Position numbers and translations under genes: made by a program | Origin: Obrimoposthia wandeli | Taxonomy: Eukaryota | NCBI GenBank assembly: GCA_977020255.1 | Contig: CDROCS010001153.1 | Location: forward strand, 310,001-374,000 | DNA length: 64,000 nucleotides | Direction of reading: 5' to 3' | Notes under the pieces: model-generated | What the model was told of the DNA's origin: nothing | What the model saw: the letters and a program-made list of their open reading frames with translations, nothing else | Database searches by the model: none | Part shown: one piece after another, positions 1 through 64,000 of the stretch | Numbering within the stretch: the first letter of the stretch is position 1 | How the letters are laid out: each line of letters opens with the position of its first letter

Positions 1-100
1 TTAAAAAACCCTGTTTATTAAACCCCATCATTTATTAGCTAATTTGTTCAGACAAAACGTGCTAATTTCAGCCCCCACGAAAGAAATCAAAGATATTTAC

Positions 101-241
101 CCTGTTCCCGCTGAAGTTTGCCAGAGCCACCTTGTCCATTCGAACAGAGGACAGATTGAAGGGGTACTTCTTGCCGAAGAATGATTCACATGGCCGGTAG
201 TTGGGGTTGCGTGGCTCGTAACTCAGGGGACTCACTTGGTT
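101..241 (-). CDS. CIMAP2/LEXM-like exon 8 (NQVSPLSYEPR...YPFNLSSVR...SGNR)
   Basis: Acceptor CTTGCAG, donor GTAAAT, 47 codons. Confidence 0.7.
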
Positions 242-949
242 CTGCAAGGTCGGGTGTAATACTTAAATGACTCAGAATTTGCAGAAGATTGACTTCAATT
301 ATTATACAATGTAAAATAAACCTTTTAAAATAATATGTATGCATGCCTATAAAATAATTTATTAATCTGGCTTTTAAATGAGTAACATAAACAATTACAG
401 CGTCGAATACTACAATAATTCAGTGGCTATTTGGTGGTTTGAAATTCCCGAATAAACAGTGACATTCTAAGAGTGAGTAAACGAATTAGACAAATATATC
501 CTGTCAAAGAATCTCCTCATAAACAATGTGTCATAAAGAAATGCTGTTAAGATTAGTCTCAAATCATGACAAACTATATCCAAGCCAACCACCGGTTCGT
601 GAGGGTGTAAAGTAGTAAACTAAGTAGAGTAGATTGCAGAAAACGAATTTTGTAGCCCAAGATTCCTGAAATAATATTCCGAAGAATGGAATTTTATGCT
701 CCAAATCCTTTCAGATTAAACCCAAACTTTAACAGTGGCAATGAAAAATTGCAAGTCGTCATCTATACTATAATCGATTCAATAATATGTATTTATACTA
801 TAAAATGTTATTAATTGATATATTTATGACGCATTGAAAATCTTAATATGGCCTACAATATAGGAAAGGTAAAGATTTTAAAATAGTTGGGATTTAATGT
901 CACCGAGAAAAATTATTAGAAATAGGTCATACAACTATTTATTGTTTTA

Positions 950-1700
950 TCAAGTTAAATTTTCAATTAACAAGAAAATGTGACTCAGAGTGACCTTAGG
1001 AAACAACTGCCAGCGATGATTACAATGTAATACGAATTGTTGCCCATAATCATTAAATCTCATATGAAGAAATTATGACAAGTTTGGATTTAAATATTTC
1101 AAATAAAAGCGTTCATAGTCAATTAAAATCATTTGGTTTTAAACATAAGAAATGAAGCCCTAACATTATTATTTCATAAGCTCAAAAGGAACCAACTAAA
1201 ATGATACATGCAAAATTGTTTGTGGAGAAAAGTCCAATGGTTCAAATTGTGTGATCAGACGAAGCCTGTGTTCTTTTATCTTAAATAGAGTTAGGATAAG
1301 AAGTTGGGAAGATGCTATTAAAGAAGCAATTTTGCCTTTACAACAATATAGCACTAAAGTCTGCATATGGAGATCGACTTTGTTAGATGGGCGCTCAGAA
1401 ATTTGAATCTCGGGACAAAATATAAAGAGTATAAATTAAATAAATCTTGAAGAAAATTTTGTTTATCCAATCTCTAATATTAAAGTAGATTTAACAAACG
1501 AGTGGCTATTCAATGAGACTCAGAAAAATAATTTAGCCGTTCAAGTTTCCTGATATTAATCCCATAGAAAATATTTGGACGTTAATAATAAAAGTAATTA
1601 ACTCTTAATCCAAATCGACTCCACCATTCGAAGCTCGGTAAGAACAAATGCAGAAGTAATCCGAAAGAGGGAGATACTTTTAATTAAAGCAATTTATATT
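950..1700 (+). mobile_element. Degenerate Tc1/mariner transposase remnant
   Basis: PDINPIENIW at 1549-1578 (SPDLNPIENxW motif) and SDEA near 1256. Many stops. Ends are approximate. Confidence 0.65.
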
Positions 1701-3439
1701 ATGTTATATATCGAATTTTTATTACTTTAAGGTGTTTAATTATGAATGTTTATTTATGACAATTCGTTGGCCACTACACTGAGCAATTGTGGACATTTTA
1801 TTTACTTGTCATATTTTATTTACTAGTAAATTTAGAGGTGTTTGGAAGTTTTATGCTCATTATAAAACTCTATTTCAACAATTTTTTGATAATAACTGAC
1901 TCAATACTACATTTTTATTGACAAGATTTTCTTTAGAAATGACTTTTGTAGTACTAGTTACAAGCCTAGGTTTTCTTGTTGTGTTTCTTTACTCTACGCT
2001 AACATCTCTATCTAACACAACTATCTATAATTGTCCTTGGTCGACCTTGTATACTATTTAAAATACAGATAAAAGCTAATTTCTGTATTTGCCTTATTAG
2101 AAGCCGACTTTCTATTAAAATCAGCTCTTCGATATAAAGCCATATTTAGTAGTGAAACTGATTTTAAATCCATCTCCAATATATAGCCAATATCTCTTAA
2201 TAATCCACTGTGTTCTGCCGTGTTGAATTTAATGTTTATGGATATAGGTCGATTTACATTGTAAACTGTTGCTGCTTTCTCGACAAAGCGAAGATTCTGC
2301 AGTTCACGAGGATGAAGAGGAAAACATTGACGATGATAACATTATTGATCGTAAGGAAACAGAATTTTGTGATTCGAATGAATCGAACTTGGTAGGTAAC
2401 TTCCAGAACTGAACAATGACATTACCTATGTTTTTTTGTGAACATATTGTTACTGTGGAAAATTATTCAGTTTTAATTTAATGTTTTATTAATGTTCTGA
2501 CATGTATATTTATCTAACTATCTAATTTTTATTTAAATTTGAAGTGCACTCTATTAGTAGCCCAATCTTTAATATAAGCTCATGTTCACTGGTAAAACTG
2601 AATTAAAGGCTCCGGGCTTCTTTTAGACCAAACACGGTATGCTGTTTTTAAATAACAGAAATGAGCAGAGACAATTTTAGAAACTTACAATGGAACGTTT
2701 TTAAATCGAAATGACAATTTATGTTTTTATTCATACAATAAATTAATTTAATTTTATAATAACTTCTGTACAGTGTTTATAGGCCCATCTGCATTGAGTT
2801 TAAAGTTAATAATGTTCAAATTCAAATCTAATCTATTAATTTGAGATGTTTAATTAATATTGTAAATAACTTTAGAATTTATTTTCAATATATTATATTT
2901 TAAAACTGTTGTTTAATTAAAAGTTATTTAGATAAAACGCATATGATTAATTTTTTTAACTTTCATTTGATGATATATTTCAGATCATTAATAAGTTCAT
3001 TATCAAATAAATATCAGAAATAGTTAATACTGATTCTTCTAAAATATAATAGTTAAAATGATTTATTCTAGTTAGAATAATAATATTACATAAATTAGTT
3101 AACCTAATCATGTTTTTATGTATAAATAAAGTCAATTTTTAAAAAAATTGTGTTTACTACAACAGTTCTTAATAAACTATATTGGTAATTTTAAAATGTT
3201 CAAACAAATTAATAAAAATTAAAATAAAACTTCTACCAAAATATATTTTAACTTTATGCAGATGAGCCAATAAACTATACGAAAGTTCTTATAAAAATAA
3301 AATAATGTTTATGTATGAATATAAATTAAATTGGTCTTTTCGAGCTAAATATATTCCCTTGTTAATTGAAGTTAAAAATAGATAATTCTCCAGCCAGTAT
3401 TGGGAAGTAGGTCTGCAGAAAAACTGACTGTCCACCTAC

Positions 3440-3610
3440 ATTGGCATCGACAGGTACATTCCCAGGCTCCATGTAGAAGACCCTCTCATGTGGCCGCTTG
3501 GGATATTGGGCTTCGTGCAGGAACTTGCTCTTGAAGCAGTGAAACCTATCCTCGAGCTCCTCAATGTACTCCTTGTGGTTATAGCTCCCGGGGGCTAAGT
3601 CGTGTCCTGG
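3440..3610 (-). CDS. CIMAP2/LEXM-like exon 7 (PGHDLAPGSYNHKEYIEEL...PKRPHERVF...)
   Basis: Acceptor TTCTTGCAG, probable donor GTAGGT, 57 codons. Confidence 0.75.
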
Positions 3611-3899
3611 CTGCAAGAATCGGAGTCATGGATCAGGAACTACTTGAATTAATCTAAAATGCACTGATATCAAATATTAAAATTTGTAATTATTTAGATT
3701 TTTAAAATAAATATATATAATTTGCGAAATTCTTTTAGTTATAAATATAGATTTCTAAAATAACATTATAATAAATACAATTTTTAGACCCTTAACACTA
3801 GGATTTCCAATGAATTTATACCCATACTTATTTATAAGTGAAAAACAAAAGACATCACAAATGTATTCATATTAATTGCAAAGGGCTTTTGTAAAAGAA

Positions 3900-4350
3900 T
3901 GAGACCCGCAAAATTAATTCTTGTACGATTCACAACTTCGAGAAGATTTTTTTATTACACTTGATGTAGCCGTTTCCGTTTGAGAATAATTTATATTAAC
4001 AAGACTTTTAGTAAAATCTTTTATGAAATGGTGTCGACTTCTTTTTATTTCAGTAACGTCCGTGTATATAATATGAACATTTAAGGCTGCGTTATTTAAC
4101 ATTTTGTAGAAAATGGCCATGTGTTCTTTTACGAACAGCCTTTGTAGAATACAACCAAAGCAGATTGTCCCAGTTATCTACACCATTTTGTTTCGTTGTA
4201 TGATGTAATTAAATTGGGCTCTTTTTATGAATACATTTATCGATAGAGTTATACAAACCAAATAATCTATCTGATGTACTGAAATGTTTCTGATAATTTA
4301 TTGCACGGCTTTATATTTTGAAACCCCTCACTTCCAAATTGGTTACTCCA
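3900..4350 (-). mobile_element. Degenerate piggyBac-like transposase C-terminal remnant
   Basis: MAIFYKMLNNAALNVHIIY with an upstream broken YNETK..VD motif. Ends are approximate. Confidence 0.55.
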
Positions 4351-5858
4351 TATCTGTAATATTTTAGTTCTACTTCATTCAAAATCACCTCTAAAATATA
4401 CTAATCCAATAAATTTCTTTATATAATCTAATTTAAAATATTTTATGTTACCATTTAATTTATCATTCTTTATATTTGAATATTTATGATATATTTGGAA
4501 TTTTATTTCTAAATAGTATATTTCAAGCTGCTTCAATTGAATCAATGTTATTTTCACAAAACGTTTCTGGCCTGGAATTTTAGTGAATATCTCGTGACAT
4601 GTTTCGCAACCTCTACTATAAAACACATCCACATTTTGCAATGTAGTTCCATCTTTTTACATACACATTGATTCCTAATTATCTTTTTCTTTATCTGATA
4701 TTTTGAACTGTCTTTGAGATCAAAATGAACACATTAACAAAACGAGTGAAATTTTGATATTTGAAGTTAATTTTAAATAATTCTAATAGACAAATATAAG
4801 GTTAACTTTAGTGTTTCTGTATCTATACCAAAAAGGTCTTAAAAATAAAAGCATTATATTGTGAGATGGTTAAAATAAAAGTATATTTAAATACTATATT
4901 TAATTATTATATTTATTGATATGATTTTAGTATGTTTGCAAGAGTGATTGAATGAATGCATGATATGCTCAATAACTGAATTATCACATGATATCCCCAG
5001 TCGAAGATCAAGGATAAAAGAAAAAACAGGAACTATCTGTTGTGTGCTTTTGTTTAAATATAAAATTGAAATATGAACGTATTGACTCGAAACGAAACTA
5101 ACATAATATAAATAGCAGACATAGCCAAGGTGATCCCACTGAGAATGTCAAGAACGGTGCTGCAGATTTTCCAGACAATGAATGCTAAAGAAAAAGAATT
5201 TATAAGAATATCAGGAAAACGCTTATTGAAACCGTATTACCCAATAAATATGCAGCATGCGAAGAATTCAAAGCAAAATGTTGAATGTCCTCAGAAAGAG
5301 TAGACTGATCAGACTGATCTCAAGTGCCTAGGTTCAATAGAGGTAATCTCACAGGATTGTCTAATTTTGGCATTTGTCATCGGTCTGTCCAAATTCGTGG
5401 CAAATAGGATTATTATTACTGAAACAACGTGTAGCACATCTTTTGGTGTATGGACTGCATTAGCGAGAGTGCACTTGGGTGAACAGCAAGGTTGTTGCTA
5501 AATAGAGATGTGTTTCAGGATCTCAGATATTGAGCTTAGGTTCAAAACAAAATATATATCCGAAACAATTGAAAAATACAAGTAGGATGTTCCTGAGATA
5601 GGTGTATTAAATCAAACATGGTAAATATAACGAGCTGCAGGCAGTATATCAAATGGTGTTTGAGTAAACGTTGACGAAAATATAGTCGAATATGTATCTT
5701 GATTGAAAAGGAGCCTGGGAGCAGTTCCATAGATGTTGCTGTACCTTTATAAAATAGCTAAATCTAAGAATGTTTGGGGGCTTGTGATGGCAAATTCCGC
5801 AATAGTTCATTGATGGACAACTGCCACTCCTATACAAAGACATAGCGATCGAACTCAC

Positions 5859-6002
5859 CAGAATGGCGTGATGGCCGTATTTGATGGGTCCTAGTCGCGG
5901 TTCACTATCGCAGTCGTAGCGGTTCCGGTGACCAACACGATGCTGAAGCAGCTCGTCAATACTCTCCTTAACCTTGTATATTCCAGGTCCCACGCTATAC
6001 GC
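5859..6002 (-). CDS. CIMAP2/LEXM-like exon 6 (AYSVGPGIYKVKE...RYDCDSEPRLGPIKYGHHAIL)
   Basis: Acceptor TTCTCTTCACAG, donor GTGAGT, 48 codons. GPGxY...VGxR..YD..S..R..P..YGH pattern as in LEXM. Confidence 0.8.
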
Positions 6003-7440
6003 CTGTGAAGAGAAAAATGAAAAGAGGCGTTAATACTGTGCTTCTAGAGAGTCCACTGTTCAAATTTATTGTACATTGAATGTTGATTTTGTAACAATGA
6101 AATTCAAAATATAAAAAGGCGGCCTTTTCACAAATGAAGATAACAAAGCCAAGATACAGGACACTTAAGGCAATCTCCTCAAACGGACCTCGATAGTTTT
6201 CTCAAAATATGAAATTTCAATTGTCCAATTAATATCAAATTATTTAAAAGCTGTATTTGTAAAAAATGTATTAATTTATCTTTAACTTTGATTTATTGTG
6301 CTTTTTTTATTTATCTAATTTTATGGGTTTTTAATAGCGTTAATCGTCAAGACGTTTAAGTCTATATAAACAATTGTCGCGTCAATAAGTCTGATCAAGC
6401 GTGCTTTACTTGATATTTTCGAAATGTAAAAATCACCTTATATTTAAATATTACAAAAACTTAATAATAGTTTTTAATAAAAAAAATACATTTTCTTATA
6501 GCGTAATATATTCTCAGCTTTGTGCTCAATAGATATACAGAATTGAATCGAATACATTTATTATAATCTCTGATATAATGGAAATTTAGCATTATATAAA
6601 GTTTTATGATGGAGAAGTTTTTTATTTCAATGCAATTATTGTAAATTTCTTTTAGTAAAATAGGTATATAAAGTTTTGTAATTAATGTTTAAAACAGGCT
6701 AATGTATGTCCAGTGTTTCACGTTAAAATAAGTCATATTGTTGTGTTCCACAAAAAATTATAAATTGGTATCTAGTCCCATTTTTTTCTCAAAAAATACT
6801 AAATACCTCGTCAATTCTGCAAGGTTTTACACATTCAACTGTCTATATAAATATATCACACGAACGTAAACTGTGTAAAAAATAACCGCTAAATTTACAG
6901 TGTTTGTAGTCATTTTCTTTATTAATTAGCACTAATGAATGTTTATGTACATTTTTAATCAACGGTTCTTTGTTTTTAATGATTTTTAACTATTTTTAAT
7001 AAATATTTTTAATTTCAATTACATCATTTTAAATGTCATAAAATAATCTTTTATTAGATATTCATTTTATTAAGTAAATTATTTTTTAATATTTTGGTTA
7101 AGATGAAAATAACTGAATTACAAATTGGAGGCTTCTTAAACTGTCGTCCCAACATAAATCGGTATCCCGAGTGAGGATAGTTTTGATATTAATAAATTTT
7201 TTAAAAGTTTTGTATATATATTATATAGACATCAAAAAAATGTTGTAAAGAATTTTGCAAATATATTTTATAGATCAAGAAAATCGCTGGCGAGGATATA
7301 TACCTTCTTTTTTTGGAAATTGTAAAGTATAGTGAATTTCCTTTAGAGTGAATTCCTAATAGTGGATTTATATCGAATAATTGTGTTATTTATTTATATT
7401 TTCCTCATAAGTAGCAGCAATAAAATCGTAAAAATATTAA

Positions 7441-7446
7441 CCGAAT
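7441..7446 (+). repeat. Left 6-bp target-site duplication CCGAAT
   Basis: Identical to 21800-21805. A 6-bp TSD is typical of Maverick integrases. Confidence 0.95.
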
Positions 7447-7742
7447 AGTAGGTAGATGTGGCACTTCTGGAACAAAGCCCCCCCCTGAGGACAACATTTT
7501 TTAAGGTCAAGTTGAGGACAAAAAATGTAGGTCAAGTTAAGGTCACGGTGAGGTCAAGATGTAGGTCATGACCTCATGAGGTCATGGGAAAAATCTAGGT
7601 CATGACCTCATGAGGTCAAGTCAAGTTAAGGTCAATGTACTTTAAGGTCAACTTAAGGTCATGACGTCATGAGGACAACTTAAGGTCACGGTGAGGTCAA
7701 AAATATTCTATTTTTAGTAACATTCTTTAAATCTATATATCT
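7447..7742 (+). repeat. Left TIR (perfect 7447-7494, then an imperfect AGGTCA-rich extension)
   Basis: AGTAGGTAGATGTGGCACTTCTGGAACAAAGCCCCCCCCTGAGGACAA is the exact reverse complement of 21752-21799. Patchy homology continues to TTTTTAGTAACAT..AAATCTATAT. Confidence 0.93.
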
Positions 7743-8089
7743 TTTTATCTAAAGACTGTATTAACACCAATTCAACAAAATACATCTAGTGTGTGTGTGT
7801 GTGTTTTATAATTTAAATTAAATTATCTACTTATAAAATAAAGTATTATATAATTTGATAAATTTATTTAAACTAAATTAAATTAAACTATCTACTTATA
7901 AAATAAAGTATTATATAATTTGATAATCATGTTTAAACGTTCCTATATCTATCTAACAAAGACAGTCACGTACTGCATCTATATTGCAAAAACCTGCAAA
8001 TTTATGTAAATAAAGACAAGTATTTCAAACACATATATTCCTTAAAATCACAAAGGAGAATAAAAATATGTACAACACATATAAAATGT

Positions 8090-9710
8090 TTATACAACCT
8101 CGTCCGGGTATAAAAAGTGACCATAGGCGACTGAACGGTTTTTCTCCATCCACTTGCGCTTATCATCACTACTACTTAAGGCAATTTTACTTAACCTTAC
8201 AGTGAAAAGTTGATGATTTAGCGAGCTTATACGTTGTTGTTGTACACGCTCGCTAACGCCACTCTCATATACGGCTAAGTAATTAGAGTGCCTAATACTC
8301 GTCTGTCGGAGACTAATACCTTTCGCTCTCATCTGAGATTCACCTTCTGTAGTCTCTAGGCTATATGATTTTGGTCGTAGAAAAATCCCTTGCCTATAAC
8401 TAATTAATCCCTTACTCTCATCTTTAAATTTTCCTATCGCTGTATTAAGCGTCGTATAAAGCGGATGGGTTTTTGGAAATTTCGAGGTATCCAACAGTCC
8501 ATCAGCAATCATAGCAGGTAACAGTGATTCTTGAACATTGACATTATTACACTTCAAGAAAAAGCTATCAGTGTCACCCGCTATAATTCTAATGTCGCAG
8601 TTAAATTGAACTCGATATTTCTCCAACTGCTCATATTGTAGCTCATACATACGAAGTTTGCTTAAATCTAATACCGCCTGGCCCATGTAACTAGGACGAT
8701 CCAAAACAATATTTTCCTTATCCAGTAAAACTGCAATAAGGTCCGTATCGATTTCGATTGTCCTACGAAAGTGGGCTTTACTGCAATAGGTAACCAGCTT
8801 CTGTGGAGTATTACAAATCCGGAGGTTAATTCTTTTCATCAGATTCTCAATGAGTTTTCCAAATAAAGAATTCACCTTCAGTTTATAATAATCCCGCTCG
8901 AAATCTGTTGTAGCCGCAGCTCTTTTGAGAGAATTATCCTCAATATATTTTGAAAAAACATTAGTTTGTTCAAACTGTATTGCTCTATATACAAAATCTA
9001 CCTTAGCACCAAGTCTAACGTACATTTGTAGCAATCTAGAATGCACAACATAATGTTTCTTAGGGTAATGCGTTAATAACAATTTTTCAGTGTTACACCC
9101 TGGTGGATTTTATTATGAAGCTCGAAGGGAATGGATAAATCTATTTCCAATAAATGAGCGAAGCGACTACAGGATAAATCTGCTGATTTTAAGCTGGAAA
9201 TAATATTCCCCAACTCTAACCGATCAGTCAACCAGGAAAAGTTACCACAAGGTAAAAACTGGGACATAGCCCACCCGTACAAATTATTTACATCAATGTA
9301 CAAAAGTTCTGTACCATTGATGGCGTCAACGCGGTGTTCATTAACAAATGTCATACCCCCGCGAATCCCAGACCGGAAGAGTCGGTACATTTCTGGATCC
9401 TGTATTAGCTCGACTCGCACAACGGGAGCAGAAGAAGAAGCCGGACGAAGCAGGGATTTGAAAGCACTCGCGAAAGTCAGTCCTGGAAATAAAATCATTT
9501 ATTAAAATCATTGTGAAAATCATTACTTTGAAAATCATCTATCTAACAAAGACGGTCACGCATCTATATTGCAAATACTTGCATCTTTATGTAATCAATA
9601 GTAACATTTATTCTTGTATATATATATGTGTGAGTATCTAACAAAGACAGTCACGCATCTATATTGCAAATACTTGCATCTTTATGTAATCAATAAAAAC
9701 ATTTATTCTT

Positions 9711-9746
<36 letters not shown>

Positions 9747-12400
9747 GTATCTAACAAAGACAGTCACGTGTGTGTCTAACAAAGACAATCATCAATACTT
9801 ACAAAGACGTGCTGCATCTATATTGCAAAAACCTGCATCTTTATGCAATCAATAGTAACAAGTACTACACTTATTCTTATACATGTATATATATATATGT
9901 GTTAGTGTCTAAAATTAGAAAAATTAGTAAAATACAAACCAGGGATGGAGAAGAAATTGAGTGGCTCCAATCCATCGTCAGCAATGGCCTTGGTCCGGAA
10001 TGCTGTAAACACGTCTGCTAGAAGGTAGACGTCCATCTTCATATAGACCAGCATATAGTCCCAGAGCGATGAGCAGCCGCTCTGAGTCCAGACCATCTTC
10101 GCCATTTCATATTGTGCTGGCTTGATCTTCTCATCCCACTTTGGCGGTAAGCTATTGATTGCGCGAAGAGCAGTCTCTGATACTGCCATATCGTATGGGA
10201 AGATTCCCTTGGCGCTCACCAGATTTTGCGGGAAGACCGAATGTGTAAGAGGAGTCACACCCAGGTTTTTCACAAGTTTTTCTAAGCTGCTGTTCAAAAA
10301 TTGAAGGGAATCGATGAAACGTATACAGACTCCTCCAATATACACCATCATAGCCTGGAATTTCTCTGTTGATTGAGGTATAACAGATACATTCCAGTCG
10401 GGAAACTTGCATAGTGCGTGCTTCAATATGTGGTGCATGTCATAACCCATAAGATTGTGAAAAATGACGGGAAAAGATCGATTGATTCTCCTTGATAAGT
10501 TGCATTTCGTATGCGCTGCTCCCAGGTATTCGCCAGTCATGTGATCGTGATCTCGAACTTTGTTTGCGAGTTTCTTCTTACACAGATAACAGATTCTTGC
10601 TGCATTGAAACTCGATACCTCTTCCTGTGTGAGTTGTCGCATCACCTCGATCGCATGCTTCTTGTACCATGGGAGTACAACCTCTTTCGCCAAGTCCTCT
10701 AATTTCTGCAAAAAGGATACCACACAAGATTCTCCGGTAAAGACCGAGTAATCATGTGTGTACCCTCTCGTGGCTGCAATGGGAGACATGAGCATACCGG
10801 CCGAGATTGGAAGTTGAATCTGATGGTGGATTCCATGTGGTGGCAGCACAGCCTCAAAGTCCGCGTAAACAGCAAAAGGCGGAGAAATCGTTTTTGAAAA
10901 GTCCTTAAACTCAATATGCTTCTCTGTAGGCATTGAATAAAGCGTTGTATGATCTAAATTCATCCTACAGAGTGGAACGTGTTTAGCGTAACTTATTGGT
11001 CTCCGGAAGCCATGAAGACACTTATGGCACCAAGTACACCGAATGCAATTAGATACACCTTTGTTCCTATAATTAAGCAGCCTATTGAGTTTAGGAATAC
11101 CGACATCATGAAAATTATCATTATTTTCTAAAAGGAGAAGATTGATTGGCTTAGCGTCCGGGTTTGTGGTTCTGTAAATGACATCCACATAGGGATTTTT
11201 GAAGATATCCCCATCTGTTTGCACATTAGAGAACCTATTGAATGTAAATACGTTGATTGAGAGAGATGGATTCTTTCTCTCAAATCGCGGTATATTACAT
11301 AGACGCATCGGCATCTCATTCTCATCAAAAACTAATTGACTCAAAAAGGCATCATATTGATTAACCCGATGAGGATTAGAGCGAAATACTTCACGGAAAA
11401 GTACAGATAAGATACTGTAAAGGAAGCAAAAAGCGTTTGAGTTCTGCACATTGATAACGCAATGTGACAGTGCTAACTCAGATGGAGTAGGTATATAACT
11501 ACTTCCCTGGAGATAGTTCATTGTTGTTGTTTTAGTCACAACAAACGAAATCTCCAGGAAGCGGTTCACTACCCAATTACTGCTACTTTGAGAATAATTC
11601 TCAATATTCTTGTTGATTCCATCTACTCCCGCATCTATAAACCCCTCATCTATGGGGAGCCCTCTATTGGAAAAATTCCAAGCGCGTGTTTCTCCAATAT
11701 TGGAAAATTCAACACGCACCCCGAATTGGACCTTGCAAGTCGCAAACTTGCTGACTGTGTCCCTTAAGCTAGTCAAAAGGGATACAGGAACTTGTAAATC
11801 GATGAGATTGTCATTAGAAACATCTAATGACAATGTCTCAATCGTGCCCCGAAGACTAGTCTTTCGCTTAACAGCATCAACCCTGGAAAACTTCGCAACA
11901 GAGCTACCTGAAGTGGGCATAACACTTCTCTTGCGGGTAGATGCTGGTAACGGCGCGAAGATCATACCAACTGGAGGAGGCATAACTGGAACCATTGGTG
12001 CAGCAGATGGTGGCGAAGCAACTGGACTAGTAACTGGAACAGCAGCAGGGGTAGATACTGGAACAGCAACAATTGGGGCAGCAATTGGCGAAGCAGCAAC
12101 AACTGGACCAGCAACCCGAGAAATAGTAGCAGATCTATTCTGAAAGATGGCCTTCTTGCCACGTTGCTGGAAATGACGAAGATGGACACGATGACGCGCC
12201 ACAAACTCCGGCCAATCAATCTCCTCCGCGGAGAGACATACTGAACATACGTAGAATTGTTGTCCGTTGAACTTCTGTCCAAAGTAGCTCTTCATCTTTC
12301 CGTCACATTCCTTGTGACTCTCCTCGAAGCATAATTCTTTGTTCATATTGCAATTCTAGAAAGAAATAAATTAGCAGAAAAATAACAATAAACTTACCAT
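8090..12400 (-). CDS. Protein-primed family B DNA polymerase (pPolB), about 1270 aa when spliced; two introns and one frameshifting deletion
   Basis: Exons 12398-12400 (ATG), 9940-12355 and 8090-9482 (frame break at 9107-9108). ExoI YADFE, ExoII HNLMGYD, ExoIII YMKMD, EndoVII-like CYLC..RDHDHMTG..AHTKCN, motif A IDVNNLYG, motif B KLKVNSLFGK, motif C GDTDS. Confidence 0.93.
9483..9939 (-). other. pPolB intron 2 (457 nt, phase 1), filled with tandem subterminal repeats
   Basis: CCT G|GTTTGT...TTTTATTTCCAG|GA CTG ACT. Splicing restores the conserved FFSIPGLTFASAF..ELIQDPEMY..F..GIRGG segment with no residue lost. Confidence 0.85.
12356..12397 (-). other. pPolB intron 1 (42 nt, phase 0, directly after the ATG)
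   Basis: ATG|GTAAGT...TGCTAAT...TTTCTTTCTAG|AAT TGC AAT ATG. In frame after splicing; the unspliced form has an in-frame TAA. Confidence 0.75.
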
Positions 12401-12531
12401 TTTCAATTTCGTTTATAATAGGGGATTATTTGTTGATTGATGCTTGCTTATATACTATTTTCGAGCTAGTATTAAGCCAATCAGATTCATTCATAATTTA
12501 AACTAACCAGAATAATTTAAAACAGAATAGT

Positions 12532-13041
12532 TTACTGACAGATGTGAGTAGTTGAATTTTCATTAATATTTAAATAATCCAAACTAGCTGCAAAGCATTT
12601 CTTGTATGCACAATGCTCGCCATGTTTAATATATGGACAATTGATATTTGATGGATTTAATTGTTTTAATGTTTTCGAATAATTTATCACTCTAAATTCA
12701 GGAAAATATTTATTGATTGTCTTTATTTTAGCTCCATTATACTCATTCAAAACATAGAAAATTGATTTGGATACATCACAACAACGTTTTATTTCCTCAG
12801 TTATTTCTTGTATCTTGAAATAACTATTACCATCAACTAGTTTTAGTCGATGGTAATGCTTAATGAGATATCTATTTATTTTTCTTGATTTTCTATTCAT
12901 CATGTCCCATATGGGTTGCATTTTAAAAACATAATGTTTAGGATAGAAGATTGCATCCACATCCATTATACATAGTTCTTTTATTACAAATTCAGTATTA
13001 TTATCAATAAAAGCTTCAAAATCAATAAAATAAACAGACAT
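12532..13041 (-). CDS. Maverick accessory protein, DEDD-exonuclease-like (169 aa)
   Basis: Intact ORF. N-terminal IDFEAF..FVIKEL (ExoI-like DxE) and C-terminal C..H..HCA..C cluster. Recognised by motif only. Confidence 0.55.
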   Translation of the reverse strand: MSVYFIDFEAFIDNNTEFVIKELCIMDVDAIFYPKHYVFKMQPIWDMMNRKSRKINRYLIKHYHRLKLVDGNSYFKIQEITEEIKRCCDVSKSIFYVLNEYNGAKIKTINKYFPEFRVINYSKTLKQLNPSNINCPYIKHGEHCAYKKCFAASLDYLNINENSTTHICQ

Positions 13042-13077
13042 TTTTATAGCAATAATTTTATTTGATATTGTTTATAT

Positions 13078-13455
13078 CTATTGTTTATGCTTTAACCAAA
13101 GCTGACAGAGTTGTCCACATGACTGTGTTAAAACATTTTGATAATGTTTCTTACTAAAATGTACTTTCTTTCCAGAATCAAGTACTGTAGATACTAATTT
13201 AGAAGGGTAATATATCCCAAAGGGGTCAAAAACAAAGATTTCATTTTCTTTAACATGTATTGCAATCCAATATTCACCACGCAAATTAGATGAATGTGTA
13301 TTGATTACATATCCACCTAGTCGAGTCAAAGAGGGGATGTGATCAAGGCTGTAGACTCCATTGAAACGCGAACCGAGTAGTTTTCTTCCGCTTTTTGTTA
13401 TCTCGTCCGAACTAGAATATATATTAATTAATAAATTCAAACTGACTTACTTCAT
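13078..13455 (-). CDS. Adenain-like (C5) cysteine protease, spliced (112 aa); catalytic His replaced by Tyr
   Basis: ATG AA|intron|T TCG GAC gives MNSDEI...FNGVY..D.IP...VINT...GEYWIA...FDPFG...YQ....CGQLC. Confidence 0.9.
13412..13450 (-). other. Protease intron (39 nt, phase 2)
   Basis: ATGAA|GTAAGT...TATTAAT...TTCTAG|T. The unspliced form reads ATG AAG TAA, and there is no other ATG near the N-terminus. Confidence 0.8.
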
Positions 13456-13491
13456 TTATATATCTTCTTTATTGTTTTCATTCTGTTTATA

Positions 13492-14713
13492 CTAGTACTG
13501 TTCCTCCTTGGTAATTTGAACCTCAGAATCGAATACTCCATAGATTATAATATTAGTAGGGTGTTCAAGTGCTTTTGAAAACTTGATTTCTACTTTCAAA
13601 TTTCCCTGTTTAGGGATTTGAGCTTGATTAATATCGAAATCAGGAGAGAACAAATGTGAACAGTGTATACTTGTCCTTGAAATCAGTCATTGAAATTCCA
13701 ATATTAGCATCCTTATCCAAATGACCAAGATTTCTAATTAAAGAGTGCACATAAGAAAACACATAATCATCGTTTTCAAAGTCATTCGTATAAGATTCTT
13801 GATAATCAATATTTCGTGCAAGTTTAATTGAACTCACATTCATGTGTCCAAATTGAGAAACCTCATTTTTAGACTCACCTCCATAGGTAGACGTGTTTTG
13901 GAAAGCAATTAAAACAAAGTTTGGAAGTTGCATATCACCAAAAATCTGATCCTTGTAATAAGATAGTGCTCCCGTAGGGATAGCGTGAGAAACAAGATTA
14001 GTTTTTCTAATAGGATAACATGCATTTTGCTTCTCCAACCTCATTCGATGTGCAACAAGTACAGATGGTTCCACCTTTACTCGTCGAACCAGCAGTTTTG
14101 CTTCCGTAATCTCAATTGCGGTTTTAATAGTATCAGCGCAAACAACACTAAAACCTACTGGATTTCTCTTCATTCGAATATGTGCACTTACACCGGGTAA
14201 AATATACTTTGGTTGCTTAAAGAAATCCAAATGGAGACTCCCACAAAGTGACAATACTTTAGACTTTGCAATCGAAGCAAATCTTCTTTTTTCATCATTG
14301 TCAAACCCAATTGCATCAAGATTAATCAATTTCGTATCATTACCGTAATTCAACAATGTTTCAATCATTGCTTTATGGGTGTAACTAGTATTATTTCCCT
14401 CAACTTTCACATTATTGAGACTGAGAATCACATCCTTGAAAAGAGTATACAACATGTAATTAGCTGATTTGATATCCATACCATCATCCAAATCACCTCC
14501 ATCTTCCTTTGTAACTTTCAATTTAACGAGAAATAAACTATCATTCAAATCAAGATATTGAGTATTGGATCCATTAATATTGAATTCTAAATCCGGAGAA
14601 GATGTCCCGTTAACCGTATTTGTTGGAAATATTTCTTCAAAACTAGCACTATCAACCACAACCTGAGGTATAGGTTTATCGAATATACACAATTCAGTTT
14701 TAGCACAACTCAT
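13492..14713 (-). CDS. Major capsid protein (double jelly-roll, F54H12.2-like), frameshifted near 13645
   Basis: CAKTELCIF...LEFNINGSNTQYLDLNDS...GSLHLDFFKQPKYILPGV. The C-terminus (SPDF...KQGNLKVEIKFSKAL...IYGVFD) continues in another frame after a net 2-bp loss in CTCTCC. Confidence 0.85.
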
Positions 14714-15075
14714 TACTTAAAAATTGTTCCACCTAGTTTCAAACGTTTGTTTATACCCGATGCTTTAGATGTTTTCTTACGTTTATAACCACTTCCCTTT
14801 TGAGTTTTCTTTTTCAAAAATTCAGCTAGACTTGGTGAAATTTCATTCACCTGATCCAAGGCTGCATCCTTTAGTGTAGGAAGAAATTTTTCATCACCAG
14901 ACAAGTATTTTGATCCAACATTAGCAATATATTTCCCGAGTCGCTTGAGTAGTGGGAAAGCAAAGCGACCAAAAACCTTCATCCATCCTGATCCATACTG
15001 TTTTCCGGCAAAATAAGGCAAATCACCTCCTTGCATCGGTTTACTATACGCATCGATTATACTTGAATCAATCAT
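14713..15075 (-). CDS. Basic virion core or membrane-active protein with QxGxG/MQGG motifs (120 aa)
   Basis: MQGG, QYGSG and QKGSG motifs, amphipathic GWMKVFGRFAFPLLKRLG, Lys-rich tail. Its stop overlaps the MCP ATG (TAATG). Confidence 0.65.
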   Translation of the reverse strand: MIDSSIIDAYSKPMQGGDLPYFAGKQYGSGWMKVFGRFAFPLLKRLGKYIANVGSKYLSGDEKFLPTLKDAALDQVNEISPSLAEFLKKKTQKGSGYKRKKTSKASGINKRLKLGGTIFK

Positions 15076-16100
15076 ATTTTTCTAAAATGTATTGTTAAAC
15101 TTGTTTTAGCTCCAAATGAAAATTTAATTAATCTTCCTGAATCATCCCGAATGTTAACTTCAATATTGTTTATAGAAGAAGAACTCACAGGAATATACAT
15201 TGGATTTTCAATTGGGATATGTATAATATCTCCATACTTGTGCTTTTCCTGTTGAACCCAAATAGATTTTATTAATGGAAGTTTATTTCCACCCACAAAT
15301 ATCGGTTCAGTAATACTTGTGTAAATATAAATCTGATTATACGCATTACTTAGCTTTGCCCGATTAGATGCTCGGAAAACTTTATTAAGATTTTTAAAAC
15401 TGTTTTCATTGAATCCTATAATTGTAGCTAAATTTTTATCCATATTTATTTCTTTTACATGTGGTTTCAATTTAAACTCAATTATCTCCTTTTTAACATA
15501 AAAGCTTTCAAATATATTATCAATATTTTTCATGAAATATTGACAAACACTTTCAACATTGGAAAATAAGCAATCATTTTCGAATGCATACTGCTCACGT
15601 ACATCCTCTTGATTATAATGATGCATCTTTAACTTTAATGTCGGTAAATCATATTTTTGATTTGGTAATTCCGATTTATAAAACATACTTTCAATAGGAG
15701 CTTCTTTCATACCGTAACTTAATGCTAAACTTTTATTATCAATTTCTAAATTGAAAGCTTGTCCCGTAGTGCGAGTTATACAAATTTTGTTTTCGCCGCT
15801 AAGGTAAATAACATATTTACTATTAATTGGAGTTAAATACTTGACGAAAAATTCTCCATGTTTCATTTTCACACCAGCTTCAACTTCAGTTTTTATTCTT
15901 TTCTCCGCAACATAATCTATAATTGACCCTCCTTTAATGGATAGAGGAGAGTAATTGAAAGAAAATTCCGTCAGAGCAGCTTCCCAATGCACAGGTAAAT
16001 TGATTGAGCTTTGATAATCAATACTAAAACTATTAGCTGTATTATTCGGCTGAGTTAATGGTGAACCATTACTTGGTAATACAACATACATTGAGTTCAT
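15072..16100 (-). CDS. Minor capsid protein (penton, single jelly-roll) with a central insertion domain (342 aa)
   Basis: N-terminal YVVLPSN..P.NTANSF..WEAALTEF; C-terminal IYIYTSITEP..VG..LIK..YIPV..IEVNIRDDSG..F..LTIHFR. ATG 16100 overlaps the INT stop (ATGA). Confidence 0.85.
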   Translation of the reverse strand: MNSMYVVLPSNGSPLTQPNNTANSFSIDYQSSINLPVHWEAALTEFSFNYSPLSIKGGSIIDYVAEKRIKTEVEAGVKMKHGEFFVKYLTPINSKYVIYLSGENKICITRTTGQAFNLEIDNKSLALSYGMKEAPIESMFYKSELPNQKYDLPTLKLKMHHYNQEDVREQYAFENDCLFSNVESVCQYFMKNIDNIFESFYVKKEIIEFKLKPHVKEINMDKNLATIIGFNENSFKNLNKVFRASNRAKLSNAYNQIYIYTSITEPIFVGGNKLPLIKSIWVQQEKHKYGDIIHIPIENPMYIPVSSSSINNIEVNIRDDSGRLIKFSFGAKTSLTIHFRKI

Positions 16101-17127
16101 TCTATTTGAGAAGCTAATATCCAACTAGGTTCAGTATATCCATGCCACTTAACATGATATTGTTTATGCTTTCCTCTACCTTTTGTCTCTAAAATTTCTT
16201 GGATTCTATATACATTTGGTTTCTCAGGCAAGACTTGTAATTCCTCATAATAAAATTTACCCGTGATTACATTATTGGTTTCATCCTCAATGAAATACAT
16301 TACCGGCATACGTTTATTATCAATTTTAGTTATACGAAATACTTCATCGCTCCAATTCTCTTTGAAATTCTTTATAAAAGGAGTAGTACTAATTTGAGAA
16401 ATACGTACATAATCACCAACTTTATACTTGGGTTTCTGCGCAACTTGACTTTGGTTACGGCGTTGCCAAATTTCCATAGCATTCTCATCTGTAACATCAA
16501 CGGGTCTCTTTCGGTCTAATGATGAGTGTTCACTATGATTGTATGCATGTATTATTTGAGATAAAACAGTAACCCAGGACTTATTTCCCTGCTTTGTGAA
16601 ATACTTTTTCAAACGATCTCTCAATGTTCGATTAAAACGTTCAACTAAAGCGGCTTTATATTGGGAAAATACTGAGTAATGATTAATATTATGTTTTTTC
16701 AATAGTGTTTCAACATGTTTATTATAAAACTCCTTTCCACTATCCGTTTGGAAATTTCTTGGTTTTATTTCTTTAATCAAAAGCTTCATTGCGGTTAAAA
16801 CATCGGTCTAACACTCTTGGACTTTAATGGAATAGCTCGCGCGAATCTGCTAAAGACATCAACACAAGTTAAAATATATCGATATCCGTCGTTAATACTC
16901 GCATACGGAATCATTTCCATCAAATCTGCTTTCCATAAATCATTCGGGCCGCTCGTTTTGTATGATCTCGTTCGGAACCGACGTCTCATTGGTTTGTTTA
17001 AGCTGTAAGCTAATTGATTTCTCAACCACGCCTGAGTTTCCTGCTTTGTCTTCTTTGACTCTTTTGCTAATTTTGAAACCCCTGTGTAACCAACGGGATG
17101 ACTTGGATCGAACCATATTTTCTCCAT
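16097..17127 (-). CDS. Retroviral-like c-integrase with C-terminal chromodomain, frameshifted at about 16810
   Basis: DDE triad in ADL / QTDSG / VERFNRT; chromodomain YRIQEIL...YHVKWHGY. A 2-nt insertion splits KSKSV|TDVLTAMK. Confidence 0.92.
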
Positions 17128-17224
17128 TGCAGCAAGACGATTTGATTTTTAAATTGAATTTAGGAATAGATGGAAGTGATCCCATATATAAATTCATATT
17201 ATTGATTCGAATTTATGTTTATAA

Positions 17225-17570
17225 TCATCGGTTTATTAGTCTACTAGCAAGTGCACCAACTATTGAGCTAATAATTGGTACGAGAAATCCTAAAAATCCA
17301 CCACTTTGCTTATAAAGCAACTTACGTTTACCGATTCGTGTTTTGGCATGAAACAAAGCAAGTAGAGGTTTCTTATGCCGATTCAGGTTAGCCTCGACAA
17401 TTATTTTACCAGAAACTATTTTCTGTATCATATTAAGTAAATCATCTATTACAAAAGTAGGGAATGATTTAAGAATAGCTGGGCGGCGAATAGCAGGTGC
17501 ACGCATGAGAGAATTGAAATAGGCAATACTCCTAGATTTCTTAACAACAGTTCTTTTCGATTTTGAGCAA
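17225..17570 (-). CDS. Small conserved Maverick protein (PW-like) with QSGGFLGFL amphipathic C-terminus; start uncertain
   Basis: R..ILK...I.DLLN.I..IV.G.I...KRKLLYKQSGGFLGFLVPII pattern. The frame is open upstream of ATG 17506 to about 17595. Confidence 0.6.
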
Positions 17571-17642
17571 CCATTTTCCTTGCACTTAAAACTGATTTAA
17601 TCAATTTTTTAACTTCGGGTTTAACAGTTTCCTTTTTAAAAT

Positions 17643-18289
17643 TCATCTTCTCAAAACTGGTTTCTTTGTTTGTTTATAGACGGTTATTCCCGATGGATTG
17701 AATACATCAGTTCTAACTCTAAAGTCATCGGGACAATCTTGAGTAAAATCAATAAAAATGTATCCATGAGGAATAGTAGTTGCATCTTGAAATGAATCAA
17801 TTAAAAACTTTCTATTATTCGGGTAAGCTTGTCTTGAAACAAAATCAACAACCGTCTGATCACGTGGATTCTTGAAGAGAACAAGGTAATGTACATTTAA
17901 ATTACGAGTTCTATGGTTCCATAGATCTATAGATTTTGTGTGATGAAAATAACAGTTACTTCCTGATGTCGTGCTATTTTAGTGAATAAATTATTGAAAT
18001 CACTCTCTTTATTTGCTTCTTGATATAAATCATCAATAACAATAACATCATGTCGTTGTAATCGCTCAGACCAATTATCATCGAATCCATTAATGACTTT
18101 TATATTTTTGATTTTCTTAAACTCTTTACTGGTTAAACCAGCTTCTCCATCTCCTCCCTGATGCCAGTATATTTTATTAAACTTAAAACTAAAGTATTTA
18201 TTATTTTGCAGTAATTTACATACAAAATGTGTTTTCCCACTACCACAAGGACCTACAATCTGAAAAACTGAATTATTTTTTAAGTTCAT
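17643..18289 (-). CDS. A32/FtsK-like genome-packaging ATPase, disrupted at 17915-17930
   Basis: Walker A GPCGSGKT, Walker B VIVIDD, then ITQNL*. The second half (HRTRNLNVHYLVLFKNPRD...HGYIFIDFTQ...RVRTDVF) is in another frame and ends at TGA 17643. Confidence 0.9.
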
Positions 18290-18332
18290 ATTAAAAATAT
18301 TAGATTATCGGGATAATGTTTATAAGACAAAA

Positions 18333-18611
18333 CTATTTAAAATATTTTATTACGAAACATCCAGCAACAAACAATAAAAAACTCTTCTCGTAGAAAAAGC
18401 TCCTTTTCTCTTCTTTGTTTGCGAGTTTCTTCTGATTGTATCCCTGAATGAGAAGATTGACTGCCTTGTCGTGCACCATTCTTCTTACGTGCTCCTCCAG
18501 GGGTAGATTTGAGACATCAATGAGTTGCAGGACATCTGGTTCTATGAAATTCTTCGAGATGAAGCTCTTCACCGCCTTGTCAACATCTTGTTTGAAATAG
18601 TTTTTAGACAT
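18333..18611 (-). CDS. Hypothetical 92-aa protein with C-terminal hydrophobic segment
   Basis: ATG 18611 preceded by TAGTATATAAGCA; ends FLLFVAGCFVIKYFK. Confidence 0.55.
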   Translation of the reverse strand: MSKNYFKQDVDKAVKSFISKNFIEPDVLQLIDVSNLPLEEHVRRMVHDKAVNLLIQGYNQKKLANKEEKRSFFYEKSFLLFVAGCFVIKYFK

Positions 18612-18680
18612 AATGATGATGAAGAAGTAAAAAGTAATCTGCTTATATACTATACATCTGAAATCTGATTGGTTAATAAA

Positions 18681-18860
18681 GACTAATAAAGACACTAAAG
18701 ACACTGAATAATAAAGACACTAAAGACACTGACTAATAAAGACACTAAAGACACTGACTAATAAAGACACTGACTAATAAAGACACTGACTAATAAAGAC
18801 ACTGACTAATAAAGACACAGATTAATAAAAACACTGACTAATAAAGACACTGATTAAAGA
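18681..18860 (+). repeat. Tandem array of a roughly 16-bp unit (GACTAATAAAGACACT) with AAAGACACT sub-repeats
   Basis: Directly visible. Confidence 0.9.
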
Positions 18861-18876
18861 TAAAGACGAATAAAAT

Positions 18877-19671
18877 TTACACATGATAACGATTAAAAAT
18901 ACGTATTTGATGAAGCATAGCTTCATTAGGAGCAGCAATAGTCCGTTTAGCTTTAACAAGATTCGAAGCAGCAGTAACACCAATCGAATGAGATAAAAAT
19001 GCAATAACAATGCAAGCAGCATGTAAACTACCATAATGACCACATACTAAAATCTTACCACCATTTTCGATAGTTTCTTTAATTATATTATTAGTCTGTT
19101 TATAATACTTCATTATTGTTTCTCCTAATTTTGAGTTTACAAAGACAGAAGTATATTTTAATTTCTTATAAGATATTTTATCCAGTATAGATGTATTGAT
19201 TACATGAGTGAAATTGGAATTCAAAAGATTAGTTTCATCAAACCCATCTCTATAATTACCAATATATAATTGATTTACTAAAATCTCACTCATCGCTATT
19301 TTGTTTAACTTTTCTACATTAAGTTGAGTAAATCTAGCACTAAACAAACTATCAAAAAGATGGGTCATGTGGTTCATTTCCATACTCGAAGCATGAGCTA
19401 TTATGGGTTCCATAAAAGCCAAAGCATTTAAAAAATCTATCCGTCTCTTATCTTCAATAATTGGATCTATAATAATTTCTTCTTCTATCGTCACTTCATC
19501 AATAGTTTCTTCTCTTCTTATAACTGTTGTTGTTGTTGCTGGTGGTGATGATGTTACTGATGATGTTACTGATGATGTTGCTGGCGATGATGTTGTTGGC
19601 GATGATATTGCTGGTAGTGATGATGTTGCTGGCGATGATGTTGCTTCTGGTGCTGAATTGATTTTCTCCAT
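18877..19671 (-). CDS. Dual-specificity-phosphatase-fold pseudophosphatase with Ser/Thr/Pro-rich N-terminus (264 aa)
   Basis: QLYIGNY..THVIN..KILVCGHYGSLHAACIVIAFL..VKAKR..APN..QI aligns to the DSP pattern LYLG..THILN..KVLVHCxxGxSRSATIVIAYL..VKxKR..PN..QL. Confidence 0.85.
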   Translation of the reverse strand: MEKINSAPEATSSPATSSLPAISSPTTSSPATSSVTSSVTSSPPATTTTVIRREETIDEVTIEEEIIIDPIIEDKRRIDFLNALAFMEPIIAHASSMEMNHMTHLFDSLFSARFTQLNVEKLNKIAMSEILVNQLYIGNYRDGFDETNLLNSNFTHVINTSILDKISYKKLKYTSVFVNSKLGETIMKYYKQTNNIIKETIENGGKILVCGHYGSLHAACIVIAFLSHSIGVTAASNLVKAKRTIAAPNEAMLHQIRIFNRYHV

Positions 19672-19704
19672 TTTATCAATTCCGAGTCAATTTAGTCTTA
19701 TATA

Positions 19705-19947
19705 TTAAACAAGGTTTGATTTCATTGGAGCATCAGTTTCATCATATGATTTGATTGGAGTATTATTCAATATTTCCATTGTACTTAACATCTCATGTAA
19801 ATGTAGTTGATGACGTAACCTAAAGAGTTAAATAAACTACATATAAATATTACTCATGATTATTTTTCCTAATTAAAGCATTGAGAATAACTGAAGCAAG
19901 ATCTTTTAATGCATCCTGAACCTCTTTACATTCAATAATTTATCCAT
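19705..19947 (-). CDS. Putative 69-aa spliced ORF (34-nt intron 19820-19853; needs one extra base after ATG GAT AA)
   Basis: CAT GA|GTAATA...TTTAAC TCTTTAG|G TTA CGT joins two stop-free frames: IIECKEVQDALKDLASVILNALIRKNNHE and LRHQLHLHEML...SNLV*. Confidence 0.4.
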
Positions 19948-20108
19948 TTTATGATAAAGCAAATCAAATATTGTTTATAACCCATGAAAAATCTATTTTT
20001 AGACCACAACTATTTGCAACATTACAACGTTTGCAACTATTTGCAAGTAATGACATGTGATGTCTTTGTCTTAGTATAAACAATATTTTGATAATGATTT
20101 TATTGAAA

Positions 20109-20309
20109 ATGGATAATCAAAATAATCAAAATAATGAAAGTAGAGCTAGTACATACATAGGTTTCGGTAGTAATTTATATTCTAATATGAATTATAATAG
20201 AAATAATCAGAGAGAAAATATTAATCCATCAAGTCAAACAATAACAAGTCCTACGCGCGTAACCGAAGAACGTGAGCCCTTTAAGGATATGACTAATACT
20301 AGACGATAA
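20109..20309 (+). CDS. Hypothetical Asn/Ser-rich protein (66 aa)
   Basis: ATG 20109 preceded by TAGTATAAACA; C-terminal REPFKDMTN. Confidence 0.45.
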   Translation: MDNQNNQNNESRASTYIGFGSNLYSNMNYNRNNQRENINPSSQTITSPTRVTEEREPFKDMTNTRR

Positions 20310-20422
20310 ACAAGAATGTTAACCAATTGAGACTAATCGATTTTCATAAACAAGAATATCGACCAATTAGAATCGAGCTTTAGAGGAAAAACAATTGAAT
20401 ATTTCAATTTATAATTGTCAAT

Positions 20423-20811
20423 ATGAATTTCGAAAAGCTATATCAACCTATGCATACATATTATGAATATGAGATGCACTTTTGAAGAAAGCTCATAACT
20501 ATAATTTTATTTTTCCTGTCAACATCGAGCCGCTTAAATTTGATTTTGAAATATCAAATTTGACTTCTGTGGATAAAGAGAGAATCAATATTCTCTTGAC
20601 TCAATTCGGAATCAACTATGCGCTTCAGGAAAACAAATTCGTAATCAAAGGATCAACTGCCACTTTCAAGCATGAGAATGGAACAATATACGAAGCACCT
20701 CCTCCTAAGCTAGAATGGATTATCTCAATCAGAATTCAAGGATGCAAGATCGGACCCAGTGGATTGGAAACTCCGATATGGAAAATAATTGATGCTGTTA
20801 GAGTTGACTAA
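20423..20811 (+). CDS. Hypothetical protein of about 129 aa (frameshift near 20472), possibly beta-rich OB-fold
   Basis: MNFEKLYQPMHTYYEY joins DALLKKAH...WKIIDAVRVD if one base is restored. Confidence 0.55.
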
Positions 20812-20878
20812 TAAATTTTTGTGTCTTTATTTGTATTATTTTATATATATAAACAATAGTGATACTTTAATATTTATT

Positions 20879-21246
20879 ATGAAAATGACTAAAAAACCTA
20901 CTAAATCATTAAAGACTAAGGTTAAAAAGACTATGAGTAAAAAGACTATGAGTAAAAAGAAAATCATGGAGGGTTTGGGTATTCATATGATGGCAGAAAA
21001 AATCTTTTAGGTAGATGGTTTGGCGGAGTTGATAAAAAAGCTATAAAGCACAAAAAGAATGTGGATTATTTGAGAGGTATACAAAATCAGAAACGAGTGC
21101 AAAAAGGAGATGGTATACAAAAAGGGGATGGTATGCTTGATATTTTTGTAAAATTAGATAAACTTACAAAAGCATTTGAAAAGGATCCTAGTGCCTATCT
21201 TGGTCCAAAACTAAACTTTTTAGCAAACCGACCAAAAACTTTGTAA
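20879..21246 (+). CDS. Lys-rich basic core-like protein with protease-site motifs (frameshift at the T-run 21006-21009)
   Basis: MKMTKKPTKS...KKTMSKK x2...MEGLG...|LGRWFGG...QKGDGIQKGDG. Confidence 0.6.
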
Positions 21247-21384
21247 TTACATTGCAATATAGATGCAGTACGTCTTTGTTAGACACTCACATATATATAT
21301 ATACATGTATAAGAATAAATGTTACTATTGATTACATAAAGATGCAAGTATTTGCAATATAGATGCGTGACTGTCTTTGTTAGA

Positions 21385-21799
21385 TAGATATAGATTTTAA
21401 GTATGTTACTAAAAATATAATCTTTTTGACCTCACATGACCTTAAGTTGTCCTCATGACGTCATGACCTTAAGTTGTCCTCATGACGACATGACCTTAAG
21501 TTGACCTTAAAGTACATTGTCCTCATCATGACCTTAAGTTGACCTTAACTTGCCTTGACCTCATGACCTACATCTTGTCCTCATCGTGACCTTAAGTTGT
21601 CCTCATGAATTTAAATAAAAATCATGTGTACTCGGGAGAAATTTGACCTACATCTGTCATAAAAAATTTGAGTTCAAAAATTTTCGCGCAAATTTCAAAA
21701 TTTGACCTAAATTTTTTGTCCTCATCAAAAAATTTGACCTACATTTTTGACTTGTCCTCAGGGGGGGGCTTTGTTCCAGAAGTGCCACATCTACCTACT
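21385..21799 (-). repeat. Right TIR (perfect 21752-21799, imperfect and longer extension)
   Basis: Reverse complement of the left TIR, with extra TGACCT modules. Confidence 0.93.
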
Positions 21800-21805
21800 C
21801 CGAAT
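21800..21805 (+). repeat. Right 6-bp target-site duplication CCGAAT
   Basis: Identical to 7441-7446. Confidence 0.95.
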
Positions 21806-22165
21806 TTTCTTAACAAAGAAATATAACGAATTTATTTTGATTTTTTAAAAATTGAGTGAAATTGTTTAGAACTAAATTTGCTTTAATCGATAAATATTGA
21901 AGCAATATATCGAAGTTATTGTAATTATGCATTTTACATGTAATATTGATAAGTGATTTTGAATATTTATTTGTGAATTTATCGTGACAGAGTAATTTTT
22001 GAAATTTGATAATTTACAATTTTTATACTTTATTGTACTGATAAACTTCTTGTGAAGCGACATCATACACTATTTTAATAAACATTTTGTAAAGGTGAAT
22101 GTGTTTTTTAAAGGAATGAATGTTAATGTTAAAATAAAACTCGATGTATTTTTAAACAATCTCAC

Positions 22166-22309
22166 CGATTTAAAAAACTCCCGACCGGATTTCCCACCTC
22201 TCTTCAATAGTCCCACTGTGTTGCAGTGTTTTCTGCGTTGATTCGCCTCGTACAACGTCTGATCTGCGATGCCTCCTTTGCCATAAGTCCCCGGTGCCGG
22301 GAAACAATC
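22166..22309 (-). CDS. CIMAP2/LEXM-like exon 5 (DCFPAPGTYGKGG...FFKS)
   Basis: Acceptor TTCTTTTAG, donor GTGAGA, 48 codons, PAPGTYG motif. Confidence 0.8.
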
Positions 22310-22975
22310 CTAAAAGAAAGAAGCTTTGTAAATTATCTCTCTTCTGTACAACAGGTGTATCAAGCTCCTCATATTTTAAAATAAAACTTTAATGACATGA
22401 ACAAAATGTGTCGATTTTATAGAAAGATATGGATGCCTATAAATTAGTTTCAGTTCCTCATCTCGTTTTTTTATAAATATTTTTATGTATTCTTGACTGA
22501 TTTGTTCATAATTAGTTGAAATCTGTTTAGAAAGATTTCATATGATTGTACAATAATGAATTGTAGAAGTCTTGCCTAGAAGTGACATTTATAAATCTGG
22601 TCTTGAATTCTTTTCATAAATATTTTCTGATTTTACTTATTCTTCTTATTTAATAATTATGGCTTTACACAATATTTTTACTTGATTTTTGATAACAATT
22701 TTTGCATATGCCATCAACCTTAATGTAAATTTCAGACTGAATTAATAACATAAGTATTTTTTGAAAAATTGTTATTTCAATTTTTTTTTATTTCATTTCA
22801 GATATATTTTAAACACCAAGTTTTATATTTCAAAAATTACATTTCACTCAGACATATAGCGGCGTGTCATCAGCATAGAAAATATATGGCATTTTAAGCT
22901 TGTTTAAATATATTCTTTATAGAACTTGTATGCCTAGGAAATAAATTGGTGATTTGGCACTGTATTGCTGGATCT

Positions 22976-23262
22976 TGTTGACACTGACTTGATTCTCAAT
23001 TGAGTCACTTTGCGAATTCTTCTTAATTGATTCACTTAATAATTCTGTTTTTTGGGGCCTTTTGCTTTAATTTTAACTCTTTTATATATAACACATGCTT
23101 ACACATGACCTTTGTGGTCTTAATATTTTCCCACTAATTTTATTTTTATGATTTTAATTTTATAATTAATTTTATCCTAATTATAACTTTGCTTTCAAAG
23201 ATTTTTATTTTTGTATATAAATGATTAATTATTTTAATTTTAGTCAAAACCTAATCCTAACA
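22976..23262 (-). mobile_element. Truncated LTR fragment, same family as 56739-59177 and 63374-64000
   Basis: Shares TTGCTTTCAA.GATTTTTATTTT...TTTTAGTCAAAACCTAA..CA with 59110-59177. Confidence 0.6.
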
Positions 23263-24104
23263 AATGAAAAATTTCGTGTTCCGGACAAATTATAACTTTT
23301 GCACAGGCTTGATTGTACCAACATTAAACTTCAGACAAAAACAGATTTTTTTAGTGTAAACTTTCCCATATTGTAAAAATGAGAAATAACATAAAAATGA
23401 CAATTATACAGAAATTTGCTTTAAAAAGCCTCAGTCGCAAATGTATTTACTATTTCATTATTATTACACAATATAACAAAAACTAACTAAATATTATTCA
23501 TTATTTAAGATGCTAATAGATTTGCCATTATTTATTGTTTCAATTTTTATGTTTTGAGCTCTAGAACGCATTTGTCGTAAGGTTGCTAATGCTCTCTCGA
23601 CAATTTCATTTGTCATACTAACGCTTAATTTGGGCCGTTGCGTATATTAGTGTTTTTAAGAAATGTATAACATGTTGTTTCATTTTGTACTGATTCCCAA
23701 AGAGACTTCCACAAATCTAATACTTTTTCATAAGACCTGTTTATCCATAAATTCATCCACGCACCAGTTAAAAAATTATAACATCTGAAAATAATATAAT
23801 TAATGCAATAATTCATACTAAGTCCAAGTAAAGACGCCTTTAAAGCAAAAATAGCTCTTAAATTCCATCTTGCTTCATATTTGTTTTTTCTCAATAAGTG
23901 TAACAAATACTGAAAGCTTCAAGTTCCTAGTAGTAGTTTTGAGATATATAATATATCCTACATTCTTGGACTGACTGGGACTGTTTAACTAAATTCTATC
24001 ACAAAAAAGTAGTTGCCATTTTAAGATAAAACGAGTATTTTTAAACTTTTCTTTTGGTAAATAACAAAATAGGTACATTAATTTTAATTTTTCCATCTAC
24101 TCAC

Positions 24105-24221
24105 TCTATTTATTGCTCTGAAACGACAATTCCTAGACTGCATAGACACCGCCGCATTGTGTTCGTTGGCATCTTCGAGAAACGTTGTATACTCGTACTT
24201 ACCTGGACCCATACGTCTTTT
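24105..24221 (-). CDS. CIMAP2/LEXM-like exon 4 (KRRMGPGKYEYTTFLED...RFRAINR)
   Basis: Acceptor TTTTTCACAG, donor GTGAGT, 39 codons, GPGKY motif. Confidence 0.75.
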
Positions 24222-24505
24222 CTGTGAAAAATGAAAAATAATTGTACATAATAACAATTGTTAAGTAAATTTTTAATAATTTCAAAATTACGAAAAATAA
24301 TTAAATTAATTAGTTATTTTCTAATTAACGGATTTTATTCGCTAAAAGAAATTCATGATTTCTATTTTTACGTTGATAAATATAAATGATATAAGAATAA
24401 AATAAATTATAAAAAGTTTGTTTCAAAATCTTTGTTTAAATGTATTGTTAACTTCTAAAAATCAAATTTGTTATCAATATTTTTATTTAAAATAATATAA
24501 ATCAC

Positions 24506-24670
24506 TTGCTCTTCCTTTTCTTTGTAAAGATATTTACTCATAAAATGTGGGATTTTGCCTTGTTGTTCAAGAAACAGAGCTCTTTGCCAATCACTCTTTA
24601 AGGTTTCCTTGTCGAGCTTCTTTTCATCAAAACAAGATGTAAAAGACAAATCATATTTTCCAGGAGCCAT
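24506..24670 (-). CDS. CIMAP2/LEXM-like exon 3 (MAPGKYDLSF...DWQRAL...KEEQ)
   Basis: Acceptor TTCAG, donor GTGATT, 55 codons, APGKY motif. Confidence 0.75.
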
Positions 24671-25619
24671 CTGAACGTAAACATTATCAATAATAATGAA
24701 TAATCATTTCACAAATTATAATCGTTTTCATAACCTGGCCCTGGTATCAAAAAAACGTACTAACTTAAGATATTTTAAACACACTATTTTTTATTGTAAA
24801 CGAATGAAAATATGTTACAAAATATTACTGCTATATTTAATTTGCTTTGAAATAAATAAATATAATTTATAAATTATCTACAAATGTTAAATCCAAAATC
24901 AAAATGGAATGGTCAAGGTTAGTTAAAATATTTAAAAGCATATAATAATTACTTTTCGTATGTATATTTGAGTATTCGAGTTAGATAAATTTAAGAAATC
25001 CTATATCTGTATTTATTAATTACTAATTATTGATACTGTTGACAACATGTTAATAAACTGTCACTGGATCAAAATAAATTAGTCATGTAATCAGAAATCG
25101 GAAATATCATACCGACAACATTTGTTTGTAAAATGCCATCTATACATGTATAAATATATATTGTGTTTGTAGAATCTGACTCTTTAATTATGCCTACGAT
25201 AGAAAATATAATTAAAAGTAAATTTTGTAATGTGCAATGAATGTTGATTTTACAATTAAATTTTCAAATTAATACATTTGTAAAAACAAAATTTCAGCTT
25301 TATAAATAATATTAAAATTATTTAACTTGAAAACGTAAATTTTTTCTTTATGTTAAAAAATAATAAATATAAAACTACGCAAATTACTAACCAATTATAA
25401 TTTTTTAAATTAGTACATTTTCAAAAACTCCATAATTTTCTAACTTTAATCCAATGATATTTTAGGTCACTAAAATAAACTTTTACAAGGAATTTATTCA
25501 ATTTTATTATTGATATATGAGATAATTTTTTTTTTAAAAACATTAATATTTAAATATTATTGTAATTTTCTGCATTTAATTTTTTCAAGATAACCAAAAG
25601 ATTTCTTACTTTGATAAAT

Positions 25620-26800
25620 GCAGTTGCTTTCTATTGTTACCAGTTCAAATGGTGAGGATTTTAATGATGAACCAGAAATAGAAATTATATCTTCTGCAAA
25701 TGCAAAAATAACCGCCGAAGAAAATATTGGTGCTAAAAAACTTGAGGAAGAATCCCGAAAGTGGGCCAAGTGGAATCAAAATACATTATAAAAACCATAT
25801 TTTTCGTTTAGATGCCATACTAGCAAAAAAAGGTTTTCAAAGTAAAGATTATCCAATGAATTTCCTCAAGAAAAATAAAAACAAAGAAATCCAAAACTTA
25901 ACATAAAAAGTCAAATATCAGCTCTCATGTTTGCACTAGCATCAATGTTTGGCAACATAAAACCCTTGTTAGTTTCAAAAGATTCTTATGTGATTTTTAA
26001 ACTTTACATGAATGATAACATATGACCTCATCAAGGTTCAATCTGGAATTTATATTAAATGAAACGGCAACTGCTCTTTTTTTCTGGCTGATTAAGATTT
26101 GTCTGTTTTAAACTATTTTTCTTTAAAATGGATTAAAGATTTTACAACAAGAGCATATCTAATGGACCATTTCAATTTATGCTGTTGGTTTTAGCTACGT
26201 TTTCGGGGTATCCTCTTAAGTTCAATATTTATACTGATACGACATAACGTAGAGTTACGCCATTAGGACAACATGTAGCTACTCAATTAGTGAAAGATAT
26301 ACCCCATTCAGAAAATCATCGAATTTGTATAGACAACTTTCTTAGCTTAACAAACATTTTTCAAATTCTTGGAGATCTATTGAAGCTAAAGTGAAAATGA
26401 TCTAATACTTTATCTGAACATATGAAGAAAAAAGGAAAGAGGAGAGTTTGAGTACTTCCCTGAGTGAATGTTTGTGAATGAGTAGACAACAAAGAAGTTA
26501 TCCATATTCCTATAAACTCATTCCAGTTAAATTGAACAAGATTTATTATTCGAATGTTGATCGAATATGCTACATCTAAGAAATACATCCCTGAACTGAG
26601 AGACATACAGATTTTTTCATCTCAAAATTCTGTTGATGAACATTTCCTCAAAATGACGAACAAAAGGACGATTCAAGCTATGCTAAAAGAATACTTTTTT
26701 AACAAATGTAAGCACATAACGTTTTTGCAAAGTATCACTCGTGTTAATAAAAACTTTGCTACACTTAATCTTAAATACTTTTTTTTCTATAGTCAATCTC
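25620..26800 (+). mobile_element. Degenerate piggyBac-like transposase remnant
   Basis: SGYPLKFNIYT (26203-26235), LGQHV, and IDNFLS (about 26328). Many stops. Confidence 0.6.
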
Positions 26801-27490
26801 CAAATTTTCAAAATTATTAACATCTCAAAAATAGCTTTTATTTGACTTATTATTTTTTTTATTCCAGTTCTGTTTAAAATTTTAATAAATAATTTAAAGT
26901 TTATTTTAAATTTTTTCTTCTAGTTATTAGTTTGGCAGCTTTATTTAAATAAACTTATCTTAGCAAAGAGACCCTTGCAGGGACGAAGATAAAGTCAATG
27001 CACTGTTTCCATATGTGTCTTGGAAATTATAAGTCTTTTTTGTAATAAATGTATCAAATGTAGTGTTCTATTTTTGTTTTATTATGTGTTTATTTTTTAA
27101 AATTATACTTTACCAAATTTTATGGTTTATTATTATGGTACGACTACAAAATTGTGAAATCCCTCATGTCGATAGTCGAGTCAATATACTTCTGGCTCTG
27201 CGTGGTTTTAACATTATCCTATATATAAATTCTGTGGAAAATAAGTCTATTTTCATTATTTTTGCCATATTCGAATTGTTATAGAATCATTTTTACAAAG
27301 AATATTTTATAATTTGCGTTAACTATTTTATTTAATTATTTAAAGATTTGTTTTGATGGATTCAAAATCTTTTAAATATTTACAACTCAAGATTCTCAAT
27401 TTTTTATTTAATTAATATTGAGCAGAAAGCGTAAAAAGCGATATATAATCTAATAAATAAATTGAAAAATAATTAGAACAATCTACTAAC

Positions 27491-27563
27491 TTCTTTATCA
27501 TGAGTTTCTGAGCCCATTTTCCCCTTTTCAACTCTTTGAGGATGAATTCCCCATGGTTTAAAC
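27491..27563 (-). CDS. CIMAP2/LEXM-like exon 2 (FKPWGIHPQRVEKGKMGSETHDKE)
   Basis: Acceptor TTCAG, donor GTTAGT, phase 2 to 0. Confidence 0.75.
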
Positions 27564-27598
27564 CTGAAGAGAATTTGTCAGACAAATACACAATTTAC
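27564..27598 (-). other. Host 35-nt spliceosomal micro-intron
   Basis: GTAAAT...CTGAC...CTCTTCAG. Removal gives in-frame CG|G TTT AAA (R-F-K). Confidence 0.8.
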
Positions 27599-27654
27599 CG
27601 TGGAACGATTGAGCCATTAAATCCTTTTGTGTTGAGGTATGAAGTTGATGTCAT
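27599..27654 (-). CDS. CIMAP2/LEXM-like ciliary microtubule-associated protein, exon 1 (MTSTSYLNTKGFNGSIVP-R)
   Basis: ATG at 27654 and donor GTAAAT at 27598. Eight exons join in phase: 27599-27654, 27491-27563, 24506-24670, 24105-24221, 22166-22309, 5859-6002, 3440-3610, 101-241. They give a protein with repeated (G/A)PGxY motifs in the order I recall for LEXM/CIMAP2. The gene continues beyond the window start. Confidence 0.75.
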
Positions 27655-28165
27655 TAAAATAGACCACTTTAAAATATAAAATATTAGAATATTTTTTAAT
27701 TATTTAAAGTCAATAAATTTATATAAATTAATATTGACTAATAATTAGTCATTATAAATTTATATTTTGCAATTAAATCGCAGTTTCTAAAATAAATTAA
27801 CTATAATAAAAAAGTATAAAATTATTATTTATTTACTGATAATATAGTTACGATAGATTCATTAACAAGCTGTTTTATACAAAATAACAAAATATAATAT
27901 TTATTATGGTTAATGCTTTAAAAAATTCAATTTTGACGTTATGTTTAAAAATGTTAGATTAACTTTAAAAGTCTTGTTTCCAGTTTAAAAAACTATTAAT
28001 TATTGCTTTTCATATTGTAAACGACTTAATAAATTGAGAAAATAATATTTTTAAAAATTACAATTTCAATACAAATGTTTATTAGTAGCTATTTATTGTT
28101 TATTGTATTGCTAAGGATTGTTTGAATAATGTAAAATAATCTTATTATTTCCAATGACATTTTGA

Positions 28166-28654
28166 ATGGGCTGTGGTTCGCAAATTACCGAAAATAATAT
28201 AATTCAACAATTATTGCAGGTGAATTTACAGAGATAATGGCTGAAATTAACAAGTTTTTAGGGTGATATTTCAGATGCTACAAACTCCAAGGATAAATGT
28301 TTATGGTTAAACGAAACATTCATTTCTGAAGTCGCTCAAAACTCCAAAACTTCTTTCCAGAAGTCAAACAAAGCCGCTAATCGATCTCAGCCCCAATATC
28401 GATCGTATTTTGGATATAAACCAAATTTCAACAATAGAGTTGCCGCATTTCAGTTCAAAATCAATGTACACGAAGACGGCGATGTCGAGCAATATCGGAG
28501 GGAGAACAAAGCGATTCCGTGTCTAAGCAGCACAGCAGAAGAACGTGAGGTGCAATTCAGGTGGCAACAGCGACCAAATCCGGTTGATACTATCGTAGAA
28601 ATTGATGATTTGGTTCGTTCATTTGGACCTTTTTATACACATGGAATTAAATAA
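28166..28654 (+). CDS. Host gene 5' exons: MGCGSQITENNIIQQLLQ | GDISDATNSK..., with a 42-nt intron at 28220-28261
   Basis: CAG|GTGAAT...ATTAAC...TTTTTAG|GGT joins in phase 0 to a frame open for 130 codons. MGCG is a myristoylation/palmitoylation-type N-terminus. The 3' end of exon 2 is not determined. Confidence 0.6.
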
Positions 28655-29758
28655 ATCCACCCATTTATCGATAGAGTCAGTAACGACTTCTTATCTAATT
28701 GTAAATGCTTTTACCAACTAAATAAGTTACTCAGAATTTTATTATATACAAAATCATACAAAACCATCCAAGTAACCCAATGAAACCCATTTTTATGCAA
28801 CTTTACTAAACGTGGTTTTTGAATGCATAAGTTTATGAAACCAATATGAACATCGCATTTAAACATTAAGATTATGTATCAATTTAAAAATTTGATTTAT
28901 TTATATTTCTGATAATGTTTTTGGGAGCTAATATTTTAACATTGTTACTGACAATAATACTGGAAACATTAACAGATATGTAGAAGGCTTAATTAAATTT
29001 TCTCTCCAAGTCCAATGTTATGAGCCTCAATAATTCTGTCAGCATCTCTCTTCATAATGGCAGACACTGTCGATCAAGGCAACTTGAATTCTTCACAGAC
29101 ATAAGTGTGATTCTTTTTCCCACTTCAAATACCTTGAACATTTCTTTAAGACTCAAATTGCTGTAGCTCATTTTGAAAACGACCCCAGGAAAATGTTTTG
29201 CTTTTGTTTTTATAATATATAATTTCTATAAATCAATTTTTCGAATTAACATCGTATGAAGCATTGAAGATGCTAAAAGATGAACTTACAAGAACAAACT
29301 CAGAAACTAAGAATTGAAGTAAAACTGAATCGGATCGAGGATCAAGGTAATTAAATATAAATGTGAAAATTGAAAAAAATGGGTGAAAGATTGGTAAATA
29401 TTTGTGGTAATTTATTGAATTCTGTGCAAATCATAACAGACAAATATTTCCCATCTTCAATTTTGCAAAATACCTGATTGAATAAAAAAGCATTGTACGT
29501 AAGAAAATTCAGAACTTGTTTGCTTCAAAGTTGTCATTTATTTGTGTTTTATGTGTTATTGTTTTGAATATGTTATTTTTTGAGAAGAATAAAAAATAAA
29601 ATGAAGAGCTAAATAAAGCAAATAAAACATTCTTGGCTACAGATTCTAAAAAAGAATGATAGATTATATGCGTCAGATATATACAAAACTTGTAAAGTAA
29701 TTTTTGTCGAGTTCCATTTTCTCTCTCTAATACCTTGTCGCTACCCATTATTTTGCAG

Positions 29759-29982
29759 AGTTCAGAAATGGTGCGTAGGGAGTCTCAGACCGACACAGAG
29801 ACATCGACGAATCCGCGGAGAGCAGAGAAGAGCCTCTACCAACAAGTTCGCTTCTGGCAGAGTGGCAGCGACAGCACATTGGCTAATACTGAACAACCAA
29901 GGGTCGTAGCAGCCAACTTGGGAGGGGTTGCCGCGCTAGAGGGACCACAGATCGTCAATTCATTCAGCTCAGGTTCGAATCG
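29759..29982 (+). CDS. Host exon (SSEMVRRESQ...SGSNR), unknown product
   Basis: GC-rich island, acceptor TTTTGCAG, donor GTGAGT, open frame. Confidence 0.55.
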
Positions 29983-32900
29983 GTGAGTCGCTATCAGACA
30001 TTTTTCCTATTACATTTAGAACATTTTCTATATAAATTATCATATCGAGTATAAAAATAATTAAAAACTATTTAACATAACAAAACATAAATTATATTTT
30101 ATATTGCTACAATTTCTTAACAATAGTGGGAATTATTATTAAAATGTGATCTCTAAATCATCAACTTGGAGCAGTTAACTGCAGCATCTTCTAAATAGGA
30201 ATATCTTTAATATAGCGTCAACTTATCGATAATTGTGGGAATTATTATTCAAATACGCATGGTTAACCTGTGGCCTGTGCTGTAATTTTATAAGGAGTTA
30301 ATTAAAAATATCATTTTGTCATTCTTTATACGTTAAATTTCACTTTTGAAACTAAGGGAACTTTTACAAAAATATTTATAATTAATTTTTTTAAATTTCT
30401 ATAATTTCCGGTGAAAATTTCAGAAAATTTCAAAAAAATATAACAATAAAAGGGAATAAAACCTACAAAAAATCTGTTCATATCAGTTGAGTAATAAAAT
30501 TTGTTTATTGTAGTGTTTGTTCTTAATTATATTTGTTTACTCAAAATCTTTTTCTTATTTTTTAAATATATATAATGATTTGCGGCCTGCGGTAAAGAAT
30601 TTGTCTTCAAATTGACCCCTTAGATCTTTGAGTTGGCCATGTCTGGATTGAAAGCTTATTTAAAAGTGAAGAATGGTTAATAGTGTATTGAGAGAGAGTA
30701 AATTGTTGACAAAGATTGTCTGGACGTTCATAATATTTAAGATTAAGAAGTTTGTCGAGAAACCGTCAGATGGGTATTTTATACTATATTCAACAAATTA
30801 CACTAAATAAATTACTAAATTAAGCTAGCACAAAACAAAGTTGTAATCTACTGTGTAAATGTCAAATATTCGAACAGCGGTTAGGCAAAACTGTACATAA
30901 ACATGCCAATGTTAATATTGTTAATATTCCATCATGATAGCATATTGGTAAAGAAATTATCAAATAACAAACGGATTGATGGAATATTTTAACTTTTAAT
31001 AATTTAATGATGTTGAAAAATTCAAGAAGCAGCTGAAGACATTACTATTCAGAAAACAAAACAGGATAATATCTACCTGACATAAAAGAAACGCTTTAAA
31101 GTCATACATCATAGATTTATTAGATATTAGCGCATATTAAATATATTATTGTTAATTCGTTGTAAATGAAATATATTTATTGATGTAAATTAGCTATACT
31201 TATTTGTGATTGAATTTTGAATTTTATGGGAGTTTCAAGATTTCCAATTATATGGATTTTTAGAGTTATTTTAAAAGGTAATGTTTAATAGGTTAAATAA
31301 AATGTTAAGTTTTAACATAAAATAAATTATTTTAAATTTATTATATTTAAATAATTTTAAATTTATTATATTTGTTAAATAATTATTTTTTTTAACACAA
31401 AAATAAATTTAAATTTCAAAAGAATTCAAAAGCACAGATTTTTCGTATATTTTAAAATTAACTTGTTTCCTTAGAAGCAACATTTTAAAATGGGTTTTTT
31501 CTAATCAATTTATTAATATGACAATTAACTTTAAATTTTTTTAAAATATATATAACATTTAGGCGGGCAATTTAAATAAAAAATAATTATAGGAAATTTC
31601 AGGAATCCTTAACATCATTAATTATAGTTTTATTTATATGGAAACACTAGTCTTAATTATGTTTTAGTATAACCTACATACGTAATTTTAATAAAGGGTT
31701 CTTTCAAAACTAGTTTCATTTTAATTTTGACTAGTTAAGAGCATTTAAACAAAAACAACTTTATAGTTTTATTCAAAATTTCTCGATTTTTTTACAGAAA
31801 TTTATGAATAGTTATGAATAGGGAAAATGATATTTTATAAATATTTACTTTTAATTAAAATGGATTATATTAATAATCATTTTTTGTCTTTTTAAACATT
31901 TCAAATTAAATTATGTATGTTCAAAATTAAAAATTCTCATTTTGTGTGTTTTATTTTATTTTTACTGATTCAGGATTAGATATAAGATTGCAAGGTAAAT
32001 TAAATAATGCACAATTAAACGCACCTCCCGAAAAAGTCAATAAAATATATCCTATTTCGTTACCTTTTCTCACAGTAATGCAGCCTGATTTATTTTCTTT
32101 TTATCCTTTCAGATTTTTTCTCGAAATTTTCACAACTAAGTTTATGTATACCGTCGCAAAATATTTACAATAAAAAAAATATCTTCATTTTAAAATATTT
32201 ATTATATATACTTTTATTTTAAGTAAAACATATATGTATAAATTATGTTTTATTTTTCATTATTTTCTGAAAATCAAAAAAATGTGTTACTCAGAAAAAA
32301 AATAAAGTTAACTGAATAAATACAATTTACAAAAAAATCCAATATTGTTTCGAATAATTTGGCGTGTAAAATAGTACGGACAGTGACTTACTCCAACTAT
32401 ATTATATATTTTGTTCCTATTAAAATTTTCATTTATTTTGAGAATGTGGGCAAAGATATTCGGTTTCCTCAATGAATTAAGTTTCAATCTGATGACCCAG
32501 TAGAAAATCCCATAAGTCCCTCACATCATCTGAGCATCATATTAAACCCATGTTTAAACATGTCAAATTCCACTTTGCACAGGGAAAAATGTAGGTTTAA
32601 TGCTAGGTTTTTTGGGAACAATACTGAGTTCAGTGATGATCTCATTGATGCTAGTTTTTAGGTTAATATTATTTAATCCACAATGAAACAATATTTAGTT
32701 CTACATCATTAATTTTAGTTTTATTCGTATGGAAATACTAGTATTACTTATTTATTAGTATAACCTACATACGTAATTGTAGTAAAGAGTTCTTTCAAAA
32801 CCCGTTACGTTTAAAATTTTGACTATTTAAAAGCATTTAAACAAACAAAAAACTTTATACTTTTATACAAAATTTATCATAAAAAAAATTATTAAAAAAA

Positions 32901-33539
32901 ATTATGTCTTAAACATGGCGTCTTCCTTTGATGTAGGATACTCTAATTTGATTGTAAGAGATTTTATTACTCAATATTATTTATATTTATTTCAGCCCAA
33001 AATGAAGTAGCATCGATTTTTTCTGCAACTTATCTTATGAATTATCCAAGCTCATAAATGAACAAATTGTAACGATGTTTGGGTACTTTATTACATATAA
33101 TTGTGCAAAGCTCGATGACTACTTAAAGAAGAAAAATAAGGAAGCTCCACCTGTCAGAAGTATACGAAGTCAGAAAAATACGTTTTACGAAAATTAAGAT
33201 GTTATTATAATCGTGTGAATAAAAATTCCAGATCAAGTTAAGGGAATATTGTCACATCTTTTGGAGATGGTACTTGTAAATCCCAAATACAATTTCTTTT
33301 GGTTCTGACAAAACTATTAATAGAGAACATGGTTTAAAGACATACGAATATAGAATGGTTCTGCAATGGAAGGAAGTTGGCTACCCTGAACGACTAGAAT
33401 TGCGCAGACTGCTTATCAGTCGTGACAGAAATTGAAAGAAACTCATAACAAAACAATGCTACATCGTAATGGCTATATTAACCGCTATAACTGTTATTAC
33501 CATGTTATAGAGATTGATCAGTGATTCACTGAAAAACCT

Positions 33540-33900
33540 TTGAAATCCAATGTCAAAACGATTTTGCCTTTGATCCCCTAGGGTGGCCTTTTACGCATCC
33601 GATTCTCCTTTGAAACTGTGAATGGAGATTGCTATGTGGACACTGTTTGATGTGTTATTATTCCTACTCTGTCTAATATGCAATTTATTCATCATATTTA
33701 CCAACAAGATGGAGCTTTAGAGCATTGGAAATTGGCTGTTCTTGAGATACTGAATTGGAAAGTCCAGTCCTATGGAATGATCGGATTGTCCGGATTTAAC
33801 AATCAACTTTTACAAGCGTCGTGAAATATGTGTACAAAAGATTGGTGCTCGTATTGAACAATTACTTGTGAAAATCCTTGTTTGATATTTGGACTTTTAG
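33540..33900 (+). mobile_element. Degenerate Tc1/mariner transposase remnant
   Basis: TVNGDCY (about 33615) and QQDGALEH (33702). Confidence 0.6.
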
Positions 33901-35199
33901 ACTATTTGAATACCTGCATAATTTGTATACTTATAATGTACAATACATATATATTGACAGCTGTTCAATTTCAATTTAATTAAAATATCAAAATATTGGC
34001 GGGCTGTGCCTGAACACCTGTACATCTAATTAAAACAAATGACCGATGACAAATGGTTTTCAAAACTTCTTCACAACAACCAATGCACCTAGAGAGTAAG
34101 AGTGATGAATTGTTAACCACAAAAATACGGAGATAAAATTATGTAATGAATAGAGATTTCTAAAAATTAATATACAGATGAATTTTTAGTTAATGAATTT
34201 GTCTAAATTAGTATTTGTAATACTTCCATGTACCAGTTCTACTGTTATTTGCATATTCCTTTCTAATTCCATTTATCTTTCATGGGATTTTCTTGTTTAA
34301 TTGATATAGAAAATGTAACTCGACATGAAGAAGGGGAAATAGTTACCCTTTGGAATCCGGTGTACTCAAATTATAAGAAAATATCATTTCAATACATAGT
34401 CTTATCATTTCTGTTTTTATATATTTTCTAGTTTTGTTTTTGTCTTTACATCTTTAATTTACAAATGTTGAAGTAAAATATATTATTTTTCAATACATTT
34501 TGCCCTTTCATTTAGTAGGTCGTAATAGTCGTAATAATACTGTATCTTAGATCTGCAATGGACTAAACTATTTTTTTAAAAATGTTCAGAACAATAAAAT
34601 TTCCAAGAATTTTTAATCATAAATTTTATGATTTGTTGTTGTAAGTTCCCTAGTTACATTTATTTAGAACTTATAGAAAATAGAGTCCCCTTTGTAAAGT
34701 TTAGTGCTTATTTTATACAGTTTCCACTTTGTTTTCTTTGCAAAATCTTAAATTTCCCAACACTGGATCCCAATTCATTGAAGCTAAAAAGCCAAATACA
34801 GATTTTATTTCTCAGACTTTTCTGAAAATCAGCACTTTGTCATGAGGATATCATTCATACGACGACACTGCTTTCTAGAATTATTCATGCGTTCTCATAT
34901 GAATTATTTAGGATTCACAGAGGGTGGATGCAGCTTTTCAGTTTTCGGTACATTGTGAATAACAAATTTTATACACTTTTCTAAATATGCACTTATCTCT
35001 AATTACAAAAGGCAAAATTGATTCTGCACACTTTTTCTTTGTACATGAGCGTAATTTTGGAGTTTTAAAATTGAGGAAATTAAGTTAAGAAGTTATGAAA
35101 ATCAGAAAATTTTGTAATAGTCGTTGTTAAGACTTTTTGGTAAATATTTTATCGATTTATATATTCATTTGGTACATGCGGTAGTTTCATTTCAAATAG

Positions 35200-35414
35200 C
35201 CACAACAAACAAAAGTCTCGTGTGGTAGTGTCCCCCTGTGTAGCGGCTAGCGCTCAATACACGGCGTCGACTAACTCGATCACCATTCAGACTGTCGATG
35301 CACAACAAGCGCAGTCTCGATGCCATCGTTCCTCAGGGAACCACGTACGATCTGCTGTCTGAGGAGAACCGTCTCACCACAGCTGGTGTCCATGTTTCAG
35401 ATCCCGACAAACTG
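35200..35414 (+). CDS. Host exon, reading frame ambiguous
   Basis: Acceptor TTCAAATAG, donor GTGAGC. The incoming frame stops inside the exon. The frame from ATG 35298 reaches the donor in phase 0, matching exon 49165. Confidence 0.45.
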
Positions 35415-37599
35415 GTGAGCAGTCTAACATTCCTTCTTAACTAATCCACTTTCCATAATACACGAATTTAGCGGAAAAGTCATTTGAATCTTGTAAAACA
35501 TTTCAACTAACAACGCGTGCGCATGTTGAATAAAAACAGGGGATTATACTGCAAATATGATTAGCTAATAACATAGTAAAGCAATGGCAGATTGAGTCAT
35601 TATTGAAATTGACCAAAATAATATTTTTATCTATCTTTTCTTTCGCCATGGTGTAATTAAACGTTTTACGAGATGTGTCAGAAAAGTAGTAGGACTGAGT
35701 GTGTTGTGTAAGCTGTGATTAGTGGATTGAATAACGGTTTGCTTCATCGTGGTCTCAGCCATTTGTAGAAGCGATCATTTGTTAACAGCCCCGCAATTTT
35801 ATCCTTACTCGTCCAATCTGGTTCCTAGGGAATTTTTCCTTTTACCAAGCTCAGGGGATCAATAAGGTGACAATCAAGTCAAAATATGGATGTGACGTCG
35901 AAACTACGGAGAATCCTGAGAATCCTTCAAGCAAAGCGTTGGGTTTAACCGAAATGAAGTACTCCTCAAAGGCTAAATCAAAGCTCTTGATTTTCAAAAT
36001 TAGTAAAGATAAATTAAAATAAAAACTACTCAGATGACAATTCTTGTTAGACAAGTAACTATAAATTAATGTAAAAGTCAAGAAATGGAGCACCTAACAA
36101 GTAATAAATGAACAATTTATTCAACTGTTAAAATAAAGTAGAGTTAAATTGAAACAAATCGTTTCGTTAATGTTACGTCACATTGATGTGATTGATCTCA
36201 TCAAGCCGTTTTTCACTTTAAAAGCATTCTACAATATAAGAAATTTTACTCAGATTTGATAGGCTCACAAAACCGGTCTTCAACGATTCGACGATTTCAG
36301 AGGATACTTTTGAATTTTGTTAGTTTTTATACGATGTACTTATCAAACTATCAGAAGATAAATAATTACTGATTTTATTAAGAAAATCAATTTTTTTAAA
36401 AAAGCTTCTTATTAAATTTTTTTTTAACATTTGATATATGTATTGATTTATTATTTCATTTGGTATAGTTGAGCAGGATCATATTTCCTAACTTTATTTT
36501 GAAAAGTTATTTACAAAATTTTGTATTTATACGAAAATAATTAATATTGAATATTATAGCTATAATGAATTATATTTTATTTTAAAATTGACTTTATTTA
36601 ACTTCTTGAACTTGACATGAATACATGAATTTATTATCAATTATTTTGTATGAACTCTATTGTCCAACATAGACTTAACGTTTGTACGGTTTTTCAAATC
36701 ACAGCAAATGCATGAATGCGTATCGGAAAAGGATGGGATAGCGCATTAAACTTGCGGGGAATTACTTTGATGAGGAAAATGTGTAGTTTGTAGTTTGGAT
36801 TTTAAATATTTTCGTAACTTCAGTCCTGTTACTTTTCTGACTTTCTGACATAATGCTTTAATTTAGATCTAGATTCAATTCATTAACCACCGCCACCGTC
36901 TAAAAGTATTATTATTAAAAATATTTCAATGCCCTAAATAAATTCTGATATATCCAAAAAGACGAAATTTCTCTCGTACAGTTTTATAGCCTTGTTTTTC
37001 TGAACTTCAGAAGCACGCCGGATTCTACAATCTTCTTTTGCGGAAAATGGTAGTGTGTTTGCATGTATCATATTGACCTATATATTAACACTTTGGTCAT
37101 ACTTTTATATCAACTTTCTAATCTACATAGTTTTTAATACTCTTTACGCATTACTGAAAGTCGCTTAACTCCCTCTAAAACCCTCTGAACGTTTCCAGAG
37201 AAGCAAAATTGAAGGTGTATTAACTGAAAACTATTAATAGATATCTATCGTCAACAAATTAATTCTGACCCCCTGTTGTATTTTAATGTCTAATTAATTT
37301 TACCTAACATTGTTTAATAATTTTTTGAGAGGTATTAAGAATGTTTTTTGGTTTTAAATATATGCTGACCCAATCTTAAATTCAATAATTTGAGAGAAGT
37401 ATATCCTAAAACGGTAGAATCTCAAGAAAAACGCAAAATATTTCTGAGCCATTTTATTAATGAAATGTTAAACAGAAACGAAAAACACCACCGTTCATTA
37501 GTACTTATTTGCAATATTATCGTACATTTATTGAATTACAGCTCTTTTGGCGTTATTAAACTCGTTGACAGCAGCTCCAATTTTTAACCACAAGTCATA

Positions 37600-38000
37600 T
37601 TTGTTTTGAAATGAAGAAAGAGCATCAACTAAATCTTTCATGATCATCCTGAGTGAGTCACTCCATTACCCGAATTTCACTTTCAACAATGTTTCATTTT
37701 ACTTTATGATAAATGTGTGGACAAGCTTTGTCCTGCTGATACCACATATCTGACCTATAAAATCGGCATTATATCCTCCTTCAATAAAGTAAAATAATTT
37801 TCAGAGTGAGAGTATCGTTGACTTTCTCAAGATAAGTTTGCTAACATAACATATGGCTCCGTAAATCGCCACTGAACCACCACTTAATATTCTTCTCGTC
37901 CTTTCTCAATCAATATCTTGAGAACGCAGTTACCATGACATAATGATTTGGTTCATCAAGGCTAAATCTACATTCGTGGGTATATATATATATATATAAC
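37600..38000 (-). mobile_element. Degenerate Tc1-like transposase remnant
   Basis: ECRFSLD, GGSVAIYGAI and a broken QQD motif. Confidence 0.55.
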
Positions 38001-41000
38001 ATCTTCAAAGTTTATTCCTTATGTGAACCAATGCATTATTTGATCGTCTTGCCCTACTTAGGGGATTCAGTGTAAGATTTTTAGTTAGATTATTCTAAGA
38101 GTCTTCATATAATCTCCTTTAAAATGTATATAGGCTGACCTTTTCTTGCATTTTTTGCATAATTTAGTCGCATTGACCTGATTGGATTTCTGAATAACTT
38201 TACAAGCTCTTTTATCTTGGTATAGTAACTTTTTCCTGTAATTATTAATCTTTGCCTGTTGGAATGCTAAATAATTTAATTCTAATGTATTATTTTGCAA
38301 AAAAAACTCATTTGGAAGCAGTCCCGAGCGTTCAAAATGTAATGGTTGAGAATTATTTCGTTGACTATATATGATATTATCCATAATTGCATACCCTAAC
38401 TATTTTATTATGTAATTACATATAATAATACTTTAAAATGAAAATGATCTGAAAAGTCATTTAGGTTTTTAAACTGAAATTGAAAATATTTAATCTGGAG
38501 TGGGAGATATTGGCAACTTTGGCTCCAATACGTTGTACGACACTGCGAAGATTTGCTAACTACCAATATTAACTAGCAATATTGGATGATTTAATTATTT
38601 TCAATTAAAAGTTAATTTGTTTGAATATTCCAAACAAAAATTAAAAAAAACATTTTATTGTTGAGCTTAATTTTTAATAACTATTTAATATAAACTATAA
38701 TTTTAGTTACACAAAAGTTTTTTGTTTGTTGGTGACTATAATACTATTTTGTAGACGATTGTGAGATGCTATAAAAAGAAAAAAGTATAATTATAAGGCT
38801 CAAAAGCGAATAAATATGTAAACAAACTAAAAGAGAATTGTGTGTGTATAAAAGCAAGGGAATGTATTAAAAGTGGGGTTGTAATCTTTCACTTCAAGCC
38901 CAAACACAAATTTGTGGTAAAAATAACAGTAAGTCAAAGGGATCATAAATTAACAAATCGTCAAAAACTAATTTAAATGTATTTCGTAGTAAAATACATA
39001 CTTGAAAGAACAAGATTTAAAATCGGAATTTGAAATGTTAAATAAGTTCAAAGAACGAAGACTTAAACTGATACAAAATTGGATTATTAAAAATCATGAT
39101 TGGGATATTACATAATTTATATAAAAACTGTTAGATTCGGGAGAAAATTAGTTGTCACCATCTACCACTGACCTTTCCCCATAACCCAACTAATAATATC
39201 CTAATGGGGATTTTGCAAATACAATGTGTAACTGGATTGTGTCAAATATTTTTCTTGTTATTTTATTAGGAAAGTTAAGCGACTTTCTCTTTTCTAATTT
39301 AATGAACTTATTTTAGAGGAGCAGCGACATATCTAGATAATTGCATACGCTACACTAGTTTCAGATATTAAATACGTACTCTCACACTTCTATGGTCAAA
39401 ACAAAAAGGATTCCCCCCAAACAATGGCCATTTAGACACATTTATTTAGAGATGCTTGCTTTTATATTCAAGAAGAATTTAAATAGTTAAAACAATATTA
39501 AAAAAATGGACAATTTATTGAGTATTTGTTTTTTCTTTTCGAACTTATCATGACATTTATGTTTTAATTTACCTTAATTTGAAGGAAAGATAGAGGAAAG
39601 TCGATGAAATCATTCAATTGTAAGGTTTTTATTTTATCAACAAAATGTACACCACATAATATAACCCATAAACACTGAAATGTATCATTGTGTCTGGATT
39701 TTATATAACATATATAGCCAATTGGCTAACATTCACACACACACACACACACATAACCACGGACACAAGCCCTCTAGAACAGATGGCCTCTAATTATGAC
39801 TTTATGATATGTTGTATGTTAGGATGTTAGATAAATTTTGGGAAACTGTAGTTTATCTGCTCCCCTTATTTTATCCTGCAAAACATACAGAGAAATATTT
39901 CCCAAGACGTTGATGAACAATAAGCAAACAATCTTGACAGGACTGGGCAAATATGGTCTGAAATACTAGACCCTGACCTAATTCAGCAACGTTTCCAACT
40001 GCATTTAAGATGGCATTGTTAAATTACTTTTGGAAATCTAATTAACGGATTTGACTGCTTAATATTAGCTCAATGGCGTTAGTTGGTAGTTGTTTTTACT
40101 TATGTGATTTACAGGGTGATTCAAATCAACTGTTGCAACTTCAATTCCCGGTATTACAACTGAGTTTAGTCAGAAAATGATAAATATATAAACAAAAATT
40201 AATAATATTGTCTAATCCGGTAAAATATCTATCGATACAGGAATTTCTATCAGGTTTTTAGAACAAAAATCCTTGTGCTGAACATTAGAGTGGTTTAAAA
40301 CTACATACACAAACCAAAACTTTAGAAATCAGCTTCACTCCCTCGATTTTCTTGTTCCATATGTATATATTAGTCTGTGTGCAAAATTTAAAGTCCCTAG
40401 GATAATGGGAACCACTCCCCCAATGTAGAGTGTACATTTGAGGTTTAAATATTGCAATTTAGCGAATAAATTAAATTCACGAGTAGGTTTCAGGTCAATT
40501 TTTTTAATGAACCTTGTAATGTTGAAATAAAAGGCTTTGATAATGAGATTAGAAAAGTTATGTGGTTGAGCGGGAGATTGCTCACAAATGCGGGAGTCTC
40601 CTGCGTTATTTTAAATTTCGACACCTTTCTCATATGTAAATTTCTGAAATTTCTGTTATCCGAAAGTTAAAAAATCGACATGGGTTTTAAATTAAGTGAG
40701 TAAACTATAATTTGACAATTCTAACTATATATATATCCTTTTGGTACTCTTCACAATTTCTAAATCTTCATACTCATTGACAAAATCATCAACCTTTTTC
40801 GTTTTTTTTCATTTTATATATAAACAAATTAATAATTAAACATAGTAAAAAAATTCAAAACCATCGGTGAAATGTCTATACAGGATTTTATGTTGTCGGC
40901 ATGGACAGTTTGTCATTTGACGTAAATTCCAAGGTCGCTTATCAAATCAGTTTACAAAAATAGCTCCATGGACCAGATATGTGGGTGTTTTATTTCATTC

Positions 41001-44000
41001 ATGGTGAACATCATATTGATACTTTATTTGCCTGAAGATAATCGACATGTCAGATACGTGATATATTGAGAGAGAATTGATAAACGGCATGGGACTTAAT
41101 GCCTAATACTGTATATCAAACTTCCCACATTGAACTTGAATATGTGTCCTGCCTAAATTCATTAAAATCTTCCATGTCGTGTTTTACAGTGTCTGATGAT
41201 TTCCTTCATCATCTTTGACATTGATAAACAAAGTTTCACAATCGAGCCCAGAATCAATATTCAGAAGTCTAAAGGAAAAAGCATCATTATGTTTCTCTGA
41301 AATCTAGCACTGACGATGTCCGGAATTCGCGGCGGGAGTTTCTCCTCAATCGATAGTACGTCATAAGAGATGGCAAGGCTTTCCTGGATAAACCCCGTCT
41401 TTGTTCCCTGTCGCGATTATCATCACTATTGTCAACTAGCGCTCTCACGACAATCAGTCAGACTAGGACAATGTCGATATTAGTATCTGTATCTTTGTTT
41501 CAACCTCATAATTTCCTCGACAATAACACGAAGCAATTATCTATCAACTTTCATTTATTTTAAGATTTTTTGGTTAAGATGCGATATTTGATTATATTTT
41601 CCCTTTCTTATTATGTGAGATGATATAATTGGAACAGGTTGGCAAATTGTAAATCTCGGTACTCACATAGTATATGTTTGTTGTCAAACGCTACGTAAGG
41701 TAGTATTCTTGTTTACTTACATTGTGTTTTCCTTTAACAATCACTCGTTGCAAAACTCAGAGGGTCAGCAAGTAGATGCACGTGCCACTGATTTTGTTAA
41801 GCTAATAAATACAACCTTACAGGTGGCAATGTAATTTACTCACTCATCATATTGAAGATACTGCTTCTTAACTAGAAAGATTTTTATTTCTTCGAGTATG
41901 CCTATAAATTGATGTCTAAATTTGTTGCAGTTAGCATTTCGTAATATAAAAACATTTAATACAACAACGTGATTTCAAATGTATATTTAAATTACAATGA
42001 TAACTCTAACTCGATAAAATAATATTTTACATTATATAACGTAACATATAAAATAATATTAGTACAACATATATTACTTTTAAAGGTATATTTCTACATT
42101 TCGGATATAATGAATTTCAGCTGAAAATAATCTTTTTCATATATCTATATTCTAATTCTACAGCATATACTAAATCCAATGCAGATTATTATTATTTCTA
42201 TGCAAGGTCATGGCTATATATGTTAGTTACAAGACTCAAACTCGATCTTTCTTTTAAGATTAAATTTGGTTTAACCAAAAAATGGGGATACTATGTGATG
42301 AAAATTTATCTAAATTGAGTATATACAAATTTAAACTAATTTGGTTGAGCTCTCTTTGAGTTTTTATGGGCTTAATGGACTTTTCGATGGGCCTAGAAAA
42401 ATTAAAAATAATTTTCTTCGGTGTTCTTTTACATTATTGTAAGGCTGTTTTTAATAATTAACCTTTTTCTTAAACGTTTTATTTTTTTCTATTTTCAATT
42501 GTAAATTAAATGACTTTCTGGATAATTTGATTCTTACAAAATTTAAAATGTTGGTGATTTTTAAAACATAACTTGAGCTTCATAAATATAAATTTATCAA
42601 ATATACAAATTTATATTTTACTGCAAATAATATTTGGTTTTCGTAATAATTTTAAATTCCAATTATTTCATTTATTGTTAAAAGAATTTAATTTATAATT
42701 TTGATCCTAAAATATTATAATTTTGCTTATAAATATAAAATAATCATATAGTTTTTATAAATCAAGCATTTGGCCGTCTTAAAAACTATTAAAAGTATTA
42801 TAACTGCCAATAACATGTAAATTATAAATATTACTTCTTGTGTAGTTTAAAGTTTATATGAAAGATAATCATTTTTTTCCACATAAATTTTAAAAAATGT
42901 TCATTAGTATTCAATTGCTACGTTAAACAAAAATAACTTTAAACAAAATAACATTATAATTTAATTGAAGTTTTGTAACTATTGTCAACAAATTGAATGG
43001 ATGTGTTCAAATCTGAAAAATATATCAAATTAGTTAGAAAAATTAGAAATATCATATTATTATAAATTTGTATATATTTGTAAATGAATAAAATACTGTC
43101 AGGTTTACTAATTTGTATTGATTTTTTTATAACATAGCAGAGTAAGTATTTTATGTTATACTTACTTTTTAGTTTACTTTTAATCTTGTCTCAACTATAT
43201 GAGAAATAGATCTAACTACAGTACAAGGCCAAATTAATTAATTTGTCTAATTATTCTGACAAACTACATGAAGGTTAATTAGAATATTTCTACCATCGGC
43301 TATTAATACGCTGGTCTATGCAATTAACGAGACGAAATGGCTGTAATGGTTACAATGAAAAATGACGTTTGATGCTAATATTACACAATCGTTGACTTTG
43401 GTATTAATTCAGATATACTTGGTTGGAACCATAATTTCATTTCTCTGCAGTCATTGAATACAATTTAGATCGTTTGACTCATTGGTTTTCAAAAATATAT
43501 GACATCACAAAATTAATCTAAATTAAATGTTCAGTTTACTGTAAAAAGGACTACTTACTCATAATAGTAGAAAAAGTTTAAAATTAACTGTATTTCTATA
43601 ATTCATAAAATAACATTCGAATTTTTAAATGTTATAACATTGGGATGCTTTTTATATTTTAACATACACCTAATCCAACTGATTAGTGCCGTTATAAAGA
43701 GTCGGCATGTAATCCTATAGTATAAGATGAGATTAGTAATAATAAATAGTAAAACTTACCGATAAAAAACAGCATCTATCCAAAATGAATGTTGCCATAA
43801 AAACTGAATAATTACCTACTATAGAATGCATGCAGTCACACGTCTACAGGGCAGGAAAAAAATGTGTTTGTGATTTTTTACTATAGGGTGTGTTAACAAA
43901 TTGAATAGTGCCGTAAAAAGTCATTAGTGCCGCTTTTTTTTATTAAAATACGTAGAAAATATACCCCTAACGATGAAAGGATGGTAGTTTAAGAACTATT

Positions 44001-44601
44001 ATATGTTTTATGAAGATTTGGAGATTATGTTTTATAATATTATATTAAAAAAAAACTTTATAACTGACCGTAACTCCGATGTTAGTCGTTTTTCAGAGAA
44101 AATCATAGGAAAATGTAGTTTTCTTCATAATTAAGAATATTATGAGCTCAAAGAGGTCTTGATTGCAGCATGAGATTGGAATCTTCTTTTTATAAAGGAG
44201 AGCACAGTCAGGGGAATTGTTTGCAAACTATTTAATCAAACTAATATCAGCATAACACATATCAGCAGGGGCTCCAAAGGAGTATTAAAATCAAAAAATC
44301 CAAAAATGGCGGTAAATTTATTATTGGAGAGGCGGGATCAAAATCCGTACACGACACTGATAGATATGGCTCAATTTCTCAGATATAACCATACAATTTA
44401 ATGTTTGGACAAATATGACATTTTTGGTACCTGAGTTCATTTTAATATAATTTTAATAAAATAATCACCTTTTCTTGTCTTATTCATGTATCATAATCCA
44501 AAATAATTCTAAAATTATTAAAAAAACACATAAAAAGTGCAAACTTACGAGTAAACGGCACTAATCATATTGCTATCGGCAATATCGACTTTGATTGGGT
44601 G

Positions 44602-45320
44602 TATTTCTGCTAATGATCTACAAATTTCCATAAATTTTAATTGACTTTTTGTACTAATGTTATTTGGTTAAAATTTAATTTGATTTTTTTTCTTATTAAG
44701 ATTAAATTTAAAAAAGGATTAAACAGCTAAATATATTTTTGAATCGATGCTTATAATAGCAAATTTCAGAATATCAGAAAGAAAAATTAGTTATTTATTG
44801 TATTATTGAATCAAGTAATCTTGAGGCTTTTGTGTATGAATATGTCATGTAAATTTGAACAAATATACATTTTAGATATCTTTGTAATTTGTCAATCAAT
44901 TCATAACAAAATCCCTAATTTATTTGTTGTATTGTCCAATTAAATCACGACTATTTTATATTTTAACATATTTCTGCTAATGATCTACAAATTTCCATAA
45001 ATTTTAATTGACTTTTTGTACTAATGTTATTTGGTTAAAATTTAATTTGATTTTTTTTCTTATTAAGATTAAATTTAAAAAAGGATTAAACAGCTAAATA
45101 TATTTTTGAACCGATGCTTATGATAGTAAATTTCAGAATATCAGAAAGAAAAATTAGTTATTTATTGTATTATTGAATCAAGTAATCTTGAGGCTTTTGT
45201 GTATGAATATGTCATGTAAATTTGAACAAATATACATTTTAGATATCTTTGTAATTTGTCAATCAATTCATAACAAAATCCCTAATTTATTTGTTGTATT
45301 GTCCAATTAAATCACGACTA
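44602..45320 (+). repeat. Tandem duplication of 352 bp (44602-44953 and 44969-45320)
   Basis: Three mismatches seen; 15-bp spacer. Confidence 0.92.
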
Positions 45321-46807
45321 ACCCCATGACTAATTGTAGTTATGTACTTTTATATTCGCAATTACTAAGTTGAATTATTGACCTTTTTATTTAGATTCTG
45401 TTTTTCATTTTATAATAAAAATTAAGTTATTCTCAGTTTATTATTATTTTATAATGAACATTACCAATAATTTTTACGGAAATAGGAATTAAATTATTAT
45501 GTATGTTATTAAAAACATCGTGTGAATTAAAAATTATTCATAGAAATAAAATTGTTAAATTTAAGAATGTCAGTGATTTATTAGTTAAAAAACACTTTTG
45601 TAAGATGGTTAAAATAATATTTTGTTTCAGAAGATACATTATGCAAACTTTACTTAATTATATGTATATTTCTCATGTATTTATATACGTTCAAAATTTT
45701 AAATTCGATGGCCAATCCAAGCAAGTTAAATATTAGCTTAAATAGTAGCAATAAACAGATGACTACTTTATATGGTTTTAAAACCGATGATTTTTATTTC
45801 TTGTTTGAGTTAAACTTTAAAGTTAAATGCAATTAAAATAATCGGCTTATATTCACTTTACCGATATGTCACAAGATATTAAAAAATTGCTGATTTTAAG
45901 TAAATGATTTTTAATATTTTATATAATTCTGATATTTTTTGATGACTTTAATAAAACTTTGGCTTGTTATTATTAACTTCTTATTGTAATACCTAATACG
46001 CCTTTAATTTCATTGTAATTATTGAGTCACAAATAGTATGTGAGTAACCTTCAAATATGATGTTGGTAAATGTAGGTAAATTGGGTATGCGTCAGGTAAT
46101 CTAATCAACTTTTTCTACACTACCTGTTTTCGATTAACTTCGATTAATTTGGTTAGAAACAGCTACTTTTAGTTTAGAATCAAAGTTTTAAATAATTTTG
46201 TCTTTATATGTGAGTATTGGAAATAATTTAGGTTTGAAAATATTTTCAAGATTTTGTGGAGCAAGTATGATATTTCGAAACGTTTTGGTCCTGGGACCGT
46301 GTAGTAAAAGTATTCTAATTCAAATTGTAGGTTACAGGAAAACTTACCATAATTTCTCCACCGTTTACTACAAATGCATCCTTACCGCCAAATACCCGCT
46401 GGATACATCCCAGCTTAATAAAGAGGCTCATTTCCCTCACATATCCTCGACAAATATTACACAACACAAACTGTCTCACTGCTTAACCATATTTCAATTA
46501 AAGCTGATAATAACAAAATTTTAATTTTACTAATTTGTAATATAAATAGCTTCGTAAAATGTTTTTTATATATAATGAATCTTTCAATACAACATTTTAA
46601 TATTATTAGCACTCAAAATGATTGAGGTACAACAAATTCTACTTATTTTGAAATTAGATTAAATGCAACACTCAACATCCGTATTGATATAAAAACGACT
46701 TATAATAATTTACACACCATGAAACAGTGCATAGGGGGTAATATTAATCGCAGGATTTTGTTGACGAAAAGAAATGTGGTAGTTGTCATATGTAAATAAA
46801 CTATGGG

Positions 46808-48197
46808 TGTTGCTAAAAAACTTCTGGTTCTAGAATCCTCGTATGGTGGCTCCCAACGTGGATCCCATAGATATAGGTCTTATTGATAGTCGTGACCTAC
46901 CTAGCCCTATTGAGTCTGAACTAGTGTAATGTAATGTAGATGTGACAGGACAACCGGTTAGAGCCAATATGAATTTTACTTCAAATGTAGTCTAGCAAAA
47001 CCCTGACTAAAAATGACCAATATATAGGCCGAACGACTCGCTTTCGATTAAACCTTTCCGATAAATGGCATTGGTCCTCTTCTGGTAAGTTAGGTCTTGG
47101 CTGTATTACAAGTATTTTAGCTACTTTCAATTGAGCTGAGTTATGTAACAGCGCTGTGACTTGATTTAGAAGGACACGTTTTCGAGGTTGGACAGATTTC
47201 TTTTATTAAATACGACAATTTATTACAATTAATAAATCTTTTATAAAGCTTTATTTCAACTTTTTCTAGAGCGATGACACTCTATTGATTCTTATTTGTT
47301 CATTACTAACATCGATTTATGAATTTGTTTGTAACCTGTAAAAGATTTGAACACAAATGCTAACTTCTCAATTTCCAGCAATTTAACTCCTAATCCTTTG
47401 GTTAACTGGTTAAAAACAATTAATTAATTCGGCTGATTCCGATTAACTTCTTAATTCAATTTATCATTTCAATTTTCCACCAATGGTTTAATTTTATCCT
47501 ATTCAATTTATACAACAATTATGTTGATGTGGTCTTCTACAGAACAATTTTATTCAATTCAAATTATTGAAAATTTAAAGAACAATTATTGAACAAATGT
47601 GTATATGTGATCTCAGTGAGATCTCACTATTGATTTTGTCTCCTGTAAGTCCGTCGAGTCTGGGGATCCATTGCTGATAGAATATTCCTAATATTACTTC
47701 TGTAAATCCGATTAGTTCTTGGTTTCATCATCAAACATTTGATTAACCAGTCAATGATCTCGTCTTATATACTTGATCTGATCCCCTACTGTGATATTTC
47801 GATCGGATTTCTCCGTGTATTCTTGATGCTCGATGTTGCTCGGCGTTTCCTTGAAATCGGAACTAGTGCTCCTGCGAACTAGTGGCCGAATTCTTTATGT
47901 GGCATTAGTGGAATCGACTGTTAATTTATGGCTGAATTCTGATTTGGTCTGATTCGTTTACCTGGTGCATTTTTACTGTCTTTTATCGGGGCTATCTGTA
48001 GCTCCTTTATCTTTCTTCTCGGCACGGTTTTCTACAATGTTGCTCTTATATATCCCTACACATTTCAAGGTCATAATTTCTTCATCAGTTTCTATAGTTA
48101 ATTTGTAATTTTTTATTTTATTATTTTAAATTCTTGACTAAGGTTTTATACCCACTATAAATAACTTGACTTTATTAATTCTATTTACATTCTAACA
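46808..48197 (-). mobile_element. Probable solo LTR (about 1.4 kb)
   Basis: TGTTG...CTAACA ends; shares ATCCTC...CCCAAC with 54195 and 56739. No clean TSD. Confidence 0.5.
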
Positions 48198-49164
48198 TTA
48201 TGGTACTTTTTCATGAATAAAGTTTGCGGTACATGAGCATAGATTCACTTTATTTGAAGGTTACTGATATACTATATTCAGTAATTACAATTAAATTAAA
48301 GGTTTTACATATTATTTAAATAAAAATTTAATAATAAAAACCCATTAAAATCATCGAAAAATGTCAAAATTATAAAAAAATATTTTAAATATGATTTAAA
48401 CATGTGATCTTACCAGTTGGTAAATTGGATCGACACCTACAAATGTTTAAAGGTAGTTTTAGACAGGATTATCTAAGACGCAAATGGTAATAAATTTATA
48501 AAAAAATTATTTTTATACAAGAAATTTTAAATAAAATATTTTAAAATTATTGTAGTCTTATTACAGCAAAATTCATAACATCCAAAGTCTGTTAACTTTT
48601 CGATTTTCACAACTTTGAAACTTAAATTTGGCATTTTCATAAAATCATAAATTTATCAAAACAAATTATTTTCTACAATGATTCGATATAATTATGATCA
48701 ATATGATTTATTCATTTTCATTTATACTCAGAAAAAGTTAATATAATATCGGTGTTATAAAACAGGAAACTTTAAGTTTAGAAGTTTTGAAAATCGAAAA
48801 TTCAACAAACTTTCGATAATACAAATTTAGTGCAATACGATTCAATCTTGAAATTAAAGCGGTCAATTTAAATGAAAATTATATTAATGGGATGGGTCGA
48901 TATGGGTTAAGGTCTTTTTTCATATCTGAATATTAAATGGGTTTTATTTTAAATTTATATAAATTTTCACAATTTTTGTTCAATCGACATGGAATAGCTT
49001 CAAATACTGGTACATAAGCATTTATTCGGATGAGAGAAGTAAGCCCTGGTTCTGGAACTGAAACGAGCCTGGTTATTGGGTAACGAATATGTGTAGACTT
49101 AGTTAAACATCTGACAAATACTGGCAGCCTCTGTGTAAGCTGGGGAAAAAGGAAAGTTTTCCAG

Positions 49165-52079
49165 TCCGACCACCACTATCACCATGAGCAGCATCAGCTG
49201 GCGTCTGGAGACAATCTGGACGAGTGTGGATTGGAGGTGGTGCGGTGTGCCACAAATCCAGCCATTCAGAGCCGAGAAGCGACTCGGGTACGGCGATTGC
49301 CCCGCGATGGAGGAACCATGGAGTTCGCGAAACAGCTCGACGAGCGTTTGCGACAACTCTGTGAGCATCAACAGCAGCAGCCAGTGCCAAGAGGTCGCGG
49401 TGCTGATCCGGTATGTAAATTCATTTTCCACTGGGTTATTCACCATTCTCTTCCGATCCTCATATTTTCCAGCCGAGATTCTGTCGGAATTCAAAAACAT
49501 TAAATTCATCAAAATTTTACTTTCATAATGAACTGAAAATTTGCAAGTAGATTGCTATGGATTTCTCCATTGCGTATTCCAAAAACCCATAACAATTTGG
49601 TTGCTAAATTGAGATGCATGGTTTGTGGAAGTACAAGACGGAAATTGAAATTTCTGTTTGTTGTAGAAATGGTCAAAATCGCAGTTGAGCACTTTGTGCC
49701 TTAATATCTTCCGAAATATTTAGTGTATGTTGTTGGAGTTTGGGATATATATTGATGACATCCATAACAATCTGTTTGCAGATTTTCAGTTCATTTAAAC
49801 TATTTATTTTTGTGAATATGACTTTTTTGAATCCCGACGACGTTTCTTACTGCTCGTCAGGTCACAATTTCAGTTATTTGACACATTCATTTCACCAAAA
49901 TATCACCTACCTTCATGGAATTAGCATTTTCCCAATATATTTCTTGATTCTAATAAGTCCACTTGTTGCGACAGGCTCAACAACAGCAGCAGCAGCTCTA
50001 CCACAGATCTCCATCGATGCCGAGCCGAGAAGAACGCAGATTTTCATCTCGCAAGAAGTCCATCATGAGCTACGTCGACCAGACCCCCGCCTCACGTCAG
50101 CAGTTTGTGCGCCTCAACTCAGCTACCAACAGTCACCAGACCCTCAACAATCTGACTGTCAATGGAACTGCCGCCACAAACAAGACCAAATCCAACTTTC
50201 ACTACTCAAGCAAACCAAAATCATCAGAGGAACGAGTAAGATTTATATCGATCAAATCTATTATTAAGATCTATACTCTCAGTAAAACTTAATTCTATGA
50301 GTATAAAGCTGAATTCCATCATCTATAATAAAATGAAATTATTAACAAACACACACCACTAAAATCTAACCATTCAACATAAATGAATACCATAAAAAAG
50401 GAATTCCTTAAATATATGGACACACACACACACTAACGAACATGGGTAGAACATTTGTTTGCGTGTAATTTTAATGTATAATTCAGAAAACCAAAATGTA
50501 AACCAAATGAAAAATGAATATCAACAAAGAAAATTATGAAAACACAGTTATTTACTTGTTATCTGAAGTTTCAGACGAATCTATGGTTACGGAAAGGTAA
50601 TTTAAGTAATATATTTCCACATTTCATACATAAATATAGAAAAAAAGAATCATGAGGTAAGACAGAAACATAAAAAATACTTTAAAAATCGGAAAGTTTT
50701 AGGGTATCATTTGCTGAATTCAATGTTCTTAAGATATTTTCAAATTTCAAACAAAGACTATCGGTCGTCTATCGGAATGGAGATGATAATTTCTTTTTGG
50801 TAATTAGAAATCAATAAACAGCGCGAAACATATTATATCTAAACACAAACGAAATTACAAGTCCCAGAAACGGATCGAGACACAAGATCATGGAGGCAGC
50901 CTGAGACTTGTTGAATGTGTTGAAACAAAATTTATACTGGAAGAAGACCTAACAGCTTACTACAAGCATCTAAGAAAGTGTTTTGAAAAAGGCTAAGAGA
51001 AAAAATGTGTTGAGTGATTAGTTAAATAAACTTACTTTGTTGCTTTAGTTTTTAGATTTGACTTTTGAAAGTTTTCAAAAGAATTATCCAAAATTTCCAT
51101 AAAAGCATTTTGATCATAGAAATCAAATCCATAATCATATATCTAATAGATCGTGTAAACTGTGGTCTACGGGCCTATGGGTCTTTAGGTAATATGTATG
51201 CTGGTGAATGTGTGATTGTGTGGTATGTTTGTATTGCTCAATAATGACCTATATATATCCTAAGCACAACAATGAATGCTGTTTATTTATTAATAGAATT
51301 ATGCCTGAACTTCGGTCTTCTAACAATATATTTCCTTGTTGGACATATTTTTGTCCTTTTACAAATTGATATACAGTTGTTGAAATTCAGTTTTACAACT
51401 ATGGTAATCAATTTTATTTTATATTAATTAATATTTCAATTAATTGTATTTCGTTTGAAAATATTACTAATGATATAACGCTTTTGAACATTAAAAATAC
51501 TGAAAATTAATTTATTTTCGAATTTACACACATTTTGGAACAATATAAAATTCTCTTTTGACATCATTTGATAAAGTTAATTGGTTTAGAAAAAATCAAG
51601 AAAAGTAAAAATTGATTGTTGTAATTAACTAACCTTTTTCTATTTAGAAATCAATTTGAAAGTAATTACTGAAATGAAATCATTGTAGCCACCATTTTGT
51701 CCCATCACTAACTCTACTAATTTCACTTTAGTTGCACTTTGATGTTTAGCTAATTTTTCTTTCTGATGCATTTGTGTATTGTATATGTTAATACTCAACG
51801 AATATTCGACTGGAAAGTGGATTAATAACATCGAAAAACGACGTCCTCACTAATTATCGGGCTTGTAAACACCAGACTGGAATTGATTGTTGCTCACTGG
51901 ATGCGACGTCGCAGTGGCCAGCCAAGCAGCATTGTTGTCTGCTGCCTCAAATGCCGGCTTTTGGCCAGCAGCTCTTGCCGAGGTTTCTGGGACTAGGTGA
52001 CGTCTCCAACTGCTGTGTCCGGCCTGTACTAGCTGACCAGAAGACCGCGGCCAGCAACAGATATGGGACCCGCCACTGA
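49165..52079 (+). CDS. Host gene 3' exons 49165-49410, 49975-50235 and 51876-52079; low-complexity Q/H/S-rich protein of unknown function
   Basis: All AG/GT bounded, phase 0-0 (82, 87 and 68 codons); the terminal exon ends in TGA. Confidence 0.7.
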
Positions 52080-55000
52080 GATGTGCGCTTTCTGCCAACT
52101 GTTGTCGTGTCACAGGCGCTATGTAGTTCTACCAAGAGGCCATTTGCCCAGCGTTTTGATGTGCTTTGTGTTGCTCAGCGTTTGTAACTGTATCTTGTCC
52201 AATATTTTAAGCTCTACCACCGGTTTGGGTAGAAAATCTATTCAAAGTTTATAAATGCAAACAGTTTAATATCAATTATGGGTTCGTATAGAACACGACT
52301 TTTATAAACAAAGTTCAGTCTGATGAGGATCTGTCGGTAACTTTTATATGCTTTGAATGCAAAAAATATTTGGTGAAATGCTACAAAATAACACTTCAAA
52401 TTAAATAAACGAATATCAGTGTAATTTACATGAAATACACTGTAAAGCATTAAATACATATTTTATCCAACCATTTAAAATTTGTTTGCCATCAACTTAA
52501 GGAAGGCTTGAATCCTCATAAAATACAAATATATTTAGTGTCAAATATTAAAATTAGTTTTTTTACATTTTTATTTATAACTAAAATGTTTTTAAAATTT
52601 ATTAAATTGAATTAATGCAATTCAAAATATTTAATGTTTCTTAATCAGTTTGCATAAACCAATTATTACTAGCTTTTTCTAACTTTTCAACGACAATTAT
52701 TAAGCTTGATTTTAGATAACATTAATTTGGACTTCTGTTCTGTCAACAAACGGATTTTGGAGAAAGTTTCAAATCTATGTAATGGTAATGATTCAAATTC
52801 GAGTACACCTGAAGTTATCAAGAGTTATGTGACATTTTGAGCCAGAAGTTAATATATCATCTAAAATATACGAATTCTTTATGAATTAACTCGCCGATAG
52901 CGATTTCATTCTGTATTCGTCAATTTCAGATGGAAGTTTGAGGTTAAGAACGTTTAAAAAGCTTTTTTATATGAACCTTTACCCCCTCTCAGTTCCGGAT
53001 CGATATCACAGGACGGTGCTTCTTTTCACTCAAGTCGCGTTCGGGTTGGAATAAATAAATTCTCGTATTTTTTCGTTCTTCCATTTCTGTTTCGCCTTTA
53101 TTATATTTAACCAGCTTTAGATGTAATTAAGGTCGATAAAATAAACAAACAAACATTCGCAATTTATTAAAACTCGGGCATCGCAATAAAAATCATTAAA
53201 ATAATATTGTAGAAATCACTGAAATGCAGACTTAGACAAAGAAGTTTGTACAATCTTATTTTAGCACTGTTATAATCAAAAGTGAATAATTTTAAAAAGT
53301 AAAGAAATTGTGTGGAAATTTTAGAATAAAATAAAACAATTATGAATTAATTCGTAAATACGATTATTATATCAGAGTTGGAATAGGTTATCAAAATCGG
53401 GGTGAATTAAAAATATGAAGAAAAAATGAAGCACTGTAAAAGCCATGTTTTTGTCGAATCTTTACTGAAAAATCATACTCTTTTCCCATCTATGAGCAAT
53501 ATTCATTTGTTGACTACTTGTGAAATATTTCGCTTACATTTAATAAGATACGATTGTTAACCGGATGATGAGTAACTGCATGTTTCTTTAGAGGTATCAC
53601 TTTACTCATGTAATTATTTATTTATCTTGTCAATTTTAATTTAAATTCTGTGCTGTTAACAGTCTGAGAGCGTTTATTAGTACAGTATTAGTGTTACCAT
53701 GGCAAGAGCATAAATAATGCAAAAACATCATAAAACTAAATACTTTATTGAACCATATACTTTTAAACAATACAAACTTTAATCTGTAAATCGATTTACA
53801 ATTTTAATTAAAAAATTTATCACATTAACTCGTTAGTTTGGTAAAACAATAATAACTTTTTAAGGTCATTTTTATTTCACCGCTTTCACTACCCACCCAT
53901 CATCGTCATCTCATTGTCCTCTATTTAATTTATTTTATTAATAATATTTTTCCTGTATCTGATTCTATTCTGCCAATAATAATCAACTCTTCAACAATTC
54001 GTTTAAACTCAAAAATATGAATATACAGAAAATAAAACTAACTGGTATTCACAGTTTTCTGGGCTAAAATATTCAGAATTTAGCTGTCTAAATTAGGTTA
54101 AAAGTAGAATATTGGTTATTTACTACTTTCTTTTTGAAATGATACGAGACAAAGAATTTTTTAACCCTGTTTAATTTTGTATATTTAATACATTTGTTGG
54201 GGTTTCTAATTAACTAGATCCTCGTACGGGGGCCCCAACGTGAGTTCTGTAGCGATAGGCCTTACATATGGATGTGGCATACCTATTCTTACTTTACTTA
54301 GTTCTAGTCTCAATTTGAAGGTTTTGATGCTGTTTTTGTTTGATGATGTGTGAGTATTATATAGTATGGGTACGAACTCATTGGAATAAAGCCCACCTGG
54401 CTTAAAAAAACGTCTAAAAGTAGTCAGAATGTCGTAAAATTACTCCAAAATATCTAAAATTACTCATCAAGTTTCGAAATCACGCATACTGCCTCAATCT
54501 ATTTGAGTTAGTATGTGCGATTTCCAAAATCAGACAAAAGTTAGTCTTGAAATCGCGCATACTAACTCAAGCCAATAGGTCCCCTCGGGGGGTACCCTTT
54601 ACTTTCTTTGCACGATTTCAAGATTTATTCAAATATCGCGCTATTTTGTACCGTTTAAAACAAAATAAAGTAAGTTAAGTTGCCAAAGTCTCCCTTGCAG
54701 AGCCTCCTTAGAGGAGAGCCTTTCATCCGAAGACCGGGTAGCACCTTTGGCAAAGAATATATATTTAGAATACTTTTGTTTATAGTAAAAAGACAATAAC
54801 ATATACACTAAAAAATAAATATATATATTAAACTTTTTTATGTCCTTCAGTAATTATCCATATAAGCTTCTGTCTCCCGAGTTTATCGACTTTGAATCCT
54901 TGAATTTGAATAAAAAATCCTATATTCGCTTTTGGGAAATTAGTAATTATATATTCCAGAGAACATATGTTCATCGGCTTTAATAAAAGCACTAAAGTTT

Positions 55001-55089
55001 TCAATTTTAATATCCAATTTCATTCCTTTGAAAATAGCATTGATATTATTTTATGTCCGTATTATGGATCCTATGGAAAATAATCTATA

Positions 55090-55500
55090 TAAATTATAAA
55101 GGTAAATTTAAGGGAAGTGTTAGCTACTTACCTTTCCGATTAAAGAAACCTATACAATATGTTGAAAAAGTAAAGTTTTATAATGTAGTTATATTTCCAT
55201 CGGACATCATTATTACTATTACTATTTAAGCTCATGCAGAATTATGGGTTGCATGCAACCAATCAAACATGCTCAAAATATAGAAATTGAACGTATTCAA
55301 TCTCTAAGTATCCTGGTGAATATCAACAAGAATGTTTATTTGTATAAGATATCTATGAAAATGGGAAGAAATTGTATGTTTGAACCAGAATTGTTTCCAG
55401 CACTCAGAATTATAAAGTTTAATCCTCTATGTGTTAATGTATTTGCTAGTGATGTGTTAAAAATGTGTTAAAAGTGATTATTCATGGTATTAAAGATTTT
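55090..55500 (+). pseudogene. TATA-binding-protein-like pseudogene (intronless)
   Basis: FEPELFPAL at 55379, followed by VNVFAS..KVIIHGIK; upstream CRIMG and IQSL. Stops and a small duplication disrupt it. Confidence 0.7.
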
Positions 55501-55581
55501 GATTATCATTGTCAAGTCGAGTCTATTGTATTTTTTCTTGAAAGTTTCTTATAAACATATATATGTTTGTGATTTTTTAAA

Positions 55582-56480
55582 ATGCTTATTGATAATATAC
55601 TTCATTATACGAGTGTTAATAATGTTTTAGTTAGACGAAGAATAGATTATTCTAAAATGAAAGTTTTACATATGAAATATAGACGTGAAAGTGAAAGATT
55701 AAAATTTTTGTTTATAAATTTTAAAGAGAAACAAACAGCATATGATTTATCTAAAGCCGGATTTTATAAACATGATGATGCTTTAACCGATAAAGTAAAA
55801 TGTTTATACTGTCAAAGTGCATTATCTGATTGGGAATGGTATCTTAATCCAATAAAGCTACATATGAATTTTTTTCCTACATGTCCATTTCTTTTAAAAT
55901 TAAATGTTTCAAATGTACCAATAATTTAAACTAGTGATAAGAAAATTAATTTTGATACATCATCATTGATTGGAAAAGTATATGTATCAGATATTAATAT
56001 AAAATTACCTGATAAATGTTAGGAAAAATGTTTAGGAAACTATATTGATGCTAATGTTATTTAGAAAATCGAAACAGATTAAATAATTGAATATCCTATA
56101 ACTACCGAAAAATTCGATATGTTGATGGATACAAGCCAAATCAGATATTTGAAAATGTTTTACACAAAAGATAGAATAAAATCTGTTTTAAAATATAAAA
56201 TTATGCGATATGGGGAATACAAATCACTATTTGAAATAATTTGTGATTTATCTTATTTAGAAATAAAATCTGAAAAACAATATATAAATATACTTTCATA
56301 CATTTTAAAAGAACCTGAATATTTAGTACATTTAAATAATCATATTGAAGTAGTATTTCTACCATACGAACATGTAAATACATGTATTCCATGTTCCAGA
56401 ATGTTACATTCATGTCCAGTATGTTGATATATAATTGAAAGGAGAGTAAAACATATAAAAATTCATGGTATAAACAATTG
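55582..56480 (+). pseudogene. Inhibitor-of-apoptosis (BIR + RING) pseudogene (intronless)
   Basis: BIR: ERLK..LSKAGFY..DKVKCLYC..LSDW..P..LH...PTCPF. RING: VVFLPYEH..TCIPC..CPVC* with C>Y and a premature TGA. Confidence 0.85.
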
Positions 56481-56738
56481 AAATTTGGTGATTTATACAA
56501 GAATGGATAAATAGAATCAATTAGTTGATGATACTGTTGATGAAATTATAAAAGGAACAATAAATGGAGTTTAATACATTTCAGATTTTAATGAAGGTAG
56601 TCGTGATCATCTTAAAAAATAGTTCGCTCACATGTCTACAGGGATATCAAATAGAAATTTGATAATTTCATCAAGTTTATTCGTTCAAATATGATGTATA
56701 TAACATATTTTCTATAACATACTTTATAACTTTAGTAC

Positions 56739-59177
56739 TGTTGGGGTTTCTATATAAAACTTATAGATCCTCTTGAATGCGGAGGGCCCCAACATGAGTT
56801 CTTATAGTAGCAGGACTTAAAGATGGTTGTGGCCTACTTCATGTTATAGTTGCCTGTCTCAATGCTTATCTGAAGGTGTTTGTTTTTTGATGTCTCTTAA
56901 TCTGAAGGTTTTAGAACAATGCTTTCTAATGTAGGAAATCGTTTATTGTTAACACACTAGACTAATAAAACAATACGTTTACGTACGTATTTCTAAAAAG
57001 TTGTAGTCAAAATTCCTAAGACTTCTGAAAGTCTCTACACAAGTGGGGATGAACCACGTATCGATTTTAGTTTAGGGTTGATTGGGCGCTAGAGTCTTTA
57101 CTCTTAAAATGCGGGTAATCTTAGTTTATAGATTTTACAGAGCTATTGCTCTAAAATAGGGAATGAGTTTACAGAGCTGTTGCTCTAAAACAGGGAATAA
57201 AATATGGGACGGTTAATACAATCAATAAGGAATTCTTTAATTCCACTTTAAATACAAACGATTCAAATATAAATTCTTCAATTCCACTTTATTTTAATTA
57301 GAAGCGATTCAAATACAAATTCTTAATTCCACTTTACTTTTAAATACAAACGATTCAAATACAAATTCTTTAATTCCACTTTACTTTTAAATACAAACGA
57401 TTCAAATATAATTTCTTTATTTCACTTTACTTTTAAATATAAACGATTCAAATATAAATTCCTAATTCCACTTTACTTTTAAATATAAACGATTCAAATA
57501 TAACTTTTTTAATTCTACTTTTACTTTTAAATACAAACGATTCAAATATAAATTCTTTAATTCCACTTTACTTTTAATTATAAACGATTCAAATATAACT
57601 TCTTTAATTCCACTTTTACTTTTAAATATAAACGATTCAAATACAAATTCTTTATTCCACTTTACTTTTAAATACAGACGATTCAATATAGATTCTTATT
57701 TCACTTTACTTTTAAATATAAATGATTCAAATATAACTTCTTTAATTCCACTTTTACTTTTAAATATAAACGATTCAAATACAAATTCTTTATTCCACTT
57801 TACTTTTAAATACAGACGATTCAATATAAATTCTTATTTCACTTTACTTTTAAATATAAATGATTCAAATATAAACTCCTAATTCCACTTTACTTTTAAA
57901 TACAGACGATTCAATATAAATTCTTATTTCACTTTACTTTTAAATATAAATGATTCAAATATAAATTCTTAAATTCCACTTTTACTTTTAAATATAAACG
58001 ATTCAAATACAAATTCTTTATTTCACTTTACTTTTAAATATAAATGGTTCAAATATAAACTCCTAATTCCACTTTACTTTTAAATATAAACGATTCAAAT
58101 ATAAATTCCTTAATTCCACTTTTACTTTTAAATATAAACGATTCAAATACAAACTCTTTATTCCACTTTACTTTTAAATATAAACTTTTCTACGCAACGA
58201 CTAAATCACTTTCTCACCAATAAGTCTGGACGTCGTCTAATCCCAGTCTGAGTTCAGTCAAGATCCGTACCCGTTCCGGTTCTGGTCCGACTGCGATTCG
58301 GTCTCGTAGTTCCTCGGTTCCGCAGGTCAGACGCGGCTCACGTTCTAGCTGGAGACTTTCCTTGGAATTAATAAATTGCTTCGTTCACTAAAATTTTACT
58401 TTTGGTTCTTTTGAGGTTTCTCTGTCCGGCTCTATTCAATTTTGTGAGCTATATTCGTTATTTATTTTCCGGCTCGATTCAATTTTGTGAGCTATATTCG
58501 TTATTTATTTTCCGGCTCGATTCAATTTTGTGTGGCCGATAATATTTTTGTCGCTCGGATTTTATCGCGAGTCTTATTTATACCCGTAGCGTATTGCCAC
58601 GCTTTTTTAAGTGCTTCTTGTTTGCTGCCGTGATTCTGCAAGAGTAATTAATGGATAATCTCAAATCCACTTTACCTTCGGTTTCCTAGACAGTCGCCTG
58701 CTGTCTTGTTCTCACGAAGTAGATCGCTGCTCTCGTTGTCCTGTTAAGTGAGCGTAATTGGAAATTCGTAATTGATGTTTACCTTTTAGTTGCACGAAAT
58801 CAATTCCCTCTGCAATCCCGAGCTGCGCCTCTAATGAAATCCTTAATTGATTTCCTTCTTTAATATTTCTTCTGCAATCCCGAACTGCGTCTCTAATGGG
58901 ATTCTTAATTGACTTTCTTCTTCTTAATGCACTTCTTGCTTCTTGGAACTTTGTTGAGGAAATATTTTATCTGGCCCTTCTTTTTTGAGGTCTTTAATTT
59001 TTATACACATTTAGCGCATTACACACGACCTTTCAAGGTCCTTAAATATTTAATCTTATTTTAATTTTAATAATTTTAATTTCTATTTTAAAATTTATTT
59101 AATTCTAACCTTGCTTTCAAGGATTTTTATTTTACTATAAAATCAATTAATTATTTAATTTTAGTCAAAACCTAACA
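56739..59177 (-). mobile_element. Solo LTR (2439 bp) with 4-bp TSD GTAC
   Basis: TGTTGG...CTAACA ends; GTAC at 56735-56738 and 59178-59181. Confidence 0.75.
57232..58185 (+). repeat. Minisatellite of about 42-44 bp (TTCCACTTTTACTTTTAAATATAAACGATTCAAATATAAATTC..), roughly 22 copies, inside the LTR
   Basis: Directly visible; no unique spacers. Confidence 0.92.
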
Positions 59178-60668
59178 GTACTAGTAATGGCTATGATTTA
59201 AATTGTCATGATGTTATGAAAAAATATAATAAGTTTATAAACGGGTGTGATATATTGTTCACAAACATAAAATATTTTTATTCTAAACATAAAAATCATT
59301 TTAAACTTAAAATCTTATTTTAATACCAGGAAATCAAATTATAAGAGTAAATCATCATCACCAAGAAGTAATAAAGTTATAAAAATGGAAACAATTAATA
59401 ATATAATAGTAGTTGAAAGTTTTAATAATAGTTTTGATTACCAAATAGTTGGTCACGTCCTAATAGTTGAATATTTTCACATAATTTTGAATTCACTATA
59501 TTTTTAAATGATGATGATTTCCAGGATAATGAATTAGATAAGTATTTAAATGAATATCCAGATTTTAATGATTTTCTTTATAGACATGAAAAGCAATTTA
59601 TTGATTAATTATATAATGAATTTGTAGCACCTGTAGGCCTTGAAGCAATAACAAATGATATTCAAATAGGTGGCACTTCAAGATAATCTTATTTCGATAC
59701 TACATCTAACCACAGTATGCTAAATCTGGTTATTAAATAATAACGTTAATTATTTTTTAAAAAATTTCATATTTAAATAGACGTGGAAATTTTTAAAGTA
59801 AATGTATTAAAAGTAGCTAAATGGCTACACTATAAAATTTTAAAATCAATTTTTCTTAAGAATTTTTTCCCATTTAAAATATTGAAATTTTATAAAATTA
59901 CAAGATGTTAATAGTAAAAGTTTTATAGTAATTTTTACTATAAAATTCATTTATTATTTTAATGAATTTAATTAATTCATAAAAAGCAAAATTAATTAAG
60001 ACAATTATTTTGGCCTCATTTTATCATATGATTTAAAATGAATTTGATTACAAGTTAGTATATTTGACGAGTTAACCAAGATATTATGTATTTTAAAATT
60101 ACAATTTACTTTGACATTTTTCTACGACATCAAGATTTCATATTCAACTGTTACAAATGATTATGTATTCGGGCACCCTTTCTAATTTCTCTTGATCTAA
60201 TCATTAAAGGCATCGGTATTTCGGTTCTACTGTTCAGTGAATTCATACACATGCCAAACATTAATAGGAAACGACAAAATCAACTTTCACTTTATTTCAT
60301 CACTATATAACTATATGACCTACTAAAACAAGATGGCAATGTAACATATTTATAGATCAGAATGACAAAAGCATCTTTACGTCACCTTAAATATTCTTCC
60401 AACAATAAATCTCGATAATTCATCAAAAATCGTACAAATTTTTCTCTCCATAAATGACTCACATAAAACGTAATTATTTAAAAAATTGTTCCACTATATT
60501 TTGGTTTATTCATAAAAGTCGATAAAATGTCATTTTGAGTTTACTGAAAATAATATATTGAATTTAGAAAAAATATCCCATTTGAAATTTTAACACAGAA
60601 GCATATTCTAATTTCCTTAATAGTCAATTTAAAAATAAAAGATATAAAAATATAGAGTTAATGTGAAT

Positions 60669-61819
60669 TCAGGAGCAGTATCGATGGCAAAAAAAACGGA
60701 GAAGATTGAGCAAAACACCAATTGCGACGCGGAGGGCCACGGCCACCAGAAAGAGGATATACAGATGTAGACAGGAAAATCGATGAGGTAGCCAGAGCAG
60801 TGTGTAGTCTAGATGGAGGGTGGATGATCCATTCTGAAGGTTGACGAATCCGTAGGCAGGATTGGGTACACCCATTCGGTAGGAGCATGTGGGTAGCTCC
60901 AATTGGATGACATCATCGGCGGAGGCTGATGATTGGCCAAGGTCCAGGTGGATGGTGGACGAGGTTGTCAGGGGTTCCATTTGAGCTGGCTCCGTCTTTG
61001 AGTATTGGCAGTTGCGGCAAATAGACAAACGAGACTGTGGGATGATGATGAGGATTGATGATAGTGATGTTGAGTGTAGATGAATGAAATGATGATGCTG
61101 GTGGTTGTGATGGTGATAATTGAAGACGAAAATTATGGCGATGATTGATGATGACGACGATGAGTGAAGATGGATGAATTGATAATGATGATAATGGTGA
61201 AAAGGACATAAAATATATCTTACCAGATGATTATGTGCTGTAAAAATCACCGATATTGGTATTAGAGTTCTGAGATTTTCCTGTAATATAAAAATAAATT
61301 CATAACATCTTTAGAATTTAAATTAACTTTTTTACCAATATTTACCACATGTTATCAACATAAAAATCTAGCTAAGCCATCAGAACAGGTTTAATCTACC
61401 AAACGAGAAATTGCAGTGTTCTTGGTATTGTTAGTAGGTGCTGTGAATGTACTTGAGTAGGTGGATGTGTCCGGTATAATCCACACCCGCCCTCACCCCT
61501 GTCCTTTAAAATCGTGCATGTGTGTGGAGTGAAATTTCACTCCACACACATGCACCATTTTAATGGACAGGGGGGAGGGTGTGGATTAGACCGGACACAT
61601 TCACCTACTTACTTGATATATATCTCAGTTTTCTGGTGATTTTATCATATTTTAGCTCTATTTAAAGTACTTTCTTTACAAAGGCTCAAAATATCAACTT
61701 ACAAAACTGTATTCCATGTGATTGATGATGAAGTTGTACTTCTTGCCCTGGAATTTATCCGATTTTTGACTCAACATTGACTTCAGCTTCTCAAAACTGG
61801 GATCGTCAAATGCATCACC
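60669..61819 (-). CDS. Host gene 3' exons 61703-61819, 61224-61280 and 60669-61034; unknown protein with a C-terminal hydrophobic segment
   Basis: AG/GTAAG-bounded, phase 0-0 exons of 39, 19 and 122 codons. Confidence 0.6.
61456..61609. mobile_element. 154-bp fold-back element with Maverick-type termini and 6-bp TSD TACTTG
   Basis: AGTAGGTGGATGTG...CACATTCACCTACT; TACTTG at 61450-61455 and 61610-61615; central perfect 42-bp palindrome at 61514-61555. Confidence 0.85.
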
Positions 61820-63373
61820 CTAAATAAAAATTAATTTTTAAACTAGTCTATTACAATAATATTTGCATCAAGTATTTTAGTTTTAGGAGCCCGTAACGGC
61901 AGTTGATAATTGAATCAACTCTTTTCGGAAGCCCATATATTGAACTCTTTCTTGACAATCTTTAGATCTATAATCATTGTTGTAAGTAGTGGAGGGAAAC
62001 GAATTATATTCTATCAATGGCATTTAACGTGTTTCTCAGGACTTTTAGGTGCATTAATAATTTTAAGTTATTTCGGGCAATTAGTATTTAATTAGCTGGT
62101 CAAGCCTTCGGATAAGAGCGAGGTGTCTTGGGGTTTGTCAGCAATTGTAATGTAGCAACAGCAGTAGGATAACCGGCGACTAAATAGCCGTACCAAGCCG
62201 CGGAGTTTGCCATCCCAATCTATTGTCAATGATAACATGTCTTGGCCGAGGTATTATCATAAACATTGTAAATGTGACGTTAAATTATTTTAGATACAAT
62301 AAAAACTGTAGATGAAAGAAGATTTTTAACTTACGATACTGGGCAAATCTTCAAAAATATTAAAACTAGAAATTAGAATAAAAAACAATTTAATTTGTTT
62401 TATTTTCTATAACTTTTATCAATATAACATTTATTATAGATTAGTGTAAGTTTTTATGCTGTATTATTTACTCATACATAACATTAGAAACATAAGCAGT
62501 TTTTTCTTTGTGAATAAGCGGCAGACAAATAAGAAGTGTCAAAAATAGGAAAAAATTAAGCCCAATTAAAATATCTATTTATATTTCAATATTTGCATTA
62601 AATATACAAATATCAACAATTGTTTAAAAAATATATTCTTTTACTATTACATTTAAAAATATTAATATTCAAATTTGTTTAAAGACTAAAAAATTATAAA
62701 ACATAACTTTAAAAAAATCAATGATATTGTAAGATATTTAAGAAATTATGTAGAGAAGGAAGATTAAGGCGTATTTAAGAAGTATTTAGCCTTTAAAAAT
62801 AAGCTAGAGCCAACAGCAACAAGATGTTTAGAAAACCAAAGTGAACCGATTGGAAAAATGTTAATAAACATTTACCACAAGCAGGGAAAAAGACAAGAGC
62901 ATGAATTAGCACACAGCAGCAGCAACGACATTTTATTGAATCTATAAAAATAGTGCTGAGTAATATATTAGCACTCAAACGGGTGAATTAGGAATTCCAA
63001 TTTTTAAAAAAATACAATTTGTTTGTGAATACAATCTGATAACGAAAATAAGAATAATCTGAAAAACTATAAATAATTGTCTGATGACATTTATTAATTG
63101 ATAATTGGCAAATTGATATTAGACAAAGTGACAAGACGCGTAATTTAGCCCATCATGGGATTTAATTAATAAAGTGCTAAAAGTACATTTAAAAAATATT
63201 TCGTAATTTATTTTTATCATTTTGAGTTGTATTATTTTTGGGTGGCAGATAAGTTTGTGATAGATAAGTTTTTCTGTCGCAGCTGGCCAGAACTCATTCT
63301 GAACTGGGTGAGCGGGACCTTTCTGAAAATATATGTTGTGTCCTTTATATGGTTTCTCTTAAATTGCTGAATG

Positions 63374-64000
63374 TGTTAGGATTAGGATTCTAATAATTTG
63401 TGAAAATAATTATTTATTTATACAGTAAAATAAATCCTTGAAAGCAAATTTAAAAATTAAATAAAATTTGAAATTAAATAATAAAATGAAAAGTATTTTA
63501 GGACCTTGACGAGGTCAAGTGTTAATGTGCTGTATATAAGGAAACGTTTAGGGCCCAAAAAAATTAATTAACAATAACCGAGAAGCAGCCAGCGTCCAAG
63601 AAAGCGTTCCCAAGATTCCAGCTGCTGGGAACAAGACAGCCGGCAACCGACTAAGAACGAAGAGTATCGCACAGATCGACTGATTTCCGACAGAAATCCA
63701 TTAGACAAAAAACAATTAGTGGACAATTGCTGAATTCACTATAAGAAGGAAAATAATCGGCTGGAAGAATTAGAATTAAAACTCGCGACGAGACAAGAGA
63801 AGAAAAGTTTCATTCCGGGATAAATTGGTGAAACCAAAGTACGCGAAAGGAAGATAATTCGTGTGATGAAGAAAGAAGTTGAAAGAAGGACCGATAAAAA
63901 AAAGTACGGGATCCAACAGTAACCGAAGGACCGACAAACGAGACGACTCCCTACACGTTGTTTTTTATATATTATTTTGTCTCTAAAAAGTATATTGAAT
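63374..64000 (+). mobile_element. LTR of the same family as 56739-59177, running off the window end
   Basis: Starts TGTTAGG; AAATAAATCCTTGAAAGCAA and GGACCTTGA match the reverse complement of 59030-59130; TATATAAG at about 63533. Confidence 0.6.

Follow-up and report, generated by a model that had tools for sequence, protein, structure and literature searches.

The window, by which we mean the whole 64,000-nucleotide stretch of DNA analyzed, belongs to a flatworm-like animal and contains, at positions 7447-21799, a decayed 14.35-kb copy of a high-copy Maverick/Polinton family (family A). The copy ends in AGTAG at 7447 and 21799, and its terminal inverted repeats (TIRs) consist of a 48-nt perfect outer arm followed by inner arms. 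The following features were distinguished.

7441-7446, unstranded: left 6-bp target-site duplication (TSD), same hexamer at 21800-21805
7447-21799, unstranded: entire family-A Maverick copy, with inverted AGTAG termini, TIR arms and gene set
7447-7738, unstranded: left TIR, its arms pairing with 21388-21799
8090-9482, minus strand: pPolB exon 3, polymerase motifs (PF03175); frame break near 9110 in the window copy
9483-9939, minus strand: pPolB internal intron, phase 1, 457 nt in the window copy, within the P|G motif
9537-9888, unstranded: copies of the element's own subterminal repeat unit within the pPolB internal intron
9940-12355, minus strand: pPolB exon 2, N-terminal polymerase part, 805 whole codons
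12356-12397, minus strand: pPolB 5' intron, phase 0, straight after the ATG
12398-12400, minus strand: coding part of pPolB exon 1, ATG only
12532-13041, minus strand: 179-aa ORF with an acidic motif that we take to be DEDD-exonuclease-like; no Pfam match, homologues in other families
13078-13411, minus strand: adenovirus-type cysteine protease exon 2; profile matches adenain (E 7.7e-8), frame without Met
13412-13450, minus strand: protease intron, phase 2, 39 nt, same site in six lineages of the genome
13451-13455, minus strand: coding part of protease exon 1, ATG + 2 nt
13640-14713, minus strand: major capsid protein, double-jelly-roll-like; frame break near 13640 in the window copy
14713-16124, minus strand: small conserved ORF and putative minor capsid protein, presumably so from their position
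16097-17148, minus strand: retroviral-like integrase, in two parts in the window copy owing to a frame break; PF00665 and PF13683, both below cut-off
17643-18304, minus strand: packaging ATPase, likewise in two parts in the window copy through a frame break; Pox_A32 and P-loop matches, 221 aa in sister copies
18877-19686, minus strand: dual-specificity phosphatase cargo gene (PF00782, E 6.5e-13)
19705-19819, minus strand: exon 2 of a small gene without assigned function, 37 open codons
19820-19853, minus strand: candidate phase-2 intron, 34 nt, probable
19854-19947, minus strand: exon 1 of the same small gene, frameshifted in the window copy; in-frame ATG in 10/12 sister copies
21388-21799, unstranded: right TIR, pairing with the left TIR
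21800-21805, unstranded: right 6-bp TSD, identical to 7441-7446

TIRs with AGT-type ends, a 6-bp TSD and genes for pPolB, integrase, packaging ATPase and an adenovirus-type protease identify the element as a Maverick/Polinton; it departs from the group in that its core ORFs are not all intronless, a trait that is descriptive and not diagnostic. The pPolB of the window copy matches PF03175 on three pieces and has 471 homologues. The capsid ORF, represented by 410-aa frames in sister copies, has an Atlas feature score of 0.97 to clusters named major capsid protein, in which only 14-16% of the members carry a DJR-like Pfam match. Both halves of the integrase (349-aa frames in sister copies) match the rve profile, below the curated cut-off because the gene is split. 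Frame breaks affect pPolB, the capsid gene, the integrase, the ATPase and the gene holding the 34-nt candidate, and the protease carries a substitution within its predicted catalytic motif; a profile search of the genome returned no match to PF00770.

The first-pass annotation had placed spliceosomal introns in this element, and the four segments concerned (5' pPolB, internal pPolB, protease and the small gene; 42, 457, 39 and 34 nt, respectively, all on the minus strand) do begin with GT and end with AG at precisely the positions given there, with a GC content of 18-26%. That their removal restores the frame agrees with the phase arithmetic for the downstream exons of pPolB and the protease. 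Their features are those of U2-type introns: GT donor, AG acceptor, a U-rich interior and a size within the host range, apart from the 34-nt candidate, which is 2 nt under the minimum. This range was obtained from 72 host introns called by an approximate script, a few of them low-scoring; the shortest has 36 nt, 15 do not exceed 45 nt, two have a GTTTGT donor, and 32, in myosin and chaperonin genes, form a 36-65-nt class. The two putative host introns cited earlier, 27564-27598 (minus strand) and 28220-28261 (plus strand), have GT-AG ends, but the short class rests on these other genes instead; the ORF following 28220-28261 gave no Pfam match and no convincing Atlas match. The description of the element's introns as micro-sized suits three of them, which lie in or just below the host short class, but not the internal pPolB intron, which spans 118-559 nt in 57 natural copies while its ends are fixed.

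It is conceivable that the segments are inactivating insertions, or products of decay in dead copies, with GT and AG at their ends by chance: the window copy is itself decayed, the largest segment is mostly the element's own subterminal repeat, and vertebrate surveys score such insertions as decay (PMC8097293, in the text available). However, copy-specific insertions were not seen; all four segments occur family-wide, in all anchored sister copies, and segments with different interiors are present in other families. The internal pPolB intron is present in all 30 sister loci chosen by intron sequence; of 30 loci chosen by exon sequence, 28 could be anchored, and 27 of these have GT-AG ends and none lacks the intron. 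A query built as an intronless junction retrieved 30 loci, with no family-A copy devoid of the intron among them. In sets of 20 sister loci, GT-AG was found at the 5' pPolB intron in 16 of 18 anchored loci and at the 34-nt candidate in 12 of 12, and the protease intron is present in 17 of 17. Moreover, the intron-bearing families have reached very high copy numbers. The decay explanation is already contradicted by the conservation of position between families, and we regard it as close to impossible.

The internal pPolB intron starts with GT in 57/57 copies and ends with AG in 56/57, and its lengths fall into all three classes modulo 3 (32/14/11). The junction splits a codon within the conserved P|G motif, and the exons, aligned separately, meet at neighboring residues of intronless homologues. 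The proposal that joining them rebuilds a PGL motif is borne out: among 120 aligned homologues, 115 cover the site, and in 114 of these the end of exon 2 coincides with the motif Pro, 113 continuing as x-[LMFY]-x-[WFY]. Database homologues of about 800 aa were considered as proteins ending at the same intron; this was rejected, as they are N-terminally partial and only 1/115 ends within 14 residues of the site.

Comparison with intronless relatives, as had been suggested, was informative. The sister family A2 has the intron at the same site in 5/5 junction-complete copies (10 stretches; 139-145 nt), and four other lineages are without it. The flanking exons of A and A2 differ by a dS of about 1.3-1.4 and a dN of about 0.055, and the intron interiors are no more alike than shuffled sequences, with the first 10 nt and CAG kept. 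The intron probably goes back to a single gain, in the common ancestor of A and A2 (the lineage tree is a quick version, midpoint-rooted for drawing only). At 13 distant loci (23-34% identity) the pPolB alignment revealed no intron-sized gap at the P|G site, and five protease-like frames at these loci each have their own Met. In family A the intron consists largely of copies of the element's own subterminal repeat, and its interior matches the element's own ends; an origin from the terminal repeat was nevertheless rejected, since neither A2 nor the two shortest A copies contain the repeat. Duplicated P-G-L codons are a weak candidate source, as both intron ends read so in family A but the A2 acceptor does not.

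The protease intron, 34-43 nt long and placed after ATG + 2 nt, is shared in position by six lineages of the genome, with protease identity as low as about 52%. It was found in 30/30 loci (8 A, 22 A2) obtained with a distant-protease query, in 5/5 family-B copies (38 nt), in 30/30 of family C (27 GT-AG, 1 GC-AG, 2 AT-AG), in 2/2 of family D and in the one family-E copy, which has an AT donor. The intron is older than family A and was in place before the six lineages diverged, which qualifies the earlier reading of an adaptation of this lineage. The expectation that sites are kept while sequences diverge holds across families for the internal pPolB and protease introns: protease intron cores of A and B, and of B and C, are no more alike than shuffles. 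The A-C cores are an exception, being more alike than shuffles (fraction 0.003), and divergence is thus incomplete in some lineage pairs. Of the top 36 homologues, 20 carry a Met of their own no more than three residues from the opener shared with exon 2. In four of the eight closest database proteases, the predicted N-terminal extension ends in Ser exactly where AG|T read-through would produce this residue, a hint that relatives in other datasets share the intron. One metagenome scan for DNA near the closest relatives yielded a single 1.1-kb capsid contig without a protease, and no viral contig scanned had capsid and protease together. P0364 and P0514, considered as the spliced and unspliced versions of a single gene, proved not to be so related.

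Start-proximal pPolB introns similar to that of family A occur in families A2, B and C. In family A the modal length is 43 nt, the 42 nt of the window copy being a variant, and exon 2 contains an in-frame Met three codons in, which makes this intron dispensable for the start codon. The 34-nt candidate is shorter than all 72 host introns measured, and the gene that holds it has no homologue in the other families; as an intron it is only plausible.

Might the proteins be made without splicing, pPolB as two proteins with separate starts and the protease from a non-AUG or internal codon? The first Met of pPolB exon 3 (open for as many as 474 codons in sister copies) lies at codon 31, in the family-C protease an internal Met occurs about 18 residues into exon 2, and some database protease homologues are called from an internal Met; with the exon-2 Met residues, the family-C protease and the family-A pPolB could both start unspliced. 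However, purifying selection acts on the 30 codons from the acceptor to the exon-3 Met (dS 0.57-0.66, dN 0.016-0.048), the interruption falls on a split codon inside a conserved motif, and ATG + 2 nt with the GT/AG pair is kept in six lineages in the frame that splicing demands. We consider unspliced expression highly improbable.

The segments are very probably ordinary spliceosomal introns, and the element would need host splicing for its polymerase and protease. We infer the splicing itself from the segments, their positions, their presence throughout the family and their conservation across lineages, all of which were observed directly. The dependence proposed earlier is supported for the internal pPolB intron and the family-A protease intron, but not for the 5' pPolB intron. 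Reads of four runs (one sample, of a kind not on record) covered 9000-18600 at broadly even depth, as for DNA, and among the 15 joints listed of 234 in these DNA-like runs none equals an intron. The host spliceosome would remove the GT-AG segments from host-Pol-II transcripts of the pPolB and protease genes. The protease intron, separating the start codon from the coding body, would be the ancient one, and the internal pPolB intron would have been gained as a short AT-rich intron in the A/A2 ancestor, later acquiring copies of the subterminal repeat in family A. Fixed introns would be retained because loss of a splice site would destroy the protein. By analogy, the start-proximal position suggests a benefit for expression, through intron-mediated enhancement or escape from the silencing of intronless DNA.

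The introns could, alternatively, act as a regulated gate, with retention or an alternative acceptor keeping polymerase and protease off in most cells but not where the cell type or stage is permissive. None of 20 family-A protease frames contains a Met without exon 1, so unspliced protease RNA would have no start codon, and unspliced pPolB RNA is predicted to meet a stop 12 residues past exon 2. There is also a non-consensus GTTTGT donor, and 54 of the 57 family-A internal introns contain an earlier TTTAG at nt 30-35, a possible competing acceptor; intron-bearing genes mark the latency program of a giant endogenous virus (bioRxiv 10.64898/2026.10.09.758095, available text). Yet the intron interiors hold no conserved sequence able to serve as a regulatory element, the splice signals are ordinary for this host, the earlier acceptor derives from a late repeat insertion absent from A2 and would yield an intron below the host minimum seen, and four lineages lack the internal pPolB intron altogether. 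A regulated gate is unlikely, and the suggestion that splicing gates replication and virion maturation by cell type found no support; splicing is expected to be constitutive, without a switch. A broader conjecture, to which we assign a small chance, is that throughout a wider animal Polinton clade the protease start codon has long resided on a 5-nt mini-exon, with splicing used to license or time the maturation of virions. If true, such a mini-exon would represent an early step towards adenovirus-like, splicing-controlled gene expression; the adenoviral start exon is just a few codons long.

Mavericks are routinely annotated by ORF calling, with interrupted core genes scored as decay (PMC8097293), and viral genes are stated to lack introns (PMC9356565), as far as the available parts of these papers go. 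Surveys would then count intron-bearing lineages as dead and assign their proteases a wrong start. Through a conserved intron these elements would depend on transcription in the nucleus by host Pol II, and hosts unable to splice introns of about 40 nt may be harder for them to enter. For studies of intron origin the genome is useful in that the gain of an intron by a mobile element can be dated, A and A2 having it and four relatives lacking it. Junction RT-PCR would provide a clean assay of Maverick expression despite the very many DNA copies.

The literature searched, a body outside which lie Pritham 2007, Repbase entries and supplements, yielded no account of animal Mavericks with conserved spliceosomal introns in their core genes; the available parts of PMC10748475, PMC8502044, PMC6431247, PMC11161782 and 2026 preprints held nothing relevant. 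TIRs, 6-bp TSD, pPolB, rve integrase, ATPase, protease and capsid genes are shared with the Mavericks of vertebrates (Barreat and Katzourakis 2021, PMC8097293) and nematodes (Widen et al., bioRxiv 10.1101/2022.07.12.499685). The core genes of both are intronless in the text available, nematode introns being confined to captured cargo genes, which agrees with the earlier statement that Maverick core genes are described as intronless; here, in contrast, two core genes have introns conserved across lineages. The maverick-polinton-like elements of dinoflagellates likewise contain spliceosomal-type introns, but according to the accessible text (PMC11957031) these are mobile introners, mostly acquired by single copies after integration, whereas those described here are fixed, inherited by all copies and conserved in position between families. 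Introns also occur in cryptophyte Polinton-like virus genomes (PMC12220804, same proviso); these are self-splicing group I introns of 309-376 nt in a small gene adjoining the capsid gene, not GT-AG spliceosomal ones. Adenovirus, a related dsDNA virus with a protein-primed polymerase and the same protease family, produces spliced transcripts, its pTP being encoded by two exons (E2B; PMC11304566, seen in part); unlike the present elements it is lytic and non-integrating, with long, alternatively spliced transcription units, and the likeness carries no evidence of homologous intron positions. Punuivirus of Chlamydomonas (bioRxiv 10.64898/2026.10.09.758095, available text) is, as here, an integrating dsDNA virus with host-like spliceosomal introns; it is a nucleocytovirus, and its introns, which RNA-seq supports, are concentrated in latency genes, while the predicted introns of the present elements lie in replication and maturation enzymes. 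The present elements carry host-style intron sequences, likely to need host splicing, at fixed positions in polymerase and protease across several distantly related lineages.

The element located in the window is a Maverick/Polinton which encodes pPolB, an rve integrase, a packaging ATPase, an adenain-type protease and a capsid-like protein. It represents a family (designated A) with a sister family (A2) and four other lineages (B, C, D and E) in the same genome. The features analyzed were:

7447-21799, family-A Maverick/Polinton copy with inverted AGTAG termini, TIR arms and a 6-bp target-site duplication
9483-9939, minus strand, internal pPolB intron (457 nt), inside a conserved P|G motif between exons 2 and 3
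12356-12397, minus strand, 5′ pPolB intron
13412-13450, minus strand, protease intron
19820-19853, minus strand, 34-nt candidate intron

The window copy is decayed, with frame breaks in pPolB, capsid, integrase, ATPase and one small gene, which are absent from many sister copies. The first-pass annotation had read these segments (the 34-nt one as probable) as GT-AG introns whose removal gives in-frame joins; the dinucleotides lie exactly there and the frames agree by arithmetic. All four recur in sister copies (30 + 30 loci and 20 further stretches), and are therefore family-wide rather than copy-specific. From their sequences, they are very probably functional spliceosomal introns, most confidently so for the protease intron and the internal pPolB intron, and less so for the 34-nt segment.

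The internal pPolB intron was present in 30/30 loci selected by intron match. Among 30 loci selected by exon, 28 were anchored, 27 carried a GT-AG intron and none was intronless. In 57 family-A copies the intron ranged from 118 to 559 nt, covering all three classes modulo 3, with GT in 57/57 and AG in 56/57. The Pro of the conserved motif ended exon 2 in 114 of the 115 homologues covering the junction (120 aligned), 113 of which continued with the motif opening exon 3; in the closest homologues the gap at this junction is a single split codon. The 30 codons ahead of the first Met of exon 3 are coding, as indicated by their dS of 0.57-0.66 and dN of 0.016-0.048, a status that a split-gene model of pPolB does not predict. 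Removal of the conserved GT-AG segments would be the sole simple route to a whole polymerase.

A junction-spanning query derived from an intronless relative retrieved 30 loci (28 of B, 2 of D, none of family A), all contiguous, and pPolB of families C and E is likewise contiguous at this site. The 10 A2 stretches included five junction-complete copies, and in all five the intron (139-145 nt) occupied the same site. A and A2 share its first 10 nt and the CAG, but the similarity of the interiors does not exceed that of shuffled sequences, which is the fixed position with diverging sequence that the earlier annotation had proposed to look for; the flanking pPolB sequence has a dS of ~1.3-1.4 and a dN of ~0.055. 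Since a quick tree (65 natural pieces upstream of the intron site, homologue pieces ≤200 residues omitted, midpoint root) grouped A and A2 at 100 amid intronless relatives, a single gain is the simplest reading.

The element's own subterminal repeat lies within the intron in 55/57 A copies (window 9537-9888). It is absent from the two shortest A copies and from A2, and is therefore a later addition. Its insertion introduced a TTTAG at intron nt 30-35 (54/57 copies), which could possibly compete as an acceptor. Separately, pPolB of A2 (L254, L258, L250) compared with that of A (L009) gave a dS of ~1.3-1.4 in exon 2 and 0.17 in most of exon 3, a contrast suggestive of recombination between the two families.

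The protease intron is the strongest result of the analysis. A common layout (ATG + 2 nt, intron, one base, coding body) was found in all six lineages, whose proteases are as little as ~52% identical:

Protease introns by lineage
A: 39 nt; 17/17 anchored (20 further stretches)
A2: mostly 37 nt
B: 38 nt; 5/5
C: 36-43 nt; 30/30 (27 GT-AG, 1 GC-AG, 2 AT-AG), five of these copies being from one tandem array
D: 39 and 40 nt; 2/2
E: 43 nt, AT donor; one copy only

A distant viral protease query gave the ATG + 2 nt layout in 30/30 loci, one offset by a local frameshift. Position is shared across lineages; divergence of the intron cores holds for A-B and B-C, where similarity is not above shuffles, but only partly for A-C, whose cores are somewhat alike. 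No Met occurs in the family-A protease frame (0/20), for which intron removal would again be the sole simple route to a start codon; family C has an internal Met. Of the 36 top-ranking database homologues, 20 possess a Met of their own ≤3 residues from the same opener and four carry a hydrophobic extension ending in Ser where AG|T read-through puts Ser; the rest comprise two other extensions, six without the opener and four that could not be anchored. The Ser-ending extensions may be indirect signs of the same intron outside this genome. Tandem ~927-bp units, each with a family-C protease and its intron, were seen at G000:C141:1283755-1287778 (L195-L199).

The 5′ pPolB intron (modal length 43 nt; 16/18 anchored in the 20 further stretches) immediately follows the ATG, and is not required, because the frame offers another Met three codons downstream. 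A2, B (5/5, immediately upstream of the ATG) and one C copy likewise carry introns near the start; D and E showed none. At the A2 5′ end (e.g. L254, ~1200-1560) the N-terminal module is apparently duplicated along with its short intron, giving two start-proximal introns. The 34-nt candidate was GT-AG in 12/12 anchored copies (20 further stretches) and suits a gene of ~70 residues, with an in-frame ATG in 10/12 sister copies, a stop one codon past the donor if unspliced and a downstream frame open for 37 codons; no homologue of this gene was found in the other families of the genome. A dual-specificity phosphatase cargo gene (18877-19686) occurs in family A and one A2 stretch.

The host is an animal with a 1.35-Gb genome, its myosin being closest, among best matches, to those of flatworms (78-82%). 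Approximate calls in conserved myosin and chaperonin genes (21 loci) yielded 72 candidate host introns, 15 of ≤45 nt and 32 of ≤65 nt, some with GTTTGT donors. The two introns that the first-pass annotation assigned to host genes (27564-27598 and 28220-28261) are putative. That the host plausibly handles such sizes agrees with the fit of the 37-43-nt Maverick introns to the short-intron class of the myosin and chaperonin genes; 34 nt is just under the minimum of 36 nt. Besides normal intron-bearing CCT genes, ~20 dispersed uninterrupted Cpn60/TCP1-like ORFs of ~550 aa (L116-L129 and others, on many contigs) form a putative expanded chaperonin-like family.

Family-A copies are very numerous (150 of 25,422 candidates scored, nearly all at 98% identity), and the candidates tallied on first look (17,600-33,578) point to a very large Maverick load. 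Mavericks of separate families are nested in or adjoin one another (G000:C3111, C815, C4089, C504). A 154-bp hairpin element (61456-61609), whose AGTAGG termini are of the Maverick type and which has a 6-bp target-site duplication, is a predicted miniature non-autonomous derivative, and a 118-aa ORF (55573-55929) has a motif that we take to resemble a BIR (IAP) domain.

Integrated or nuclear copies would be transcribed by host Pol II and their introns removed by the host spliceosome, selection presumably maintaining the splice sites and the interiors drifting. The introns could conceivably act as a regulated gate, a role that the results do not support. Introns close to the start may enhance expression or protect the element from the silencing that acts on intronless DNA, by analogy with HUSH, described for human cells (PMC8770142), and with a 5′ intron reported for C. 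elegans (PMC6591249).

In the literature searched, which lay outside Repbase and the founding papers, none turned up that describes conserved spliceosomal introns in core genes of animal Mavericks. These introns are a real feature of this Maverick/Polinton. That core ORFs are generally described as intronless agrees with reports on vertebrates (intact elements without introns; PMC8097293) and nematodes (introns in cargo genes only; bioRxiv 10.1101/2022.07.12.499685); in contrast, family A carries introns in the core genes pPolB and protease. Related elements of dinoflagellates are reported to contain introners, mostly gained after integration (PMC11957031), cryptophyte PLVs group I introns (PMC12220804), a giant virus introns in latency genes (bioRxiv 10.64898/2026.10.09.758095), and adenoviruses spliced replication genes (PMC11304566).

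Follow-up and report, generated by a model that had tools for sequence, protein, structure and literature searches.

A predicted intron in the polymerase gene of a Maverick element consists largely of copies of the element's own terminal module

Several described systems touch on the subject of this work, as far as the available parts of the respective sources go. The pPolB polymerase of Mavericks has been described with its own terminal-protein primer (bioRxiv 10.1101/2024.03.18.585575), and the core genes of intact vertebrate and nematode Mavericks are given as intronless (PMC8097293; bioRxiv 10.1101/2022.07.12.499685), which is a reported property of Mavericks, not a strict definition, and one from which the element described here appears to depart. 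Host introners occur in maverick-polinton-like elements of dinoflagellates (PMC11957031) and group I introns in cryptophyte PLVs (PMC12220804), and the available text of a nematode Polinton survey mentions introns solely for a group I HNH origin (bioRxiv 10.1101/2023.08.22.554363). In C. elegans, direct repeats derived from a Polinton TIR drive the trans-splicing of eri-6/7 (bioRxiv 10.1101/2024.01.15.575659). As for new intron sequence in general, its source is usually untraceable (PMC3443670). In the main text of openly accessible papers, and within the available text of the sources, we found no account of an intron built from a Maverick's own TIR.

The stretch of DNA analysed here, 64,000 nucleotides in length and called the window below, contains a Maverick/Polinton element with the features listed in Table 1. 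The hallmarks of these elements are present, i.e. a TIR that is perfect over 48 bp and imperfect to about 560 bp, AGT-type ends and a 6-bp target-site duplication (TSD). Two genes were counted together in assigning the element to the Mavericks: pPolB, which is matched by Pfam DNA_pol_B_2 in three pieces, and the integrase, for which the rve and rve_3 Pfam matches are both under the cut-offs. A piece of the integrase is 56-58% identical to two metagenomic relatives (L003 and L008), and the remaining core ORFs, with zero Pfam matches, are syntenic with the same two. Pfam also detected a dual-specificity phosphatase and, by a weak Pox_A32 match, a packaging ATPase candidate. Judging by gene order, we tentatively take further ORFs of the element to be the protease and the major and minor capsid proteins. 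The host DNA is AT-rich and eukaryotic, and we take the host to be an animal on the grounds of the element type. None of the 29 candidate host ORFs in the flanks had a Pfam match at the cut-off, and a search with one host exon returned no homolog. The taxa given in the Atlas for the relative P0001 are based on 7-15 members and carry no information on the present host.

Table 1. Features of the Maverick element and its repeat units, with coordinates counted from the first letter of the window.
Feature	Coordinates	Strand	Remarks
Maverick/Polinton element, 14,353 bp	7447..21799	.	complete; termini AGTAGGTAG...; several genes frameshifted in this copy
Left target-site duplication, 6 bp	7441..7446	+	
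Right target-site duplication, 6 bp	21800..21805	+	identical to left
Left arm, long imperfect TIR	7447..8009	+	48 bp perfect end, AGGTCA array, about 200 bp arm-specific insert, then unit
Right arm, imperfect TIR	21252..21799	-	
Left-arm copy of unit, diverged	7947..8038	+	orientation as intron copies; just 3' of pPolB stop
pPolB last exon (polymerase motifs)	8090..9482	-	frameshifted near 9100-9110 in this copy
pPolB intron 2, 457 nt, GT-AG, phase 1	9483..9939	-	predicted splicing; splits IPG motif
Acceptor end of intron 2, 54 nt	9483..9536	-	own short AATGATTTT micro-repeat; not significantly TIR-like
Intron unit I1, full	9537..9634	+	
Intron unit I2, full, long TA run	9635..9747	+	94 identities, 2 mismatches to right arm
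Two 25-nt head-only pieces	9748..9797	+	
Intron unit I3, full	9798..9912	+	mixes left-arm-type and right-arm-type letters; variant head
Donor end of intron 2, 27 nt	9913..9939	-	not significantly TIR-like
pPolB exon 2	9940..12355	-	N-terminal region, Cys/His motifs read as vOTU, exonuclease motifs
pPolB intron 1, 42 nt	12356..12397	-	predicted; directly after ATG at 12398-12400
Tandem array of unit head word (CTAATAAAGACAC type)	18677..18875	+	10 copies; between phosphatase gene and CCAAT/TATA-like promoter of core-gene block
Divergent intergenic region	20010..20075	.	three TTTGCAA words and one head word
Right-arm partial unit R2	21246..21285	-	abuts stop of last + strand gene
Right-arm full unit R1	21284..21393	-	best match to intron units

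The pPolB gene appears to be spliced twice. The junctions of intron 2 read G/GTTTGT at the donor (9939) and TTTCCAG/G at the acceptor (9483), and the break, in phase 1, splits the codon for the glycine of the conserved IPG motif. In 16 of the 19 nearest proteins the alignment breaks off at about 9935 and is taken up again at about 9486 without a gap in residue numbering; the remaining three end before the site. Stop codons number 17, 11 and 9 across the three frames of the interval, the length of which is not divisible by 3. With GT-AG ends, the removal of which rejoins a conserved reading frame, it would be classed as a U2-type spliceosomal intron, splicing being predicted from the DNA. Intron 1 is absent at its site in the close relatives displayed. 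A distant pPolB (L056) has two intron-like gaps, which are found at other sites. A group I or group II self-splicing intron or a structured RNA was also considered and rejected, as the six Rfam matches in 7400-10100 were all far under the gathering score and the z value of the fold was -1.25.

Intron 2 is filled mainly by copies of a unit that recurs in both arms of the element. The head of the unit, CTAACAAAGAC, is found at 9543, 9638, 9751 and 9776, as well as at 7953 (+) and at 21272 and 21373 (-). The first-pass annotation had counted about four copies in the intron; the four head positions stand, but they belong to three full units and two 25-nt heads rather than to four units. The full units that start from the 9543 and 9638 heads measure 95 and 113 nt, respectively, and the difference is mostly due to the (TA)n run. 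Unit-derived sequence accounts for 376-389 of the 457 nt (82-85%), and the intron without the array amounts to about 80 nt. The arms that could have donated it are 1.6 and 11.5 kb away within the same element.

The near identity of the unit to the reverse complement of the right end, and its lesser similarity to the left end, were both borne out: 9635-9730 is 98% complementary to 21291-21386 (96 nt), 9537-9627 is 96% complementary to 21299-21389 (91 nt), and the match to the left end is 78-84%. In alignments with the right-arm unit, I1 has 96 identities, 2 mismatches and one 6-nt gap, I3 has 92 identities and 7 mismatches, and the left-arm unit has 79 identities, 12 mismatches and 9 gap positions, i.e. 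the left arm resembles the right arm less than I1 and I2 do. Predicted duplex energies with the right arm are -107 kcal/mol for I1 and -103 kcal/mol for I2 vs -57 kcal/mol for the left arm. The core of the second unit scores 144 against the right arm, and the best of 30 shuffled elements reached 36. The intron copies run in the same direction as the left arm and are inverted relative to the right arm. I3 carries left-arm-type letters in one word, which indicates more than one copying event or a polymorphism of the arms, so the right arm was not the sole donor. The unit lies 413-503 bp inside the element ends and does not include the terminal motif. Its association with the ends is as described earlier, but it is not located just inside the TIR; the TIR is long and imperfect, and the unit forms its inner end. 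A common host repeat, which the first-pass annotation had kept in view, is contradicted locally by the distribution of two unit words, of which the 14,353-bp element has 14 and 6 copies and the 49,647 bp of host flank 0 and 0.

Contigs from four sequencing runs, all of one sample that is possibly the source sample, were placed on 6900-22300, giving 161,699-203,465 contig pieces per run. The summed depth, which is not a copy number, is about 100,000 over the element vs 0.06-20 on the flanks. The family is very large and diverged. In the bin of intron 2, where 97 of 514 bases were skipped as repeats, the depth amounts to 56-60% of that in the adjacent bins. At position 9768, between two heads, the summed depth in the four runs is 55k, 26k, 22k and 22k, which is comparable to that at the non-coding position 12512 (43k, 24k, 17k and 9k), and a 2-nt deletion at 9768 is present in 18-24 contigs. 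The array is not spanned by any of the contigs, which are short, so that the number of units rests on the assembly, and right-arm contigs can also map to the intron. No joint that skips the intron is found among the 15 best-supported ones, beside which there are about 1,016 further joints and some uncounted ones. The repeat-filled interval of intron 2 is real and element-specific, and probably family-wide. Two joints of low depth link the left-arm unit to I1 (7979-9567 and 7984-9569); these may be either variants of the arm or rare deletions between direct repeats.

The site of intron 2 is uninterrupted in all 64 covering loci and split in none (19 of the 83 related loci fail the coverage criteria), which marks it as a lineage-specific gain. 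In a survey of 242 related proteins, drawn from ORF-called collections that under-represent spliced genes, 191 cross the site by at least 18 residues, 12 stop near the junction, 3 fall short of it and 36 have no match. The same intron was not seen in the 12 proteins that stop near the junction, in none of which an unrelated tail comes after the motif. Protein P0139 ends exactly at the proline of the motif, which is ambiguous and probably due to the contig ending there; in P0229 the divergence begins a few residues beyond that point. A blastn comparison of intron 2 with the 83 related loci returned merely two short AT-rich matches. Viral contigs searched with a two-word pattern of the unit gave 0 matches, and a 16-mer gave 29, none of them in a contig with a tblastn match to the ORFs of the element. 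An introner or a MITE-derived intron was rejected on local grounds, since no copy of the whole intron is present in the 49.6 kb of host flank. The nearest relatives are less than about 50% identical and a quick tree fixes no sister lineage. As there is no sister with a short intron, or free of it, among these nearest relatives, we infer the order in which gain is followed by growth.

On balance we consider it somewhat more probable than not that a short gained intron of pPolB was enlarged by copies, made in cis, of a module from the TIR end. As the first step, an intron, probably short and presumably spliceosomal, was gained in the pPolB of this Maverick lineage, as the comparison with relatives shows. 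Secondly, a module of about 100 bp from the inner end of the TIR would have been inserted in cis into this short intron; the simplest plausible route is that, with the ends paired in the course of strand-displacement replication, a strand invaded or the template was switched. Thirdly, tandem slippage would have multiplied the units. In protein-primed strand-displacement replication, pairing of the ends on the displaced single strand would lay the right arm onto the left arm and onto the intron, and this could explain the high identity of the right arm and the intron. The copies would then be recent, or else their homogenisation with the right arm would be continuing. For the module, an old cluster of transcription-factor sites is the probable identity, and its intronic copies would persist mainly because splicing takes them out of the reading frame. 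The splice ends are not TIR-like and intron 1 is only 42 nt long, which makes a short precursor plausible. The earlier proposal was that the intron arose or grew by capture of terminal DNA. Copying in cis is retained from it, given the element-specific unit, the gain and the closeness to the right arm, and "grew" fits better than "arose", since the splice ends match the TIR no better than chance.

The main rival to growth by copying of the terminal module, and one we hold to be rather unlikely, is that the array in the intron is under selection as an internal enhancer with an hr-like layout, which would raise or tune expression or give a packaging edge among sister copies; the packaging repeats of adenoviruses are an analogy. 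The element offers several points for it: the ten-copy head-word array upstream of the CCAAT/TATA-like promoter at 18.6 kb, the head word that accompanies three TTTGCAA words at 20.0 kb, in the divergent region, and the TG[CT]A words spaced every 10-11 bp in the unit. The array also seems widespread in the family, but this could follow by descent from one master copy. Further support comes from relatives, in which 9-mers shared with the unit cores were counted over 8,951 counting windows. The seven with the highest counts, 14-21 words each, all belong to one non-coding tandem module of locus L011, which lies upstream of a likely gene start; its word order and orientation differ, however, from those of the present element. 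The next two, with 14 words, lie just past the pPolB stop of L003, and all others have at most 10 shared 9-mers, with at most 7 in the host flanks. In the kilobase 3' of pPolB, three of 15 close loci (L003, L011 and L020) beat all 100 shuffles and none of 25 distant loci did so (the best, L055, was equalled by 1 of 100), in a test that was done after L011 had been noticed, in which 3 of 43 loci were dropped as too short and overlapping words inflate the counts. The module near pPolB is thus patchy and missing from most close relatives, which speaks against the enhancer, and the factor names for the unit words come from general knowledge.

That unit words recur in the non-coding DNA of relatives and, in this element, close to promoter-like sites suggests a transcription-factor module. 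Binding sites for DNA-binding proteins also fit better than an RNA signal, because the poly(A) test was negative and neither an RNA family nor an unusual fold was found. One may go further and speculate that an amplified working copy of a terminal cis-regulatory module is hidden in the new intron. There it would serve as an internal enhancer or a packaging signal; it would also be a third arm of the TIR, pairing with the right end and being homogenised by it, and would have aided the very high copy number. We put this forward tentatively, as a possibility with the odds against it.

That the intron was created de novo, by a captured terminal fragment that supplied or activated both splice sites, seems to us distinctly improbable. 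It would agree with the absence of any intron at the site in relatives, with a right-arm match that reaches 9524 and 9912 and leaves little else, and with the near-repeat at the junctions (CCTG/G and CCAG/G). Resemblance of the splice ends to the TIR is, however, within chance: the match of the donor end to the arm edge was equalled by 519 of 5,000 shuffles and 909 of 3,308 host windows, that of the acceptor end to the right arm by 944 of 5,000 shuffles, and that of the acceptor end to the left arm by 248 of 5,000 shuffles and 121 of 1,772 host windows. Short flanking repeats are, moreover, common at old introns too, according to the available text of PMC3443670.

A very unlikely explanation is that the unit is a 3'-end signal, the intronic copies of which would cause early polyadenylation and so yield a short terminal protein-vOTU-exonuclease product or damp the output of polymerase. 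Every copy is oriented, with respect to sense, as it is at the 3' ends of the two terminal genes, which point outward; the first AATAAA past the stop of the right gene is in R1 and is kept in I1 and I2; and intron 2 sits between the exonuclease and polymerase motifs of pPolB (domain order from the available text of bioRxiv 10.1101/2024.03.18.585575). Against this, 19% of shuffled units contain AATAAA, the left-arm copy at the 3' end of pPolB has no AWTAAA within 200 nt, and the head word is antisense to pPolB in L011. Sense TGTCTT follows the pPolB stop in 3 of 15 close loci vs 1.2 expected, with 6 of 47 loci dropped as too short. The poly(A) or terminator reading was rejected, being not significant in both tests (TGTCTT count and AATAAA shuffles).

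It is a shade less probable still that intron 2 is not spliced at all and represents an insertion that inactivated the gene in a dead copy, an artefact of assembly or a repeat of the host. Several genes are indeed frameshifted in this copy, but exact GT-AG ends restore the conserved motif in frame and the unit is not found in the 49.6 kb of host flank. The assembly artefact that had been allowed for in the first-pass annotation is not likely, in view of the intron-interior variants in many contigs and the very large family. The least probable reading by far, likewise raised in the first-pass annotation, is that the array is an internal replication origin like the baculovirus hrs, which would suit repeated units at several sites and a short imperfect palindrome with 5-bp arms, but Mavericks are described as protein-primed from their termini, with replication started at the ends by the terminal-protein primer domain of pPolB (bioRxiv 10.1101/2024.03.18.585575), the unit, 413-503 bp inside, does not have the terminal motif, and hr palindromes are 24 bp long (PMC4535591, available text).

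If the preferred reading, the growth of a gained intron by copies from the TIR, is right, more than four fifths of a gained intron can be traced to a donor in the same mobile element, which makes it one of the rare traceable cases. Many diverged copies of the family in one genome mean that gain, growth and homogenisation could be ordered from long reads. The predicted introns also indicate that Maverick core genes can be spliced, and annotation that is blind to introns would miscall such genes as broken. The unit is, in addition, a candidate cis-regulatory module for Mavericks, and we found little in print on such modules. Should the intronic copies be neutral, they would be a tidy but modest example of local repeat turnover.

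Let us finally compare the locus to the known systems, within the available text of the sources cited. The element is like animal Mavericks/Polintons in its TIRs, 6-bp TSD, AGT-type ends, pPolB, rve integrase and size, which is in range, and would be so in its candidate packaging ATPase. It is unlike them in its genes: the core genes are intronless there, whereas here pPolB has two predicted GT-AG introns, one of them made of the element's own TIR module. Dinoflagellate introners (PMC11957031) are also spliceosomal introns within maverick-like elements, but they are intron-generating transposons of the host, while here the bulk of the intron comes from the element itself and none is seen in the host flanks. 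With baculovirus hrs (PMC4535591) the unit shares the layout, i.e. AT-rich repeated units at several genome sites (three here), and a possible enhancer role; the likeness drawn in the first-pass annotation extends to this layout and not to the long palindrome, as the arms are 5 bp here, the sites are confined to the TIR ends and one intron, and the replicon is linear and end-primed. In intron gain with filler DNA during break repair (PMC3443670) we find a parallel in the traceable donor for the bulk and the weak junction repeat. The differences are that the donor here is the element's own end, that it is tandemly amplified, and that the splice ends are untraceable to it. The eri-6/7 case (bioRxiv 10.1101/2024.01.15.575659) similarly has Polinton TIR sequence with putative transcription-factor sites reused in a splicing context; there it serves the trans-splicing of a host gene, while here the copies lie in the element's own polymerase gene, which would be spliced in cis.

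The Maverick family is extremely abundant in the source organism, with 160,000-200,000 contig pieces, a count of pieces and not of copies, placed on window 6900-22300 in each of the four read runs (X1-X4). Such abundance is unusual for an animal Maverick. The host DNA around the element probably contains exons with PG.Y-type words, and their presence on both sides of the element suggests that it lies within an intron of one host gene. This gene may be SHIPPO-repeat-like; a Pfam search of the candidate exons gave no match.

Features of the Maverick and of the surrounding host DNA (window positions)
Feature	Position	Strand	Details
Candidate host exons	3365-3625, 5652-6029, 22073-22309, 24087-24260	-	PG.Y-type words; flank Maverick on both sides
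AGGTCA arrays	7504-7700, 21432-21745		Strand-polarised; one per TIR arm
Head-word array	18677-18875		Tandem, ~10 copies of the unit's opening word; between phosphatase gene and core-gene block
Dual-specificity phosphatase gene	18877-19686	-	Pfam DSPc, E 6.5e-13
Tandem duplication	44602-45320		Host DNA; 367 bp, two copies, 99% identity
Tandem array	57247-58185		Host DNA; 46 bp x 20
Palindromic element	61456-61609		154 bp, near-perfect; Maverick-like termini, own 6-bp target-site duplication

The small palindrome shares 13 of 14 terminal bases with the big Maverick and is likely a non-autonomous, Maverick-derived MITE. The predicted phosphatase, whose N-terminus is rich in Ser, Thr and Pro, is encoded by a cargo gene of the Maverick. 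All 28 AGGTCA words of the element fall within the TIR arms, and each arm also carries a single copy of TGACGTCA alongside its array; the AGGTCA words resemble nuclear-receptor half-sites and TGACGTCA a CRE.

The first 31 nt of pPolB intron 2 (9909-9939, minus strand) are closed by CTAAT...TTTTAG, which looks like a proximal acceptor; if it were used, the array of TIR-end units inside the intron would be retained in the message. A putative short intron (12356-12397, minus strand) abuts the pPolB start codon on its 3' side, and it was not found in the close relatives displayed.

The distant pPolB of L056 has two intron-like gaps of GC-AG and GT-AG type (4875-5082 and 5490-5585), at positions other than those of the window's introns. 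The contig of the metagenomic relative L008 ends in a 33-nt tandem array (12812-12938) that repeats a 25-nt internal stretch (7803-7827) in inverted orientation; this may reflect similar copying in cis or else an assembly effect. Finally, a second metagenomic relative, L003, carries an intergenic pair of adjacent imperfect palindromes (13242-13405) holding a TGCAAAAA-type word, and a similar word is found in the window's unit, the ~100-bp module at the inner end of the TIR.

What the first reader, a model, noticed from the sequence alone, without database searches (positions are those of the whole stretch)
61450..61615. 154-bp 'mini-Maverick': a pure fold-back element with Maverick termini and a 6-bp TSD
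Seen in sequence: both ends read AGTAGGT(G)(G/A)ATGTG, matching 13/14 and 12/14 nt of the TIR start (AGTAGGTAGATGTG) of the full Maverick 40 kb away. Both arms also carry a C-tract followed by TG some 30-45 nt in, as that TIR does. The 79- and 75-nt arms meet in a perfect 42-bp palindrome with no loop, there is no coding capacity, and the element is flanked by an exact 6-bp direct repeat (TACTTG). Established: 5'-AG...CT-3' ends with a 6-bp TSD are the Maverick c-integrase signature. Inference: this is a MITE-sized non-autonomous derivative of a related Maverick family, possibly a snap-back (copy-back) defective product of protein-primed replication that was then integrated in trans. I know of non-autonomous Polintons but not of any this small; novelty needs a literature check.
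Basis: partly seen in the sequence, partly recalled or inferred. Interest (0 to 1): 0.9.

Follow-up and report, generated by a model that had tools for sequence, protein, structure and literature searches.

The report
Tiny fold-back element with Maverick ends
A 154-base non-coding palindrome carries the same end sequence and 6-base target duplication as the giant virus-like Maverick transposons, so it is most likely a stripped-down derivative of one; only this single copy could be examined, so whether it ever moved on its own is unproven.

Summary
Window 61456-61609 is a 154-bp near-perfect palindrome. Its arms are 79 and 75 nt and differ by 5 substitutions and one 4-nt indel. The centre is a perfect 42-bp palindrome with no loop, and an exact TACTTG repeat flanks the element.

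The 14-nt ends match the ends of the 14.35-kb Maverick at 7447-21799 in 13/14 and 12/14 positions. That Maverick has pPolB, an rve integrase, TIRs and a 6-bp TSD (CCGAAT). New evidence: two metagenomic Maverick relatives have termini matching the mini's in 14/14 and 15/16 positions. The motif is therefore a lineage-wide Maverick end. By Repbase's rule for non-autonomous DNA transposons (same TSD length, positions 1-11 with at most one mismatch), the element belongs in the Polinton superfamily.

Beyond about nt 16 the arms resemble no Maverick TIR significantly. The C-tract likeness is weak.

The snap-back origin and trans-integration remain untested. The centre is the self-complementary hexamer AAATTT, so an in-situ microhomology deletion of a full-length element would give the same loop-less palindrome. 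No other copy, parent family or empty site could be found, because the host genome is not in the searchable collections. The nearby Maverick is itself degraded.

Verdict: probably a MITE-sized Maverick derivative, a new variant of a known kind. Interest is moderate.

The parts
61450..61455 (.). Left copy of the 6-bp target-site duplication (TACTTG)
   Evidence: Read directly. Identical to 61610-61615. Chance of a 6/6 match is about 6e-4.
61456..61534 (+). Left arm of the fold-back element (79 nt). The terminal 14-nt Maverick end motif is at 61456-61469.
   Evidence: The terminus is 13/14 identical to the window Maverick's, 14/14 to L006's and 15/16 to L009's.
61535..61609 (-). Right arm of the fold-back element (75 nt). 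The terminal motif is at 61596-61609, read on the minus strand.
   Evidence: It differs from the left arm by 5 substitutions and a 4-nt indel. The terminus is 12/14 identical to the window Maverick's and 13/14 to L006's.
61514..61555 (.). Perfect 42-bp central palindrome with no loop. Its centre is the self-complementary hexamer AAATTT.
61610..61615 (.). Right copy of the 6-bp target-site duplication (TACTTG)
61433..61445 (+). Third, unpaired terminus-like motif (AGTAGGTGCTGTG), 4 nt upstream of the left TSD copy. Unexplained.
   Evidence: AGTAGGTG occurs only three times in the window: here and at the two mini ends. It has no partner end and no matching 6-mer. The flanks, compared apart, show no robust likeness to Maverick TIRs.
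7447..21799 (-). Full-length but degraded Maverick/Polinton (14,353 bp). It has a 48-bp perfect TIR followed by imperfect subterminal repeats, and it is the source of the end-motif comparison.
   Evidence: TIRs. Gene content. The gene order matches the metagenomic relatives L004-L010.
7441..7446 (.). Left TSD copy of the Maverick (CCGAAT)
21800..21805 (.). Right TSD copy of the Maverick (CCGAAT)
8090..12346 (-). [quoted passage not shown] Broken into three pieces in two frames: two interruptions, one with about 0.3 kb of extra repeat DNA.
   Evidence: Pfam DNA_pol_B_2 hits on all three pieces. tblastn of relatives' 1240-1298-aa polymerases gives 3 HSPs in 2 frames.
16097..17127 (-). rve-type integrase gene with a C-terminal chromodomain-like tail. 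Broken into two pieces in two frames: one frameshift.
   Evidence: Pfam rve and rve_3, plus a weak Chromo hit. There are 368 homologues, the best 66% identical and nearly all carrying PF00665. tblastn gives 2 HSPs in 2 frames.
17661..18289 (-). A32-like packaging ATPase gene. Broken into two pieces in two frames: one frameshift.
   Evidence: Weak Pfam Pox_A32 and P-loop hits. tblastn with a relative's 212-aa ATPase gives 76% identity, 2 HSPs in 2 frames.
13498..14713 (-). Homologue of the relatives' 403-420-aa gene, a capsid candidate whose fold was not tested. Broken into two pieces in two frames: one frameshift.
   Evidence: tblastn. No Pfam hit.
13078..13440 (-). Adenain-like protease candidate
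   Evidence: Weak Pfam Peptidase_C5 hit, E = 0.0099. It matches a relative's gene that carries the same weak hit.

Best explanation
The element is a MITE-sized, non-coding, TIR-only member of the Maverick/Polinton lineage. It keeps the roughly 14-16-nt end sequence that this lineage of Mavericks carries at both termini, which is presumably the integrase recognition site. That end includes the short terminal AGTAG repeat typical of protein-primed replicons. A Maverick rve-type integrase supplied by another element joined its two ends to staggered cuts 6 bp apart, and this produced the TACTTG duplication.

The body is an inverted duplication of a single stretch of about 77 nt that turns around at a self-complementary AAATTT. 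One arm was therefore copied from the other, by fold-back synthesis or by a deletion between the two TIRs of a parent, before or during mobilisation. Since then the copy has decayed by 5 substitutions and one 4-nt indel between the arms.

Shown: the structure, the TSD, the shared end motif and the composition island.

Inferred: integrase-mediated insertion, trans-mobilisation as a 154-bp unit, and the route by which the palindrome formed.
For: 1. The boundaries are sharp and the 6-bp direct repeat is exact.
2. The end motif is shared with four Maverick termini: both ends of the window Maverick (13/14), L006 (14/14) and L009 (15/16). The integrases of these elements are only 56-66% identical to the window's, so the motif is conserved across the lineage rather than a local coincidence.
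3. The element meets Repbase's operational rule for placing non-autonomous DNA transposons: same TSD length plus terminal alignment of positions 1-11 with at most one mismatch (PMC4455052).
4. Published Maverick signatures are perfect 6-bp TSDs and (AG)3 or (AGT)2 end motifs (PMC8097293), and 1-3-bp terminal tandem repeats (PMC4196379). The mini begins AGTAGG.
5. Sharing only the extreme termini and the TSD with the autonomous partner is the normal MITE pattern. Even the full Mavericks share little beyond about 14 nt with each other.
6. GC is 50% in a 30-33% GC background, which marks it as foreign DNA.
7. A second terminus-like motif lies 4 nt from the TSD. This hints that the locus was hit more than once by elements with this end, which is easier to explain if such ends are mobile and multicopy.
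Against: - Only one copy is known. No other copy was found in the window, in about 200 kb of related Maverick loci, or in the metagenome, viral or prokaryote collections.
- No Maverick with matching arm sequence was found.
- No empty site could be examined.
- The nearby Maverick cannot have supplied functions in its present state, because four core genes are frame-disrupted.
- The symmetric junction is equally well explained by an in-situ deletion at the palindromic AAATTT.
- The arms differ by about 7%, so the copy is old and says nothing about current activity.
Confidence: 0.5

Rival explanations
1. In-situ remnant. A full-length Maverick of a related family inserted here and created the 6-bp TSD. 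It later lost everything between its two TIRs in one deletion between the two copies of the self-complementary hexamer AAATTT. Such a hexamer is a direct repeat between the inverted TIRs. The 154-bp unit never moved as such.
For: - It explains the TSD, the Maverick ends and the exactly symmetric, loop-less junction without any special replication product. The centre is AAATTT.
- Degraded Mavericks are present in this genome.
- TIR-only Polinton remnants are documented in C. elegans (bioRxiv 10.1101/2024.01.15.575659).
- Only one copy was found (all searches).
Against: - It needs a single deletion of about 14 kb between 6-bp microhomologies, which is a rare event.
- No family with TIRs matching the arms is known; the resident Maverick's TIR differs beyond nt 16.
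- It does not explain the extra terminus-like motif at 61433-61445.
- A rare one-off remnant is less likely to turn up in a random 64-kb window than a member of a multicopy family.
Confidence: 0.3
2. A MITE of a cut-and-paste DDE superfamily that can make 6-bp duplications (IS3EU, Dada or short-TSD hAT, named from my own knowledge of Repbase). Its ends resemble Maverick ends only by coincidence.
For: - Palindromic MITEs of this size are common in cut-and-paste families.
- The arms beyond nt 16 resemble no Maverick.
Against: - A 14/14 and a 15/16 match located exactly at the termini of independent Mavericks, plus 13/14 at both ends of the Maverick in the same window, is far beyond chance: 0.14 hits expected per 64 kb at up to 2 mismatches.
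- Shifting the boundaries to fit other TSD lengths gives no repeat (sequence read).
- No DDE transposase of those families was seen among the ORFs scanned in the window.
Confidence: 0.05
3. Not a transposon at all: a hairpin-RNA or miRNA-type locus, a structural palindrome, or a fold-back assembly artefact.
For: - Rfam miRNA hairpin models match at E down to 5e-14.
- Fold-back artefacts exist in long-read data (title and abstract of PMC12870357, listed; the paper was not read).
Against: - All Rfam matches fall below the gathering scores, occur on both strands and involve many unrelated families, so they reflect a generic hairpin.
- An artefact would not have a 6-bp direct repeat, Maverick ends, or arms that differ by 5 substitutions and an indel.
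Confidence: 0.03

Closest known systems
Non-autonomous Polintons catalogued in Repbase (e.g. Polinton-1N1_DR of zebrafish, named in PMC9341505; Polinton-N1A_NV of Nematostella, named in PMC11296320)
   Same: They are classed as Polintons by their ends and TSD, and they depend on functions supplied in trans.
   Different: At least Polinton-N1A_NV still encodes a capsid protein (PMC11296320). I could not obtain the sizes of these entries. None is described in the papers I could search as a roughly 150-bp, wholly palindromic, non-coding unit.
TIR-only Polinton remnants of C. elegans (Polinton_CE_TIR; bioRxiv 10.1101/2024.01.15.575659)
   Same: Maverick terminal sequences occur without the coding body.
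   Different: Those are 744-bp TIR pieces left by rearrangement. They are often solo or in direct orientation, and they are not compact two-ended palindromes with an intact TSD.
Classical MITEs (e.g. the piggyBac-like piggyMITE in bioRxiv 10.1101/2025.02.07.637071; Stowaway/Tourist from general knowledge)
   Same: They are short and non-coding, with TIRs making up much of the element. They share only the terminal 10-15 nt and the TSD with the autonomous partner.
   Different: They are moved by cut-and-paste DDE transposases. Here the partner would be a virus-like, self-synthesising element with a retroviral-type integrase.
Short palindromic DNAs that arise during phi29 protein-primed replication (Esteban et al. 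1997, as cited in PMC2175359)
   Same: They are loop-less inverted duplications of one genome end, produced by a protein-primed family B polymerase system.
   Different: They are a product of in-vitro phage replication, are not integrated, and have no integrase or TSD. Nothing here shows that the mini arose this way.
Foldback-type transposons (Drosophila FB, Galileo; PMC3573991, listed and not read)
   Same: The elements consist largely of long inverted repeats.
   Different: They are kilobase-scale with internally repetitive TIRs and belong to the P superfamily, with longer TSDs. Their end sequence is unrelated.

Membership tests
Maverick/Polinton superfamily, non-autonomous member (Repbase rule, PMC4455052) | Target-site duplication of the same length as the superfamily (6 bp) | tested here: met
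   There is an exact TACTTG on both sides. The window Maverick has a 6-bp CCGAAT. 6-bp TSDs are reported for Mavericks (PMC8097293, PMC12220804).
Maverick/Polinton superfamily, non-autonomous member (Repbase rule, PMC4455052) | Terminal alignment of positions 1-11 with at most one mismatch to a member | tested here: met
   The left end has 1 mismatch to the window Maverick and 0 to L006. The right end has 1 mismatch to L006 and 2 to the window Maverick.
Maverick/Polinton superfamily, non-autonomous member (Repbase rule, PMC4455052) | 5'-AG...CT-3' ends with a short terminal tandem repeat (protein-priming signature) | tested here: met
   The ends read AGTAGG...CCTACT. L009 has AGTAGT. (AGT)2 and (AG)3 motifs are reported in PMC8097293, and 1-3-bp terminal repeats in PMC4196379.
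Maverick/Polinton superfamily, non-autonomous member (Repbase rule, PMC4455052) | Subterminal or internal sequence derived from an identified autonomous partner | tested here: not met
   Beyond about nt 16 there is no significant similarity to the TIRs of the window Maverick, L006 or L009. Only a weak, roughly in-register C-tract is shared.
Maverick/Polinton superfamily, non-autonomous member (Repbase rule, PMC4455052) | Several copies at different loci, each with its own 6-bp TSD (evidence of transposition as a unit) | not testable with these tools
   The source genome is not in any searchable DNA collection. Scans gave zero true hits.
Maverick/Polinton superfamily, non-autonomous member (Repbase rule, PMC4455052) | Empty orthologous site with a single copy of the target hexamer | not testable with these tools
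   The adjacent host ORF and the BIR exon found no relatives in the protein index, so no orthologous locus could be fetched.
Autonomous Maverick/Polinton (element 7447-21799) | Protein-primed family B polymerase plus retroviral-type (rve) integrase | tested here: met
   Pfam DNA_pol_B_2 and rve/rve_3. There are 368 integrase homologues. tblastn to relatives.
Autonomous Maverick/Polinton (element 7447-21799) | TIRs and a 6-bp TSD | tested here: met
   A 48-bp perfect TIR with a longer imperfect extension, and a CCGAAT duplication.
Autonomous Maverick/Polinton (element 7447-21799) | Morphogenesis module (packaging ATPase, adenain-like protease, double jelly-roll capsid) | tested here: inconclusive
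   The ATPase is clear through relatives (76% identity). The protease has only weak Pfam hits. The capsid candidate is homologous to the relatives' 403-420-aa gene, but its fold was not tested.
Autonomous Maverick/Polinton (element 7447-21799) | Intact reading frames (present-day autonomy) | tested here: not met
   There are at least five frame disruptions in four core genes: polymerase 2, integrase 1, ATPase 1, capsid candidate 1.
Snap-back (copy-back) defective genome of a protein-primed replicon | Loop-less inverted duplication of one genome end | tested here: met
   The arms are in register and the centre is a perfect 42-bp palindrome. The same structure also follows from a deletion at the self-complementary AAATTT, so the feature is not diagnostic.
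Snap-back (copy-back) defective genome of a protein-primed replicon | Arm sequence identical to the end of an identified parent genome; existence of a free linear or hairpin form | not testable with these tools
   No parent with matching arms was found among 18 related Maverick loci, L001-L018. No data on extrachromosomal DNA are available.
Rfam miRNA / hairpin RNA families | Score at or above the family's gathering threshold | tested here: not met
   The best match is MIR7724 at 67 bits against a gathering score of 100. Hits occur on both strands and to many unrelated families.

The most novel reading that the evidence does not exclude
The element is one member of a multicopy family of hairpin 'mini-Mavericks'. 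These would be parasites of a virus-like element that consist of nothing but two copies of one replication and integration end. They would arise by fold-back synthesis during protein-primed replication and be spread in trans by Maverick integrase. If so, about 77 nt or fewer, and perhaps only about 16 nt, would suffice in cis for Maverick integration. Mavericks would then have MITE-like hyperparasites, as cut-and-paste transposons do.
Probability: 0.25. Interest if true: 0.75.

Novelty: new variant of a known kind. Interest (0 to 1): 0.5.

Why it matters
How Mavericks/Polintons move is known almost entirely from inference: protein-primed self-synthesis followed by integrase-mediated insertion. 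A natural 154-bp element that keeps only the ends and still shows a clean 6-bp duplication would set an upper bound on the cis-requirements for integration. It would point to the roughly 14-16-nt end motif, conserved across distant relatives, as the integrase recognition site.

It would also show that these virus-like elements can spawn MITE-like dependants. If the copy census shows a family, the element gives a simple marker for dating and tracing Maverick activity in this host. If it is a one-off in-situ remnant, it is just an unusual decay product and of local interest only.

Tried and rejected
1. Other copies by exact or degenerate DNA patterns.
   - Two metagenome scans found nothing: the terminal 20-mer, and a gapped two-termini pattern for 138-168-bp elements.
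   - Five viral-contig scans and one prokaryote-genome scan gave either zero hits or hits that are chance matches inside bacterial or phage DNA. Those hits have no partner end and no similarity beyond the seed.
2. Empty site or host identity through neighbouring host genes.
   - The 193-aa ORF 200 bp from the element found no homologue.
   - The BIR exon found no candidate in the allowed length range. Its PDB matches only say 'animal-type IAP'.
   - An exact look-up of a Maverick ORF found no record.
   - The host therefore remains an unidentified AT-rich, BIR-encoding eukaryote, probably an invertebrate.
3. A parent Maverick.
   - 18 loci (L001-L018) around integrase homologues (52-63% identity) were fetched.
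   - Two of them gave a terminus with the motif (L006, L009). None has the mini's arm sequence.
4. The idea that the flanks of the mini are an older Maverick end into which it inserted.
   - The two flanks were compared separately, never joined, with four Maverick TIRs.
   - The best result was p = 0.003 for an AT-rich stretch among 16 tests with a lenient shuffle. I rejected it as not robust.
5. Rfam. Only generic sub-threshold hairpin hits were found.
6. The central 21+21 nt being free of differences as evidence of a recent fold-back. With 6 differences spread over 79 positions, this happens by chance about 16% of the time, so I rejected it.
7. Literature. No paper in the searchable library describes a MITE-sized Polinton/Maverick. 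The founding papers (Kapitonov & Jurka 2006; Krupovic & Koonin 2015; Esteban et al. 1997) are not held, and Repbase itself cannot be searched.
Full report
WHAT IS THERE

Window 61456-61609 is a 154-bp near-perfect palindrome.
- The left arm (61456-61534, 79 nt) and the reverse complement of the right arm (61535-61609, 75 nt) differ by five substitutions and one 4-nt indel.
- The innermost 21+21 nt form a perfect 42-bp palindrome with no unpaired centre.
- The inverted repeat stops exactly at AGTAGG.../...CCTACT.
- The six bases outside each end are both TACTTG. The chance of that at this base composition is about 6e-4.
- As single-stranded DNA the element folds into one hairpin of -76.6 kcal/mol, z = -19.
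- It is 50% GC, in flanks of 33% and a window of 30%.
- It has no ORF worth the name.

THE LINK TO MAVERICKS

The window holds a 14,353-bp element at 7447-21799.
- It has a 48-bp perfect TIR that continues as imperfect, repeat-rich subterminal sequence.
- It has a 6-bp duplication, CCGAAT.
- It encodes a protein-primed family B polymerase, an rve integrase with a chromodomain-like tail, an A32-like ATPase and a weak adenain-like protease.
- Its gene order is the same as in metagenomic relatives.

It is a Maverick/Polinton.

I searched the window with the mini's own 14-nt end, allowing two mismatches. This gives five hits where 0.14 are expected, and four of them are precisely the four termini of the two elements. 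Among all AGTAGGT/ACCTACT pairs in the window, only these two elements have matching 6-mers outside.

NEW EVIDENCE FROM RELATIVES

The integrase piece has 368 homologues, all from metagenome or read-archive assemblies. The best is 66% identical. I fetched 18 loci around such genes (L001-L018). Two of them, from one ENA assembly, include an element end.
- L006 ends at position 15410. Read inward, it starts with a 14-mer identical to the mini's left end.
- L009 positions 1-380 are the end of a neighbouring copy. Its first 16 nt match the mini's in 15 positions and begin AGTAGT.

The integrases of these loci are 56-60% identical to the window's. The motif is therefore a conserved end of this Maverick lineage, not a coincidence within one window.

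Published signatures agree.
- Vertebrate Mavericks have (AG)3 or (AGT)2 end motifs and perfect 6-bp TSDs (PMC8097293).
- Polintons have 1-3-bp terminal tandem repeats, taken as a mark of protein priming (PMC4196379).
- Repbase places non-autonomous DNA transposons in a superfamily when the TSD length agrees and positions 1-11 align with at most one mismatch (PMC4455052). The mini meets this rule.

WHAT IS NOT SHARED

Beyond about nt 16 the arms resemble none of the three Maverick termini.

- It is C6+TG at nt 35-42 of the right arm and C8+TG at nt 32-41 of the Maverick TIR.
- C-tracts of 5-15 nt also lie 55-115 nt inside the ends of L006 and L009.
- In-register identity over nt 15-42 is only 12/28 and 14/28, with p = 0.11 and 0.018 against composition-matched shuffles.

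I treat this as a weak hint of a shared subterminal feature.

The full Mavericks themselves share little beyond the first 14 nt. Sharing only the extreme end is therefore what one would expect of a derivative from a different family, and it is the usual MITE pattern.

HOW IT MOST LIKELY WORKS

The best-supported reading is a non-coding, TIR-only Maverick derivative whose two ends were joined to a 6-bp staggered cut by a Maverick integrase.
- Shown: the structure, the duplication and the end motif.
- Inferred: the enzyme, and that the 154-bp unit itself was the substrate.

The palindrome means that one arm was copied from the other, or that both are the outer parts of a parent's TIRs.

Short palindromic DNAs arise in phi29 protein-primed replication when the displaced strand is not protected (Esteban et al. 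1997, as cited in PMC2175359).

However, the turn-around point is the self-complementary hexamer AAATTT. Any such motif inside a TIR is present in direct orientation in both TIRs. A single microhomology deletion in a full-length element would therefore give exactly this loop-less, perfectly registered junction, whether in situ or in a free copy. The symmetry does not discriminate between the two routes.

The absence of differences in the central 42 bp is not significant either (about 16% by chance).

My weights are:
- moved as a mini in trans: 0.5
- in-situ remnant of a full-length insertion: 0.3
- another superfamily: 0.05
- not a transposon, or an artefact: 0.03

THE NEIGHBOURING MAVERICK IS NOT A PLAUSIBLE HELPER TODAY

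I compared relatives' proteins with the element, recording counts and outer bounds only. Four core genes are split between reading frames:
- the polymerase, two interruptions, one with about 0.3 kb of extra repeat DNA
- the integrase, one
- the ATPase, one
- the 400-aa capsid candidate, one

That is at least five disruptions. The places of the breaks are deliberately not listed.

WHAT COULD NOT BE DONE

The host genome is not in any collection I can search by DNA.
- Two metagenome scans, five viral scans and one prokaryote scan gave nothing but chance matches.
- The host ORF next to the element and a BIR exon 5.5 kb away found no relatives.
- No orthologous or empty site could therefore be fetched, and the host remains an unidentified AT-rich eukaryote with an animal-type IAP gene.
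- Copy number, TSD diversity, the parent family and insertion polymorphism are all untested. These are the decisive facts.

UNEXPLAINED

AGTAGGTGCTGTG at 61433-61445 is a third copy of the end motif. It lies in the same orientation as the left end, 4 nt before the TSD. The 8-mer AGTAGGTG occurs nowhere else in the window.
- It has no partner end and no duplication.
- The flanks, compared apart, are not convincingly Maverick-like.
- It may be the stump of an earlier insertion, a sign that the integrase favours end-like DNA, or chance (roughly 1e-3).

NOVELTY

Non-autonomous Polintons are known (Polinton-1N1_DR, PMC9341505; Polinton-N1A_NV, PMC11296320), and so are TIR-only remnants (bioRxiv 10.1101/2024.01.15.575659). 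Anolis was explicitly reported to lack non-autonomous copies (PMC3014272).

In ten full-text searches I found no description of a MITE-sized, wholly palindromic Polinton derivative.

I rate the element a new variant of a known kind and give it moderate interest (0.5). The Maverick affiliation is solid, but the interesting part, independent mobility and a snap-back origin, rests on a single old copy.

A SLIP TO REPORT

My first checkpoint note was written before I knew the ATPase gene was broken. It records the bounds of one ORF piece of that gene, which comes close to naming a break place. I have not repeated it and have deleted nothing.

The consensus line printed by the alignment tool was not used.

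Noticed in passing
window 61433-61445: There is a third, unpaired copy of the Maverick end motif (AGTAGGTGCTGTG), 4 nt upstream of the mini's left TSD. The 8-mer AGTAGGTG occurs only here and at the two mini ends in the whole window.
   Followed up: partly
window 7447-21799: The Maverick is full-length but degraded. There are at least five frame disruptions in four core genes: polymerase 2, integrase 1, ATPase 1, capsid candidate 1. The polymerase carries an Endonuclease VII-like stretch in front of the exonuclease domain, as in several relatives.
   Followed up: yes
window 7447-21799 (exact place withheld because it coincides with a gene break): A block of roughly 95-bp tandem repeats inside the element is an inverted, 96-98% identical copy of part of the element's own right subterminal region.
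   Followed up: no
window 18877-19671 (minus strand): An intact 264-aa ORF inside the Maverick has a dual-specificity phosphatase domain (Pfam DSPc, E = 6e-13) and a repetitive N-terminus. It looks like cargo. Next to it lies a 9/16/25-bp tandem-repeat array (18677-18875).
   Followed up: no
L001, L004-L007, L010, L012, L013, L015-L018 (metagenomic relatives): The related Mavericks carry a TATA-binding-protein-like gene (Pfam TBP) upstream of the ATPase. L007 also has a dUTPase and L010 a ubiquitin-conjugating-enzyme gene. No TBP homologue was found in the window's element.
   Followed up: no
L004 242-1467; L006 15020-15306; L009 293-307: The subterminal regions of the relatives hold long C or G tracts. 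These include repeated C10-14 G10-13 palindromes spaced about 280 bp apart in L004. They may be a lineage feature related to the C8 tract in the window Maverick's TIR.
   Followed up: partly
L009 1-380: The end of one Maverick copy lies about 200 bp from the first called gene of a second Maverick on the same contig. This suggests adjacent or clustered insertions in that unknown host.
   Followed up: no
window 49527-49795: A 269-bp MITE-like structure has 68-nt inverted arms (76% complementary) around a 133-nt spacer. It is unrelated to the Maverick ends.
   Followed up: no
window 57247-58185 and 44602-45320: There is a 46-bp satellite (about 20 copies, with a higher-order 228-bp period) and a 99% identical tandem duplication of a 367-bp unit.
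   Followed up: no
window 55582-55926 (plus strand) and 60669-61250 (minus strand): A host exon encodes a BIR (IAP) domain (Pfam E = 2e-12). A 193-aa GC-rich, low-complexity ORF with a hydrophobic tail ends 200 bp from the mini. Neither has a findable relative in the protein index, so the host stays unidentified.
   Followed up: partly
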